Part shown: positions 1 to 64,000 of the stretch, piece by piece
Layout of the letters: each line of letters opens with the position of its first letter
How positions within the stretch are numbered: the first letter of the stretch is position 1
NCBI RefSeq assembly: GCF_964355755.1
Contig: NC_092676.1
Location: 3,139,888-3,203,887 of the forward strand
Length of the DNA stretch: 64,000 nt
DNA from: Antedon mediterranea
Taxonomy: Eukaryota; Animalia; Echinodermata
Direction: 5' to 3'
Translations under genes and position numbers: made by a program
The notes under the pieces: model-generated
Told to the model about the DNA's origin: nothing
Seen by the model: only the letters and a program-made list of their open reading frames with translations
The model's database searches: none

Positions 1-1396
1 TTCAATGCTGTCAAATTTCTAAAAGAAAATTTCTACACCAATTTCAAATTGTTTGTTAGCCACCATATTATGTAGTATCTAATATGTTATACAGATTCAA
101 TTTAAATTGTTATCTTACAAAATAAATAGTTCAATCATGGTGGATAAATTTAAAAATTGTTGCTTTTTAAATTTGTTTTACTATAAATAATCATGAAATC
201 ATAAGGTACATATTAGTCCATTATTACAATTGAACCTACAATGCATGCATTGTATTGTGTCAACATTTTATTGATGTCAAAATAAAAATTATTAAAAGTA
301 AATATTCATCTCAAAACGTATGAATGTATAGTTGTACATGATATTGTTCACTATAGGTTTAATTATGTTACTCTGCACCTTATATCTTAATTTGTGTTTT
401 ATTTAGGGTTATCCCTTTGTTCTTATAATTATGTGATGCCACTGCCCTTTTTTAACACTCAAACAAATAAAGACTTGGTTATACTGATCGGTTTGATAAA
501 TGTGTATTTATTGAAGTCTGTGACATTTGTTGAATTTGAATATAATTATCAATTATCAAAGACAAAATTACTACATAAACAAATACTAGTTATTTAGTAA
601 CAATGATTTTGATATTTATATCGTGAAATTATACAATAAAGGATTTCGAATTATTATATCCTCCAAAAAAAAAGTTCACTCATGAACAAGAAAATGAATT
701 GTTTTTAGAGTTATTTTTATAAGTATAAAGATAATAAAATTATATAATAATATTAATCCATTATCAATGTGTAAATGTATTTATAAATTAAAAACAAACT
801 GGTTAAAATAACCAAACATGTAAATTTGCCTTTGTTCCACACACAAAAGAATCACAAAAAGCTGGTAAAAATCACAAAATACAAACAATATAGTATAAAC
901 TAGCAAATGTGAAAAATTAAAACATTAAAAATAATACAGAGCACTCTACTCTCATTCAGGATGTACACGTCACATTACTTGTTTTAACTACCTTATTTAT
1001 ATATATTCCAAATAGATGATTGACTGATTGGGAGCATGCACATAGCTGACCATGTTATAATTTTTGGAAAACTAAGGCCTACCTACCAAATACCTACAAT
1101 CGTTTTAATCATTTTTTTTTTAGTCTATCACATTCTTACGTAAAATGTCGTATACGGATATTGACCAGATTAATGATGAGCCCGTAAACTGATTGAAACG
1201 ACCTAAATATACTGTAGACCGCCACAAGACCAGTAGTTTCACATTAACAAATTCCACCCACTCCCCCTCTGTTCAATATTATCATGATCCTACTGTATAA
1301 AGCATGGACCTATTATCAAAGAAATATAAATTTTGCTCACAGTATGACATAAATTTAGTTAAATTTCAAAATATCGACAAAAGATGTTCTACTTAC

Positions 1397-4300
1397 AATG
1401 TTGTTATTGGATCATACACATTGTACTCAACAAGCTCTGTATGTATATTTGTATTCCATCGAGTACATCTAGTTCTATTATAACAACCTGCTGAGTAACA
1501 CGTCGGGACATTACATGTGCAAGATGCTGGGCATCGGACTATAGGCCCTAATGATTTTGTAAAAAAAAACAAGCAGTAACTAAAAGTACTGTACTTTGTT
1601 TCTATCTTACATAGTAGAACACTACGATAATGATGAATAATGATGGTGATAACAATGAGTATTTTAAAGATGAACATAAATTCTTATAATTCGATATATC
1701 ATATTTAAGTTTCAATATTACACTGTTTAATTTAACGGTATTGTTTATTTCGTCGTGTTAAACAATGGAATATTATGAAAGGAGAATAAACGACGCCAAA
1801 AGTAGTTTAATCTCTTTTTTCTCTAACTGGGTAAACTCTTGAAAATAGAACTTATTTTTATATAATTTATAAAACAAAACACTCCCTCTTAGTCAATAGT
1901 GTATTGTAATACCGCCTGTTAGTACTGAAGTTTGTATTAAGTGTGAAATTGTCCTTACATTGACAAATAACACTAGCATCCTCATCGTGTCCACAATCGT
2001 GTACACTCATTCCATTACATTGTAAAATTACAATACAAGTTTAAAACATTTCTTTATTTACATGCATACTGCTATTAATCCTAGTTGAGTGTTAGTAGCA
2101 GCGGCAGTATATTATTATCAGGGCATCGGCAGCGGCAGTAGCAGTAGTAGTAGTAGTACTACACGGTATTCTTGGAGTGAGGGGTAATAATATTCTGCCT
2201 TACAAATAAGTAAATAAATAGTTTGCGGAAAATGTTTACTAAAGCCAAAAAATGAAATTATTATTAATTAATTTTATTAATTACTGCTATTATTTTTAAA
2301 TTATCAAGTGTGACGTAACAATCGTATGTGTAATAGGCATACAAAATGGAAGCGATGTCCGGAGATCAAAACTAGTAAAATCTTATAAAGTGTGACGTAA
2401 CAATCGTATGTGATAATAGGCATACAAAATGGAAGCGATGTCCGGAGATCAAAACTAGTCAAATCTTATAAAGTGTGACGTAGCAATCGTATGTGATAAT
2501 ACGCATACAAAATGGAAGCGATGTCCGGAGATCAAAACCAGTCAAATCTTATAAAGTGTGACGTAGCAATCGTATGTGATAATACGCATACAAAATGGAA
2601 GCGATGTCCGGAGATCAAAACCAGTCAAATCTTATAAAGTGTGACGTAGCAATCGTATGTGATAATACGCATACAAAATGGAAGCGATGTCCGGAGATCA
2701 AAACTAGTAAAATCTTATAAAGTGTGACGTAACAATCGTATGTGATAATAGGCATACAAAATGGAAGCGATGTCCGGAGATCAAAACCTGCCGAATGTTA
2801 TAAAGTGTGACGTAACAATCGTATGTGATAATAGGCATACAAAATGGAAGCGATGTCCGGAGATCAAAACTAGTAAAATCTTATAAAGTGTGACGTAGCA
2901 ATCGTATGTGATAATAGGCATACAAAATGGAAGCGATGTCCGGAGATCAAAACCAGTCAAATCTTATAAAGTGTGACGTAGCAATCGTATGTGATAATAG
3001 GCATACAAAATGGAAGCGATGTCCGGAGATCAAAACCAGTCAAATCTTATAAAGTGTGACGTAACAATCGTATGTGATAATACGCATACAAAATGGAAGC
3101 GATGTCCGGAGATCAAAACCAGTCAAATATTATAATGTGTGACGTAACAATCGTATGTGATAATACGCATACAGAATGGAAGCGATGTCCGGAGATCTAA
3201 ACTAGTAAAATCTTATAAAGTGTGACGTAGCAATCGTATGTGATAATAGGCATACAAAATGGAAGCGATGTCCGGAGATCAAAACCAGTCAAATATTATA
3301 ATGTGTGACGTAACAATCGTATGTGATAATACGCATACAGAATGGAAGCGATGTCCGGAGATCTAAACTAGTAAAATCTTATAAAGTGTGACGTAACAAT
3401 CGTATGTGATAATAGGCATACAAAATGGAAGCGATGTCCGGCGATTAAAATCAGTAAAATCTTATAAAGTGTGACGTAACAATCGTATGTGTAATAGGCA
3501 TACAAAATGGAAGCGATGTCCGGAGATCAAAACTAGTAAAATCTTATAAAGTGTGACGTAACAATCGTATGTGATAATAGGCATACAAAATGGAAGCGAT
3601 GTCCGGAGATCAAAACTAGTAAAATCTTATAAAGTGTGACGTAGCAATCGTATGTGATAATAGGCATACAAAATGGAAGCGATGTCCGGAGATCAAAACT
3701 AGTAAAATCTTATAAAGTGTGACGTAGCAATCGTATGTGATAATACGCATACAGAATGGAAGCGATGTCCGGCGATTAAAATCAGTAAAATCTTATAAAG
3801 TGTGACGTAACAATCGTATGTGTAATAGGCATACAAAATGGAAGCGATGTCCGGAGATCAAAACTAGTAAAATCTTATAAAGTGTGACGTAACAATCGTA
3901 TGTGATTATACGCATACAGATTGAAAGCGATGTCCGGAGATCAAAACTAGTAAAATCTTATAAAGTGTGACGTAGAAATCGTATGTGATAATACGCATAC
4001 AGAATAGAAGAGATGTCCGGCGATTAAAACCAGTCAAATCTTATAAAGTGTGACGTAACAATCGTATGTGTAATAGGCATACAAAATGGAAGCGATGTCC
4101 GGAGATCAAAACTAGTAAAATCTTATAAAGTGTGACGTAACAATCGTATGTGATAATACGCATACAGAATGGAAGCGATGTCCGGCGATTAAAATCAATA
4201 AAATCTTATAAAGTGTGACGTAACAATCGTATGTGTAATAGGCATACAAAATGGAAGCGATGTCCGGAGATCAAAACTAGTAAAATCTTATAAAGTGTGA

Positions 4301-6478
4301 CGTAACAATCGTATGTGATTATACGCATACAGATTGAAAGCGATGTCCGGAGATCAAAACTAGTAAAATCTTATAAAGTGTGACGTAGAAATCGTATGTG
4401 ATAATACGCATACAGAATAGAAGAGATGTCCGGCGATTAAAACCAGTCAAATCTTATAAAGTGTGACGTAACAATCGTATGTGATAATACGCATACAAAA
4501 TGGAAGTGATGTCCGGCGATCAAAACCAGTCAAATCTTATAAAGTGTGATGTAATAATCGTATGTGATAATACGCATACAGAATGGAAGCGGTGTTCGGC
4601 GATTAAAACCAGCCGAATCTTATAAAGTGTGACGTAACAATCGTATGTGATAATACGCATACAGAATGGAAGCGATGTCCGGCGATTAAAATCAGTAAAA
4701 TCTTATAAAGTGTGACGTAACAATCGTATGTGTAATAGGCATACAAAATGGAAGCGATGTCCGGAGATCAAAACTAGTAAAATCTTATAAAGTGTGACGT
4801 AACAATCGTATGTGATTATACGCATACAGATTGAAAGCGATGTCCGGAGATCAAAACTAGTAAAATCTTATAAAGTGTGACGTAGAAATCGTATGTGATA
4901 ATACGCATACAGAATAGAAGAGATGTCCGGCGATTAAAACCAGTCAAATCTTATAAAGTGTGACGTAACAATCGTATGTGATAATACGCATACAAAATGG
5001 AAGTGATGTCCGGCGATCAAAACCAGTCAAATCTTATAAAGTGTGATGTAATAATCGTATGTGATAATACGCATACAGAATGGAAGCGGTGTTCGGCGAT
5101 TAAAACCAGCCGAATCTTATAAAGTGTGACGTAACAATCGTATGTGATAATACGCATACAGATTGAAAGTGATGTCCGGCGATTAGAAACAGTCAAATCT
5201 TATAAAGTGTGACGTAATAATCGTATGTGATAATACGCATACAAAATGGAAGTGATGTCCGGCGATTAAAACCAGTCAAATCTTATAAAGTGTGACGTAA
5301 CAATCGTATGTGATAATACGCATACAGAATGGGAAGCGATGTCTGGCGATTAAAACCAGTCAAATCTTATAAAGTGTGACGTAGCAATCGTATGTGATAA
5401 TACGCATACAAAATGGAAGCGATGTCCGGTAATCAAAACCTGCCGAATGTTATAAAGTGTGACGTAGCAATCGTATGTGATAATACGCATACAGAATTGA
5501 AGTGATGTTCGGCGATTAAAACCAGTCAAATCTTATAAAGTGTGACGTAACAATCGTATGTGATAATACGCATACAAAATGGAAGTGATGTCCGGTGATC
5601 AAAACCAGTCAAATCTTATAAAGTGTGACGTAACAATCGTATGTGATAATACGCATACAGAATTGAAGTGATGTCCGGCGATTAAAACCAGTCAAAACTA
5701 ATAAAGTTTAGACAAAAATGTTATTAAAAACGATTATTTTTCCATATCGGGCCTCTCTTTATGGAAATCCAAAAAACACTTAAGCAAGATTTAATTTAGC
5801 ATATAATGAGTTAGATGTTTGGGAAATATTCTGCAACAGTAACAATAATGATAAAATGTTATATATTCTGGGAACTACAATAATACTTTAATGTGTTTTG
5901 ACAAATTTAGGGAAACGAAATGATCTTAAAACTGTACAGCTTGCAGAGAACATTGGTGCTGCATTTTTCAGTTGTTGCTCCCCCAACATTGGCACCTTTT
6001 TCAAGCTTATTCGCGAATCGTTTCGGTTTGACGTTTGACGCGCGTGTAAAATGCTCAGTGGGAACCGGTCTTAAGTGTGTGGATACATCGAAAGATGAAC
6101 AAAATAGTGCAAAATATTAGTTTTGAACAAATGGAAAAAACTCTCGTAATTTTACTATTTGTTCATTAAAAGGTAAACTATTGACAACAATAACTAAAGA
6201 ATTTGATCACAGTACCGTATATAAAAAATCTAAAATCTATAGTTCGAAAAAATATTTTCATTTCATTTCAATAAAACATTATAGAACAATGTTGTAAAAT
6301 AAGGATTAGCCACAAATTCAGAAAAGGTCATCAAATATTATAATGCCTTACAATATTATAATATCTATTAAAAATGATAAATATTAAGAGAAGTAATCAT
6401 ACCGGAATTTGAACCAACATCAGCACAACTAGAAAACGATAACTCCATCAATATTATTACCACTTTAAAGACAAACAT
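1397..6478 (-). CDS. 5' part of a tandem paralog of the LRR-GPCR (signal-peptide exon 6403-6478, LRRNT exon 1397-1547); continues beyond the left edge of the window
   Basis: Same exon structure and splice sites as 56811-56886 and 54810-54960. LRRNT = GPIVRCPASCTCNVPTCYSAGCYNRTRCTRWNTNIHTELVEYNVYDPITTL. Confidence 0.8.
1959..2025 (-). pseudogene. SRCR-domain C-terminal remnant (LQCNGMSVHDCGHDEDASVICQ) in intron 1; second copy at ~55388-55454
   Basis: Matches the SRCR end motif HxCxHxEDAxVxC and has a phase-1 GTAAGG donor. No AG acceptor (TTTTACAA), and an upstream in-frame stop. Confidence 0.6.
2306..5706. repeat. 83-bp minisatellite, ~41 copies (only ~3-4 copies at the paralogous site 55781-56112)
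   Basis: Unit AAAGTGTGACGTAACAATCGTATGTGATAATACGCATACAAAATGGAAGCGATGTCCGGAGATCAAAACTAGTAAAATCTTAT. Confidence 0.95.
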
Positions 6479-6751
6479 CTTCTTACGCAATTCAGTACCG
6501 TGATGTGCGTAGTAAACGTTATCTCCGAAAGTCTTCTTAACGTTTGACATAACATTGTTTCTTTTAGTATTGTTGCAAAAGAGTTTTAAATAATTTAGAT
6601 TAATCAGTTCACCAGGTGTATTACTTTGGTTAGTAGTTGATATTAATATTTAATTGTTTTGTTCGAATAAGCAATTACATATATAGATTGAAGATAAACA
6701 GTAATGATAGTGAATTTACTATGTGTACTGTTATTATGAATATAATGGGAA

Positions 6752-7094
6752 TATAACAGGAGTATTAGTTAAACACTGGTAGTGTACTAACCCTTATTTA
6801 CTTATGTATATAACAGGAGTATTAGTTAGACACTGGTAGTGTACTAACCCTTATTTACTTATGTATATAACAGGAGTATTAGTTAGACACTGGTAGTGTA
6901 CTAACCCTTATTTACTTATGTATATATCAGGAGTATTAGTTAAACACTGGTAGTGTACTAACCCTTATTTACTTATGTATATAACAGGAGTATTAGTTAA
7001 ACACTGGTAGTGTACTAACCCTTATATACTTATGTATATAACAGGAGTATTAGTTAGACACTGGTAGTGTACTAACCCTTATTTACTTATGTAT
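6752..7094. repeat. 57-bp minisatellite, ~6 copies
   Basis: Unit ATAACAGGAGTATTAGTTAGACACTGGTAGTGTACTAACCCTTATTTACTTATGTAT. Confidence 0.95.
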
Positions 7095-10000
7095 TTTATG
7101 CATATAATGCATAATACATATATGTATAATATATATATATATATAATTAAATGTCAGTATATCACCAGGCGGTTTAGAATTAATGTTCATTGCCTGATGT
7201 GTTTATATATATATACATATATACATCTATTGATCTCTATTGATCTCTGGTGCGCGTGCGTACAACTGAGGGACTACTGTTGTTCCACCGTACCACGCCG
7301 AGAATGTTAAAGAGTCGCTATCCAATCGAGTTTGAACAATACCATGAAAGCCCTAGTGGCCATATCAAGCAGAAGGTTCCGGGTTCGAGTTGGGGCGACT
7401 TTTTCTCATTCTAACAGATTTCCTCATCTTATCGTTTCAAATTAATTAATTAAATTTCAGTACCGGGCGGTTTAGAATTTATTCTGTGCCTGTGTTGTTT
7501 ATATATACGTATAAACATATACATATTATGTATATGAAGAGAAGGACACACCACACCAAAGAGAGAAAATACATAATAACTAGTTATACCAAAAAAAGGG
7601 TCGAAATTTTGTCATTTTTCGAAATTTTTTTTCAAAAATGACCAAAATATCGACCTTTTAAAATTAAATTATTATGAAATGATATTGCCATATATGCACA
7701 TATTGCGTTATCATCATCTTATAGAGTCATAGTAACTAGTTATGTCAAAAAATAAAAGGGTCGAAATTTGGTTACTTTTCGAAAATTTCCCTGTACTATA
7801 AGTGTATAGGATTTTTTCAAAAATGGCCAAAATATTGACTTTTTAAAATTCAATTATTATGCAATAATATTGCCATATATGCAAATATTGCGTTATCATC
7901 ATCTTATAGAGTCATAGTAACTAGTTATGTCACAAAATCACCCAAACATGACCTTTTTAAGATTAATTTAATATGTTCTAATATTGCTATATATGCATGT
8001 ATATTTCCAGACTTTCAAGACTTTTTCTCAAAGCAGAAAAAGGTTGAAATTGTATGCGATTCAAATGATGTCAATGCAATGTCAAAAAGTCAGTTTCTCG
8101 AAAATTTCTATACTATAGTAAATTTTTTTAAACATAATATAATACTATAAGGCGCATATTACAACAACTTTATGGCATAATTTATTTTTTTAATTTCAAC
8201 CATTTTGTTTGTTGACATAATTGCTTAATATGACTCCATAAGACAATGATAACTAAATATTATGTGCATATAGTACTATTATATTATCGCTTTTTTCCTT
8301 GCCAAATTTCGTCAAACAAAATGTAATATTCGTTACAAAAAAATGACGTCATTTTACCGGTAACCCTGATTTGCAATACATACTAGGGCTGATCAAAATC
8401 GGTTTCCAATCATAACAACCAGATTAAGATTAGTCGACTATTGGTTCACACTAGAGGCGCACAGCAAGCGAGTTAACAAGCGTCAGTTCGAATAATCCAT
8501 CGCTTGTGATTGGTCAAATCACTTATGTTGCGTTACGTACTTGTGTCTCGACTTGGGAACCAAGATCGCGCTATCAGATCGATAATTTCTTACATAGATT
8601 GACACGATTTGTTAGCTCCCGATAACAACTCTAGCGTGAACCATGACTTCATAACAATTTCTAGCGTGAACCAGGACTATAAAAACACCTCTGCTCAATT
8701 GTCTTATTCAGATAAATCAGTAGTCATATGTCTACAAAAGATGAAGGCATAACAACCATGTTTGAACATATAGTCTATTGTATAAGTGGTACACATACAT
8801 ATAAACACGGATAGAGTTCAACATATCATGCAATACTATTATACTAAACATGTTTATAGTCTTAGTACAGTAATATTATACATTTATAATTATATATTAT
8901 TATAATAAACAAAAACATATAACAAAAATAAAAATATCGGACCGAAGGAAAAATTGATAATTTTCTTTATACATAAGTTTCATAAACAAATAATTGTTTG
9001 TAACCCGTCTATTGCTCGTTACAAAACTGTTAATTATTCTGCAATTATGAATCAGTTACTAATTAATATGGGGTCACTTGGGGTCATATTGAGCACATGT
9101 GGTCAGTATTGTAGGTGGCAAAGTATTTGGTTCTTGTTTTAAAAAACAATGGCAGGAATTAAACAAGAAATATGAAGAATCAGAAATAAATAAAATAAAG
9201 ATTTTCGGAATTACTTTTAAAAAAATGAAAATTTCCTAAAATGTGTTTATACTATGACCATAAAAAAAAAACACAACTGTATGAGAGACGTTGGCTATTC
9301 CTTATATGATTTAATGTATAAACATAAAGTATAACCCCCTCCTTTGGGACACCCCTATTTAGGGGACACCCCTAATTAAAGGGACACTTTCTTGGGTCCT
9401 ATGGTTGTCCCTTTAATATTGTAATTAAACTATTTAATTTGTTATGAAATACAAATTTATCAAATGTATGTATCTCTTTAATTTTAATTTCATTTTAATA
9501 TGAAATACAAATTACTTAAATAAATGTATTTATGTTTTAGTTTTACTCTTTCATTTATTATGAAATACATATTTGTTGTATGTATTCATATTTCCATTTC
9601 ACAATGTATCGTGTTAGCATCATAGTATAAACACACGGATAATTTGTTGATCTAAACCAACATTTTATATAACATATTATATAATATACAATGTAATTCA
9701 CATCTCCAGATAAAAAATATAAACTCACTTTCTACAGAATTACTAGCATGATCGACAACAGGAGGATTTCTCTCAGATATTTAAACAACTCAATTACAAT
9801 TTTAATTGTTTACATTAAATTAATTGTAACTCTATCCATATAAAATGATTTAATATTTGTTGTTTCAAGATATATTTCTTCCTCTGAAAATGTGTCAGGA
9901 AAACAATGATTTTGGGTGACAATTACAATTTTTATAATTCATTGGTAACAAATATTATTAACTAAAAACCATTTTGATACATCCTGTAAATTATGATATT

Positions 10001-10295
10001 TCTGATATTTTTAATGTCGCTATGATTAAATATCTTTATATTTTCTTCTTTTTCAGATGAATATGTTTAGTTCTTAAAAGAGCTAACATGTATATATATA
10101 TATCTTGATTTGCCAGTTAGCTTCACAGACTTCCCTGCAAATATAAAAAAAAGTATAGCAGAAATAAATTTATTTCTCACTTTATCAAAATTGAATCAAA
10201 GATTTTATACAAATAAAGGCATCTACAGCATATAATAATTGGTAAATAATTGCTTAAAAAAAATAAAATTGTCAATTTTAATAAAAAAATCTTTT

Positions 10296-10785
10296 TGTGG
10301 CACATACTCGACTGCGGCGCTTACTGAACTGTGGCGCTTACTGGACTGCGTCGCTTACTGGACGGTGGGACTTTGTGGATTGTGGCGTTTACTGGACTGC
10401 GGCGCTTACTGGAATGTGGTGCTTATTAGACTGTGGCGCTTACTGGACGGTGGCACTTTGTGGATTGTGGCGTTTACTGGACTGCGGCGCTTACTGGACG
10501 GTGGCGCTTACTAGACTGTGGCGCTTACTGGACGGTGGCACTTTGTGGATTTTGGCGTTTACTTGACTGTGGCGCTTACTTGTGTGGTGCGTACTGGACT
10601 GAGGCGCTTACTGGACTGTTGCGCTTACTAGACTGCGGCGCTTACTGGACTGCGGCGCTTACTGGACTGCGGCGCTTATTAGACTGCGGCGCTTACTGGA
10701 CGGTGGCGCTTACTAGACTGTGGCGCTTACTGGACGGTGGCACTTTGTGGACTGCAGAGCTTACTGTGGCGCTTTGTGGATTGTG
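10296..10785. repeat. 17-bp GC-rich minisatellite
   Basis: Unit GACTGCGGCGCTTACTG with variants such as GACGGTGGCACTTTGTG. Confidence 0.92.
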
Positions 10786-11795
10786 GATGACTACTTACAA
10801 ATGGATCTGTATTTTGCTGTGTTGGTGGTCTATGTATTTGCTGTGGTCCTGCTGCATTGTATGCCATACCTGTTCTCATTCCCTAAAATAAAGAAGTATT
10901 CAACACTTGTTATATATATATTGATTACTTATGTCCCGTTCAAACTAACACACATTTTTGTCCGCACTGTTCCGCATTCAGTGTGTGTCATTTAATGTTG
11001 TCACAAATATTTTACGCATCGTACCCTAGGTCACATGGTCTGCATGGGCAATCTATTACCTAAAAAACCAGCGTAAATTATGCACAAATTATTATCACCC
11101 ATGTCGTGAAATGCGTGTCATTTCCCACAATAACATCTGAGACAACAATCAATTGATTGTTGTCTCAGATAACATGCACGGCTGCAACCATGGTGCGCAT
11201 CATTGCACAGTTCAGGAATATGGATGCAGGCGCAAATATTCAGTAATGTTGAAAATTTGTGCATGCATTACATGCAATGTCCCTCAAATTTCCGCAAAAT
11301 GGTACACATGATTCCCACATTGTAATGAATTCAATGCGGGGCAGTGCAGGACCAATATTCGTGTCAACATAGTTTTACTTTATAAAATCATGAACATTCT
11401 TTGTATAAATATATCTATTTTGTTATATTGAATTGATTGGTATTGACAAACTTTTCTTAATCGTTAATTCTCAACAGAGTTTATTCAATAACGAACGAAG
11501 GCTTTTGAATTATTATAATTATTCATTTGTTTACCTTAACATACCATATATTAATTTAGTTTTGTTATTGTTATTGACAGACCTTTCTTAATCGTTCTCA
11601 ACAGAGTTTATTCAATAACGAACGAAGGCTTTTGAATCATTTTAACTTTATTGTACAAATACATTTACATGACAAAAGGATCATAGGAAATAAGCTAAAT
11701 ATTAATTATTATTATTTGTTATATTTTCAAAACTGTGAATTCAGAACTTATGTAGGAAATGAGACATACCATTTGTTGATTAGATGCCACATTAG

Positions 11796-12432
11796 CAGGG
11801 CCGTAGCCAGGATCTGTCAAGGGGGGGTTCGGACACTAAATATTTGGGTCAACTCTCAAAATAATCGGATGCCATAATGTGAACTACAGTACTTGATACC
11901 ATAGATATTATAGTGTAAAATATTAATATTCACTATAATCCTCTATGATACATTATACTTCATAGTCACACATAAATACTGATGTACGTCGGAAGGCTAT
12001 ATACTTTATGCATGCTGCCTGACTGCCAGTGATCTAAACAATTATAAGTATACGCAGTTGTCTGACAGTGTCCTTTGTACGAATCGTTCGTGCGCCAGCT
12101 CGCTATGAGACGCGTCAATATCATGTTACATGCAGGGACCAAACATTTATTTTTCAAGTTAAAATCGGCAATTCATTTGCAGCTTTTAGAAATTTACAGA
12201 CACGTATCACTAGTTGACGCTCATACAGAAAAGAAGGTTCATGAACAAGTTTACGAATTTTTCAATTTACAAACAACTTTTTGTACTGTGGGGCACGTAT
12301 TTGGAGGATTTTTGGAGATGAGGGTGAGGTATTGGGCATGTCGAGGATGGCGGTTCGCAGTTGGTTAAGGGGGGTTCGCTGTAAAGGGCGGGTTCGCCCG
12401 AACCATAAAAACCCCCCCTGGCTACGGGCCTG
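11796..12432. mobile_element. hAT-like MITE
   Basis: TIRs CAGGGCCGTAGCCAGG / CCTGGCTACGGGCCTG; imperfect 8-bp flanks CACATTAG / CACAATCT. Confidence 0.65.
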
Positions 12433-13364
12433 CACAATCTGTCCAGAAAAAGCTCCTGATCTCCAATCAGCTGGCTGACCTCCCTGCAACAACAATGGAA
12501 CATACCAAATACTAGTAAACTAATTTTGATTAAAAAACAAACTGAAAGTAATTGTAACAATAGAAGCACTAGTAGAATATAAAGTAGTTGTTGTGGTAGA
12601 TGACTAGTAATTTTATTTTACATGATGTTAAATGGTTTAGTAAACATTAAAATATTAATTAAAAAATATTTTTTAGTAACATTATCATTATATCATATTG
12701 CCTTTTCATATTCAGTACTGGATTTTCATCTACAAAATGTAAAATAAAAAGTAATAGAATATGCTCAAATATTTCACTAAAATCATAGTTATCACTTCTT
12801 TGAACTAATATTAACATCAATTCCATATTACAAGGAAAGTTTAAAAGTACAGTAAAAAAAAAAGATTATTTTCAAGGCTTAACTAATTATTATATTCGAC
12901 ACAAAATTAATATGATCACACACAATAACTGAAAAAAATGATTAAAATAACTCTTAATACACAATATGTGCAGATACTGCTGAGGAATGAGAATAGGTCC
13001 ATCCCTTCTATGCACTATATAGAGGTAATATTTAACTAGTAGTTTGCACAGTTGAAAAGAGTCCATTTCTCAACAAGAGAGGCACACAAATAATACTATT
13101 TTAGAAGAATGTTTTCACCCACCTCACATCAAAGAACTTTAAATATTTGACAACTAACAACTTTATAAACATTTAAGAACATTAGGAAAGAAATTAAAAA
13201 AAAAAGAAAAATAAATTATATTAAAAAAAAAATCATAATTATAGCACAAAAATAAACACACAATTTAATATATGTGCAGTTGATACAATATACCATACAA
13301 TGTACTAGAAGTTAAAAAACACAAGGAAAAAATAGAAATTGTTGCAAATATAAAACGGTTTTAA

Positions 13365-13952
13365 AGGCCAGGTGCGGGCAAAAAATTTCTATTGATCATA
13401 CATTCCAATAATTATCGATCTACAGTTTCCCCTATGTTTCATAATTTTTGGGATTTTATTTGTGTTACACGAGCTTGTTGAAAATAAGCACTTTCTTATC
13501 AGTGGGGGGATAGTTCAAATTACACAGTAAAATCTCTATTCTTTTGTACACAAATTTTGTAAATAGAGAGGCATTTTAAAAAGGTATGAAAAATAAATGG
13601 TGTGGTAAAAAATGTTATCAGATATATAGGTAATATAACTTGAATATTACATTTCTGATATTTTTATTCAACTTCAGATTTTTATTTTCATGCTATAGCA
13701 AAAATTATCCACCGTATATCCACCATCTTTTTTCACCGTCTAGGGAGTCACCAGACATGTTATTACATTAGGTTAACTACCTAACTACTGAAAAAAAGTC
13801 TTCCTGGTTTTTATGGAAGAATTTTGCCAAATTTTGTATTTGACCATATTAAGGGAAATTCATGTTTTTTCGTCTCGATTTCTGTTACAAATATTTGATT
13901 TATGTACAATTAACCAAATATTATATTTAAAATTCATGCCTGTACCTGAGCT
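13365..13952. mobile_element. Kolobok-like non-autonomous element (copy 1)
   Basis: TTAA flanks, imperfect TIR AGGCCAGGTGCGGGCA / TGCCTGTACCTGAGCT; near-identical inverted copy at 30277-30873. Confidence 0.75.
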
Positions 13953-14041
13953 TTAAAGTGACATGCTAAAATCCTAAAAATAAAACCCTTAATGCAAAAT
14001 TGAACAATAATTTTGAATTATTAATATTAATATCATACAAT

Positions 14042-14191
14042 TGGTTCCTACTTGGATGCAACGCAAGTACGTGAGCACAACATATGTAATTTGACCAATC
14101 ACGATGCAATGGATCATCCAAACTGTCGCTTGTGATTGGTCAACTCACTTGCGTTGTTCTCACATTCTTGCGTTACGTCCTAGTGGAACCA
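14042..14191. mobile_element. Short palindromic MITE; related element at ~8441-8675
   Basis: Inverted ends TGGTTCC..GCAAG / CTTGCG..GGAACCA; shared internal CGCTTGTGATTGGTCAA. Confidence 0.45.
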
Positions 14192-14962
14192 GCTTTTAGG
14201 TCTAAACCTATACTTTATGATTATTATTTAGGCTTTTTTTACTCTATTATGTCATTACATTCCAAACTAACTACCAGATTTCTGACATTATCATTTGTAA
14301 ATAAACTTTAAAATTTGTTTTAGTCATGTTTGGAAGATTTGATTGAACAAAAACTTATATTACATCTTTAAAAATATAAAGTAGTTTTTTTTTTATATGG
14401 AATAATAACTTTATTAAAACTGTAAAAACTAAAATGGCCTATTAAAAGTCTGATTTTATAAATCTTCTTTTTTCTTGATTTTCAAGAAAAACACATCTTT
14501 AAAAAAAGTTGTAGCTTAAATTGCATTTTTCATTTACACAAGTAAAAATAAGAATTTTAATTATATAAATATTGTTTAATTTCGTTTTTTTATTGTTATT
14601 AACAGACCTTTCTTAATCGTTAATTCTCAACAGAGTTTATTCAATAACGAACGAAGGCTTTTGAATTATTATAATTAGTCCATTGTTTACCTTAACATAT
14701 CATAATTCATAATTATTATCCTAGCAGTATCTTCATTGCAGTACTTTGATTAATATGAATTAACAAACGCTTTCCTGGTAGCTGCATAAATTATTTACAG
14801 GGTGCTTTTAGCCATATGATAATACACATCCGTTGCTGTGATAGCAATCAATGCAAGCCACATCAAGATCTGAACTTTACATTTCCAACAAAGTCTAGTA
14901 GTTTATTTGATCAAAATAAAACAATGTAAATTTGAAAATTAGATTCTCCAGACTGTAATTAA

Positions 14963-15404
14963 AGACACTAGCCCTGCGTTTCTTTGACCTAATTTAAGGT
15001 TACACACTATACACACATATTATATGGACCTATTGCGATATTTCTTCGTCTTTAAACGGTTAAAAATGTGAAAAATAAGTCGATTCTAATAATTTTAGCG
15101 GTCCGTTATACATCCAAATATATATCGCGCACGGATTGATATTTCCATATTTTTATGTAATGCACCCACTTCGACCGATCGAATGAAAGGGTAACCAAAT
15201 AAAAGAACCGTAACTTTTTAGCGAAAATACCAAGTCTTCTCCAATTTATTTTAACAGATTCTGGCAAAAAAGCTACTTAGGTACAATTCATAGTGCATTG
15301 TTTTTTCACTTCACGCACATTTAAGACAAGAAATGACCTGGTTTAATGTTTTTAAAGTTATGCATTATTTTTACAAAAAGTCAAAAATTGCAGGTCTAGT
15401 GTCT
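14963..15404. mobile_element. Kolobok-like MITE
   Basis: TTAA|AGACACTAGCCCTGC ... GCAGGTCTAGTGTCT|TTAA. Confidence 0.7.
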
Positions 15405-15882
15405 TTAATAAAAACATCAACAAAATACTGGAAATAAAAAACTAGAACCATAAACAGTTGTATAGATATGGTATACAGATATATTGTTTAATTTTTAACA
15501 TTTTGTTATTAAAACCAGTTTTTGTTTCTTCTTTATACTGTGTGAACTCTTCAATCAAGGACTGTTCTCCCATAGGGCACAGTAGCCTACTCACAGTGGC
15601 CGAGTGTGAACTAGTACACTGGGGTAACCCCCTACTCGTCTCCAAAGTGCACACAAGCATTTTGTGTACATTGGACCTACAGTTTACAGTCCTTAACCAC
15701 ACAAGACGACGGGAAGAAATATAATAAATATTAAAATATTTTCTGCTATCAATTTGATATGTAAGCCAATACAAAGCCTGCATTAAACTATAGAGAATAG
15801 AAAACTATTCAGTAATAGAGGGGTATTTTGGGGGGGGGGGGGCAGAGGTCACACGACACCATGACATCATCTCTAAATGAAG

Positions 15883-16480
15883 GAGATATGAGTTCAGTAT
15901 GTTACCCTTTATGAGATAGGAGTTCAGTATGTTACCCTTTATGAGATAGGAGTTCAGTATGTTACCCATGAGATAGGAGTTCAGTATGTTACCCTTTATG
16001 AGATAGGAGTTCAGTATGTTACCCATTATGAGATAGGCGTTCAGTATGTTACCCTTTATGGGATAGGCGTTCAGTATGTTACCCTTTATGAGATAGGAGT
16101 TTAGTATGTTACTCTTTATGAGATAGGAGTTCAGTATGTTACCCTTTATGAGATAGGAGTTCAGTATGTTACCCTTTATGAGATAGGAGTTCAGTATGTT
16201 ACCCTTTATGAGATAGGAGTTAAGTATGTTACCCATGAGATAGGAGTTCAGTATGTTACCCTTTATGAGATAGGAGTTCAGTATGTTATCCTTTATGAGA
16301 TAGGAGTTCAGTATGTTACCCTTTATGAGATAGGAGTTCAGTATGTTACCCTTTATGAGATAGGAGTTCAGTATGTTACCTTTTATGAGATAGGAGTTCA
16401 GTATGTTACCCTTTATGAGATAGGAGTTCAGTATGTTACCCTTTATGAGATAGGAGTTCAGTATGTTACCAGTATGTTAT
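15883..16480. repeat. 30-bp minisatellite, ~20 copies
   Basis: Unit ATGAGATAGGAGTTCAGTATGTTACCCTTT. Confidence 0.95.
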
Positions 16481-19255
16481 ACTTTATTGGATAGAGTGCT
16501 ATACCAAAGCCAGTATAGTGAATTAATTATAAACCAACTACAATACCCAACCAGTTGTCATGATTAAACTACAGTAAATACATTGATGATGATGTGATGT
16601 TTTCTATTCTATCTGATTCCATTAATATGAATTCTTCACCGTGACGTTATTAAAACTAATAAATCTCGTACATCATGCATGCCGAAAAAACGAAACTTTA
16701 TAATTTTTCAAAACCTGAAGATGAGTAAGAGGTCCGTATAAAGAGTAGGCATATGTTTATACGTAGTGATAACAGATGTAAGGTATACTAAATTACAAGA
16801 AGAACATAAAGAAAAATAATAATATTGAAACATGCATTTGTAAAGAGTTTATAGTACTGTACATACAAAAATATAATTTGTTAGTGCTAAGTTTAATGTC
16901 ATGGTTTATTTTATATTTCTATTTTTGTGCCTGTGAGAATTTGAATTAAATTTAAAATAAATAAATAAAACTAAATGGTGCAAGTTGTACATAAAAGTTG
17001 TTTCTAGTATGTTGCTACAAATTAAGAAATAATATAATTATTTTTTTGTTTAGCAATCATTGTATTTGACTACTGTAATTAGTTGCAATAATGTTTTCAG
17101 CTTTCTGTGGTGGGGCCTTGTGGGATATACTAATTGCCAAATATGGGAATAAGTTTATCCAAATGGTATATTGTGTTTATAAATAGACAATTACGGCGAT
17201 ACGGGTTATCCAAAAATGATGCTGGTTTTTTTAATTAGCCAAATATGGGAATAATGTTGATAATTAAATCCTACTCAGAATTTCACTGAACAAAATACTT
17301 TTACAGTATTTCTGATTTTTTTGTAATGTAAAAATTATAATAATTAACACGTTGATTTCAAATGCAACATGCTTATTGACACAAAATGGTACAAGTTCGT
17401 AAAAGTCAGTTACTTATTCGCCGTAGAGGGCCTAGATACAAAAAAGTTCGCGGAACTAAGGTGGCATAATTATGGTAAAGTAGGTCAAGGGTTATCGATT
17501 CATACCAAAATATTTTGAAAATATTAAGTAGGTCAAGTGTTATAATGTTCGTAAAAGTCAGTTACTTATTCGCCGTAGAGGGCGTAGATGCAAAAATGTT
17601 CACGGAACTACGGTGGCAAATGGTAAAGTAGGTCAAGGGTCGTCGATCCATACCAAAATATTTTGAAAAAATTAAGTAGGTCAAGTGTTATAACGTTCGT
17701 AAAGCCAGGTACTTATTCGCCGTAGATAAATCTGTTTTTTTATTTAAATATTTGTGACTGTCCCTTTTTGATTGAGGAATTGAATAAGGAACTAGGAACT
17801 AGTAACCAACTTCACAGACATGCAATGACGTTCCTCGCGAAATCAAGCTATTTGCATTAAACCTTATGGAAAAACGATCAACTTAACATGTTTAATATAA
17901 CTATCAAGAACGAAGTGTAGTCAACTATCAATACATCATAGCGATCTTATCTTACACATACTTTGACTTACATAAATGCATCGGATGATCTAATTCCTCA
18001 CGTAAACTTGATTACATACGTTTAATGAAAACATGAACATGCTGGCGCTGTTTACCCACAACAAGGACGGCGCGCGTGCACAACTGCTGCACGTTATGCC
18101 AAGGTTGTCACGATGTTCTATCAACATCTTATTTTACGAATATCTCGGACATTAATTTAAACTATTAACTATATCAATCAAATCAGTAGTATAACTAGAA
18201 CATTACTACTTATACAATTATAATCAACTAGATGGTACGCGAGCGAAGCGAGCGTACCAGCTAGGTCGTGCCCACGATCTGATGGTTCTCGAATACATAG
18301 TAATTTCAGTGTAAAAAACTAGCGATTTCAAATGTACGTAATAAACAGACACGGTGATTTATGTAGCCAACTAAAATTAATACCCTGGGAATTACTTGAG
18401 TAATCAAACCCAATTTGTGTTTTGTATGTAACATTAGGGTTGAGGGATGGTAAGAGGTTGGGTGCAAAGAGGAACTAAATATATTCTTTATCCGTAACGA
18501 CATATTTGTTTTTATGTTTTATAAATAATAAACCACTAAACATTATCAGGTGGTTAAAATCAGTACCGAAAGTACGAACCAACTTTATTTACCATCGAGT
18601 AAAAATTCCAGAAGTAAGGCACGATTTAAGTTTTAACGAATTTTGCCCTTACGTAAATTTATATATAGATGAACTTCATTAAACATAACAAATACTACAT
18701 AGATTTCTTCACTTCGAAATCTGCAAACATCCTCGCAATAACAGCTGCGTTACCTCTTAACCTCCTTTGCCGTTACATAGGCTTTATAACTACATTGCAA
18801 AGAACTTATAACGCTTTTAAGTTCTTAGCTACAATTATAATATATCTTTCTAAAAGTGTAGGCCCTATGTTCATTCCTGCTTTTTACTCGGGGTACCCGA
18901 GTCTAGGACTTACTAATTTTCTCCTTCTCCTCCATCTGGACATTATTGAGTAAAAAGTGCGATTTTCAAAGTACTACTCCTCCCTTATTCGTTGTAGTAT
19001 TGAGCTGGGATTTCGCATGAATATACTAAAGGCACATGTCCTCAAAGCTATAGAGCCGGATTTTTCATTTTCAAACCAGATGCAGCCATAAGACGTCTCG
19101 AAGATGGTACCATATAGCCGTATTTGGTAGGTTATTGATGTGTATGTGACATTTGCTGTACACCGAGTATCGCACATTCGTGCTTATTTGTTAATTTTGT
19201 TTAATTAAAAAGCCACAATGTGTGACACACACCACAGCGTTATGTAGTTATATGC

Positions 19256-19328
19256 GGCTTCTTGGCGTAGTGGTTATCACGTTTGCTTAACACGCAGAAG
19301 GTACCTGGTTCGAGCCCGGACGAAACCT
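19256..19328 (+). pseudogene. tRNA-Val(AAC) pseudogene
   Basis: A box (GGCGTAGTGG), anticodon loop TTAACAC, B box GGTTCGAGCCC, T-run terminator; two acceptor-stem mismatches. Confidence 0.75.
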
Positions 19329-19547
19329 TTTTTTAAAACTTTATGGTGAAAAGTACTGTATACGCAATATGATAATAATTATACACAGTATAAGTCTTAT
19401 TTTTATTATTTTTTAAAATACTTATTTTGCGTAATCGGTAATTATCACTTTTACACATGTTTATTTTGCTTTGTGCTTATTACCATATTTATTTGTAATT
19501 TAAATGGATTAAAAAACTTTCTGTAACCCACATTTTTAGTGTAAGTA

Positions 19548-19619
19548 GGTTTCGTAGTGTAGTGGTTGTCAAGTCTGCTTAACACGCAGAAGGAACCGGT
19601 TCGAGCCCTGGCGAAACCT
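19548..19619 (+). pseudogene. tRNA-Val(AAC) pseudogene
   Basis: Perfect acceptor stem GGTTTCG/CGAAACC and anticodon stem TCTGC/GCAGA, but damaged D and T arms. Confidence 0.75.
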
Positions 19620-20439
19620 ATTTTTCTTTAACTTTATGGTGAAATAACTGTATACTGTGTCTGTATACAGCTTCTTTCGCTGTACCCCGAGTATTGCACA
19701 TTCGTGCTTGTTTTTTCTGTCATTCTTAGTGTGTACAAAATCGGCGTATCGGCAACTATGCCACCTGTATTTTAACAATAGGAATGCTAATTATTTGTTT
19801 AGGTGACTATAACCTTATGTTACGTTTTTATTCTAGGTATACTCTAGCATTATTACCATTAAAGAGGTGAGTCGATAGGGTAGGATTAAGTACAAGAAAA
19901 GCCATTTGGTCGTGGATTACTTCAGTTCACTTCCATTTGTAATAACATTTATATTATATGATGATTTATGTAGGCTATATAACTGTATTGTATATCTTCT
20001 AAAAATTGAAGTGTAGGCTCTACGTTTATTCGTTTTTCTTGCGTGCAAACGTACATCAGCTATGCCACCTGTAACAATGGGAATGCGAATCATTACTATA
20101 ACCTTATGCTACGTTTTTACTCGGGGTACCCGAGTCTAGGATTTTCTCCTCCTCTTCTTCCTCCATCTGGACACTATTGAGTAAAAAGTGCGATTTTCCT
20201 TATTCGTTGTAGTATTGAGCTGGGATTTGGCATGAATATGTTACAGGGACATGTCCTCAAAGCTATAGAGACGGATTTTAAAATTTCAAACCGGATGCAG
20301 CTATTTTACGTCTCGAAGATGGTACCGTATAGCCGTATTTGGTAGCGAGGTTATTGATGTGTATGTGACGTTACATCCGGTCTAATGACGTCATTACAGC
20401 TTCCTTTTCTGTAACCCGAGTATCGCACATTCGTGCTTG

Positions 20440-23400
20440 TAGCAGGGTAACTTAGCACTTTTTTTGTGCACTTTGTGACAAAAGCACCAAATTTGGCACA
20501 AACCTTCTTTAGGGTATATCTAACAATCCTAGAAGGGGTGCCCAAAAATCGGAACAATTTAACGACGTAATTTGGACCACGCCCCTTTTTTAGTATTATG
20601 TAATTAGGTGAAAACTTAAATCTTCGTATATACATACCAAGTTTGGTATCAAATTAAAACTCATGACATGTACATTGCAATACACACATAAAACATATAT
20701 GATTTTTCTTCAGACGGAATATATAGGTCAAATAATGTAATTTTCTCTCATATTGAATGGTATTTCAATCAAAACGCGCCAATATTGTGTTATGTTATGA
20801 ACATTGTAGTTATAAGAACAACAACATTCATTTTTGTAATATAACTACTAATATATATTTATCCTGTACCAGTTACTTTCCTTTAACATATAATTAGGAA
20901 CCACTGAAAAAAAGTATATAAAACATATACTGTATCAAACTTGGCTCAATAATCACTGGACTATGTAAACAGACAAAAGACCATTTGACTGACAATTATG
21001 GCGTTAGCATCCATAACAATACATGGAAGTGATTATCAACTTTACTTTATGAAATTATTTATCTGGAAACAAACACTTATAATGGTACAGAGTTGATAGA
21101 TGACGAACAAGTTCCACGGCATGGGTAACAAAGACCAGTGCACTGCTGAACGGCACTTGCAGTTCCCTGAGCAAAAAGGCAACTTTTTGCAGCCACACTT
21201 TAGCCATTCCCTACATGCCTTAGATGCTTCAGGTAGTATTGTCCAGACTGGTGTCCATGTACTGCCGGTTTTAGTCCAACCAAAGTCTTCTGGTGATGGA
21301 GCATTCTGCTGTGGCTGTAGACTGGTGGTCCAAATGCTTGCTTGGTATATGGATCTGTTGGAATGCTGTAAAAGTGCATCCTGCAATAAACATTTTAAAG
21401 CTTGGTGTTACGTTTTAATGAAAGAAAAACATGAACCTGATAATAAATTATTAAACGACAATTGACAATTATATGGAAGCTCCCCTTACCTGTGTAAGAG
21501 GAATGTTGTCCATTGTCCGTGCCTTTCGTGAAAAAAAGATATTGTCTTAGCTTAGTAACACTTCTTAAAGTACTTGTCTTGTCGTATAGATGGCATGTAA
21601 ACTCCTCTAGCAACTGGAATTGAGATGAGTTGACTCCTAGAGATTTGAAAGAAAAGAAATGCTTCTGTGACTGCTGGTAATGAGTTCCACGTCTCCCATG
21701 CGGAGTGTTTTGCTTTTCCGAAGAACTGGGATGTAGTATCGGACCCAGTAAATGCATGAAAAACTGGCAGCCCTCTTGACTTACCCATGCCAAATGCGAC
21801 CCAGATACACGTACCAGGATAACAGGCTATTAGGTTGAGTAGATGTCAACATACAACAGACTCGCCTACATATATCAAGAATTACTTACTAATTTAATAT
21901 GCCTTTTTAATTAATTATTGGTACGAAACTGTATAAGTAAATTAATCGTTTGGTTACAAACAAACAAAATGAATTAGTATGTATCATAATAAAACTTACC
22001 TGATGTAATGTCAACTTCTTTGCAGTCAGAGTAATCATGGGTAGACATCTTTGTAGTTAAAAAGTTAAATAACTCCTCTTTATTTACTGGATCTTTCAGA
22101 AAGTCTGGAAAATTCCCTGGAATCTTTGTTTGTCCCCCAACTTTCCTCCTGACCCCTTTTCCTCTGTTTTCTCTTGTAGACTGCTTAAGACTATCTGTTC
22201 TGTAAGTGTCCCACACTATATCAATTCTGTTACTATTCTGCAGCTGCTGTCTGGTCCACGGTAGAAAGACCTGTCATACAAATGATACAATAATAACGAT
22301 CCGCATATAGAAGTGACCAATTATGTGGTGGTTAAACAATAGATACAATCCTGAATGCAAAGAAATGTACTCACCTTATTATCACCGTAGTTAAGTCATC
22401 AAATGTAAATGCATGGTTGCTGGAAAGAGCATGGACAATAGCAGCTCCGTCAAACACCTTTACGTCAAAATATGTAGGAGGTTCAGGCTGGCCTTCAGTC
22501 TCCAAATGCTGTAGCAACTCAGACTTCTTAGTTGGTAGTCGAAGCTTTCCATTTACTGCCAAAGAGGGTGGCCATGGCTGGTTTTCATGCATGAAGAAGT
22601 CTTCCAAATCTCCATCACGAGATTTACTTGCAAATATACAGTCGACTGAATAGGCTGCAGTCACTTTTTAAACTCTTAACTTGTTGCTTTGTTTTGGACA
22701 CTCATTTTGACCGTGGTGTGTTGAACAACGGCAGCTTATTCTGTTTGATGGCTTGTTGAATTGCAACACTTCTGTCGAGAATAACTTCCTTGAAATATTT
22801 TTGGTACTGGGTAGTACCTACATCCTGAATTGTACGAACTGTCACTACTGCACTTTCATTGGCACAATCTCGAGCATCCAAGACCAGAAGTTCTGAACAA
22901 TTATCGAGGAATGGGTTGCCTGCATTGCTCAGGGAACTGCAAGTGCCGTTCAGCAGGTCTTTCTTGCACTGGTCTTTGTTACCCATGCCGTGGAACTTGT
23001 TCGTCATCTAGCAACTCTGTATAAGTGTTTGTTTCCAGATAAATAATTTCATAAAAGTAAAGTTGATAATCACCTCCATGTATTGTTATGGATGCTAACG
23101 CCATAATTGTCAGTCAAATGGTCTTTTATCTGTTTACTTAGTCCAGTGATTATTGAGCCAAGTTTGATACAGTATATGTTTTATATACTTTTTTTCAGTG
23201 GTTCCTAATTATATGTTAAAGGAAAGTAACTGATACAGAATAAATATATATTAGTAGTTCTATTACAAAAATGAATGTTGTTGTTCTTATAACTACAATG
23301 TTCATAACATAACACAATATTGGCGCGTTTTGATTGAAATACCCTTCAATATGAGAGAAAATTACATTATTTGACCTATATATTCCGTCTGAAGAGAAAT

Positions 23401-23671
23401 CATATATTTTTTATGTGTGTATTGCAATGAACATGTCATGAGTTTTAATTTGATACCAAACTTGGTATGTATATACGAAGATTTAAGGTTTCACCTAATT
23501 ACGTAATACTAAAAAAGGGCGTGGTCCAAATGACGTCGTTAAATTATTCCGATTTTTGGGCACCCCTTCTAGGATTGTTAGATATACCCTAAAGAAGGTT
23601 GGTGCCAAATTTGGTGCTTTTGTCACAAAATGCACAATCTTCATAAAAAATGGAAGTTAGCAACCCTGCTA
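20440..23671 (-). mobile_element. Academ DNA transposon derivative (XPG-like nuclease/Cys-rich coding remnants, frameshifted)
   Basis: TAGCAGGG...CCCTGCTA termini with 3-bp TSD TTG. Fragments DGDLEDFFMHENQPWPPSL..KSELL..DGAAIVH, WDTY..SLK..TRENRG, FHAFTGSDTTS.F.GK, LLQH..R..YQA.IW..P.P..FGW..CGCK..C..NCKC. Confidence 0.85.
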
Positions 23672-23697
23672 TTGTTATATTCTAGGCGTACTCTAGC

Positions 23698-23835
23698 CAT
23701 GGAGGTAAGTTAATACAACTTTGGAACCAGGAATTTCGATACCTTACTTTCAACAATTTTCTGGAGTGGACAGTATACATATTGGCTGTGTATTGTCCCA
23801 TGGAGGTAAAAAATAAATTATTTTGTACCTCCATG
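23698..23835. mobile_element. P-element-like MITE
   Basis: TIR CATGGAGGTA / TACCTCCATG with 7-bp TSD CTCTAGC. Confidence 0.65.
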
Positions 23836-24057
23836 CTCTAGCCCTGTCCGTCCCTACACAATCCCATGTTATACCTGAGGTTTGAACGTAGTATTCTTCA
23901 TTATTCTACTAATCCGCCGAATAATTACCAGCTTATACAGAAGCTTAATTTTTATTACGGCTACCCTTTGACGCCTCTCATTGTTTACTCTGGATTTTCT
24001 AATTTGTATTCAAAATGTATGCATTTTACTTTGAAGTGCTTACATCGGTTTACATTA

Positions 24058-24228
24058 GGGATACTGTACCTACAATTTCCATTGTATCATGCGGGATACT
24101 GTACCTACAATTTCCATTGTATCATGCGGGATACTGTACCTACAATTCCCATTGTATCATGAAGGATACTGTACCTACAATTCCCATTGTATCATGCGGG
24201 ATACTGTACCTACAATTCCCATTGTATC
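24058..24228. repeat. 35-bp minisatellite, ~5 copies
   Basis: Unit GGGATACTGTACCTACAATTCCCATTGTATCATGC. Confidence 0.92.
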
Positions 24229-27200
24229 AACGTATTCGAGATTGTCAACGTTACACCAACCTGAGTCTGCTAATTTCCAGTTTATTGATCAGTATAGTAA
24301 CGTAATTGTTATAAAACGTCACACGCCTTAACAGTTTGTCCCCATATACTGTAGCTTATGTTGTCTTCAATTTTTGTCTCCAATCCAAGTACACTTTTGT
24401 AATGAAAGTCCTACAGTTAAGTGTTAATGTATAGCCCATGATGGAGTAATGTATAGTTCTTCCATAAGCTTCCTAACTACATGAATACAGTCAAGATAAA
24501 AGCGTCAAATTTATATCTTATTTGTTTTGTGTAGGCCCTATTTGCATTGTATTTCAGTAATAAACGGCTACTAACATAAGGGCCTGTTTCTATTGAAAAA
24601 TAAAAAAAGAACGGTTTTCTTGGAAACCGGTTTCGGCAGTTGTTTTCGTAGGGTCTTCCTTGGCTTTTGCGCGCGCGGTCTTTTTCTCTGCATGGTCTTA
24701 GCTTTAGAAACCCATCATTAGAGGGCGACATCAAAAACAATGATACAAAATTTGTTTTCAGGTATTTAGATTTTGTTATTGGTTATCCGCACTTGGCGGA
24801 TAACCCCTTGTTATTGTCAGGATCTTTTTTTTTTTGGTTATCCGCACTTTCTCCCATATTTTGATATTTGATAGATCAATCAATTATCTTTCGCATGATT
24901 TACCATTTTGAAATGTTTTATTACGCCATCATACGCAAAAACGTGAATAACTTGGGTCACTTATTTTCATCATTCCAATAAATTTTAATTCCTCAGAATG
25001 AAAAGTGATTAAAACGTTTTCTGGAAGCTGTTGAATTGTAGATACGAATTCATGTACAATGAATTATGCGCATCGGATGTTGTGACGTCATCATATTGCT
25101 AGTTCAATTATATAAGTCGTAATTTCATATTTTGCGTCATATGACATTTAAAAGAACGCGCTCTCATATTCTACGTATCCTAATTTCTTCAAGACGTTGA
25201 TATGTTGTTGCTCAGATAATTTCCTTCCAAAATTGCTATCTACGTGTTTCATTTTAATGACGTCATCATGTTAAAAATTGGATTAAAAGATGGTTCATCT
25301 ATGCTACACTGTATAACATATAATGTATCTTGTAAATACTGTTATAATACCGCAATGATATAGGTACAATTCAGCATAGACTTGCCCCAAGTCTTTTTTT
25401 TATTTATTTGTTTTTATTTCGATTTCTGTCTGCAAAAAATATCCAAAATCAAGTAGTATACGTATGAAACGCCACATGTGCCAAAATATTTATCTTTTTA
25501 CTAATATTAAGACAAAACTCCGTCTGGAACCCAGACTAAATTCAGCACTATAAACATATGTAACTCATGTCTTAGGATGGCATAATAATTGTCGGCCTTC
25601 ATATAGTATTTGCATGTTGCGTGTCCGCGGATAACCCGAACTCGTCAAAGTGACGAGTTCAAATCTAGTTCTTATTCTCCTTTCTTTCCACGAATTTTGT
25701 TGCGCGTGTATCTCTAAATCTTCTCAACATAACATTTTTTGTGTGTCTTGTGTGGGTTCGTCCCACTTTTATTATAGTTCTCTGTTATAAATATAATAAT
25801 ATATATATACTGTATGCACATTTATATATTTCTCTTATTTATAAGGTACATTGCTAAAAAAAATACATATCTTTTAAACAGTATATACATAGGCTAAGAT
25901 TATTTTGATGTTAAAAAGAAACCACATTTACATTCATATACATTTTTAAAAATACAATTAGTTAAAATATGTCGATGGCAATAAAATGACGATAAAAATT
26001 GATTTAAAAAAAACGTACTTATGAAAAAGTAATTATTATTGTTTTATTCTGTTCGTGTCCGTGTCTGGGTAGAGAGGCTATAAACTCAGGGCAAGAATAT
26101 AAAGTATCTTCCCTTTTCACCAAGACAAAAATGGATGAGATGAAAACGAAGAATGCAAAAGCTTGAAAAAAGGGTGTTTAGAATGGATAGGATGGAATGA
26201 TATATATATAATGAAAACCGTAAGGTTAGAGTCTATACAAAGTCTCAACATAACATTGTATAACTTTATCAGAAGATTGGCCTCTATCTGAAGATGTCGT
26301 AATTAGGTTTCCGGTCCCGTCCGTGTTGCGCAGTGTAACATACGCATGATTATACGATGCGTTTTTTTTATTAGAGGGCTTAAATGCAAATTAATAAAAT
26401 ATTCAAGGTATAGGCAAGTTATTTTGCAATTCTTAACATGGGGCGACATTAAAAATATATAGATACAAATTTGTTTTTGGTATTTAGATTTTTTTGTTTA
26501 TGGTTGTTTTCATGGTTTTTTTTTTCAGTTTTTGTCGGTAATTAGACTGACCCAAAAATACAGTTCAATAATTATATGATTTGTGGGCCGGAGATTCAAA
26601 TTCAATACATAAGTTCGGCACAATTGCTGTACTTTTGCACATAACTTGAAACCGCTGCTGCAAATAAAGATTACCACCGCGCAATGCCGAGAGGGTGAAT
26701 GTTTTTAATTGGGTTGAGATTGAGGTGCGAACAGTACCGCCCAATATTATTATGTTGCAAAAAGAAGACAAATGTTAAGTATTACGTGAGTTGACGACTA
26801 CCATATGCGGTTGTGGTATCATATGTTCTTCCATACCGCATAGTCAAAATGAGCGAAATAAATATTTCATCAGCGGCACACTAATGATGAATTTGGTGTA
26901 TGGACTGAACGTCATCGTTATGCACCATTATTTGGACAAGACTGCTAATTAGTAAAAATGTTATGTAAGTATTTCTCTATCGCCTCTTGATGTTTACCTA
27001 TGTCTGGCTGGTTAAGGCAGCTATGGCCAAATTTGTATTATTTTTCTTTTATATTAGATTAAAGATCCATCAAAATAAACCCATTTATTCACCTAGTTAA
27101 TAAATATTTTGCATTATTCTGTAAAATCAGGAGTTCGTTAGTTAGCTGGAAAGCGGAATAAAAAGTGTTCCAGTTTATCTTCCTGTAAGAGCATAGAGCC

Positions 27201-27345
27201 ATGCTGTACAGTATAAAGTAAGGTATTAAAGAGTTTATGGAAATAGCATAATGAAATTCAATGTCTAATGCTGTCATGCATTGCTAACATTTACAAAGAT
27301 TCTGATATCTTATATATAAAAAAGAAGTAGTACAGTAGCAGGAAA

Positions 27346-29207
27346 ATGGAAGATGGCAACTTCCGTATACGAGATGCAAGACCGGAGGATTGCGCTGCGA
27401 TAATGAAGATGATTGTGGAATTAGCAGTGTTTGAAAATTCAGAAGATTAAGTAGAAAACACTACTGAAGGTATACTGCACATTACATTAAAAATGAAATT
27501 AAGGAGTAGTGTAGTATAGGTATATTAAATAGGGTACACTATTGTAACATTACTAAAATAAAGCACAAATTACCCATACATGTCCAGTACGGATTAATGA
27601 GGCTTTCATCCCAGGACCATTTTGGCCCTGGGCATTTTGACCATATTTAGGAAATCTCAAGCCAGTAGCAACCCTAAACGATTTAACAACCAATAGATTT
27701 TAATATAATTTTTTTCATGAAGAAAACAATAACAAACAATAGGCTATTCTACTGAGATTTACAGTACTTTATTCACTTTACATGCACAGTGATTTTACCG
27801 CTGGAACTAACCCATGGACGATAATTTGATCACTGGATGAACTGCCATTTTATGACTGCTGGGTCTTACGCACGGACTGGTTAACCAACTTATAGTATGA
27901 CCCTGCTGTAATGTAAACACTATGAAGATCCAATTTAATATCAACGGCGCAGATCCGTTTTTAATAGTGGGTGGAGGACGTATAAAAATGAAATACTTAG
28001 TGAGCAAAGCGAGCACTATTAGGCTGGGGACCGCCAAAGGCCCCCAGAAGCTGGCTCTTTGAATAATTTTTAGATCGTTTTAATCGATTTTGTGATCACC
28101 TAAAAATCCCGCCCGGAAGAATATTATTTTGGGTACACACTTTTTAGGCACTGGTCCTGATGCGCCACTGGTTATATTCACTCAAAATCTATTCTTAATA
28201 GATACTGAATTTTCTGAAATTTCATACGATACGTCATGCATGTCAAAGAAGTCTTACTGTCTATTTCGTTTCAACAATTTAATCTGCGCCGGTGTTTAAT
28301 ACTATAAGGTTTGTGCAAAAAAGTGTACATAATTAAAACTCGCACTTGCACACTTGTCTTCTGAAATGTAGCTTTCCTGTGAGATGTTTATTGAACTTGT
28401 TAAAACTCTTGTTTTTTTTAGGTCTACAGAAGGATATACTTGAACCAGGAAGCATTGTGTCTTGCATAGTAGCGGAATATAAAAGACCAGAAGTAGAGAC
28501 ATTTGAAGTAATTGGTTACAGTGTTTTCTTCTATACATACAGTACTTGGAAGGGAAAGGTGGTTTATATGGAAGATCTATATATCATGAAAGAGTTCAGA
28601 GGTAAATGACCTACTAACTGACCTATGACCTACTTCTAACTGACCTTTAATGTACCTGAATGCATCCAAAGATTTTGATTGGTTTCAATCGGTTAAAATT
28701 AAGCTGATGTATTTCTAACTATGTTATTATTATTTTTCACTGCTGAAACTGAACATTCTTAAAAGTTGAAATCCAACCCAAACCAAAAAAAATGGTTTTG
28801 ATATTTAAAAAATTCTTTCTGTTAATATAAACCAAATTTCAATAAAAAGTCAATTAGCATGTCACAAAAAAAGAAAATATAAATGTTATTCTTTACTTAC
28901 ATTTTATAGGAATAGGTTACGGACGAATTTTTATGAGAAGGGTTGCTGAGGTAATTATGTCAAAAAATAACTAAAAAACGTGAATAAATGAATATATTTA
29001 ATATAAATAATTTCTAACTCATTATAATTTTTTCAGATTGGTTTAGAGAAAGGTTGCCAGAGAATGCAGTGGGCAGTGCTGGGTTGGAATAAACCAGCAA
29101 TTAATATGTATAAAACAATCAACTCAATAGATTTAACAGCAACTGAGGACTGGCATATGTACACAATGTTTAAGCCTCAATTGTTAACATTTGTGACTAA
29201 TTCTTAA
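27346..29207 (+). pseudogene. SAT: Spermidine/spermine N1-acetyltransferase family (SAT1/SAT2-like GNAT), 4 exons, with in-frame TAA at codon 35
   Basis: Exons 27346-27469, 28422-28601, 28910-28950, 29037-29207 (GT-AG; 516 nt = 171 aa + stop). Motifs IRDARPEDC..I.ELA.FE, YTYSTWKGK..YMEDLYI..EFRGIG.G, GC.RMQW.VL.WNKPAI..Y. TAA at 27448-27450. Confidence 0.88.
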
Positions 29208-30276
29208 TTTTTCTATTTAAACACAATTTTCATTTTAGAAATGTTAGTATAATAATGTAATATTGTAATGCCTTTTCAACATGTTCTGCTTGCTGCTTTC
29301 CATGTGGCTACGTATGATTCGTTTACACCAGACATGTGGCTACGCGCATATCACGTTTTCGTCATGATTAATTTGCCGTATCAGACTGGAGCATGTGTGA
29401 AAGACCATTCATTAGTCTGGTCAAACTACGGTTTGACCTAGACAAAATTAGAACAGAATTTATTTTTGTTGTGCTTCCTAACAGTAAGACCCATCTGAAC
29501 AACATATGAAAAATGGAGAAAAAGGGAAGATGAAGAAAAATTGCTAATTTGCATATAACTAAAATGGCCGTTTTCTCTCAATTTTACACAAATATCAGTA
29601 TTAAAGCATCCGATTTTGGCAAACATATATTTTGCAAGAAAATCATGGAGATGTTTAAAAAATAAATTGTTACACTTTTAAAAATCCAAGATGGTTTAAA
29701 ATATACTTCAAATATGGCTGCGATTTTTCTTATCCTGTATAAAACACCAAATCAAGTCTTTCACAATTGTCTGTCATAGGTCGTAGTCACGTATAGATTT
29801 TGCTTTTAGAAGCAGTCCTCATGAAACATTCATTTTCAGTATTAATATTGTAAAGTTTTCAAAGTAAAAGTTGGTCCTATTATCACCAATGGGAGTTTAC
29901 GAATTAGCTGTCGCATTTATAAATTCCAAAACAAAAATGAAATACTTAGATTCAACAAATATTATTTAATTTTACTTTATTGATAAAATCAGATTTCTTT
30001 CTTCTTCTAACAATGTTAGACAACTTTAATCATGTTTAATGAAGATTGAATTATCATGTATTTAGAAGATAGGCCTACTGAAAGTTTTTCAGACAAAAAA
30101 TATTTATAAAAAACAAATTACCATAGATGTAAATAGATAAAACTCGCGTTATTCACCAAACTAGTTACCAATTAACAATAATTAACTATTAATAAATAAA
30201 TTAGTTTGAATCTATGAAACATCCACATATCAATAATGAAATTACTAACTTATTAGGAATAGATGAATTTCTTTAA

Positions 30277-30873
30277 AGCTCAGGTACAGGCATGAATTTT
30301 AAATATAATATCTGGTTAATTGTACATAAATCAAATATTTGTAACAGAAATCAAGACGAAAAACCATGAATTTCTTCTAATATGGTCAAATACAAAATTT
30401 GGCAAAATTCTGCCAAAAAAAAAAACAGGAAGACTTTTTTTCAGTAGTTAGGTAGTTAACATAATGTATTAACATGTCTGGTGACTCCCTAGAAGGTGAA
30501 AAAAGATGGTGGATATACGGTGGATAATTTTTGCTATAGCATGAAAATAAAATTCTGAAGTTGAATAAAAATACCAGAAATGTAAAATTCAAGTTATATT
30601 ACCTATATTTATTCATGTGATAACATTTTTTACCACATCGTTTATTTTTCATTGCTTTTTAAAATGCCTCTCTATTTTAAAAATTTGTGTACAAAGGAAT
30701 AGAGATTTTACTGTGTAATTTGAACTATCCCCCCAATGATAAGAAAGTGCTTATTTTCAACAAGCTTGTGTAACACAAATAAAATCCCCAAAATTATGAA
30801 ACATAAGGGAAACTATAGATCGATAATTATTGGAATGTATGATCAATAGAAATTTTTTGCCCACACCTGGCCT
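30277..30873. mobile_element. Kolobok-like non-autonomous element (copy 2, inverted)
   Basis: Reverse complement of 13365-13952, with TTAA flanks. Confidence 0.75.
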
Positions 30874-31272
30874 TTAAAATCGTGACAAAACTTAAAATAA
30901 ATTAAATGAATTATATATACTAAAATCTTGACAATTATAAAACAACATTACCAAAATACATTGATGAATAATTTAAATGTGCATATAAATATACTGAAAT
31001 CTTGAAAATTAAAATTATCAAACTACATTGATGAATTCATTAAATATTCTACAATCTTGACATAAATAAATTCTTAAATCATTTTAGCACAAACAAAAAT
31101 ATGAATTGTACAAGAATTAAGATAATTGTATAATAATAAAAATGCTTTTAAATGATATTAGTAAAAAGTTAACAAGTTTAAATTAGATAAAAATATGATT
31201 AAAACAAAATCAAAACAGAGAGTTATCAATTGCAACTCCCTGATTAGTGATTGAATTCAATAAATAGCCAAA

Positions 31273-32296
31273 TCACAATGTATTAAGTGGAATCTGTAGA
31301 GGTGCCGGTTGACGCACTTTGCCCTTAAACATATAAGCAATTGTGTAAAGATACGGATTGACTGAGGAGTTGATGGGTATGATGAATGTCGCTGCCCAAA
31401 CATATATTTCATCAGGAATCGTCATCCAACCCGTCTCGGAACCAATTGCCATTACTATAATCGGGGCCCAGCAACAGAAATCAGTGAAAACTATCAGGCC
31501 TAGTTTTCTCGCCATTTTTAACTGTTCTTTTCTCTGCTGTCTTCTGTTGACAGTGGCCCCCGATCTCTTCACTGACAAGAAAATTGTCAGATAACTAAGT
31601 ACAATTACAAAAAAGCCGACGCCATTAAAGGCAACAAAAATGGCAACAGCATACTCCCAACCTGGCCACCGACTTCTGGTTAAAGGTAGTGCAAGGCACA
31701 CACTTTCCTTTCCATAATAATTGTCACCAAAATACGATAAGTTTAATTCCTTGGCTGTCACTGGAAGAAAACTCAGCACAATCCAGAATAGCCATCCGAA
31801 GCTGATAATGATTCGACATTTTGTACGATTGAGGCGTTTCGTACTAAATGGATTAACAATGTTAATAGCTCGATCCACACTCAGCAGCATCAGTGTAAAC
31901 ACTGAACATTGCCCAGAGAGTGTAGAAATAGCCCCTGCAAAACTGCAAAGAACACTATTTCTCCAAACTCTGGAAACCTTTCCGTATCTTCCTCTGTAAT
32001 GTATATCCACACTCGCAATGATGATCAGATAGACTGCCATCAGCAGGTCAGACACGGCGAGGTTGGTGATAAGTGTAGTTTGGACTTTGTTAACATTGTT
32101 AATATCATTATCTTTTTTAAACTTTCGTGAAACGATAACAACAACATTCCCAATGACCGAAGATAACCCGATAATCATCATCAGCACACGGAGAAGTTCA
32201 TTTTTTAGCAAGTCTTCACACGATGCAAATGCATCTGAAGGTTCGCAGACATCGATGGCGCCCACAAGGCAACAGAGACTAGAGTATTCCGAGTAC
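31273..32296 (-). CDS. Terminal exon: hinge (YSEYSSLCCLV...SCEDLL) + 7TM rhodopsin-like domain, GRL101/RXFP-type
   Basis: ORF 31273..32265 extended to the TTTTAG acceptor at 32297. Motifs SCEDLL, GNxxV, NLAVSDLLMAVYL, SVDR, CLALP, TDFCCWAPI and PINSSVNPYLYT are typical of LGR type C receptors. Confidence 0.95.
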
Positions 32297-35200
32297 CTAA
32301 AAGAATCAAATATAGCAACATAATAAGTGATAAGTTATTATTTTTTTGTATCTTAAAAGAAAATGTTATTATATTTTGAGAAATTTTTAAAAATACTCAA
32401 GAACCAACATTCTTAAGTTTTGAAATTTGTCCACATTTTTAAGTCACCCACCTGCATTCTTGAAATACCCACATGCAACTAATTCAAGTTTACGTGTCTC
32501 CCTTTTATTTTCCAGTCCCGAACTGCGACTGGATTAACAGAATGCTCCTGTGACTTAAGCACAAATTTAGTGGCGCATTTGTGAATTTCAAAAACATGCA
32601 AAATTAAATTTTGAAAAACAAGAGAGATCTTTATCGTCGTAAGTTTCCACTATCATCATGTTGATTGTAAACTAGTCCGTGTGGTGGCAGTCTTTCACAG
32701 ATGGTTTTGGGGATTAGTAAAATACTTTTATTTCTATTTTTATTTTTTTTTAAACTAGATTTTTTAATTTATTTTTTTCAACAATTAATTTATTTTTACC
32801 AGGGAGTTACTTGGATTGCCCAAATTGTGAAAAATCATTACTTACAATTCGTTTAAGCTTATCAATTGTTGAAAGGTCCTATCCCTGTAAACCTGTATCT
32901 TGTTGCCTTTTAATTTTCTAAAAAAACAATAAATTCAAACTCAATAAGTTTGTTTTAACACTTCTTAATTCCTTCATTACTTAATATATATGCTGTACAT
33001 ATTAACATTTCTTATTTTAATACTGTACAGAAGGAATAATAAGTTTAGATTTGTGTGTGTGTGTGTGTGAACAACACAAATAGGTTAATGCTAAACTATC
33101 AAACTTTATGTGAAAACCATATGGACACAATGATATCATATTACTAGCATATTCAGCACATCACACATTTTGTCCTTGTGTAGATTAGTGTTTAGTTACA
33201 CATTGCACTGATTATATAAGCATGTGTTCGCAGTTGCGAATCCATGATATCCGAACTGTGGAACACTATTGAATTAGTGGTAAATCACACGCACTAATAT
33301 TGTTAAGAATAATTCAATTGAGGCAGTCAAAGGGGAATGTTCCCCCTGATCCTGATACAAACCAAATCAATTCAGGTCATCGTAATTATGTGTTGTGTAC
33401 ATTCAGGAAGGCAACCACATGCAAATTATATCTTACATAATGTTAACTTACAAAATTAAAAGTGATGAAGCAAAAGAAGAGAATGCCTCAGGATCTATGG
33501 TAGTTATAGCGTTGTTATCTAAGTTCCTGTTTAAAGATAAATTAATAGACATTTAATAAATATTTGTTTATTGAAAAATATGTTTTATTTAAAAATGTTA
33601 TGTCCCCTATCAAATCAGACTTTGAATAGGCCGTTTTGTTATTTTAATAAAGTTATTCACTTCCATAGAATAAAAAAATTAAAACAAATAATGTTTTCAT
33701 TTATAAAAAGACAAAGTAAATGGTTAAATTCAACAATTTATATTTTGCTTAATATATATATATTTTTTTGGTCAAAGTGAATTTGAATATTTATGTGACA
33801 ATTAAAAACATTGTTTTTTTTAAATATTTGGACAATGTATCTTTAAGACTATATTACGATTTAAAATGTTATACTGAGAGTAACAAGCATTCCTGCTTGA
33901 AACTACGGTAGTTATTATACAGTAGAGGTAATGATGAAAGAAAAGTCTATCTGGAGCTGACTACACCACAGACTCATTCATTCATTCATTCATTCTTTAT
34001 TTAGCCTTTAAAATCGAAATACATTTAAAACAAGGTAACAAAAACAAGACAGGGTGGAAATCTAAGGAGGCAAGGATAAGCAAAAGCAATTTAAATCGCT
34101 GTAGCTCGCAGGCTTGCTTATCCATCCTTAGACTAAAAATAAAATAATTTATAGTAATTAAAATCATATAATAATATATAATTTGTTTGATTCAGTCTTA
34201 TGGTAAGATTTCATTCTTTTTAAAGTCACGGAAATATCTTTAAATCAATTAATCAATTATAATTAATGTTGTTCATTCGAATTCCATTGACTGACACAGG
34301 TGTTTACTCAATGTTTGTTAGGGCAGTCCATGAAATTCAGTATTAACTGGAATAATTATATATAATAACCATAATTTAGGAAGTATTGAAAAAAATCTCG
34401 AAATGATTTCAAACATTGGTACCAGTGTTACAGCAATGTTAGGGCAGTCCATGACATCCAGTATCAACTGGAATAATTAGAATAGTTCTAAAACCTTAAA
34501 TGATAAATAATACAAATTATGGTCTTGCTAGTTTGAGCAGTAAATTAAGTTAGTTGCAAATCATCTATTGATTTAATATAAACACTGCATTTACTCCTTT
34601 TATTTTTGTTTGTTTTCAGTTTATAAGTTCCATTTACAGCTTTGTTGGCAACAAAAACCACTCCGCTACTAAGTCTCAAGCTTTACTTGCCCACCCTGTA
34701 AATGTTTTGCTTTATCCTAGAGAATAGTAACCCTTTTATAGTACAAAAGTGTTATTTCAGGCAAGTCGACCAGTGGCTCCAGGTTCATCATCATAAAATA
34801 GGCATAATTTTACAAACATTTAATTGAAAGATTACACTATAAAATACATATTGTACAATGTAGTGATTTGGGATAAATTTGTTAAGATATTATACTCACA
34901 GTTCTGTCAATGCTGTCAAACCATTAAATGCATTTGCTGGCAATTTATTTATTTGGTTATTTTCCAACCTCCTAAAATAAAGAATACACAGTCAAAAGAA
35001 ATTAAAATATATTTTGTACGATTTTCTTTTCCTATGACTTGTTTTAGATATGGTCCATAATACAGTTGAAATCTCCTGTGGACACCACTTGTAAATGGAC
35101 ACCTCATAACGGATACTCACATAAAAGTCTGTGTGTCCTTTTTATTCAATATAGTGCATTGGTAAGTACCATTAGGGAAGAGTGGAATTACTTTCCCTGT

Positions 35201-38200
35201 TACCATCTTAAATCATCTCAAACATTTCCATAAGAGGACAGGAAAAACATTTTATTTGTATAGATAACTTCTAAAAACTGTTTATTTTCTAAAAATAATT
35301 TTAAATACTGAAATCTATGTTACTTTACTTTAAAATAGCCTTTATGTTGGAGAATTAGACGCTATACATTATTTGTTATAGTACAAGATTAAATTCATTC
35401 ATTCATTCATTTTATTTGGTCCAATATAAAAATACATCAGAAATTCCTCAACAATCAATATAAAAAATCACTGATAAAATATCAATTCTAATTCTCCGAC
35501 TGGGCAATTATCACAAAATTTAATGCAATATTGTGTTTTGTCTGATTGTGAAATCTACTTTTGACTTACTGTATAACAAAATTTAAACATGAACTCATTT
35601 TTTATGTAGTAATTCAATCATAATTATAAAGTACATATCAATAAAAATACTCACAGCAATGTCAATGCAGTTAAACCAAAAAATGCATTTGCTGGCAATG
35701 TGCTTATCTTGAAATCTCTCAACCACCTTCAAGATAAAACAATTTAGTATTAACCAAGTAGCTACGGTGGCTGATTTCCGCCAAAGAAAAAAATTATTTT
35801 ATAATAATAACGCCGTATTAGGGCGTTATAACGCCGTAATAGGGCGTTTAAACGCCGTAATTAGGACGTTATAACGCCGTAATAGGGCGTTATAACGCCC
35901 TAAATATACAATCTGTTCACACGTACATGCGCGTAGTACTTCTCGGTGCATTCACAGATTTTAGAAAGTCACGTGGTACATTACTTTTATTATGTGTATG
36001 GAGTCGAGTCATGTGCTTAAAAAATGTATAACATTCACAAGGTTTTAAATATCAAAACAATCAATTTGTTTAAAGGTTTTGTTAAGATAACGCAGTCTTA
36101 AAGTTACTGCAAAGATGATTTTAAACAACAAAATGTAAAAACAATGCATTAATACTATAGAGAATCGCTGTACAAAATAAACGCGTAGAGCCAGCCAGAG
36201 CCGTTAAATTAAATAGATTAAAGCTATTTTTTTTTGGTTTAAAATCATCAAAAAATAGTGTTATTATTGTTTTAACAAAAACCTTTAAACAATTGATTCA
36301 ATCCATTCAAAGTCGCAACTCTAGGGTGGCTGATTTCCGCTAAAGAATTTTTTTTTTATATAATAATACGGCGTTATAACGCCCTAATACGGCGTTATAA
36401 CGCCCTAATTAGGTCGTTATAACGCCGTATTATTATAAAAAAAATAATTTTCTTTGGCGGAAATCAGCCACCGTAAGTAGCAGACCATGTATTACGAAAT
36501 AATTTTCATGTTTTGCGATATGTATTACATATTATTATGTCTATTTCGTGAGATCCCTACCTGTATAGACTCTACATGCCATTATTCCCAATATGGACAC
36601 CCCTCGAAAGGAAAATGGAATAGTCCAGGCGCCGTAGAGGGCCGTACAAACGTCTCTCACGCGCGCGCGCATGCATGACATCGTCCTCATATTCCAAGAT
36701 CCACGTGATCACGGCGAGGGGAGGCGGGAGGGATTGCTATACAGGTAGGTAGGTATCTCACTCATACATAGACTACACCACTGTTGGTTTGTGTAATCAT
36801 ATACCATCTTGTAAGTGGCCATGTTTTTTTGTTGGTTTTAGTTTGGAAAAAAAATTATTACAAAAAGTTTCTAAAATTTTGTTTTATTTGAAATTTCTAG
36901 AAAGTTTGTAGGAATTCAGGGTAAAAAAATACTCACAGTTGTGGCAGTGATGTCAACCCATTAAATGCATAGGCTTCCAGTGTACTAATTTGATTAGTTT
37001 CCACCCAGTAAGGACTAAAGAAAAAGAAAGTTCAGTAAGAATAAATTGCAGTATTCAAAACTATATATACTACTATAAACTATAATTTAAAACCATTAGT
37101 TACCATTAAAGATTAGATCTAAGAATTCTAATTCTCCGACTGGGTAATTATCACAAAATTTAATTCAAAATTGTGTTTTGTCTGGTTGTGAAATGTTACT
37201 TTTCTTTGTTTTCCACGAGATTACGCTGTATTGAGATAGGTGGACTACATTATACATCGCAATTCAGTTATTTTTGTAAACACACATATCCCCACCCCCC
37301 CCCCCCCTCTGTTTTTTAATGGTGGTGGTGGAGGGGGATCCTGTTGTCACCGCTGTAATTCAATAAATGAAACAGGTACTGAAATGGTACTGAATGAAGC
37401 TTCATTTTATGAAAACCACATAAAAATAATCATGATTATTGAAAGAAAATTAGACATTGGTATAAGAAATGCATTAAAAAAGTAGAAATAACAAAGCAAT
37501 TTCAATAAATATGTAAATAATGTTTAGGTAAGTTTTGATTTTTAAAGAATAGGTTTAAGCAGCAAGACAAGAAATATGATATGAACTAACTTTAATTTTA
37601 TAGCCTTGTTTTGTTCACATTCATTTATTCATTCATATTCAATATCATAAGTAAAAAATAGAAATTTTGTTCTCAGAGCCCACTGTTTAAGCTAAATTAT
37701 GTTACAAAATAAAATATAACAGTTTATTATATTCAACCATAGGTTGTAACAGTAAATAAAAATATAATTATATTTTATTTATATTACCAACCGAATGGAT
37801 CTTTTAAAGGGTAAATTATGTTTGTTGTAGCCATTTTTTTATAGGCATGTTGCAAGTCATGACAAAATATCTTCTATTTTTTAACAGCAAACTGTAGTGA
37901 TAGTAGGCCTAGTGTCACTAAACCCTGAACGGAATGATAATAATGAAATGGCAAAGATTACAACTGTGTAGCATTTTTTAATTCATTTTTGCTGTACATA
38001 CATTGAACTAATGAATTATTAATCAAAAGAAATTCATAAGAGTAACTATAAAAAAAATACCTGTAATCAGTGATTTGGCCGACGTGCAATATCCTTCAAA
38101 GTAAGAGAAATACAAAGTAATTGTTATTATAAAAAAAAATATTAGGCTAGTCAATCTAGCATTTTGAGTGAAACAAATTGCAAACAGAGATTTTTTTTTT

Positions 38201-41200
38201 TTTAATGGTTACATATGATAAGGTGATTATTTTTTTAGCATCACACCTCTGACACTCATCCCGAAGGTATGCAAATTAGCTTAAATATGCAAATTAGGGT
38301 GAAATTACAGGGTTACCATATCTTAAAAACTACTAATCGTAGAGAGTTCATTTTTGCACAGTCTGGTTCAGAATATATATATTTATATTTGCTCTAATGA
38401 GACATTTTACATAAAAATGTCCGGAAGTACCAAATTTTGACCCTTGACCCCATTTCTCAATATTTACATAAATATGTGATTAAAATGTCTGTAGAGACTT
38501 TATTTTGGCCTCAATGACTTGGATATTGTTTTTCAATACCCACCATAGAACTGTATTATAATTCCTAAAATCACAACTTCGTCACGCACCTCGAAAGTAT
38601 GCAAATTTAGGGAGTGAAATTACAGCGTTGCCATATCTCGAAAACCGCTAATGCTAGAGTGTTGATTTTTTCACTAAAATATTTAAAATGTATATATTTA
38701 TATTTGCTGTAATGAGATATTTTACAAAAAAATGCCCGGAACTATGACATTTGACCCTCGACCCCATTTCTCAATATTGCATATAAATGAAAACTAAAAT
38801 GTCTGTAGAGACTTTGTTTTGCCCTCAAATGACTCGGATACAGGTTTCTAATAGCCAACATAGGAATGTTTAGTAAATCTCAAAATCACACCTGTATCAC
38901 TCACCTTCAAAGTATGCAAATTATTAGTACAAGTTACATGAAATATGCAAATTAGGGGGTGAAATTACAGGTTCCTATATGTATCGAAAACCGCTAAAAA
39001 CTTGTTCAGAATGTACATATTTATATTTGCTCTAATGAAACATTTTACGAAAAAATGACCGGAAATACAACAATTGACCCTTGACCCTATTTATCAATGT
39101 TTGCATACATAATGCGACTAAAATGTCTGTAGATATTTTTTTTGGACTCAAATGACTCGGATACAGTTTTCCTATCGTCAGCATAGGACCTCTTTGTAAT
39201 TCCCAAAATCACATCATTGTCACATACCTTGAAAGTATGCAAATTATTAGTACAAGTTACATGAAATATGCAAATTAGGGGTGAAATTACAGTCTTCCCA
39301 TATCTCGAAAACCATTAATGCTAGAGAGTTGATTTGAATTCAGAGTTGATTCAGAATGTACATATTTATATTCGCAGTAATGAAACATTTTACGCAAAAA
39401 TTGTCTTGATTGAATTATGACATTTGACCATTGACCCTATTTCTCAATATTTTCATATAATTCAACTAAAATATCTGTACAGACTGTTTTGGCCTCAAAT
39501 GACTCACAGATACAGGTTTTCTATAGCCAGCATAGAACTGTTAGTAATTCTCAAAATCACACCTTTGTTACTTCCCTAGAAAATATGCAAATTAGTAGTA
39601 CAAGAGGTGAAAGTTGCCATATCTCTCTATCGGTCATTAGCGTTTTTCGAGATACATAAGGCTGTAATTTGCATATTTCATTTAACTTGTACTAATAATT
39701 TGCATACTTTCGAGTTGCTTGACTTTTGGAATTACTAAACGATCCTATACTGGCTATAAAACCTGTATCCAAGTCATTTGAGGCCAAAACAAAGTCTGTA
39801 GGCCTACATACATTTTAGTTGCATTATATGCAAATATTGAGAAATAGGTTCGAGGGTCAAATGTCATACTTTCGATAATTTTTTTTTTCAATAATGACCC
39901 AGATACAGGTTTTCTATAGCCAGCATAGAACTGTTTAGTAATTCTCAAAATCACACCTCTGTTACTTCGCTATATAGCCTGTACTCCTAATTTGCATACT
40001 TTCGAGGTGCTTGACTTATACTGGCTATATAAAACCTGTATCCGAGTTATTTGAGGCCAAAACAAAGTCTGTACATACATTTTAGTTGCATTATTTGCAA
40101 ATATTGAGAAATAATAATAATAATATCCTGGATTTATATAGCGCCTAATGTTGTGAAACCTCTAAGCGCTGTACATAAACTAATACGAAAAAAGGGAATT
40201 CCAACCATGCCAAAACGAAGACGTGATTTTGGAAATTACAAAGCGGTCCTATGCTGACTATAGGAAACATGTATCCGAGTTATTTGAGTCCAAAACAAAG
40301 TCTCTACAAAAATTTTAGTCGCATTATGTATGTAAACATTGATGGTTTTCGATATATAGGAACCTTTAATTTCACCCTCTAATTTGCATATTTCATGTAA
40401 CTTGTACTAATAATTTGCATACTTTGGAGGTGAATGATACAGGGGTGATTTTGAGATCTACTAAACAGTCCTATGTTGGCTATTAGAAACCTGTATCGGA
40501 GTCATTTGAGGGCAAAACAAAGTCTCTACAGACATTTTAGTTTCATTTATATATGCAATATTGAGAAATGGGGTCGAGGGTCAAATGTCATACTTCCGGT
40601 CAATTTTTTGTAAAATGTTTCATTGGAGCAAATAGAAATATGTACATTCTGAATACGGCTGTGAAAAAATCAGCTCTCTAGCATTAGTGGTTTTCGAGAT
40701 ATAGGACAACTGTAATTTTTTCTCCTTATTTGCATATTTTATTTAAATTGTACTACTAATTTGCATACTTTCAAGGTGTGTGACAAAGGTGTGATTTTGG
40801 GAATTACAAAGTGATCCTATGCTGGCTATTAGGAACCTATGTCTGGGTCATTTGAGGGCAAAATAAAGTCTCTACAGACATTTTAGTCACATTGTATAAT
40901 GCAAACATTGAGAAATGGGGTAACCCTGTAATTTCACTCTAATTTGCATATTTAAGCTAATTTGCATATCATCGGGATGAGTGACAGGTGTGATGCTCAA
41001 ATTTTGATCTCTTCATCATATATGACCATTTAAAAAAGAAAAATCTCTGTTTGCAATTTGTTTCACTTTGGGCTGTTTTTTTTTGCTAGATTGACTAGCC
41101 TATATATACTGTACGGTATATATATGTTTTTTGATAATTCAAAACAAAATAACTACATAAACAAAATGTAGTAAATCTTACTTAAATGATATTTAAATTG

Positions 41201-44200
41201 TAAAATATTATTTAATTTTGATTTATTATATTATCTTACAAAAAATAAAAAAAATTCATAGTGAATTCATTAAAAAGAAGTTGTTTATTTTTGGGGTTGG
41301 TGTGTGGGGAGTGGTTTAAACTTATAATCACATAATAATATAATTATATATTAATTATTTTGTTATAGTTGTCCTACAATGTAAAATACAATTTCTAATT
41401 TAACTTTTTAATTAAACTAAATTGTAGTACAGTAAATACATTATACTGCATGTAATCCATCTATTGTATACTTTAGTATGTCAAAATATAATATGTTAAA
41501 ATAAAAATTTGGTAAATATATTTTAATAGTTTATTTCCTAAAACAAAATGTTTACACCAAATTCAAATCATTAGCAACCATAATAAATGTATTATCTAAT
41601 ATGTAATACAGATTCAGTTTCAATTGTTATATCTTACAAAAATAAATAGTTCAATCATGGTGTATACATTTAAAAAATGTTGATTTTAAAATTATTTGAA
41701 ATAATTTGATAAATTTAAAAATGTTGATTTTAAAATTCTTTTTCTGTAAATAGTCGTAATTTACACATTAGTCCATTTTTACAATTGAACCTACAATGAA
41801 TGCACTCCATTGTATAAACATTTTAATGTCAAAATATAAAATATATATGTAAATTTTAATTTCAAATCACTACATAAACAAATACTAATTATTTAGTAAC
41901 ATTTGTTATAATGATATTTATATTGTGACATTTACAATAAAAATTTATTTTGAATTATTTTTATTTAAAAAAAATAAAATTTGTGGATGGGAAAAAAAAC
42001 TATTGATTTTTAAAGATATTTTTTATAAGATCACAAATTGTGAAATTATGTAATAATTTTAATCCATTATCATTGTTTAACCAACAAAGTAAAATAATTT
42101 GTAATTTAATTCTAAATTAAACCTTCAATTCAATTCAATAATACATTTATTTAAGATGGTCACAATATATAACAAACAATATTACAATAAACAATCATAA
42201 ACAATTAATATAAGACCATCTTAGGGATCAAAATTAGAAGTAGAACTTGTCTCACATTGACCCCTAAAATAATAATAATAATTCAAACAAAAATAAGAAC
42301 GGTACAGTATAAATATACAAATACAACGCATACAATTAAATAAATTATACAGTGCGCAACATATTTAGTAGGTTTGGTAACAAGATAAATAAAGGATTTT
42401 TATATGCTTTCTAAATGAATTTACAGTATATAAATGATTGATGGCAGTTGAATCTAGATTATTCCAATACGTTGGTCCTAAATGGCTTTTTCTAAGTTTA
42501 ACAAATGGAACATACAATTTATGTGGATTTCTTATGTTATAGGTATGATCTAATAAACGATTTGAAAATAACATTGAAACAGACTTTGGTAGTAAACCAG
42601 TAACATATTCAAACATAAAAGAAGTAACTTGAAGTTTATGAAGGTCATATATTTTTTAAATTTTAAGTTTTTTAAACAAAGGTTCTGATGCAGATGTAAA
42701 TTGTTCAAAGTTTAATAATCGAACAACACGTTTTTGTAACCAAAATGGTAAAAGTAAGCAAACATAAGCAATACACTTACAGTGTTTCCAATGCTGTCAA
42801 ACCAGCAAATGCATTGGCTTGTAATGTACTTATTTGGTTCCTGTACAAATCCCTTAAAAGTAAAAAGAATGCACAGTATAAGTATAATCACAATATCCAA
42901 GCTGTTTTTAAATTATTTTATTTTTTCTGTCACCTCAAATGTTGAAATGTCTACATTCCTGTACATTATACAGTAGTTATACTGCATGTACTCTATTGTA
43001 TGTACTTTAGTTATGTCAAAATATATTATGTTAAAATAAAAATGTGATAAATATATTTAAATTCACATTTTTGAATTGTTATATTTTACAACAATAGATA
43101 ATTCAATCATGGTAGATAAATAAAAAAAAATTCTAAATTAAAACCAACTAAATAAACTGATTGAAACAACATAAAATTACTCTAAACCATCAGCTGTAGT
43201 TCAACATTAACAACTGCACCCCCCCTCCCCCTCTGGTCACTATTATCATGGACCTTTAAATTAGCATGAATCTATATAAATTCTTTCTTTCTTTGGTTGC
43301 AGAATATTTGTTGTATCAATCAACTTATGTTAACCCGATTAAATTTCAATTATTATCATACAAAAATAAATAATTCAATCATGATGGATACATTTTAAAA
43401 ATGTTGATTTTAAAATAATTTTTTTTTGCTATACATACAAATATAAAATATATATTTATATTTTAATAATTTTTTTCTCATAAGACAAAATTAATACATA
43501 AACAAATATTAATTATTTAGTAACATTTGTTATAATGATATTTATATTGTGACATTTACAATAACAATTTATTTTGAAATATTATTATTTAAAAAAATAA
43601 AATTCATTCATGGTGGATGAGAAAAAAACTATTGATTTATAAAGTTATTTTTTACAAGATCACAAATTGTGAAATTATGTAATAATATTAATCCATTATC
43701 ATTGTTTAACCAACAATGTAAAATAATAATAATTTGTAATTTGATTTCTGAATTAAAACCAAATTGTTAAAAGTAAGCAAACATAAGCAATACACTTACA
43801 GTGTTTTCAATGCTGTCAAACCAGCAAATGCATTGGCTTGTAATGTACTTATTTGGTTATAGTCCAAATACCTTAAAAGTAAAAAGAATGGACAGTATAA
43901 GTAAATCACAATATCCAAGCTGTTTTAAAATTATTTTAGTTTTTCAGGAATCAAACCTCAAATGTTGATATGTCTACATTCCTGTAAATTATACAGTAGT
44001 TATACTGCATGTACTCTATTGTATGTACTTTAGTGATGTCAAAATATACTATGTTAAAATAAAAATGTGGTAAATATATTGAAATAAACTAAATGTCTAC
44101 ACGAAATTAAACAATTTTTTTTTTAGCAACCATAAATGTACTATCTAATATACAATACAGATTCACCCCAATTGTTATATCTTACAAAAATATATAGTTC

Positions 44201-47200
44201 AATCTTGGTGGATACATTTAATTGTTAATTGTAAATAATCATGAGATCATAAGGTACATATTAGTCCATTATTACAATTGATCATACAATGCATTGTATT
44301 GTATCAACATTTTAATGTATACAATGTATATTTAAATTTTAATCATTTTTATTCTTATAAGACAAAATTAATACATAAACAAATATTAATTATTTAGTAA
44401 CATTAATTATAATGATATTTATATTGTAAATATTTACATTTAAAGATTAATTTTTAATTATTATATATTACAGAAAAAATAAAGTTCATTCATGTTGGCT
44501 GAACTAAAGACTAGTTTTAAAGATATTTTTTATAAGATCACAAATTGTGAAATTATATAATAATATTAATCCATTATCATTGCTTAACCAACAATGTAAA
44601 ATAATTTATAATTTAATTTCTAAATTAAAACCAAATTGGTAAAAGTAAGCAAACATAAGCAATACACTTACAGTGTTTTCAATGCTGTCAAACCAGCAAA
44701 TGCATTGGCTTGTAATGTACTTATTTGGTTACCGCTCAAATACCTTAAAAATAAAAAGAATGCACAGTATAAGTAAATCACAATATCCAAGCTGTTTTTT
44801 AATCATTTTGTTGAAATGTCTACATTCCTGTACATTATACAGTAGTTATACTGCATGTACTCTATTGTATGTACTTTAGTTATTTCAAAATATACTATTT
44901 CAAAATAAAAATGTGGTAGATATATATTTTAAACAAAATGTCTACAACAAAGTCAAATTGTTTTCAATTGTTATATCTTACAAAAAAATAAATACTGTAG
45001 TACAATCATGGTGGATAAATTTAGAAATTGTTGCTTTAAAAATGTTTGTACTGTAAATAATAATGAAATGATAGAATATATTTTATTATTAATGTAAAAT
45101 AATGTGTAATTGTATTTCTAAATTAAAACCAAATAAATAAACTGATTGAAACAACATAAAATTACTCTAAACCATCAGCTGTAGTTCAACATTAACAACT
45201 GCACCCCCCCTGGTCACTATTATCATGGACCTTTAAATTAGCATGAATACACAGTCAAAAGAAATTAAAATATATTTTGTACGATTTTCTTTTCCTATGA
45301 CTTGTTTTAGATATGGTCCATAATACAGTTGAAACCTCCTGTGGACACCACTTGTAAATGGACACCTCATAACGGATACTCACATAAAAGTCTGTGTGTC
45401 CTTTTTATTCAATATAGTGCATTGGTAAGTACCATTAGGGAAGAGTGGAATTACTTTCCCTGTTACCATCTTAAATCATCTCAAACATTTCCATAAGAGG
45501 ACAGGAAAAACATTTTATTTGTATAGATAACTTCTAAAAACTGTTTATTTTCTAAAAATAATTTTAAATACTGAAATCTATGTTACTTTACTTTAAAATA
45601 GCCTTTATGTTGGAGAATTAGACGCTATACATTATTTGTTATAGTACAAGATTAAATTCATTCATTCATTCATTTTATTTGGTCCAATATAAAAATACAT
45701 CAGAAATTCCTCTTATATACACTGCAGAGATAATAACAATATACGTACATGCAGAAAACAATCAATATAAAAAATCACTGATAAAATATCAATTCAAATT
45801 CTCCGACTGGGCAATAATTATCACAAAATTTAATTCAATATTGTGTTTTGTCTGATTGTGAAATCTACTTTTGACTTACTGTATAACAAAATTTAAACAT
45901 GAACTCATTTTTTATGTAATATTTCAATCATAATTATAAAGTACATATCAATAAAAATACTCACAGCAATGTCAATGCAGTTAAACCAAAAAATGCATTT
46001 GCTGGCAATGTGCTTATCTTGAAATCTCTCAACCACCTTCAAGGTAAAACAATGTAGTATTAAGCAAGCAGCAGACCATGTATTAAGAAATATACCTGTA
46101 TAGACTCTACATATGCCATTATTCCCAATATGGACACCCCTCGAAAGGAAAATGGAATAGTCCAGGCGCCTTAGCGGGCCGTACAAACGTCTCTCACGCA
46201 TGACATCGTCCTCATATTCCAAGATCCACGTGATCACGGCGAGGGGAGGCGGGAGGGATTGCTATACAGGTAGGTATCTCACTCATACATAGACTATACC
46301 AACACCACTGTTGGTTTGTGTAATCATATACCATCTTGTAAATGGCCATGTTTTTTTGTTGGTCTTAGTTTGGAACAAAAATTATTACAAAAAGTTTCTA
46401 AAATTTAGTTTTATTTGAAAATTCTAGAAAGTTTGTAGGAATTCAGAGTAAAAAAATACTCACAGTTCTGGTAGTGATGTCAACCCATTAAATGCATTGG
46501 CTTCTAGTGTACGTATTTGATTAGTTTCCACCCGGCCAGCCCTAAAAAAAAATAACGTTCAGTAAAAAAAAATTGCAGTATTCAAAACTATATATACTAC
46601 TATAAACTATAATTTAAAACCATTAGTTACCATTAAAGATGAGATCTAAGAATTCTAATTCTCCGACTGTGTAATTATCACAAAATTTAATTCAAAATTG
46701 TGTTTTGTCTGCTTGTGAAATGTTACTTTTCTTTGTTTTCCACGGGATTACACTGTAGTGATATAGGTGGACAACATTATACATCGCAATTCAGTTATTT
46801 TTGTAAACACACATATCCCCCCCCCCCCCAGTTTTTTAATGGTGGTGGGGGAGGGGGATCCTGTTGTCACCGCTGTAATTCAATAAATGAAACAGGTACT
46901 GAAATAGTACTGAATGATGCTTCATTTTATGAAAACCACATAAAATAATCATGATTATTGAAAGAAAATTAGACATTGGTATAAGAAATGCATTAAAAAA
47001 GTAGAAATAACAAAGCAATTTCAATAAATATGTAAATAATGTTTAGGTAAGTTTTGATTTTTAAAGAATAGGTTTAAGCAGCAAGACAAGAAATATGATA
47101 TGAACTAACTTTAATTTAATAGCCTTGTTTTGTTCACATTCATTTATTCATTCATATTCAATATCATAAGTAAAAAATAGAAATTTTGTTCTCAGAGCCC

Positions 47201-50200
47201 ACCGTTTAAACTATATTATATTCAAAATAAATATAACAGTTAATTATATCTCAACCGAATGAATCTTTTTAAAGGGTAAATTATGTTTGTTGTAGCCATT
47301 TTTTTATAGGTATGTTGCAAGTCATGGCCAAATCTCTTCTATTTTTTTCAAAAGCAAACTGTAGTGAACAGAATGAAAATAATTAAATGCCAAAGATTAT
47401 ACATATGTGTTATCCAAATTGCATGGCATTTATGCATTGATTTTTGCAGTAGATATATTGAACTAATGAATTATTAATCAAAAGAAATTCATAAGAGTAA
47501 CTATAAAAAAAATACCTGTAATCAATGATTTGCCCGACGTGCAATATCCTTCAAAGTAAGAGAAATACAAAGTAATTGTTAATATAAAAAAAAAATATAT
47601 ATATATATATTTTTTGATAATTCAAAACAAAATAACTACATAAACAAAATGTAGTAAATCTTACTTAAAGGATATTTAAATTGTAAAATATTATTTTACA
47701 ACTGAAAATTTATTTTGATTTATTATATTATCTTACAAAAAATTAAAAAAATTCATAGTGAATTCATTAAAAAGAAGTTGTTTATTTTTGGGGTTGGGTG
47801 TGGGGAGTGGTTTAAACTTATAATCACATAATAATATAATTATATATTAATTATTTTGTTATAGTTGTCCTACAATGTAAAATACTATTTCTAATTTAAC
47901 TTTTTAATTAAAACTAAATTGTAGTACAGTAAATACATTATACTGCATGTAATCCATCTATTGTATACTTTAGTATGTCAAAATATAATATGTTAAAATA
48001 AAAATTTGGTAAATATATTTTAATAATTTATTTCCTAAAACAAAATGTTTACACCAAATTTAAATCGTTAGCAACCATAATAAATGTATTATCTAATATG
48101 TAATACAGATTCAGTTTCAATTTTTATATCTTACAAAATTAAATAGTTCAATCATGGTGTATACATTTAAAAAATGTTGATTTTAAAATTATTTGAAATA
48201 ATTTGATAAATTTAAAAATGTTGATTTTAAAATTCTTTTTCTGTAAATAGTCGTAATGTACACATTAGTCCATTTTTACAATTGAACCTACAATGAATGC
48301 ACTCCATTGTATAAACATTTTAATGTCAAAATATAAAATATATATGTAAATTTTAATTTTAAATCACTACATAAACAAATACTAATTATTTAGTAACATT
48401 TGTTATAATGATATTTATATTGTGACATTTACAATAAAAATTTATTTTGAATTATTTTTATTTTTAAAAAATAAAATTTGTGGATGAGAAAAAAAACTAT
48501 TGATTTTTAAAGATATTTTTTATAAGATCACAAATTGTGAAATTATGTAATAATTTTAATCCATTATCATTGTTTAACCAACAAAGTAAAATAATTTGTA
48601 ATTTAATTCTAAATTAAACCAAATTGGTAAAAGTAAGCAATCATAAGCAATTATATACTTACAGTGTTTCCAATGCTGTCAAACCAGCAAATGCATTGGC
48701 TTGTAATGTACTTATTTGGTTCCAGTACAAATCCCTTAAAAGTAAAAAGAATGCACAGTATAAGTAAATCACAATATCCAAGCTGTTTTTAAATTATTTT
48801 ATTTTTTCTGTCACCTCAAATGGTGAAATGTCTACATTCCTGTACATTATACAGTAGTTATACTGCATGTACTCTATTGTATGTACTTTAGTTATGTCAA
48901 AATATATTATGTTAAAATAAAAATGTGGTAAATATATTTTAAATTCACATTTTTGAATTGTTATATTTTACAACAATAAATAATTCAATCATGGTAGATA
49001 AATAAAAAAAAATTCTAAATTAAAACCAAATAAATAAACTGATTGAAACAACATAAAATTACTCTAAACCATCAGCTGTAGTTCAACATTAACAACTGCA
49101 CCCCCCCCCCCCCCTCTGGTCACTATTATCATGGACCTTTAAATTAGCATGAATCTATATAAATTCTTTCTTTCTTTGGTTGCAGAATATTTGTTGTATC
49201 AATCAACTTATGTTAAACCGATTAAATTTCAATTATTATCATACAAAATTAAATAATTCAATCATGATGGATACATTTTAAAAATGTTGATTTTAAAATA
49301 ATTTTTTTTTGCTATACATACAAATATGAAATATATATTTATATTTTAATAATTTTTTTTCTCATAAGACAAAATTAATACATAAACAAATACTAATTAT
49401 TTAGTAACATTTGTTATAATGATATTTATATTGTGACATTTACAATAAAAATTTATTTTGAAATATTATTATTTAAAAAAATAAAGTTCATTCATGGTGG
49501 ATGAGCAAAAAACTATTAATTACTAAATTAAACCAAATTGGTAAAAGTAAGCAAACATAAGCAATACACTTACAGTGTTTCCAATGCTGTCAAACCAGCA
49601 AATGCATTGGCTTGTAATGTACTTATTTGGTTATCGTACAAACCCCTTAAAAGTAAAAAGAATGCACAGTATAAGTAAATCACAATATCCAAGCTGTTTT
49701 AAAATTATTTTAGTTTTTCAGGAATCAAACCTCAAATGTTGAAATGTGTACATTCCTGTGCATTATACAGTAGTTATACTGCATGTACTCTATTGTATGT
49801 ACTTTAGTTATGTCAAAATATACTGTGTTAAAATAAAAATGTGGTAAATATATTTAAATTCACATTTTTGAATTGTATATAAAATATATATTTATATAAT
49901 TTTTTTCTCATAAGACAAAATTAATACATAAAAAAATACTAATTATTTAGTGACATTTGTTATAATAATATTTATATTGTGACATTTACAATAAAAATTT
50001 ATTTTGAAATATTATTATTTAAAAAAATAAAATTCATTCATGGTGAATGAGCAAAAAACTAGTTATTTATTTTTATTATTTTTTATAAGATCACAAATTG
50101 TGAAATTATATAATAATAATCCATTATCATTGATTAACCAACAATGTAAAATAATTTGTAATTTAAGCAATACACTTACAGTGTTTCCAATGCTGTCAAA

Positions 50201-53200
50201 CCAGCAAATGCATTGGCTGGTAATGTACTTATTTGGTTACTGCCCAAATCCCTTAAAAATAAAAAGAATGCACAGTATAAGTAAATCACAATATCCAAGC
50301 TGTTTTTAAATTATTTTAGTTTTTCTGTCACCTCAAATGTTGAAATGTCTACATTCCTGTACATTATACAGTAGTTATACTGCATGTACTCTATTGTATG
50401 TACTTTAGTTATGTCAAAATATACTGTGTTAAAATAAAAATGTGGTAAATATATTTAAATTCACATTTTTGAATTGTATATAAAATATATATTTATATAA
50501 TTTTTTTCTCATAAGACAAAATTAATACATAAAAAAATACTAATTATTTAGTGACATTTGTTATAATAATATTTATATTGTGACATTTACAATAAAAATT
50601 TATTTTGAAATATTATTATTTAAAAAAATAAAATTCATTCATGGTGAATGAGCAAAAAACTAGTTATTTATTTTTATTATTTTTTATAAGATCACAAATT
50701 GTGAAATTATATAATAATAATCCATTATCATTGATTAACCAACAATGTAAAATAATTTGTAATTTAAGCAATACACTTACAGTGTTTCCAATGCTGTCAA
50801 ACCAGCAAATGCATTGGCTGGTAATGTACTTATTTGGTTACTGCCCAAATCCCTTAAAAATAAAAAGAATGCACAGTATAAGTAAATCACAATATCCAAG
50901 CTGTTTTTAAATTATTTTAGTTTTTCTGTCACCTCAAATGTTGAAATGTCTACATTCCTGTACATTATACAGTAGTTATACTGCATGTACTCTATTGTAT
51001 GTACTTTAGTTATGTCAAAATATACTGTGTTAAAATAAAAATGTGGTAAATATATTTAAATTCACATTTTTGAATTGTATATAAAATATATATTTATATA
51101 ATTTTTTTCTCATAAGACAAAATTAATACATAAAAAAATACTAATTATTTAGTGACATTTGTTATAATAATATTTATATTGTGACATTTACAATAAAAAT
51201 TTATTTTGAAATATTATTATTTAAAAAAATAAAATTCATTCATGGTGAATGAGCAAAAAACTAGTTATTTATTTTTATTATTTTTTATAAGATCACAAAT
51301 TGTGAAATTATATAATAATAATCCATTATCATTGATTAACCAACAATGTAAAATAATTTGTAATTTAAGCAATACACTTACAGTGTTTCCAATGCTGTCA
51401 AACCAGCAAATGCATTGGCTGGTAATGTACTTATTTGGTTACTGCCCAAATCCCTTAAAAATAAAAAGAATGCACAGTATAAGTAAATCACAATATCCAA
51501 GCTGTATTTAAATTATTTTAGTTTTTCTGTCACCTCAAATGTTGAAATGTGTACATTCCTGTACATTATACAGTAGTTATATTGGATGTACTCTATTGTA
51601 TGTACTTTAGTTATGTCAAAATATACTATGTTAAAATAAAAATGTGGTAAATATATTTAAATTCACATTTTTGAATTGTTTTACAACAATAAATAATTCA
51701 ATCATGGTAGATAAATTTAAAAAAATGTTGATTTTAAAATTCTTTTTACTGTAAATAATTAAATTATGGAATCATAATGTACACATTAGTCCATTATTAC
51801 AATTGAACCTACAATGCATGCATTGTATTGTATCAATATTTTATGGAAAAATATACAATATATAGGTAAATTTTAATAGTTTTTATTCTCATAAGACAAA
51901 ATTATTACATAAATAAATATTAATTATTTAGTAACATTCATTATAATGATATTTATATTGCAAATATTAAAAATCAAAGATGAATTTTGAATTATTATAT
52001 ATTACAGAAAAAATAAAGTTCATTCATGGTGGATGAACTATGAGACTAGTGATTTTTAAATATATTTTTATAAGATCACAAATTGTGAAATTATATAATA
52101 ATATTAATCCATTATCATTGCTTAACCAACAATGTAAAACTATTTGTAATTTAATTCTAAATTAAACCAAATTGGTAAAACTAAGCAAACATAAGCAATA
52201 CACTTACAGTGTTTCCAATGCTGTCAAACCAGCAAATGCATTGGCTTGTAATGTACTTATTTGGTTCCTGTACAAATACCTTAAAAATAAAAAGAATGCA
52301 CAGTATAAGTAAATCACAATATCCAAGCTGTTTTTTAATCATTTTGTTGAAATGTCTACATATACTGCATGTACTCTATTGTATGTACTTTAGTTATTTC
52401 AAAATATACTATGTCAAAATAAAAATGTGGTAGATATAATATTTAAACAAAATGTCTACAACAAAGTCAAATTGTTTTCAATTGTTATATCTTACAAAAA
52501 AATAAATACTGTAGTCCAATCATGGTGGATAAATTTAGAAATTGTTGCTTTAAAAATGTTTGTACTGTAAATAATAATGAAATGATAGAATATATTCTAT
52601 TATTAATGTAAAATAATGTGTAATTGTATTTCTAAATTAAAACCAAATAAATAAACTGATTGAAACAACATAAAATTACTCTAAACCATCAGCTGTAGTT
52701 CAACATTAACAACTGCACCCCCCCCCCCCCTGGTCACTATTATCATGGACCTTTAAATTAGCATGAACCTATATAAATTCTTTCTTTCTTTGGTTGCAGA
52801 ATATTTGTTGGGTCAATGAACTTATGTTAAACCGATTAAATTTCAGTTATTATCTTACAAAAATAAATAATTCAATCATGGTGGATACATTTAAAAATGT
52901 TGATTTTAAAATAATTCTTTTTGCTATACATACAAATTTAAAATATATATTTATATTTTAATAATTTTTTTCTCATAAGACAAAATTAATACTTAAACAA
53001 ATACTAATTATTTAGTAACATTTGTTATAATAATATTTATATTGTGATATTTACAATAAAAATTTATTTTGAAATATTATTATTTAAAAAAATAAAGTTC
53101 ATTCATGGTGGATAAGCAAAAAACTATTAATTACTAAATTAAACCAAATTGGTAAAAGTAAGCAAACATAAGCAATACACTTACAGTGTTTCCAATGCTG

Positions 53201-56200
53201 TCAAACCAGCAAATGCATTGGCTTGTAATGTACTTATTTGGTTCCTGCTCAAAGACCTTAAAAGTAAAAAGAATGCACAGTATAAGTAAATCACAATATC
53301 CAAGCTGTTTTAAAATTATTTTAGTTTTTCTGTCACCTCAAATGTTGAAATGTCTACATTCTTGTACATTATTACTCTATTAGTGATGTCAAAATATGTT
53401 ATGTTAAAATAAATGTGGTAAATATAATTATTTTAATAATTTATTTTTATAAATCAATTGTTTGGTCAACCATAATAAATGTATTATCTAATATGTTAAA
53501 CAGATTCAATTTAAATTGTTATCTTACAAAATAAATAGTTCAATCATGGTGGATAAATTTAAGAATTGTTGCTTTTTAAATTTGTTTTACTATAAATAAT
53601 CATGAAATCATAAGGTACATAATTATTAGTCCATTATTACAATTGAACCTACAATGCATGCATTGTATTGTGTCAACATTTTATTGATGTCAAAATAAAA
53701 ATTATTAAAAGTAAATATTCATCTCAAAACGTATGAATGTATAGTTGTACATGATATTGTTCACTATAGGTTTAATTATGTTACTCTGCACCTTATATCT
53801 TAATTTGTGTTTTATTTAGGGTTATCCCTTTGTTCTTATAATTATGTGATGCCACTGCCCTTTTTTAACACTCAAACAAATAAAGACTTGGTTATACTGA
53901 TCGGTTTGATAAATGTGTATTTATTGAAGTCTGTGACATTTGTTGAATTTGAATATAATTATCAATTATCAAAGACAAAATTACTACATAAACAAATACT
54001 AGTTATTTAGTAACAATGATTTTGATATTTATATCGTGAAATTATACAATAAAGGATTTCGAATTATTATATCCTCCAAAAAAAAAGTTCACTCATGAAC
54101 AAGAAAATGAATTGTTTTTAGAGTTATTTTTATAAGTATAAAGATAATAAAATTATATAATAATATTAATTCATTATCAATGTGTAAATGTATTTATAAA
54201 TTAAAAACAAACTGGTTAAAATAACCAAACATGTAAATTTGCCTTTGTTCCACACACAAAAGAATCACAAAAAGCTGGTAAAAATCACAAAATACAAACA
54301 ATATAGTATAAACTAGCAAATGTGAAAAATTAAAACATTAAAAATAATACAGAGCACTCTACTCTCATTCAGAATGTACACGTCACATTACTTATTTTAA
54401 CTACCTTATTTATATATATTCCAAATAGATGATTGACTGATTGGGAGTATGCACATAGCTGACCATGTTATAATTTTTGGAAAACTAAGGCCTACCTACC
54501 AAATACCTACAATCGTTTTAATCATTTTTTTTTTAGTCTATCACATTCTTACGTAAAATGTCGTATACGGATATTGACCAGATTAATGATGAGCACGTAA
54601 ACTGATTGAAACGACCTAAATATACTGTAGACCGCCACAAGACCAGTAGTTTCACATTAACAAATTCCACCCACTCCCCCTCTGTTCAATATTATCATGA
54701 TCCTACTGTATAAAGCATGGACCTATTATCAAAGAAATATAAATTTTGCTCACAGTATGACATAAATTTAGTTAAATTTCAAAATATCGGCAAAAGATGT
54801 TCTACTTACAATGTTGTTATTGGATCATACACATTGTACTTAACAAGCTCTGTATGTATATTTGCATTCCATGGATTACATCTAGTGTTATTATAACAAT
54901 CATCCCAGGAACACGTCGGGACATTACATGTGCAAGATGCTGGGCATCCGACTATAGGCCCTAATGATTTTGTAAAAAAAAAACAAGCAGTAACTAAAAG
55001 TACTGTACTTTGTTTCTATTTTACATAGTAGAACACTACGATAATGATGAATACTGGTGGTGTGATAACAATGAGTATTTAAAGATGAACATAAATTCTT
55101 ATAATTCGATACAGGTGAAATAAAATCATGTCTTATTTAAGTTTCAATTTTACACTGTTTAATTTAACGGTATTGTTTATTTCGTCGTGTTAAACAATTG
55201 AATATTATGAAAGGAGAATAAACGACGCCAAAAGTAGTTTAATCTCTTTTTTCTCTAACTGGGTAAACTCTTGAAAATAGAACTTATTTTTATATAATTT
55301 ATAAAACAAAACACTCCCTCTTAGTCAATAGTGTATTGTAATACCGCCTGTTAGTACTGAAGTTTGTAAGTGTGAAATTGTCCTTACATTGACAAATAAC
55401 ACTAGCATCCTCATCGTGTCCACAATCGTGTACACTCATTCCATTACATTGTAAAATTACAATACAAGTTTAAAACATTTCTTTATTTACATGCATACTG
55501 TTATTAATCCTAGTTGAGTGTTAGTAGCAGCGGCAGTATATTATCAGGGCATCGGCAGCGGCAGTATATTATCAGGGCATCGGCAGCGGCAGTATATTAT
55601 CAGGGCATCGGCAGCGGCAGTTGCAGTAGTAGTAGTAATACACGGTATTCTTGGAGTGAGGGGTAATAATATTCTGCCTTACAAATAAGTAAATAAATAG
55701 TTTGCGGAAAATGTTTACTAAAGCCAAAAAATGAAATTATTATTAATTAATTGTATTAATTACTGCTATTATTTTTAAATTATAAAGTACGACAAATAGA
55801 AATCGTATGTGATAATAGGCATACAGAATGGAAGAGATGTCCGGCGATTAAAACCAGTCAAATCTTATAAAGTGTGACGTAACAATCGTATGTGATAATA
55901 CGCATACAGAATAGAAGTGATGTCCGGCGATTCAAACCAGTCAAATCTTATAAAGTGTGACGTAACAATCGTATGTGATAATACGCATACAAAATGGAAG
56001 CGATGTCCGGTGATCAAAACCTGCCGAATGTTATAAAGTGTGATTGTTATAATAAAGTGAATGAAGAATTGAAGTGATGTCCGGCGATTAAAACCAGTCA
56101 AAACTAATAAAGTTTAGACAAAAATGTTATTAAAAACGATTATTTTTCCATATCGGGCCTCTCTTTATGGAAATCCAAAAAACACTTAAGCAAGATTTAA

Positions 56201-56886
56201 TTTAGCATATAATGAGTTAGATGTTTGGGAAATATTCTGCAACAGTAACAATAATGATAAAATGTTATATATTCTGGGAACTACAATAATACTTTAATGT
56301 GTTTTGACAAATTTAGGGAAAACGAAATGATCTTAAAACTGTACAGCTCGCAGAGAACATTGGTGCTGCATTTTTCAGTTGTTGCTCCCCCAACATTGGA
56401 ACCTTTTTCAAGCTTATTCGCGAATCGTTTCGGTTTGACGTTTGACGCGCGTGTAAAATGCTCAGTGGGAACCGGTCTTAAGTGTGTGGATACATCGAAA
56501 GATGAACAAAATAGTGCAAAATATTAGTTCTTGAACAAATGGAAAAAACTCTCGCAATTTTACTATTTGTTCATTAAAAGGTAAACTATTGACAACATTA
56601 ACTAAAGAATTTGATCACAGTACCGTATATAAAAAATCTAAAATGTATAGTTCGAAAAAATATTTTCATTTCATTTCAATAAAACATTATAGAACAATGT
56701 TGTAAAATAAGGATTAGCCACAAATTCTGAAAAGGTCATCAAATATTATAATGCCTTACAATATTATAATATCTATTAAAAATGATAAATATTAAGAGAA
56801 GTAATCATACCGGAATTTGAACCAACATCAGCACAACTAGAAAACGATAACTCCACCAATATTATTACCACTTTAAAGACAAACAT
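31273..56886 (-). CDS. Multi-exon LRR-containing GPCR (LGR type C / GRL101 / RXFP-like 7TM): signal peptide + LRRNT + 17 LRR exons + hinge/7TM, ~829 aa
   Basis: Manually spliced model with GT-AG boundaries and consistent phases. Exons: 56811-56886, 54810-54960, 53185-53256, 52208-52279, 51382-51453, 50781-50852, 50180-50251, 49574-49645, 48663-48734, 46464-46541, 45965-46036, 44672-44743, 43800-43871, 42781-42852, 36937-37014, 35655-35726, 34900-34971, 33452-33526, 32846-32917, 31273-32296. Sum is 2490 nt = 830 codons with no internal stop. Confidence 0.85.
32846..32917 (-). CDS. LRR exon KLKGNKIQVYRDRTFQQLISLNEL
   Basis: 72 bp, AG/GTAAGT boundaries, phase 2-2, LxxNxI motif. Confidence 0.9.
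33452..33526 (-). CDS. LRR exon NLDNNAITTIDPEAFSSFASSLLIL
   Basis: 75 bp, CAG/GTAAGT, phase 2-2. Confidence 0.9.
34900..34971 (-). CDS. LRR exon RLENNQINKLPANAFNGLTALTEL
   Basis: 72 bp, TAG/GTGAGT, phase 2-2. Confidence 0.92.
35655..35726 (-). CDS. LRR exon WLRDFKISTLPANAFFGLTALTLL
   Basis: 72 bp, AAG/GTGAGT; identical copy at 45965-46036. Confidence 0.8.
35763..36475. mobile_element. IS3EU-like non-autonomous DNA transposon
   Basis: TIR TACGGTGGCTGATTTCCGCCAAAGAAA, 6-bp TSD AGTAGC; empty site in the duplicated block at ~46065-46075. Confidence 0.75.
36937..37014 (-). CDS. LRR exon PYWVETNQISTLEAYAFNGLTSLPQL
   Basis: 78 bp, TAG/GTGAGT, in frame; paralogous exon at 46464-46541. Confidence 0.78.
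38145..41100. mobile_element. Foldback-type DNA element with long inverted arms built of ~350-bp subrepeats
   Basis: Termini GGCTAGTCAATCTAGC / GCTAGATTGACTAGCC flanked by TA; arms are reverse-complementary; absent from the duplicated block at ~47590-47610. Confidence 0.75.
42124..42737 (-). mobile_element. 5'-truncated CR1/L2-group LINE 3' end
   Basis: ORF2 C-terminal remnant (HTYNIRN..GPTYWNNL..SFRKHIK), (TTGAA)n tail, AACC flanks; empty site at ~48615-48625. Confidence 0.75.
42781..42852 (-). CDS. Variable LRR cassette exon DLYRNQISTLQANAFAGLTALETL
   Basis: 72 bp, AAG/GTAAGT, phase 2-2. Confidence 0.9.
43800..43871 (-). CDS. Variable LRR cassette exon YLDYNQISTLQANAFAGLTALKTL
   Basis: 72 bp, AAG/GTAAGT, phase 2-2. 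Confidence 0.9.
44672..44743 (-). CDS. Variable LRR cassette exon YLSGNQISTLQANAFAGLTALKTL
   Basis: 72 bp, AAG/GTAAGT, phase 2-2. Confidence 0.9.
45965..46036 (-). CDS. LRR exon WLRDFKISTLPANAFFGLTALTLL (duplicate)
   Basis: 72 bp, identical to 35655-35726. Confidence 0.8.
46464..46541 (-). CDS. LRR exon AGRVETNQIRTLEANAFNGLTSLPEL
   Basis: 78 bp, TAG/GTGAGT, in frame. Confidence 0.78.
48663..48734 (-). CDS. Variable LRR cassette exon DLYWNQISTLQANAFAGLTALETL
   Basis: 72 bp, AAG/GTAAGT. Confidence 0.9.
49574..49645 (-). CDS. Variable LRR cassette exon GLYDNQISTLQANAFAGLTALETL
   Basis: 72 bp, AAG/GTAAGT. Confidence 0.9.
50180..50251 (-). CDS. Variable LRR cassette exon DLGSNQISTLPANAFAGLTALETL (copy 1 of 3)
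   Basis: 72 bp, AAG/GTAAGT, inside the 601-bp tandem unit. Confidence 0.9.
50781..50852 (-). CDS. Variable LRR cassette exon DLGSNQISTLPANAFAGLTALETL (copy 2 of 3)
   Basis: 72 bp, exactly 601 bp from the previous copy. Confidence 0.88.
51382..51453 (-). CDS. Variable LRR cassette exon DLGSNQISTLPANAFAGLTALETL (copy 3 of 3)
   Basis: 72 bp, exactly 601 bp from the previous copy. Confidence 0.88.
52208..52279 (-). CDS. Variable LRR cassette exon YLYRNQISTLQANAFAGLTALETL
   Basis: 72 bp, AAG/GTAAGT. Confidence 0.9.
53185..53256 (-). CDS. Variable LRR cassette exon SLSRNQISTLQANAFAGLTALETL
   Basis: 72 bp, AAG/GTAAGT. Confidence 0.9.
54810..54960 (-). CDS. LRRNT cap exon GPIVGCPASCTCNVPTCSWDDCYNNTRCNPWNANIHTELVKYNVYDPITTL
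   Basis: 151 bp, TAG/GTAAGT, phase 1-2; CPxxCxC LRRNT motif; ends in phase with the LRR exons. Confidence 0.88.
56811..56886 (-). CDS. First coding exon, putative signal peptide MFVFKVVIILVELSFSSCADVGSNS
   Basis: ATG + hydrophobic stretch + small residues; GTATGA donor in phase 1 matches the LRRNT exon. An in-frame upstream ATG exists at 56958. Confidence 0.7.
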
Positions 56887-57156
56887 CTTTTTATGCAATT
56901 CAGTACCGTGATGTGCGTAGTAAACTTTATCTCCGAAAGTCATCTCAACGTTTGACATAATATTGTTTCTTTTAGTATTGTTGCAAAAGAGTTTTAAATA
57001 ATTAATATAAATCAGTTCACCAGCTGTATTACTTTGCTTAGTGGTTGATATTAATATTTAATTGTTTTGTTCGAATAAGTAATTACATAGATTGAAGATA
57101 AACAGTAATGAATGTGAATTTACTATGTGTACTGTTATTATGAATACAATGTGACT

Positions 57157-60100
57157 ATAACAGGAGTATTAGTTAGACACTGGTAGTGTACTAACCCTTA
57201 TTTACTTATGTATATAACAGGAGTATTAGTTAGACACTGGTAGTGTACTAACCCTTATTTACTTATGTATATAACAGGAGTATTAGTTAGACACTGGTAG
57301 TGTACTAACCCTTATTTACTTATGTATATATCAGGAGTATTAGTTAGACACTGGTAGTGTACTAACCCTTATTTACTTATGTATATAACAGGAGTATTAG
57401 TTAGACACTGGTAGTGTACTAACCCTTATTTACTTATGTATATATCAGGAGTATTAGTTAGACACTGGTAGTGTACTAACCCTTATTTACTTATGTATAT
57501 AACAGGAGTATTAGTTAGACACTGGTAGTGTACTAACCCTTATTTACTTATGTATATAACAGGAGTATTAGTTAGACACTGGTAGTGTACTAACCCTTAT
57601 TTACTTATGTATATAACAGGAGTATTAGTTAGACACTGGCAGTGTACTAACCCTTATTTACTTATGTATATAACAGGAGTATTAGTTAGACACTGGTAGT
57701 GTACTAACCCTTATTTACTTATGTATATAACAGGAGTATTAGTTAGACACTGGTAGTGTACTAACCCTTATTTACTTATGTATATATCAGGAGTATTAGT
57801 TAGACACTGGTAGTGTACTAACCCTTATTTACTTATGTATATATCAGGAGTATTAGTTAGACACTGGTAGTGTACTAACCCTTATTTACTTATGTATATA
57901 ACAGGAGTATTAGTTAGACACTGGTAGTGTACTAACCCTTATTTACTTATGTATATAACAGGAGTATTAGTTAGACACTGGTAGTGTACTAACCCTTATT
58001 TACTTATGTATATAACAGGAGTATTAGTTAGACACTGGTAGTGTACTAACCCTTATTAACTTATGTATATAACAGGAGTATTAGTTAGACACTAGTAGTG
58101 TACTAACCCTTATTTACTTATGTATATAACAGGAGTATTAGTTAGACACTGGTAGTGTACTAATCCTTATTTACTTATGTATATATCAGTAGTATTAGTT
58201 AGACACTGGTAGTGTACTAACCCTTATTTACTTATGTATATAACAGGAGTATTAGTTAGACACTGGTAGTGTACTAACCCTTATTTACTTATGTATATAA
58301 CAGGAGTATTAGTTAGACACTGGTAGTGTACTAACCCTTATTTACTTATGTATATAACAGGAGTATTAGTTAGACACTGGTAGTGTACTAACCCTTATTT
58401 ACTTATGTATATAACAGGAGTATTAGTTAGACACTGGTAGTGTACTAACCCTTATTTACTTATGTATATAACAGGAGTATTAGTTAGACACTGGTAGTGT
58501 ACTAACCCTTATTTACTTATGTATATAACAGGAGTATTAGTTAGACACTGGTAGTGTACTAATCCTTATTTACTTATGTATATATCAGTAGTATTAGTTA
58601 GACACTGGTAGTGTACTAACCCTTATTTACTTATGTATATAACAGGAGTATTAGTTAGACACTGGTAGTGTACTAACCCTTATTTACTTATGTATATAAC
58701 AGGAGTATTAGTTAGACACTGGTAGTGTACTAACCCTTATTTACTTATGTATATAACAGGAGTATTAGTTAGACACTGGTAGTGTACTAACCCTTATTTA
58801 CTTATGTATATAACAGGAGTATTAGTTAGACACTGGTAGTGTACTAACCCTTATTTACTTATGTATATAACAGGAGTATTAGTTAGACACTGGTAGTGTA
58901 CTAACCCTTATTTACTTATGTATATAACAGGAGTATTAGTTAGACACTGGTAGTGTACTAACCCTTATTTACTTATGTATATAACAGGAGTATTAGTTAG
59001 ACACTGGTAGTGTACTAACCCTTATTTACTTATGTATATATCAGGACTATTAGTTAGACACTGGTAGTGTACTAACCCTTATTTACTTATGTATATATCA
59101 GGAGTATTAGTTAGACACTGGTAGTGTACTAACCCTTATTTACTTATGTATATATCAGGAGTATTAGTTAGACACTGGTAGTGTACTAACCCTTATTTAC
59201 TTATGTATATAACAGGAGTATTAGTTAGACACTGGTAGTGTACTAACCCTTATTTACTTATGTATATAACAGGAGTATTAGTTAGACACTGGTAGTGTAC
59301 TAACCCTTATTTACTTATGTATATAACAGGAGTATTAGTTAGACACTGGTAGTGTACTAACCCTTATTTACTTATGTATATATCAGGAGTATTAGTTAGA
59401 CACTGGTAGTGTACTAACCCTTATTTACTTATGTATATAACAGGAGTATTAGTTAGACACTGGTAGTGTACTAACCCTTATTTACTTATGTATATAACAG
59501 GAGTATTAGTTAGACACTGGTAGTGTACTAACCCTTATTTACTTATGTATATAACAGGAGTATTAGTTAGACACTGGTAGTGTACTAACCCTTATTTACT
59601 TATGTATATAACAGGAGTATTAGTTAGACACTGGTAGTGTACTAACCCTTATTTACTTATGTATATAACAGGAGTATTAGTTAGACACTGGTAGTGTACT
59701 AACCCTTATTTACTTATGTATATAACAGGAGTATTAGTTAGACACTGGTAGTGTACTAACCCTTATTTACTTATGTATATAACAGGAGTATTAGTTAGAC
59801 ACTGGTAGTGTACTAACCCTTATTTACTTATGTATATATCAGGACTATTAGTTAGACACTGGTAGTGTACTAACCCTTATTTACTTATGTATATATCAGG
59901 AGTATTAGTTAGACACTGGTAGTGTACTAACCCTTATTTACTTATGTATATATCAGGAGTATTAGTTAGACACTGGTAGTGTACTAACCCTTATTTACTT
60001 ATGTATATAACAGGAGTATTAGTTAGACACTGGTAGTGTACTAACCCTTATTTACTTATGTATATAACAGGAGTATTAGTTAGACACTGGTAGTGTACTA

Positions 60101-60916
60101 ACCCTTATTTACTTATGTATATAACAGGAGTATTAGTTAGACACTGGTAGTGTACTAACCCTTATTTACTTATGTATATATCAGGAGTATTAGTTAGACA
60201 CTGGTAGTGTACTAACCCTTATTTACTTATGTATATAACAGGACTATTAGTTAGACACTGGTAGTGTACTAACCCTTATTTACTTATGTATATATCAGGA
60301 GTATTAGTTAGACACTGGTAGTGTACTAACCCTTATTTACTTATGTATATATCAGGAGTATTAGTTAGACACTGGTAGTGTACTAACCCTTATTTACTTA
60401 TGTATATAACAGGAGTATTAGTTAGACACTGGTAGTGTACTAACCCTTATTTACTTATGTATATAACAGGAGTATTAGTTAGACACTGGTAGTGTACTAA
60501 CCCTTATTTACTTATGTATATAACAGGAGTATTAGTTAGACACTGGTAGTGTACTAACCCTTATTTACTTATGTATATAACAGGAGTATTAGTTAGACAC
60601 TGGTAGTGTACTAACCCTTATTTACTTATGTATATAACAGGAGTATTAGTTAGACACTGGTAGTGTACTAACCCTTATTTACTTATGTATATAACAGGAG
60701 TATTAGTTAGACACTGGTAGTGTACTAACCCTTATTTACTTATGTATATAACAGGAGTATTAGTTAGACACTGGTAGTGTACTAACCCTTATTTACTTAT
60801 GTATATAACAGGAGTATTAGTTAGACACTGGTAGTGTACTAACCCTTATTTACTTATGTATATAACAGGAGTAATAGTTAGACACTGGTAGTGTACTAAC
60901 CCTTATTTACTTATGT
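57157..60916. repeat. 57-bp minisatellite, ~66 nearly identical copies
   Basis: Same unit as 6752-7094, head-to-tail, no spacers. Confidence 0.97.
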
Positions 60917-61089
60917 ATTTTATGCATATAATATATGTATATACATATATATACATACGCATATTATGTATATGAAGTCAAACCAAAGAGAGAGAAAAAT
61001 ATTTAATTTAGTTTCATACTTAATTAATGGGAAACAAGTTGATGAGCACTAGTCTAGGTTCCAGACGGGATTATACTGAATATTAATAA

Positions 61090-61575
61090 AAAGATACAGA
61101 TACGGATAAGGATACAGATTCATTTATTGTCCAAAAATGGAAATTACAGTGCTCATAAATTATAAATTATCAATTATTAATTATTAATTATCTTGACTTG
61201 CCTAAAATAAATAAATATATAAGGGGGGAATATCTAATAAATGTTTTGTTATAATGCCTTATCCCATCTGGGTAGAACGAGTACTTGTAACGGTCCGTCT
61301 GCGCATTCACCGTCCTCATCCTACCACTTCTAACGATAACGGAGCCGATAATGTCGTTATGAAGAGGATGGTTGGTGTCTTCCAATATAGCATGGAACAC
61401 ATCGGCAAGACGTTCGTTGTAGAAAGAGTCAAGCGTTTGCACAGACGAACCAATTACTTTCCCCGCTCTACCCAGCACCTTTTTAATTCGATCGTTATCA
61501 CCTTTACTGATATTCCCAGCCCAGCCCAAAATACAATAACTCCAAATAGATAACATAACTGATGTAGATATTTTG
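61090..61575 (-). mobile_element. 5'-truncated Rex1/Babar-like LINE 3' end
   Basis: ORF 61188..61556 with YCI..W.GN..RA.KVIG..D..HPLH..SGR.R...T.RY..SF.P..IR..N; short-repeat tail near 61090-61120. Confidence 0.75.
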
Positions 61576-61889
61576 GCACATAAGGCGTTTCATACGTATT
61601 GACTTGAAACTATTTCACACAAACATCTAAAGAGCCAACTGGTGGACTAACATAAAAAAGAAGGACTTGGGGCAAGTCTAGTTACACACTTACTATTTAC
61701 AAAGATCTTATGCCAGACAATAAATTGTACACACCTTTACTTAAATATTGTCATATTATCATATTATTATCATTAGCCGGCCTATAATAACCAGACACAA
61801 AAAAAAAAAGCCTGATTCGGAGTCATCTCATTCATAATGAAAACCACAGTTGTTGTTCAGTGTAATGTAAAAAAGTAATAATTCAATAT

Positions 61890-64000
61890 ATATTGCGTTA
61901 TCATCATCTTATAGAGTCATAGTAACTAGTTATGTCAAACAATAAAAGGGTCGAAATTTGGTAATTTTTCGAAAAAAGGGATTTTTTTTTTAAATGGCCA
62001 AAATACCAACCTTTTAAAATTCAATTATTATGCCATATATGCACATATATTGCGTTATCATCATCATCAGAGTAACTAGATATGTCAAAAAATAAAAATG
62101 GTCAAAATTTGGGCATTTTTCGAAAAAAAAAATCCCTGTACAGGGATTTTTTTTTCAGAAAATGGCAAAATTTCGACCCTTTTATTTTTCGACAAAACTG
62201 TGTAATATGGCTTTATAAGTTGTTGCAAAGCAATATATGCGCACATATAGCCATTTGATCGCATAAATATTGAATTTTAAAAAGTCGATATTTTGGGCAT
62301 TTTACAAAAAAATTCCTGTACTATAGTAAGGGATTTTTTAAAAAAATGGCAAAATTTGGACCTTTTTATTTTTCGACAAAACTGTGTAATATGGCTCTAT
62401 AAGTTGTTGCAAATCAATATATGCGCACATATAGCAATATTATCGCATAATAATTGAATTTTAAAAAGTCGATATTTTGGGCATTTTTAAAAAAAATCCC
62501 TGTACTATAGTAAGGGATTTTTTAAAAAAATGGCAAAATTTCGACCTTTTAATTTTTCGACAAAACTGTGTAATATGGCTCTATAAGTTGTTGCAAATCA
62601 ATATATGCGCACATATAGCAATATTATCACATAATAATTGAATTTTAAAGGTCGATATTTTGGGCCTTTTTCCGAAAAAAATCTCTGTACTATTAGTACA
62701 GGGATTTTTTCCAGAAAATGGCAAAATTTCGACCTTTCTATTTTTCGACAAAACTGTGTAATATGGCTCTATAAGTTGTTGCAAATCAATATATGCGCAC
62801 ATATAGCAATATTATCGCATAATAATTGAATTTTAAAAAGTCGATATTTTGGGCATTTTTAAAAAAAATCCCTGTACTATAGTAAGGGATTTTTTAAAAA
62901 AATGGCAAAATTTCGACCTTTTAATTTTTCGACAAAACTGTGTAATATGGCTCTATAAGTTGTTGCAAATCAATATATGCGCACATATAGCAATATTATC
63001 GCATAATAATTGAATTTTAAAGGTCGATATTTTGGGCCTTTTTCCGAAAAAATCTCTGTACTATTAGTACAGGGATTTTTTCCAGAAAATGGCAAAATTT
63101 CGACCTTTTTATTTTTAGACAAAACTGTGTAATATGGCTTTATAAGTTGTTGCAAAGCAATATATGCGTACAAATAGCGATATCATCGCATAAATATTGA
63201 ATTTTAAAAATTCGATATTTTTGGCATTTTTCAAAAAAATCCCGGTACTATAGTAAGGGATTTTTTACAAAAATGGCAAAATTTCGACCTTTTTATTTTT
63301 CGACAAAACTGTGTAATATGGCTCTATAAGTTGTTGCAAATCAATATATGCGCACATATAGCGATATTATCGCATAATTATTGAATTTTAAAGAGTCGAT
63401 ATTTTGGGAATTTTTCGAAAAAATCCCTGTACTATAGTAAGGGATTTTTTTCAGAAAATGGCAAAATTTCGACCTTTCTATTTTTCGACAAAACTGTGTA
63501 ATATGGCTCTATAAGTTGTTGCAAAGCAATATATGCGCACAAATAGCGATATTATCGCATAAATATTGAATTTTAAAAAGTCGATATTTTGGGCATTATT
63601 CGAAAAAATCCCTGTACTATAGTAAGAGATTTTTTACAAAAATGGCAAAATTTCGACCTTTTTATTTTTCGACAAAACTGTGTAATGGCTCTATAAGTTG
63701 TTGCAAAGCAATATATGCGCACAAATAGCGATATTATCGCATAAATATTGAATTTTAAAAAGTCGATATTGTTGGCATTTTTTGAAAAAATCCCTGTACT
63801 AATAGTAAGGGATTTTTTCAAAATTATGGCTCTATAAGTTGTTGCAAAGCAATATATGCGCACATACAGCAATATTATCGCATAATAATTGAATTTTAAA
63901 AGGTCGATATTTTGGGCCTTTTTCCGAAAAGATCTCTGTACTATTAGTAGGCCTACAGGGATTTTTTCTAGAAAATGGCAAAATTTTGACCTTTTTATTT
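61890..64000. repeat. ~185-bp satellite-like tandem array running off the window; diverged relatives at ~7575-8260
   Basis: Recurring TCGACAAAACTGTGTAATATGGCTCTATAAGTTGTTGCAAA at ~184-188 bp spacing. Confidence 0.9.

Follow-up and report, generated by a model that had tools for sequence, protein, structure and literature searches.

A Crinoid LRR-GPCR Gene with Recently Copied Ectodomain Exons That Vary Chiefly at Three Residues per Repeat on the Predicted Binding Face, Likely through Selection on Binding

The window, i.e., the whole 64-kb stretch of Antedon mediterranea DNA analysed here, probably harbors a crinoid LRR-GPCR gene with recently copied ectodomain exons. The variation of these exons is concentrated in three residues per repeat, predicted to lie on the binding face, and likely reflects selection that keeps shifting the binding specificity of the receptor. 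Germline diversification of a recognition GPCR, by exon duplication, conversion, and positive selection, is the best reading of this locus. The gene likely belongs to a fast-evolving family of sensors for variable molecules of probably foreign origin.

Gene Organization

A first-pass annotation had placed ten cassettes at 42781..53256. The exons are indeed present, but the receptor gene is wider, reaching from 56886 to 31273 on the minus strand (as do all features below), and only eight of the ten cassettes have distinct sequences. The receptor model comprises 22 exons (2556 nt, 851 aa, no internal stops). Every internal junction is AG..GT, and frames and splice sites are undamaged in 22 of 22 exons. 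The predicted protein consists, in order, of a signal peptide, an LRRNT cap, 17 LRRs, a hinge, and a 7TM domain. Exon 1 (56811..56886; 76 nt, phase 1) contains the ATG, a hydrophobic 25-aa stretch called a signal peptide by visual inspection, and a GT donor. The LRRNT cap exon (54810..54960; 151 nt, phase 1-2) encodes six cysteines. Between these two lies an SRCR-domain remnant (C-terminal end; 55388..55448), which has no AG acceptor and was excluded from the model. It matches Pfam SRCR positions 82-100 (E 0.096) and the SRCR-bearing relative P0022 (E 1e-4).

Each cassette encodes one LRR. All ten were found as claimed, as 72-nt phase 2-2 exons bounded by AG..GT on the minus strand, and the proposed list of their first five residues was matched throughout: cassettes 1 (SLSRN, 53185..53256), 2 (YLYRN, 52208..52279), 3 (DLGSN, 51382..51453), 4 (DLGSN, 50781..50852), 5 (DLGSN, 50180..50251), 6 (GLYDN, 49574..49645), 7 (DLYWN, 48663..48734), 8 (YLSGN, 44672..44743), 9 (YLDYN, 43800..43871), and 10 (DLYRN, 42781..42852). 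They do not form the single array first described; the arrangement is 7 + 3, divided by 33-, 78-, and 72-nt exons that are themselves duplicated downstream. The 33-nt exon (copy 1, 47516..47548, AG..GT, phase 2-2; copy 2, 38061..38093) encodes the first half of a loop-bearing LRR and the 78-nt exon (copy 1, 46464..46541; copy 2, 36937..37014) the second half; homologues of the two are joined in the database model P0147. The 72-nt exon encodes a WLRDFK-type LRR, and its copies (45965..46036 and 35655..35726) are identical.

Three further LRR exons of 72, 75, and 72 nt (34900..34971, 33452..33526, and 32846..32917) precede the last exon (31273..32296), which encodes a cysteine hinge and an intronless 7TM domain and is 100% identical to P0145. 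This protein is the database model of the same gene; it includes only these last three LRR exons and the 7TM, and omits the cassettes. The database models P0144 and P0147, both predictions, join cassette-type repeats to a 7TM. The 19 exons that separate the LRRNT from the last exon all have phase 2-2 and a length that is a multiple of three, so any subset of them keeps the frame. The introns have a GC content of 21-24% and numerous indels.

Contigs from four runs span 52700-57100. Of their 40 joints, the 15 listed include none that matches an exon junction, and the 36 differences listed (there are 369 further) include none in the cassette exon of this stretch. Run X5, guessed to be RNA, covers introns as well. 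In X2, X6, and X9, summed depth over the cassette greatly exceeds that over the signal exon, but such depth neither equates to copy number nor serves to rank gene parts against each other. The 11 sequencing-run rows listed include no RNA holder, which has no bearing on expression.

Variation among the Cassettes

Cassettes 3-5 are carried by a 601-bp triplication, of which units one and two are identical (0/601 differences). Nine positions segregate among the cassettes; as the first-pass annotation had noted, codons 1, 3, and 4 are hypervariable (seven of the nine), the other two positions are the nonsynonymous variants Q/P and E/K, and none is purely synonymous. By shuffling, the chance that any three codons hold seven of the nine variable sites is 0.0013. 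Sixteen of 36 site pairs are incompatible with a single tree, so the mosaic look of the variants, also remarked on earlier, is real. The proposed diversification through exon duplication and conversion-like mosaicism is supported. How far cassettes diverge in the variable codons does not follow from the distance between their introns (Spearman -0.32, p 0.10; downstream intron distances of cassette 10, inflated by non-homologous sequence, were excluded).

P0144 and P0147 add six further cassette-type repeats, which are variable at these positions too. In a set of 20 distinct repeats (up to 8 mismatches), with positions left unconstrained, entropy is maximal at positions 1, 3, and 4 (2.5, 2.6, and 3.0 bits), the next highest value being 1.7.

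In the AlphaFold model of P0147 (pLDDT 87.6), x3-L4-x5 lies in a strand every 24 residues and x7/x8 follow directly after it; the inserted loop is of low confidence. The model gave secondary structure only, so side-chain direction was taken from established LRR geometry. The predicted fold of P0147 is an LRR solenoid plus 7TM, with its best matches to LGR4.

Selection on the Predicted Binding Face

Base differences reach 44% in the three variable codons; the flanking intron differs at 8% of bases and the remainder of the exon at 1%. In a comparison of the eight distinct cassettes, the three codons have 7 of their 9 bases segregating and the intron 30 of its 149 gap-free columns (Fisher p 6e-4), whereas the rest of the exon lies below the intron (2/63 bases, p 1e-3). 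None of the four synonymous-capable sites within codons 1-4 varies (p 0.003), a result that speaks against a mutational hot spot. Even cassettes 2 and 8, whose upstream introns differ at only 4 of 198 bases, differ at 4 of 9 bases in the variable codons. The whole-exon pN (0.086) is close to the upstream intron divergence (0.082), the excess being limited to the three codons. This evidence consists of counting tests rather than a codon site model, and the cassette copies are non-independent.

At the residue level, cassettes differ from each other by 81% at x5/x7/x8 and by 2% at other non-core residues; the corresponding values for the LGR5-like P0134 are 91% and 80%. Variation from repeat to repeat at concave positions is normal for any LRR protein. 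The two 78-nt exon copies differ at 11 of 78 nt, with changes in the first three codons that are all non-synonymous and three synonymous changes. Overall, the signal of selection is strong, and positive selection on the strand and strand-edge positions of the cassettes is supported.

The 5' end of a second paralogue lies at 1397..6478, its remainder being left of the window, and is 94-95% identical in DNA to 53456-57500. It contains a signal exon (6478-6403) with one non-synonymous change, an identical SRCR remnant (2019-1959), an LRRNT exon (1547-1397), and one broken cassette junction. The LRRNT exons differ at 13 of 151 nt, compared with 13 of 1217 (1%) in flanking introns (Fisher p 6e-7), and all ten changed codons are non-synonymous. 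On these counts, the LRRNT variation is an independent replicate of the selection signal seen in the cassettes. The LRRNT cap resembles that of P0007; used as a query, it yielded no candidate among longer proteins, and the Atlas search gave no usable match.

The 7TM Domain and Its Family

The 7TM domain (Pfam 7tm_1, E 3e-31) is of the rhodopsin type, related to those of glycoprotein-hormone and relaxin receptors. Among solved structures, RXFP1 is the best match (E 7e-48), and the matches with E 1e-20 or better, ten in all, are without exception LGR-type. In alignment, the hinge corresponds to the internal-agonist segment of FSHR (PMC6281744), whose CED it retains. In a quick, midpoint-rooted tree, the crinoid clade of the gene is nested among LDLa-bearing GRL101-like receptors (SH-aLRT 96-99), adjoining crinoid P0005 and P0006. 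The earlier designation as a GRL101-type GPCR thus holds insofar as this is an LRR-GPCR whose 7TM groups with GRL101-like receptors, but the LDLa repeats are absent. GRL101 (type C2 LGR) is defined by multiple LDLa repeats before the LRRs (PMC4079206); the 22-exon model has none, and tblastn with four LDLa-bearing relatives gave no LDLa match in the 64-kb window outside the gene body. As judged from sequence, the receptor lacks the repeats that define GRL101, yet is descended from such receptors.

Nine database proteins are 91.6-100% identical in the 7TM exon and are spread over three large contigs; the four ectodomains listed among these relatives have an LRR number and order unlike those of the window gene. 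The family is not described in the literature searched, mostly main texts of papers available without subscription. The hypervariable LRRNT, the second paralogue, and a young family with differing LRR strings strengthen the reading first put forward for this locus.

Alternative Explanations

The receptor diversity is most likely germline. Combinatorial exon skipping on top of germline change, by which one gene would give many ectodomains, is a tentative possibility. The frame-preserving series of 19 exons would allow it, P0144 and P0147 could be isoforms, having a common C-terminal part and different cassettes, and alternative splicing is reported for ROCO genes, whose exons are likewise 72 bp long and phase 2 (PMC11378527). 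Against this, the splice sites are strong and near-identical in all ten cassettes. Of the 855 inverted repeats that 42400-55400 contains, the longest 25 are AT-rich and imperfect, with no evident Dscam-like docking/selector pair among them. P0144 and P0147 may also be separate genes, since neither has an isoform label. A VLR-like system, with cassettes donating to somatic assembly or conversion in individual cells, is extremely improbable. The likeness to VLRs drawn at first stands for the 24-residue modules, strand-position variability, mosaic variants, and concave-face diversity (PMC3900441). However, the germline gene here is complete and open, unlike germline VLRs, reported as incomplete with flanking donors (PMC12264053). 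The 64 kb holds no orphan cassette outside the gene except a 13-nt window-edge match inside the paralogue, and third-position and synonymous sites are untouched, unlike in hypermutation. The cassette is a generic extracellular LRR, which Nogo receptors and LGR4 match better than VLRs do, the best VLR ranking only 20th among PDB matches. It is likewise improbable, if less extremely so, that feather stars possess an anticipatory GPCR repertoire in which the combination of hypervariable LRR exons varies among cells through skipping or conversion. If true, an invertebrate deuterostome would have a G-protein-coupled counterpart of VLR/Dscam diversity.

Neutral repeat turnover in an unstable AT-rich region, as a hot spot or assembly artefact, would leave the cassettes without a selected role. 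The AT-rich, indel-bearing introns, the exact 601-bp repeat, the broken junction in the paralogue, and the absence of cassettes from the annotation fit this explanation. Nevertheless, it appears largely refuted and is very unlikely: no synonymous-capable site between the variable codons varies, the scaffold is conserved above introns, LRRNT changes are exclusively non-synonymous, and the exons are undamaged throughout. Moreover, the 5' region is no peculiarity of this assembly, all 30 bins of 52700-57100 being covered by contigs from runs X2 and X6. An ordinary hormone receptor for an insulin/relaxin-like ligand, tuned by a few substitutions, would agree with the nesting of the 7TM among GRL101-like receptors, and GRL101 has been proposed as an IGF receptor (PMC8286064). 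Yet crinoids are reported to have single copies of such receptors and ligand genes (PMC8286064), and a young multi-copy family with shuffled ectodomains and no LDLa is poorly explained by one conserved ligand, leaving this reading with hardly any probability.

Proposed Mechanism and Significance

Under germline diversification of a recognition GPCR, unequal crossing-over would duplicate both individual 0.6-1 kb units of exon plus intron and blocks of several exons, and gene conversion would likely homogenise the scaffold and mix variants. Positive selection would keep changes at LRR x5, x7, and x8, the LRRNT loop, and the inserted loop, and whole-gene duplication would be followed by divergence of the LRR strings. 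The ligand of the receptor would be a variable macromolecule, bound on the concave sheet, and signalling would pass through the hinge and 7TM in the fashion of glycoprotein-hormone receptors. In our judgement, there is roughly an even chance that the ligand is non-self (microbe, parasite); conspecific cues (allorecognition, gamete, pheromone) are less probable, food or habitat cues unlikely, and a hormone very unlikely indeed.

The established view of LGRs is that of conserved hormone receptors. In crinoids, immunity and chemoreception have received little study. Here, an LGR branch that has lost LDLa would evolve in the manner of an immune or self-recognition receptor, its binding face under selection and its ectodomains rebuilt through the copying of exons. 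The family offers a test for combinatorial LRR receptors outside jawless vertebrates.

Comparison with Known Systems

VLR assembly is somatic and clonal, and proceeds by cytidine deaminases. Like the window gene, lamprey and hagfish VLRs place 24-residue modules with concave-face diversity between caps, but their reported assembly is somatic, with donor cassettes completing an incomplete gene, and they have no 7TM (PMC3900441, PMC12264053). The crinoid cassettes are instead spliceable internal exons of a complete germline gene.

GRL101-like (type C2) LGRs and RXFP1 share a homologous 7TM and short cysteine hinge with the window receptor, which differs in having an LRRNT cap and 17 LRRs after the signal peptide, no LDLa, and a young, multi-copy family with hypervariable, near-identical LRR exons. 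In an ambulacrarian genome survey, the GRL101 type was reported as single-copy (PMC8286064). GRL101-like receptors of crown-of-thorns starfish and triton snail have been reported from the sensory tentacles of these animals and proposed to be chemosensory; the starfish protein has six LDLa motifs, and repeat hypervariability is unmentioned in the available portions of these sources (PMC6267866, PMC13403566). The Ciona LDLRR-GPCRs similarly represent lineage-specific growth of a relaxin-receptor-like 7TM with a remodelled ectodomain, but are reported to have kept LDLa and lost LRRs (PMC2396169); the crinoid family shows the reverse, with site-specific selection.

By analogy, the closest parallel is the brown-algal LRR-ROCO genes, for which tandem duplication and shuffling of 72-bp phase-2 single-LRR exons, four positively selected concave sites, alternative splicing, and a proposed immune role have been reported (PMC11378527; Zambounis et al. 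2012, as cited therein). According to the same source, one LRR per phase-2 exon is old in the receptor class of the window gene (PMC11378527). The crinoid cassettes are also 72-bp phase-2 single-LRR exons with concave sites selected according to counting tests, but their last exon encodes a 7TM, whereas ROCO carries a ROC-COR GTPase in an unrelated lineage. The crinoid receptor would thus represent the same solution as brown-algal ROCOs and, at the protein level, VLRs, here coupled to a 7TM.

Gene Model and Receptor Class

The predicted receptor gene (minus strand, 56886–31273), modeled with its exon joins from genomic sequence, comprises 22 exons (2556 nt, 851 residues) with no internal stops and AG..GT at every internal junction. 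As read from the exon flanks, a signal exon and an LRRNT exon are followed by seven cassettes (72-nt exons, each encoding one LRR), a block of 33-, 78-, and 72-nt exons, three further cassettes, a second copy of the block, three LRR exons, and a last exon of 1024 nt. The 33- and 78-nt exons form a single LRR carrying an inserted loop, and their homologues are joined in the database model of a close relative, P0147; counting this pair as one, 17 LRRs are predicted. The last exon encodes the 7TM domain (Pfam E-value 3e-31), to which RXFP1 is the nearest solved structure. By the features tested, the receptor is an LGR. Intron 1 contains an SRCR fragment that lacks a splice acceptor. A paralogue starts at 6478 and extends past the left end of the window; at 1–30 (minus strand), its intron sequence, with AG before the junction, abuts the 3′ third of a cassette. 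A deletion here may have left an in-frame 24-nt mini-exon, the window ending short of the donor site.

Cassette Exons and Selection

A six-frame motif search gave exactly 10 matches in the window, all on the minus strand (42781–53256), and each is a 72-nt, phase-2 exon, as the first-pass annotation had described, and is flanked by AG and GT. Three copies sit in a 601-bp triplication, so eight cassettes are distinct. The earlier claim that variation centers on codons 1, 3, and 4 is likewise borne out: these hold seven of the nine segregating positions (any three codons do so in 0.13% of shuffles), the other two are nonsynonymous (Q/P and E/K), and none of the nine is purely synonymous. The variants had also been called mosaic, and 16 of 36 site pairs indeed conflict with any one tree, as would be expected from either conversion or repeated mutation.

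Pairwise comparison of the eight distinct cassettes gives an average difference of 44% for the three variable codons and 1.1% for the remaining 63 exon bases; the figure for 220 bases of upstream intron is 8.2%. In counting tests rather than codon models, applied to cassette copies that are not independent, 7/9 variable-codon bases segregate versus 30/149 gap-free intron columns (p = 6e-4), and the scaffold, with 2/63 segregating bases, falls below the neutral intron level (p = 1e-3). All four synonymous-capable positions within codons 1–4 are invariant (p = 0.003), which disfavors a mutation hot spot. The scaffold has no synonymous variants in ~16 sites (p = 0.03 versus the intron rate), a mild sign that the cassettes may have been homogenized. 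Counting against selection are the whole-exon pN of 0.086, which is equal to and not above intron divergence, three synonymous changes between the 78-nt exon copies, and one duplicated exon that is invariant between copies.

The LRRNT exon offers a test of selection independent of the cassettes. Between the gene and its paralogue, 13/151 bases differ versus 13/1217 in flanking intron (p = 6e-7), and 10/10 changed codons alter the residue. The residues varying most sit between an extra cysteine pair, in a stretch that may form a loop reaching the binding face; the 78-nt exon copies differ in their first three codons, located in the inserted loop.

Variable Sites in the Predicted Fold

Numbered by the LxxLxLxxNxI register, codons 1, 3, and 4 correspond to x5, x7, and x8, with the E/K site at x2. 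For the paralogue P0147, AlphaFold (38-row alignment, pLDDT 87.6) gives a model whose best structural matches are LGR4 and which places a three-residue strand every 24 residues, with x5 at the strand end and x7/x8 directly after; the inserted loop is at low confidence. As to strand and strand edge, the model supports the proposed location on the concave binding sheet; the direction of the side chains, toward the concave surface, is that expected from known LRR geometry, as described for ROCO (PMC11378527) and VLR (PMC3900441) proteins. Repeats of the LGR5-like comparison protein P0134 differ by 91% at the variable positions and by 80% elsewhere; the cassettes differ by 81% at x5/x7/x8 on a scaffold differing by 2%. 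Variation between repeats at these positions is usual, and it is the contrast of 81% versus 2% that is unusual.

Receptor Family

The database model P0145, labeled Antedon mediterranea, matches the final 413 residues of the gene model without a difference, which places the window in that feather star or a very near relative; P0145 omits all cassettes. Nine proteins, some truncated, are 91.6–100% identical in the 7TM exon and located on three large contigs. Related module types occur in differing number and order in the four ectodomains compared. P0147 and another close relative, P0144, which could be isoforms of one locus, have six cassette-type repeats, five of them distinct and none identical to the window cassettes. 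Among 20 distinct repeats from the window and seven relatives (≤8 mismatches to cassette 2), entropy is again highest at codons 1, 3, and 4.

In a quick maximum-likelihood 7TM tree (47 rows, P0144 left out, midpoint root), the gene and its close relatives fall in a 20-row crinoid clade (SH-aLRT 100) adjacent to LDLa-bearing crinoid GRL101-like proteins. The simplest history would be loss of N-terminal SRCR and LDLa modules, then family expansion. Long LRR arrays (18–25 matches) also occur in GRL101-like receptors of a brittle star and scallops (P0039, P0072, and P0002), which belong to separate branches or to other lineages. These receptors, whose repeats are far more diverged, may be older, independent cases. 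A Capsaspora tyrosine kinase (P0099) has a very similar LRR scaffold with variable strand positions (0.87 versus 0.52), a likeness that is likely convergent.

Surrounding Sequence

Between the two receptor genes lies a spliced GNAT acetyltransferase gene (27347–29207, plus strand; weak Pfam Acetyltransf_1, E-values 0.01 and 0.025), which resembles a diamine acetyltransferase. A 3.2-kb element (20464–23637) carries terminal inverted repeats of ~730 bp (95%), and its reading frames, one stretch of which is cysteine-rich, are broken. It gave no meaningful Pfam match and is probably a DNA transposon. A 613-bp inverted pair (13355–13958 and 30271–30883, 94% identity) bounds 16 kb between the paralogues. 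Both paralogues share two tandem repeats of strongly different copy number: an 83-bp unit in intron 1 (41 copies at 2301–5707 in the paralogue versus 3 at 55801–56043) and a 57-bp unit upstream of exon 1 (6 at 6751–7094 versus 66 at 57156–60918). Diverged 320-bp repeats with inverted arms are inserted in the intron past cassette 10 (38167–41067). Two short minus-strand frames (61188–61589 and 42365–42655) have no convincing Pfam match; we take them to resemble the tail ends of retrotransposon proteins.

Proposed Function

The frame is unbroken, duplications at three scales are recent, and residue change is focused on few positions. Unequal crossing-over and conversion would supply new variants, and selection would retain novel binding faces. 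The receptor would bind a variable macromolecule, the hinge passing the signal on to the 7TM domain; the hinge CED segment aligns with the internal agonist of FSHR (PMC6281744). Crinoid insulin-related peptides and the receptors for them are reported to be single-copy (PMC8286064), which makes a conserved hormone improbable as the ligand. Non-self recognition is a first guess at the function. The receptor may instead act in sensing: in a starfish and a snail, the sensory tentacles express related receptors (PMC6267866 and PMC13403566). Splicing might also add variety, as all 19 middle exons could be skipped in frame, but no splicing-control pairing was evident among the longest 25 of 855 inverted repeats (42400–55400). 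Combinatorial diversity at the cell level, the bolder reading, is considered improbable. No spliced joints occurred among the 15 of 40 joints listed for sequencing-run contigs over 52700–57100.

Comparison with Known Systems

The receptor had been assigned to the GRL101 type; however, LDLa repeats define that class (PMC4079206), and the receptor has none, so it is not GRL101 proper. Identity with VLRs (PMC12264053) is rejected because the gene is a complete germline gene and donor cassettes are absent within the window. The cassette is closer to Nogo receptors and LGR4 than to VLRs. In the literature searched, neither this family nor positive selection on GRL101-like LRRs was found described. 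Closest in working are the brown-algal ROCO genes, which share exon size, phase, and selected sites (PMC11378527); yet the ROCO output is a GTPase, whereas this receptor ends in a 7TM domain. Since the same paper also reports phase-2 LRR exons in gonadotropin receptors, the exon design is old. The gene represents a real and well-supported case, apparently undescribed, in which a lineage of hormone receptors evolves as recognition receptors do.
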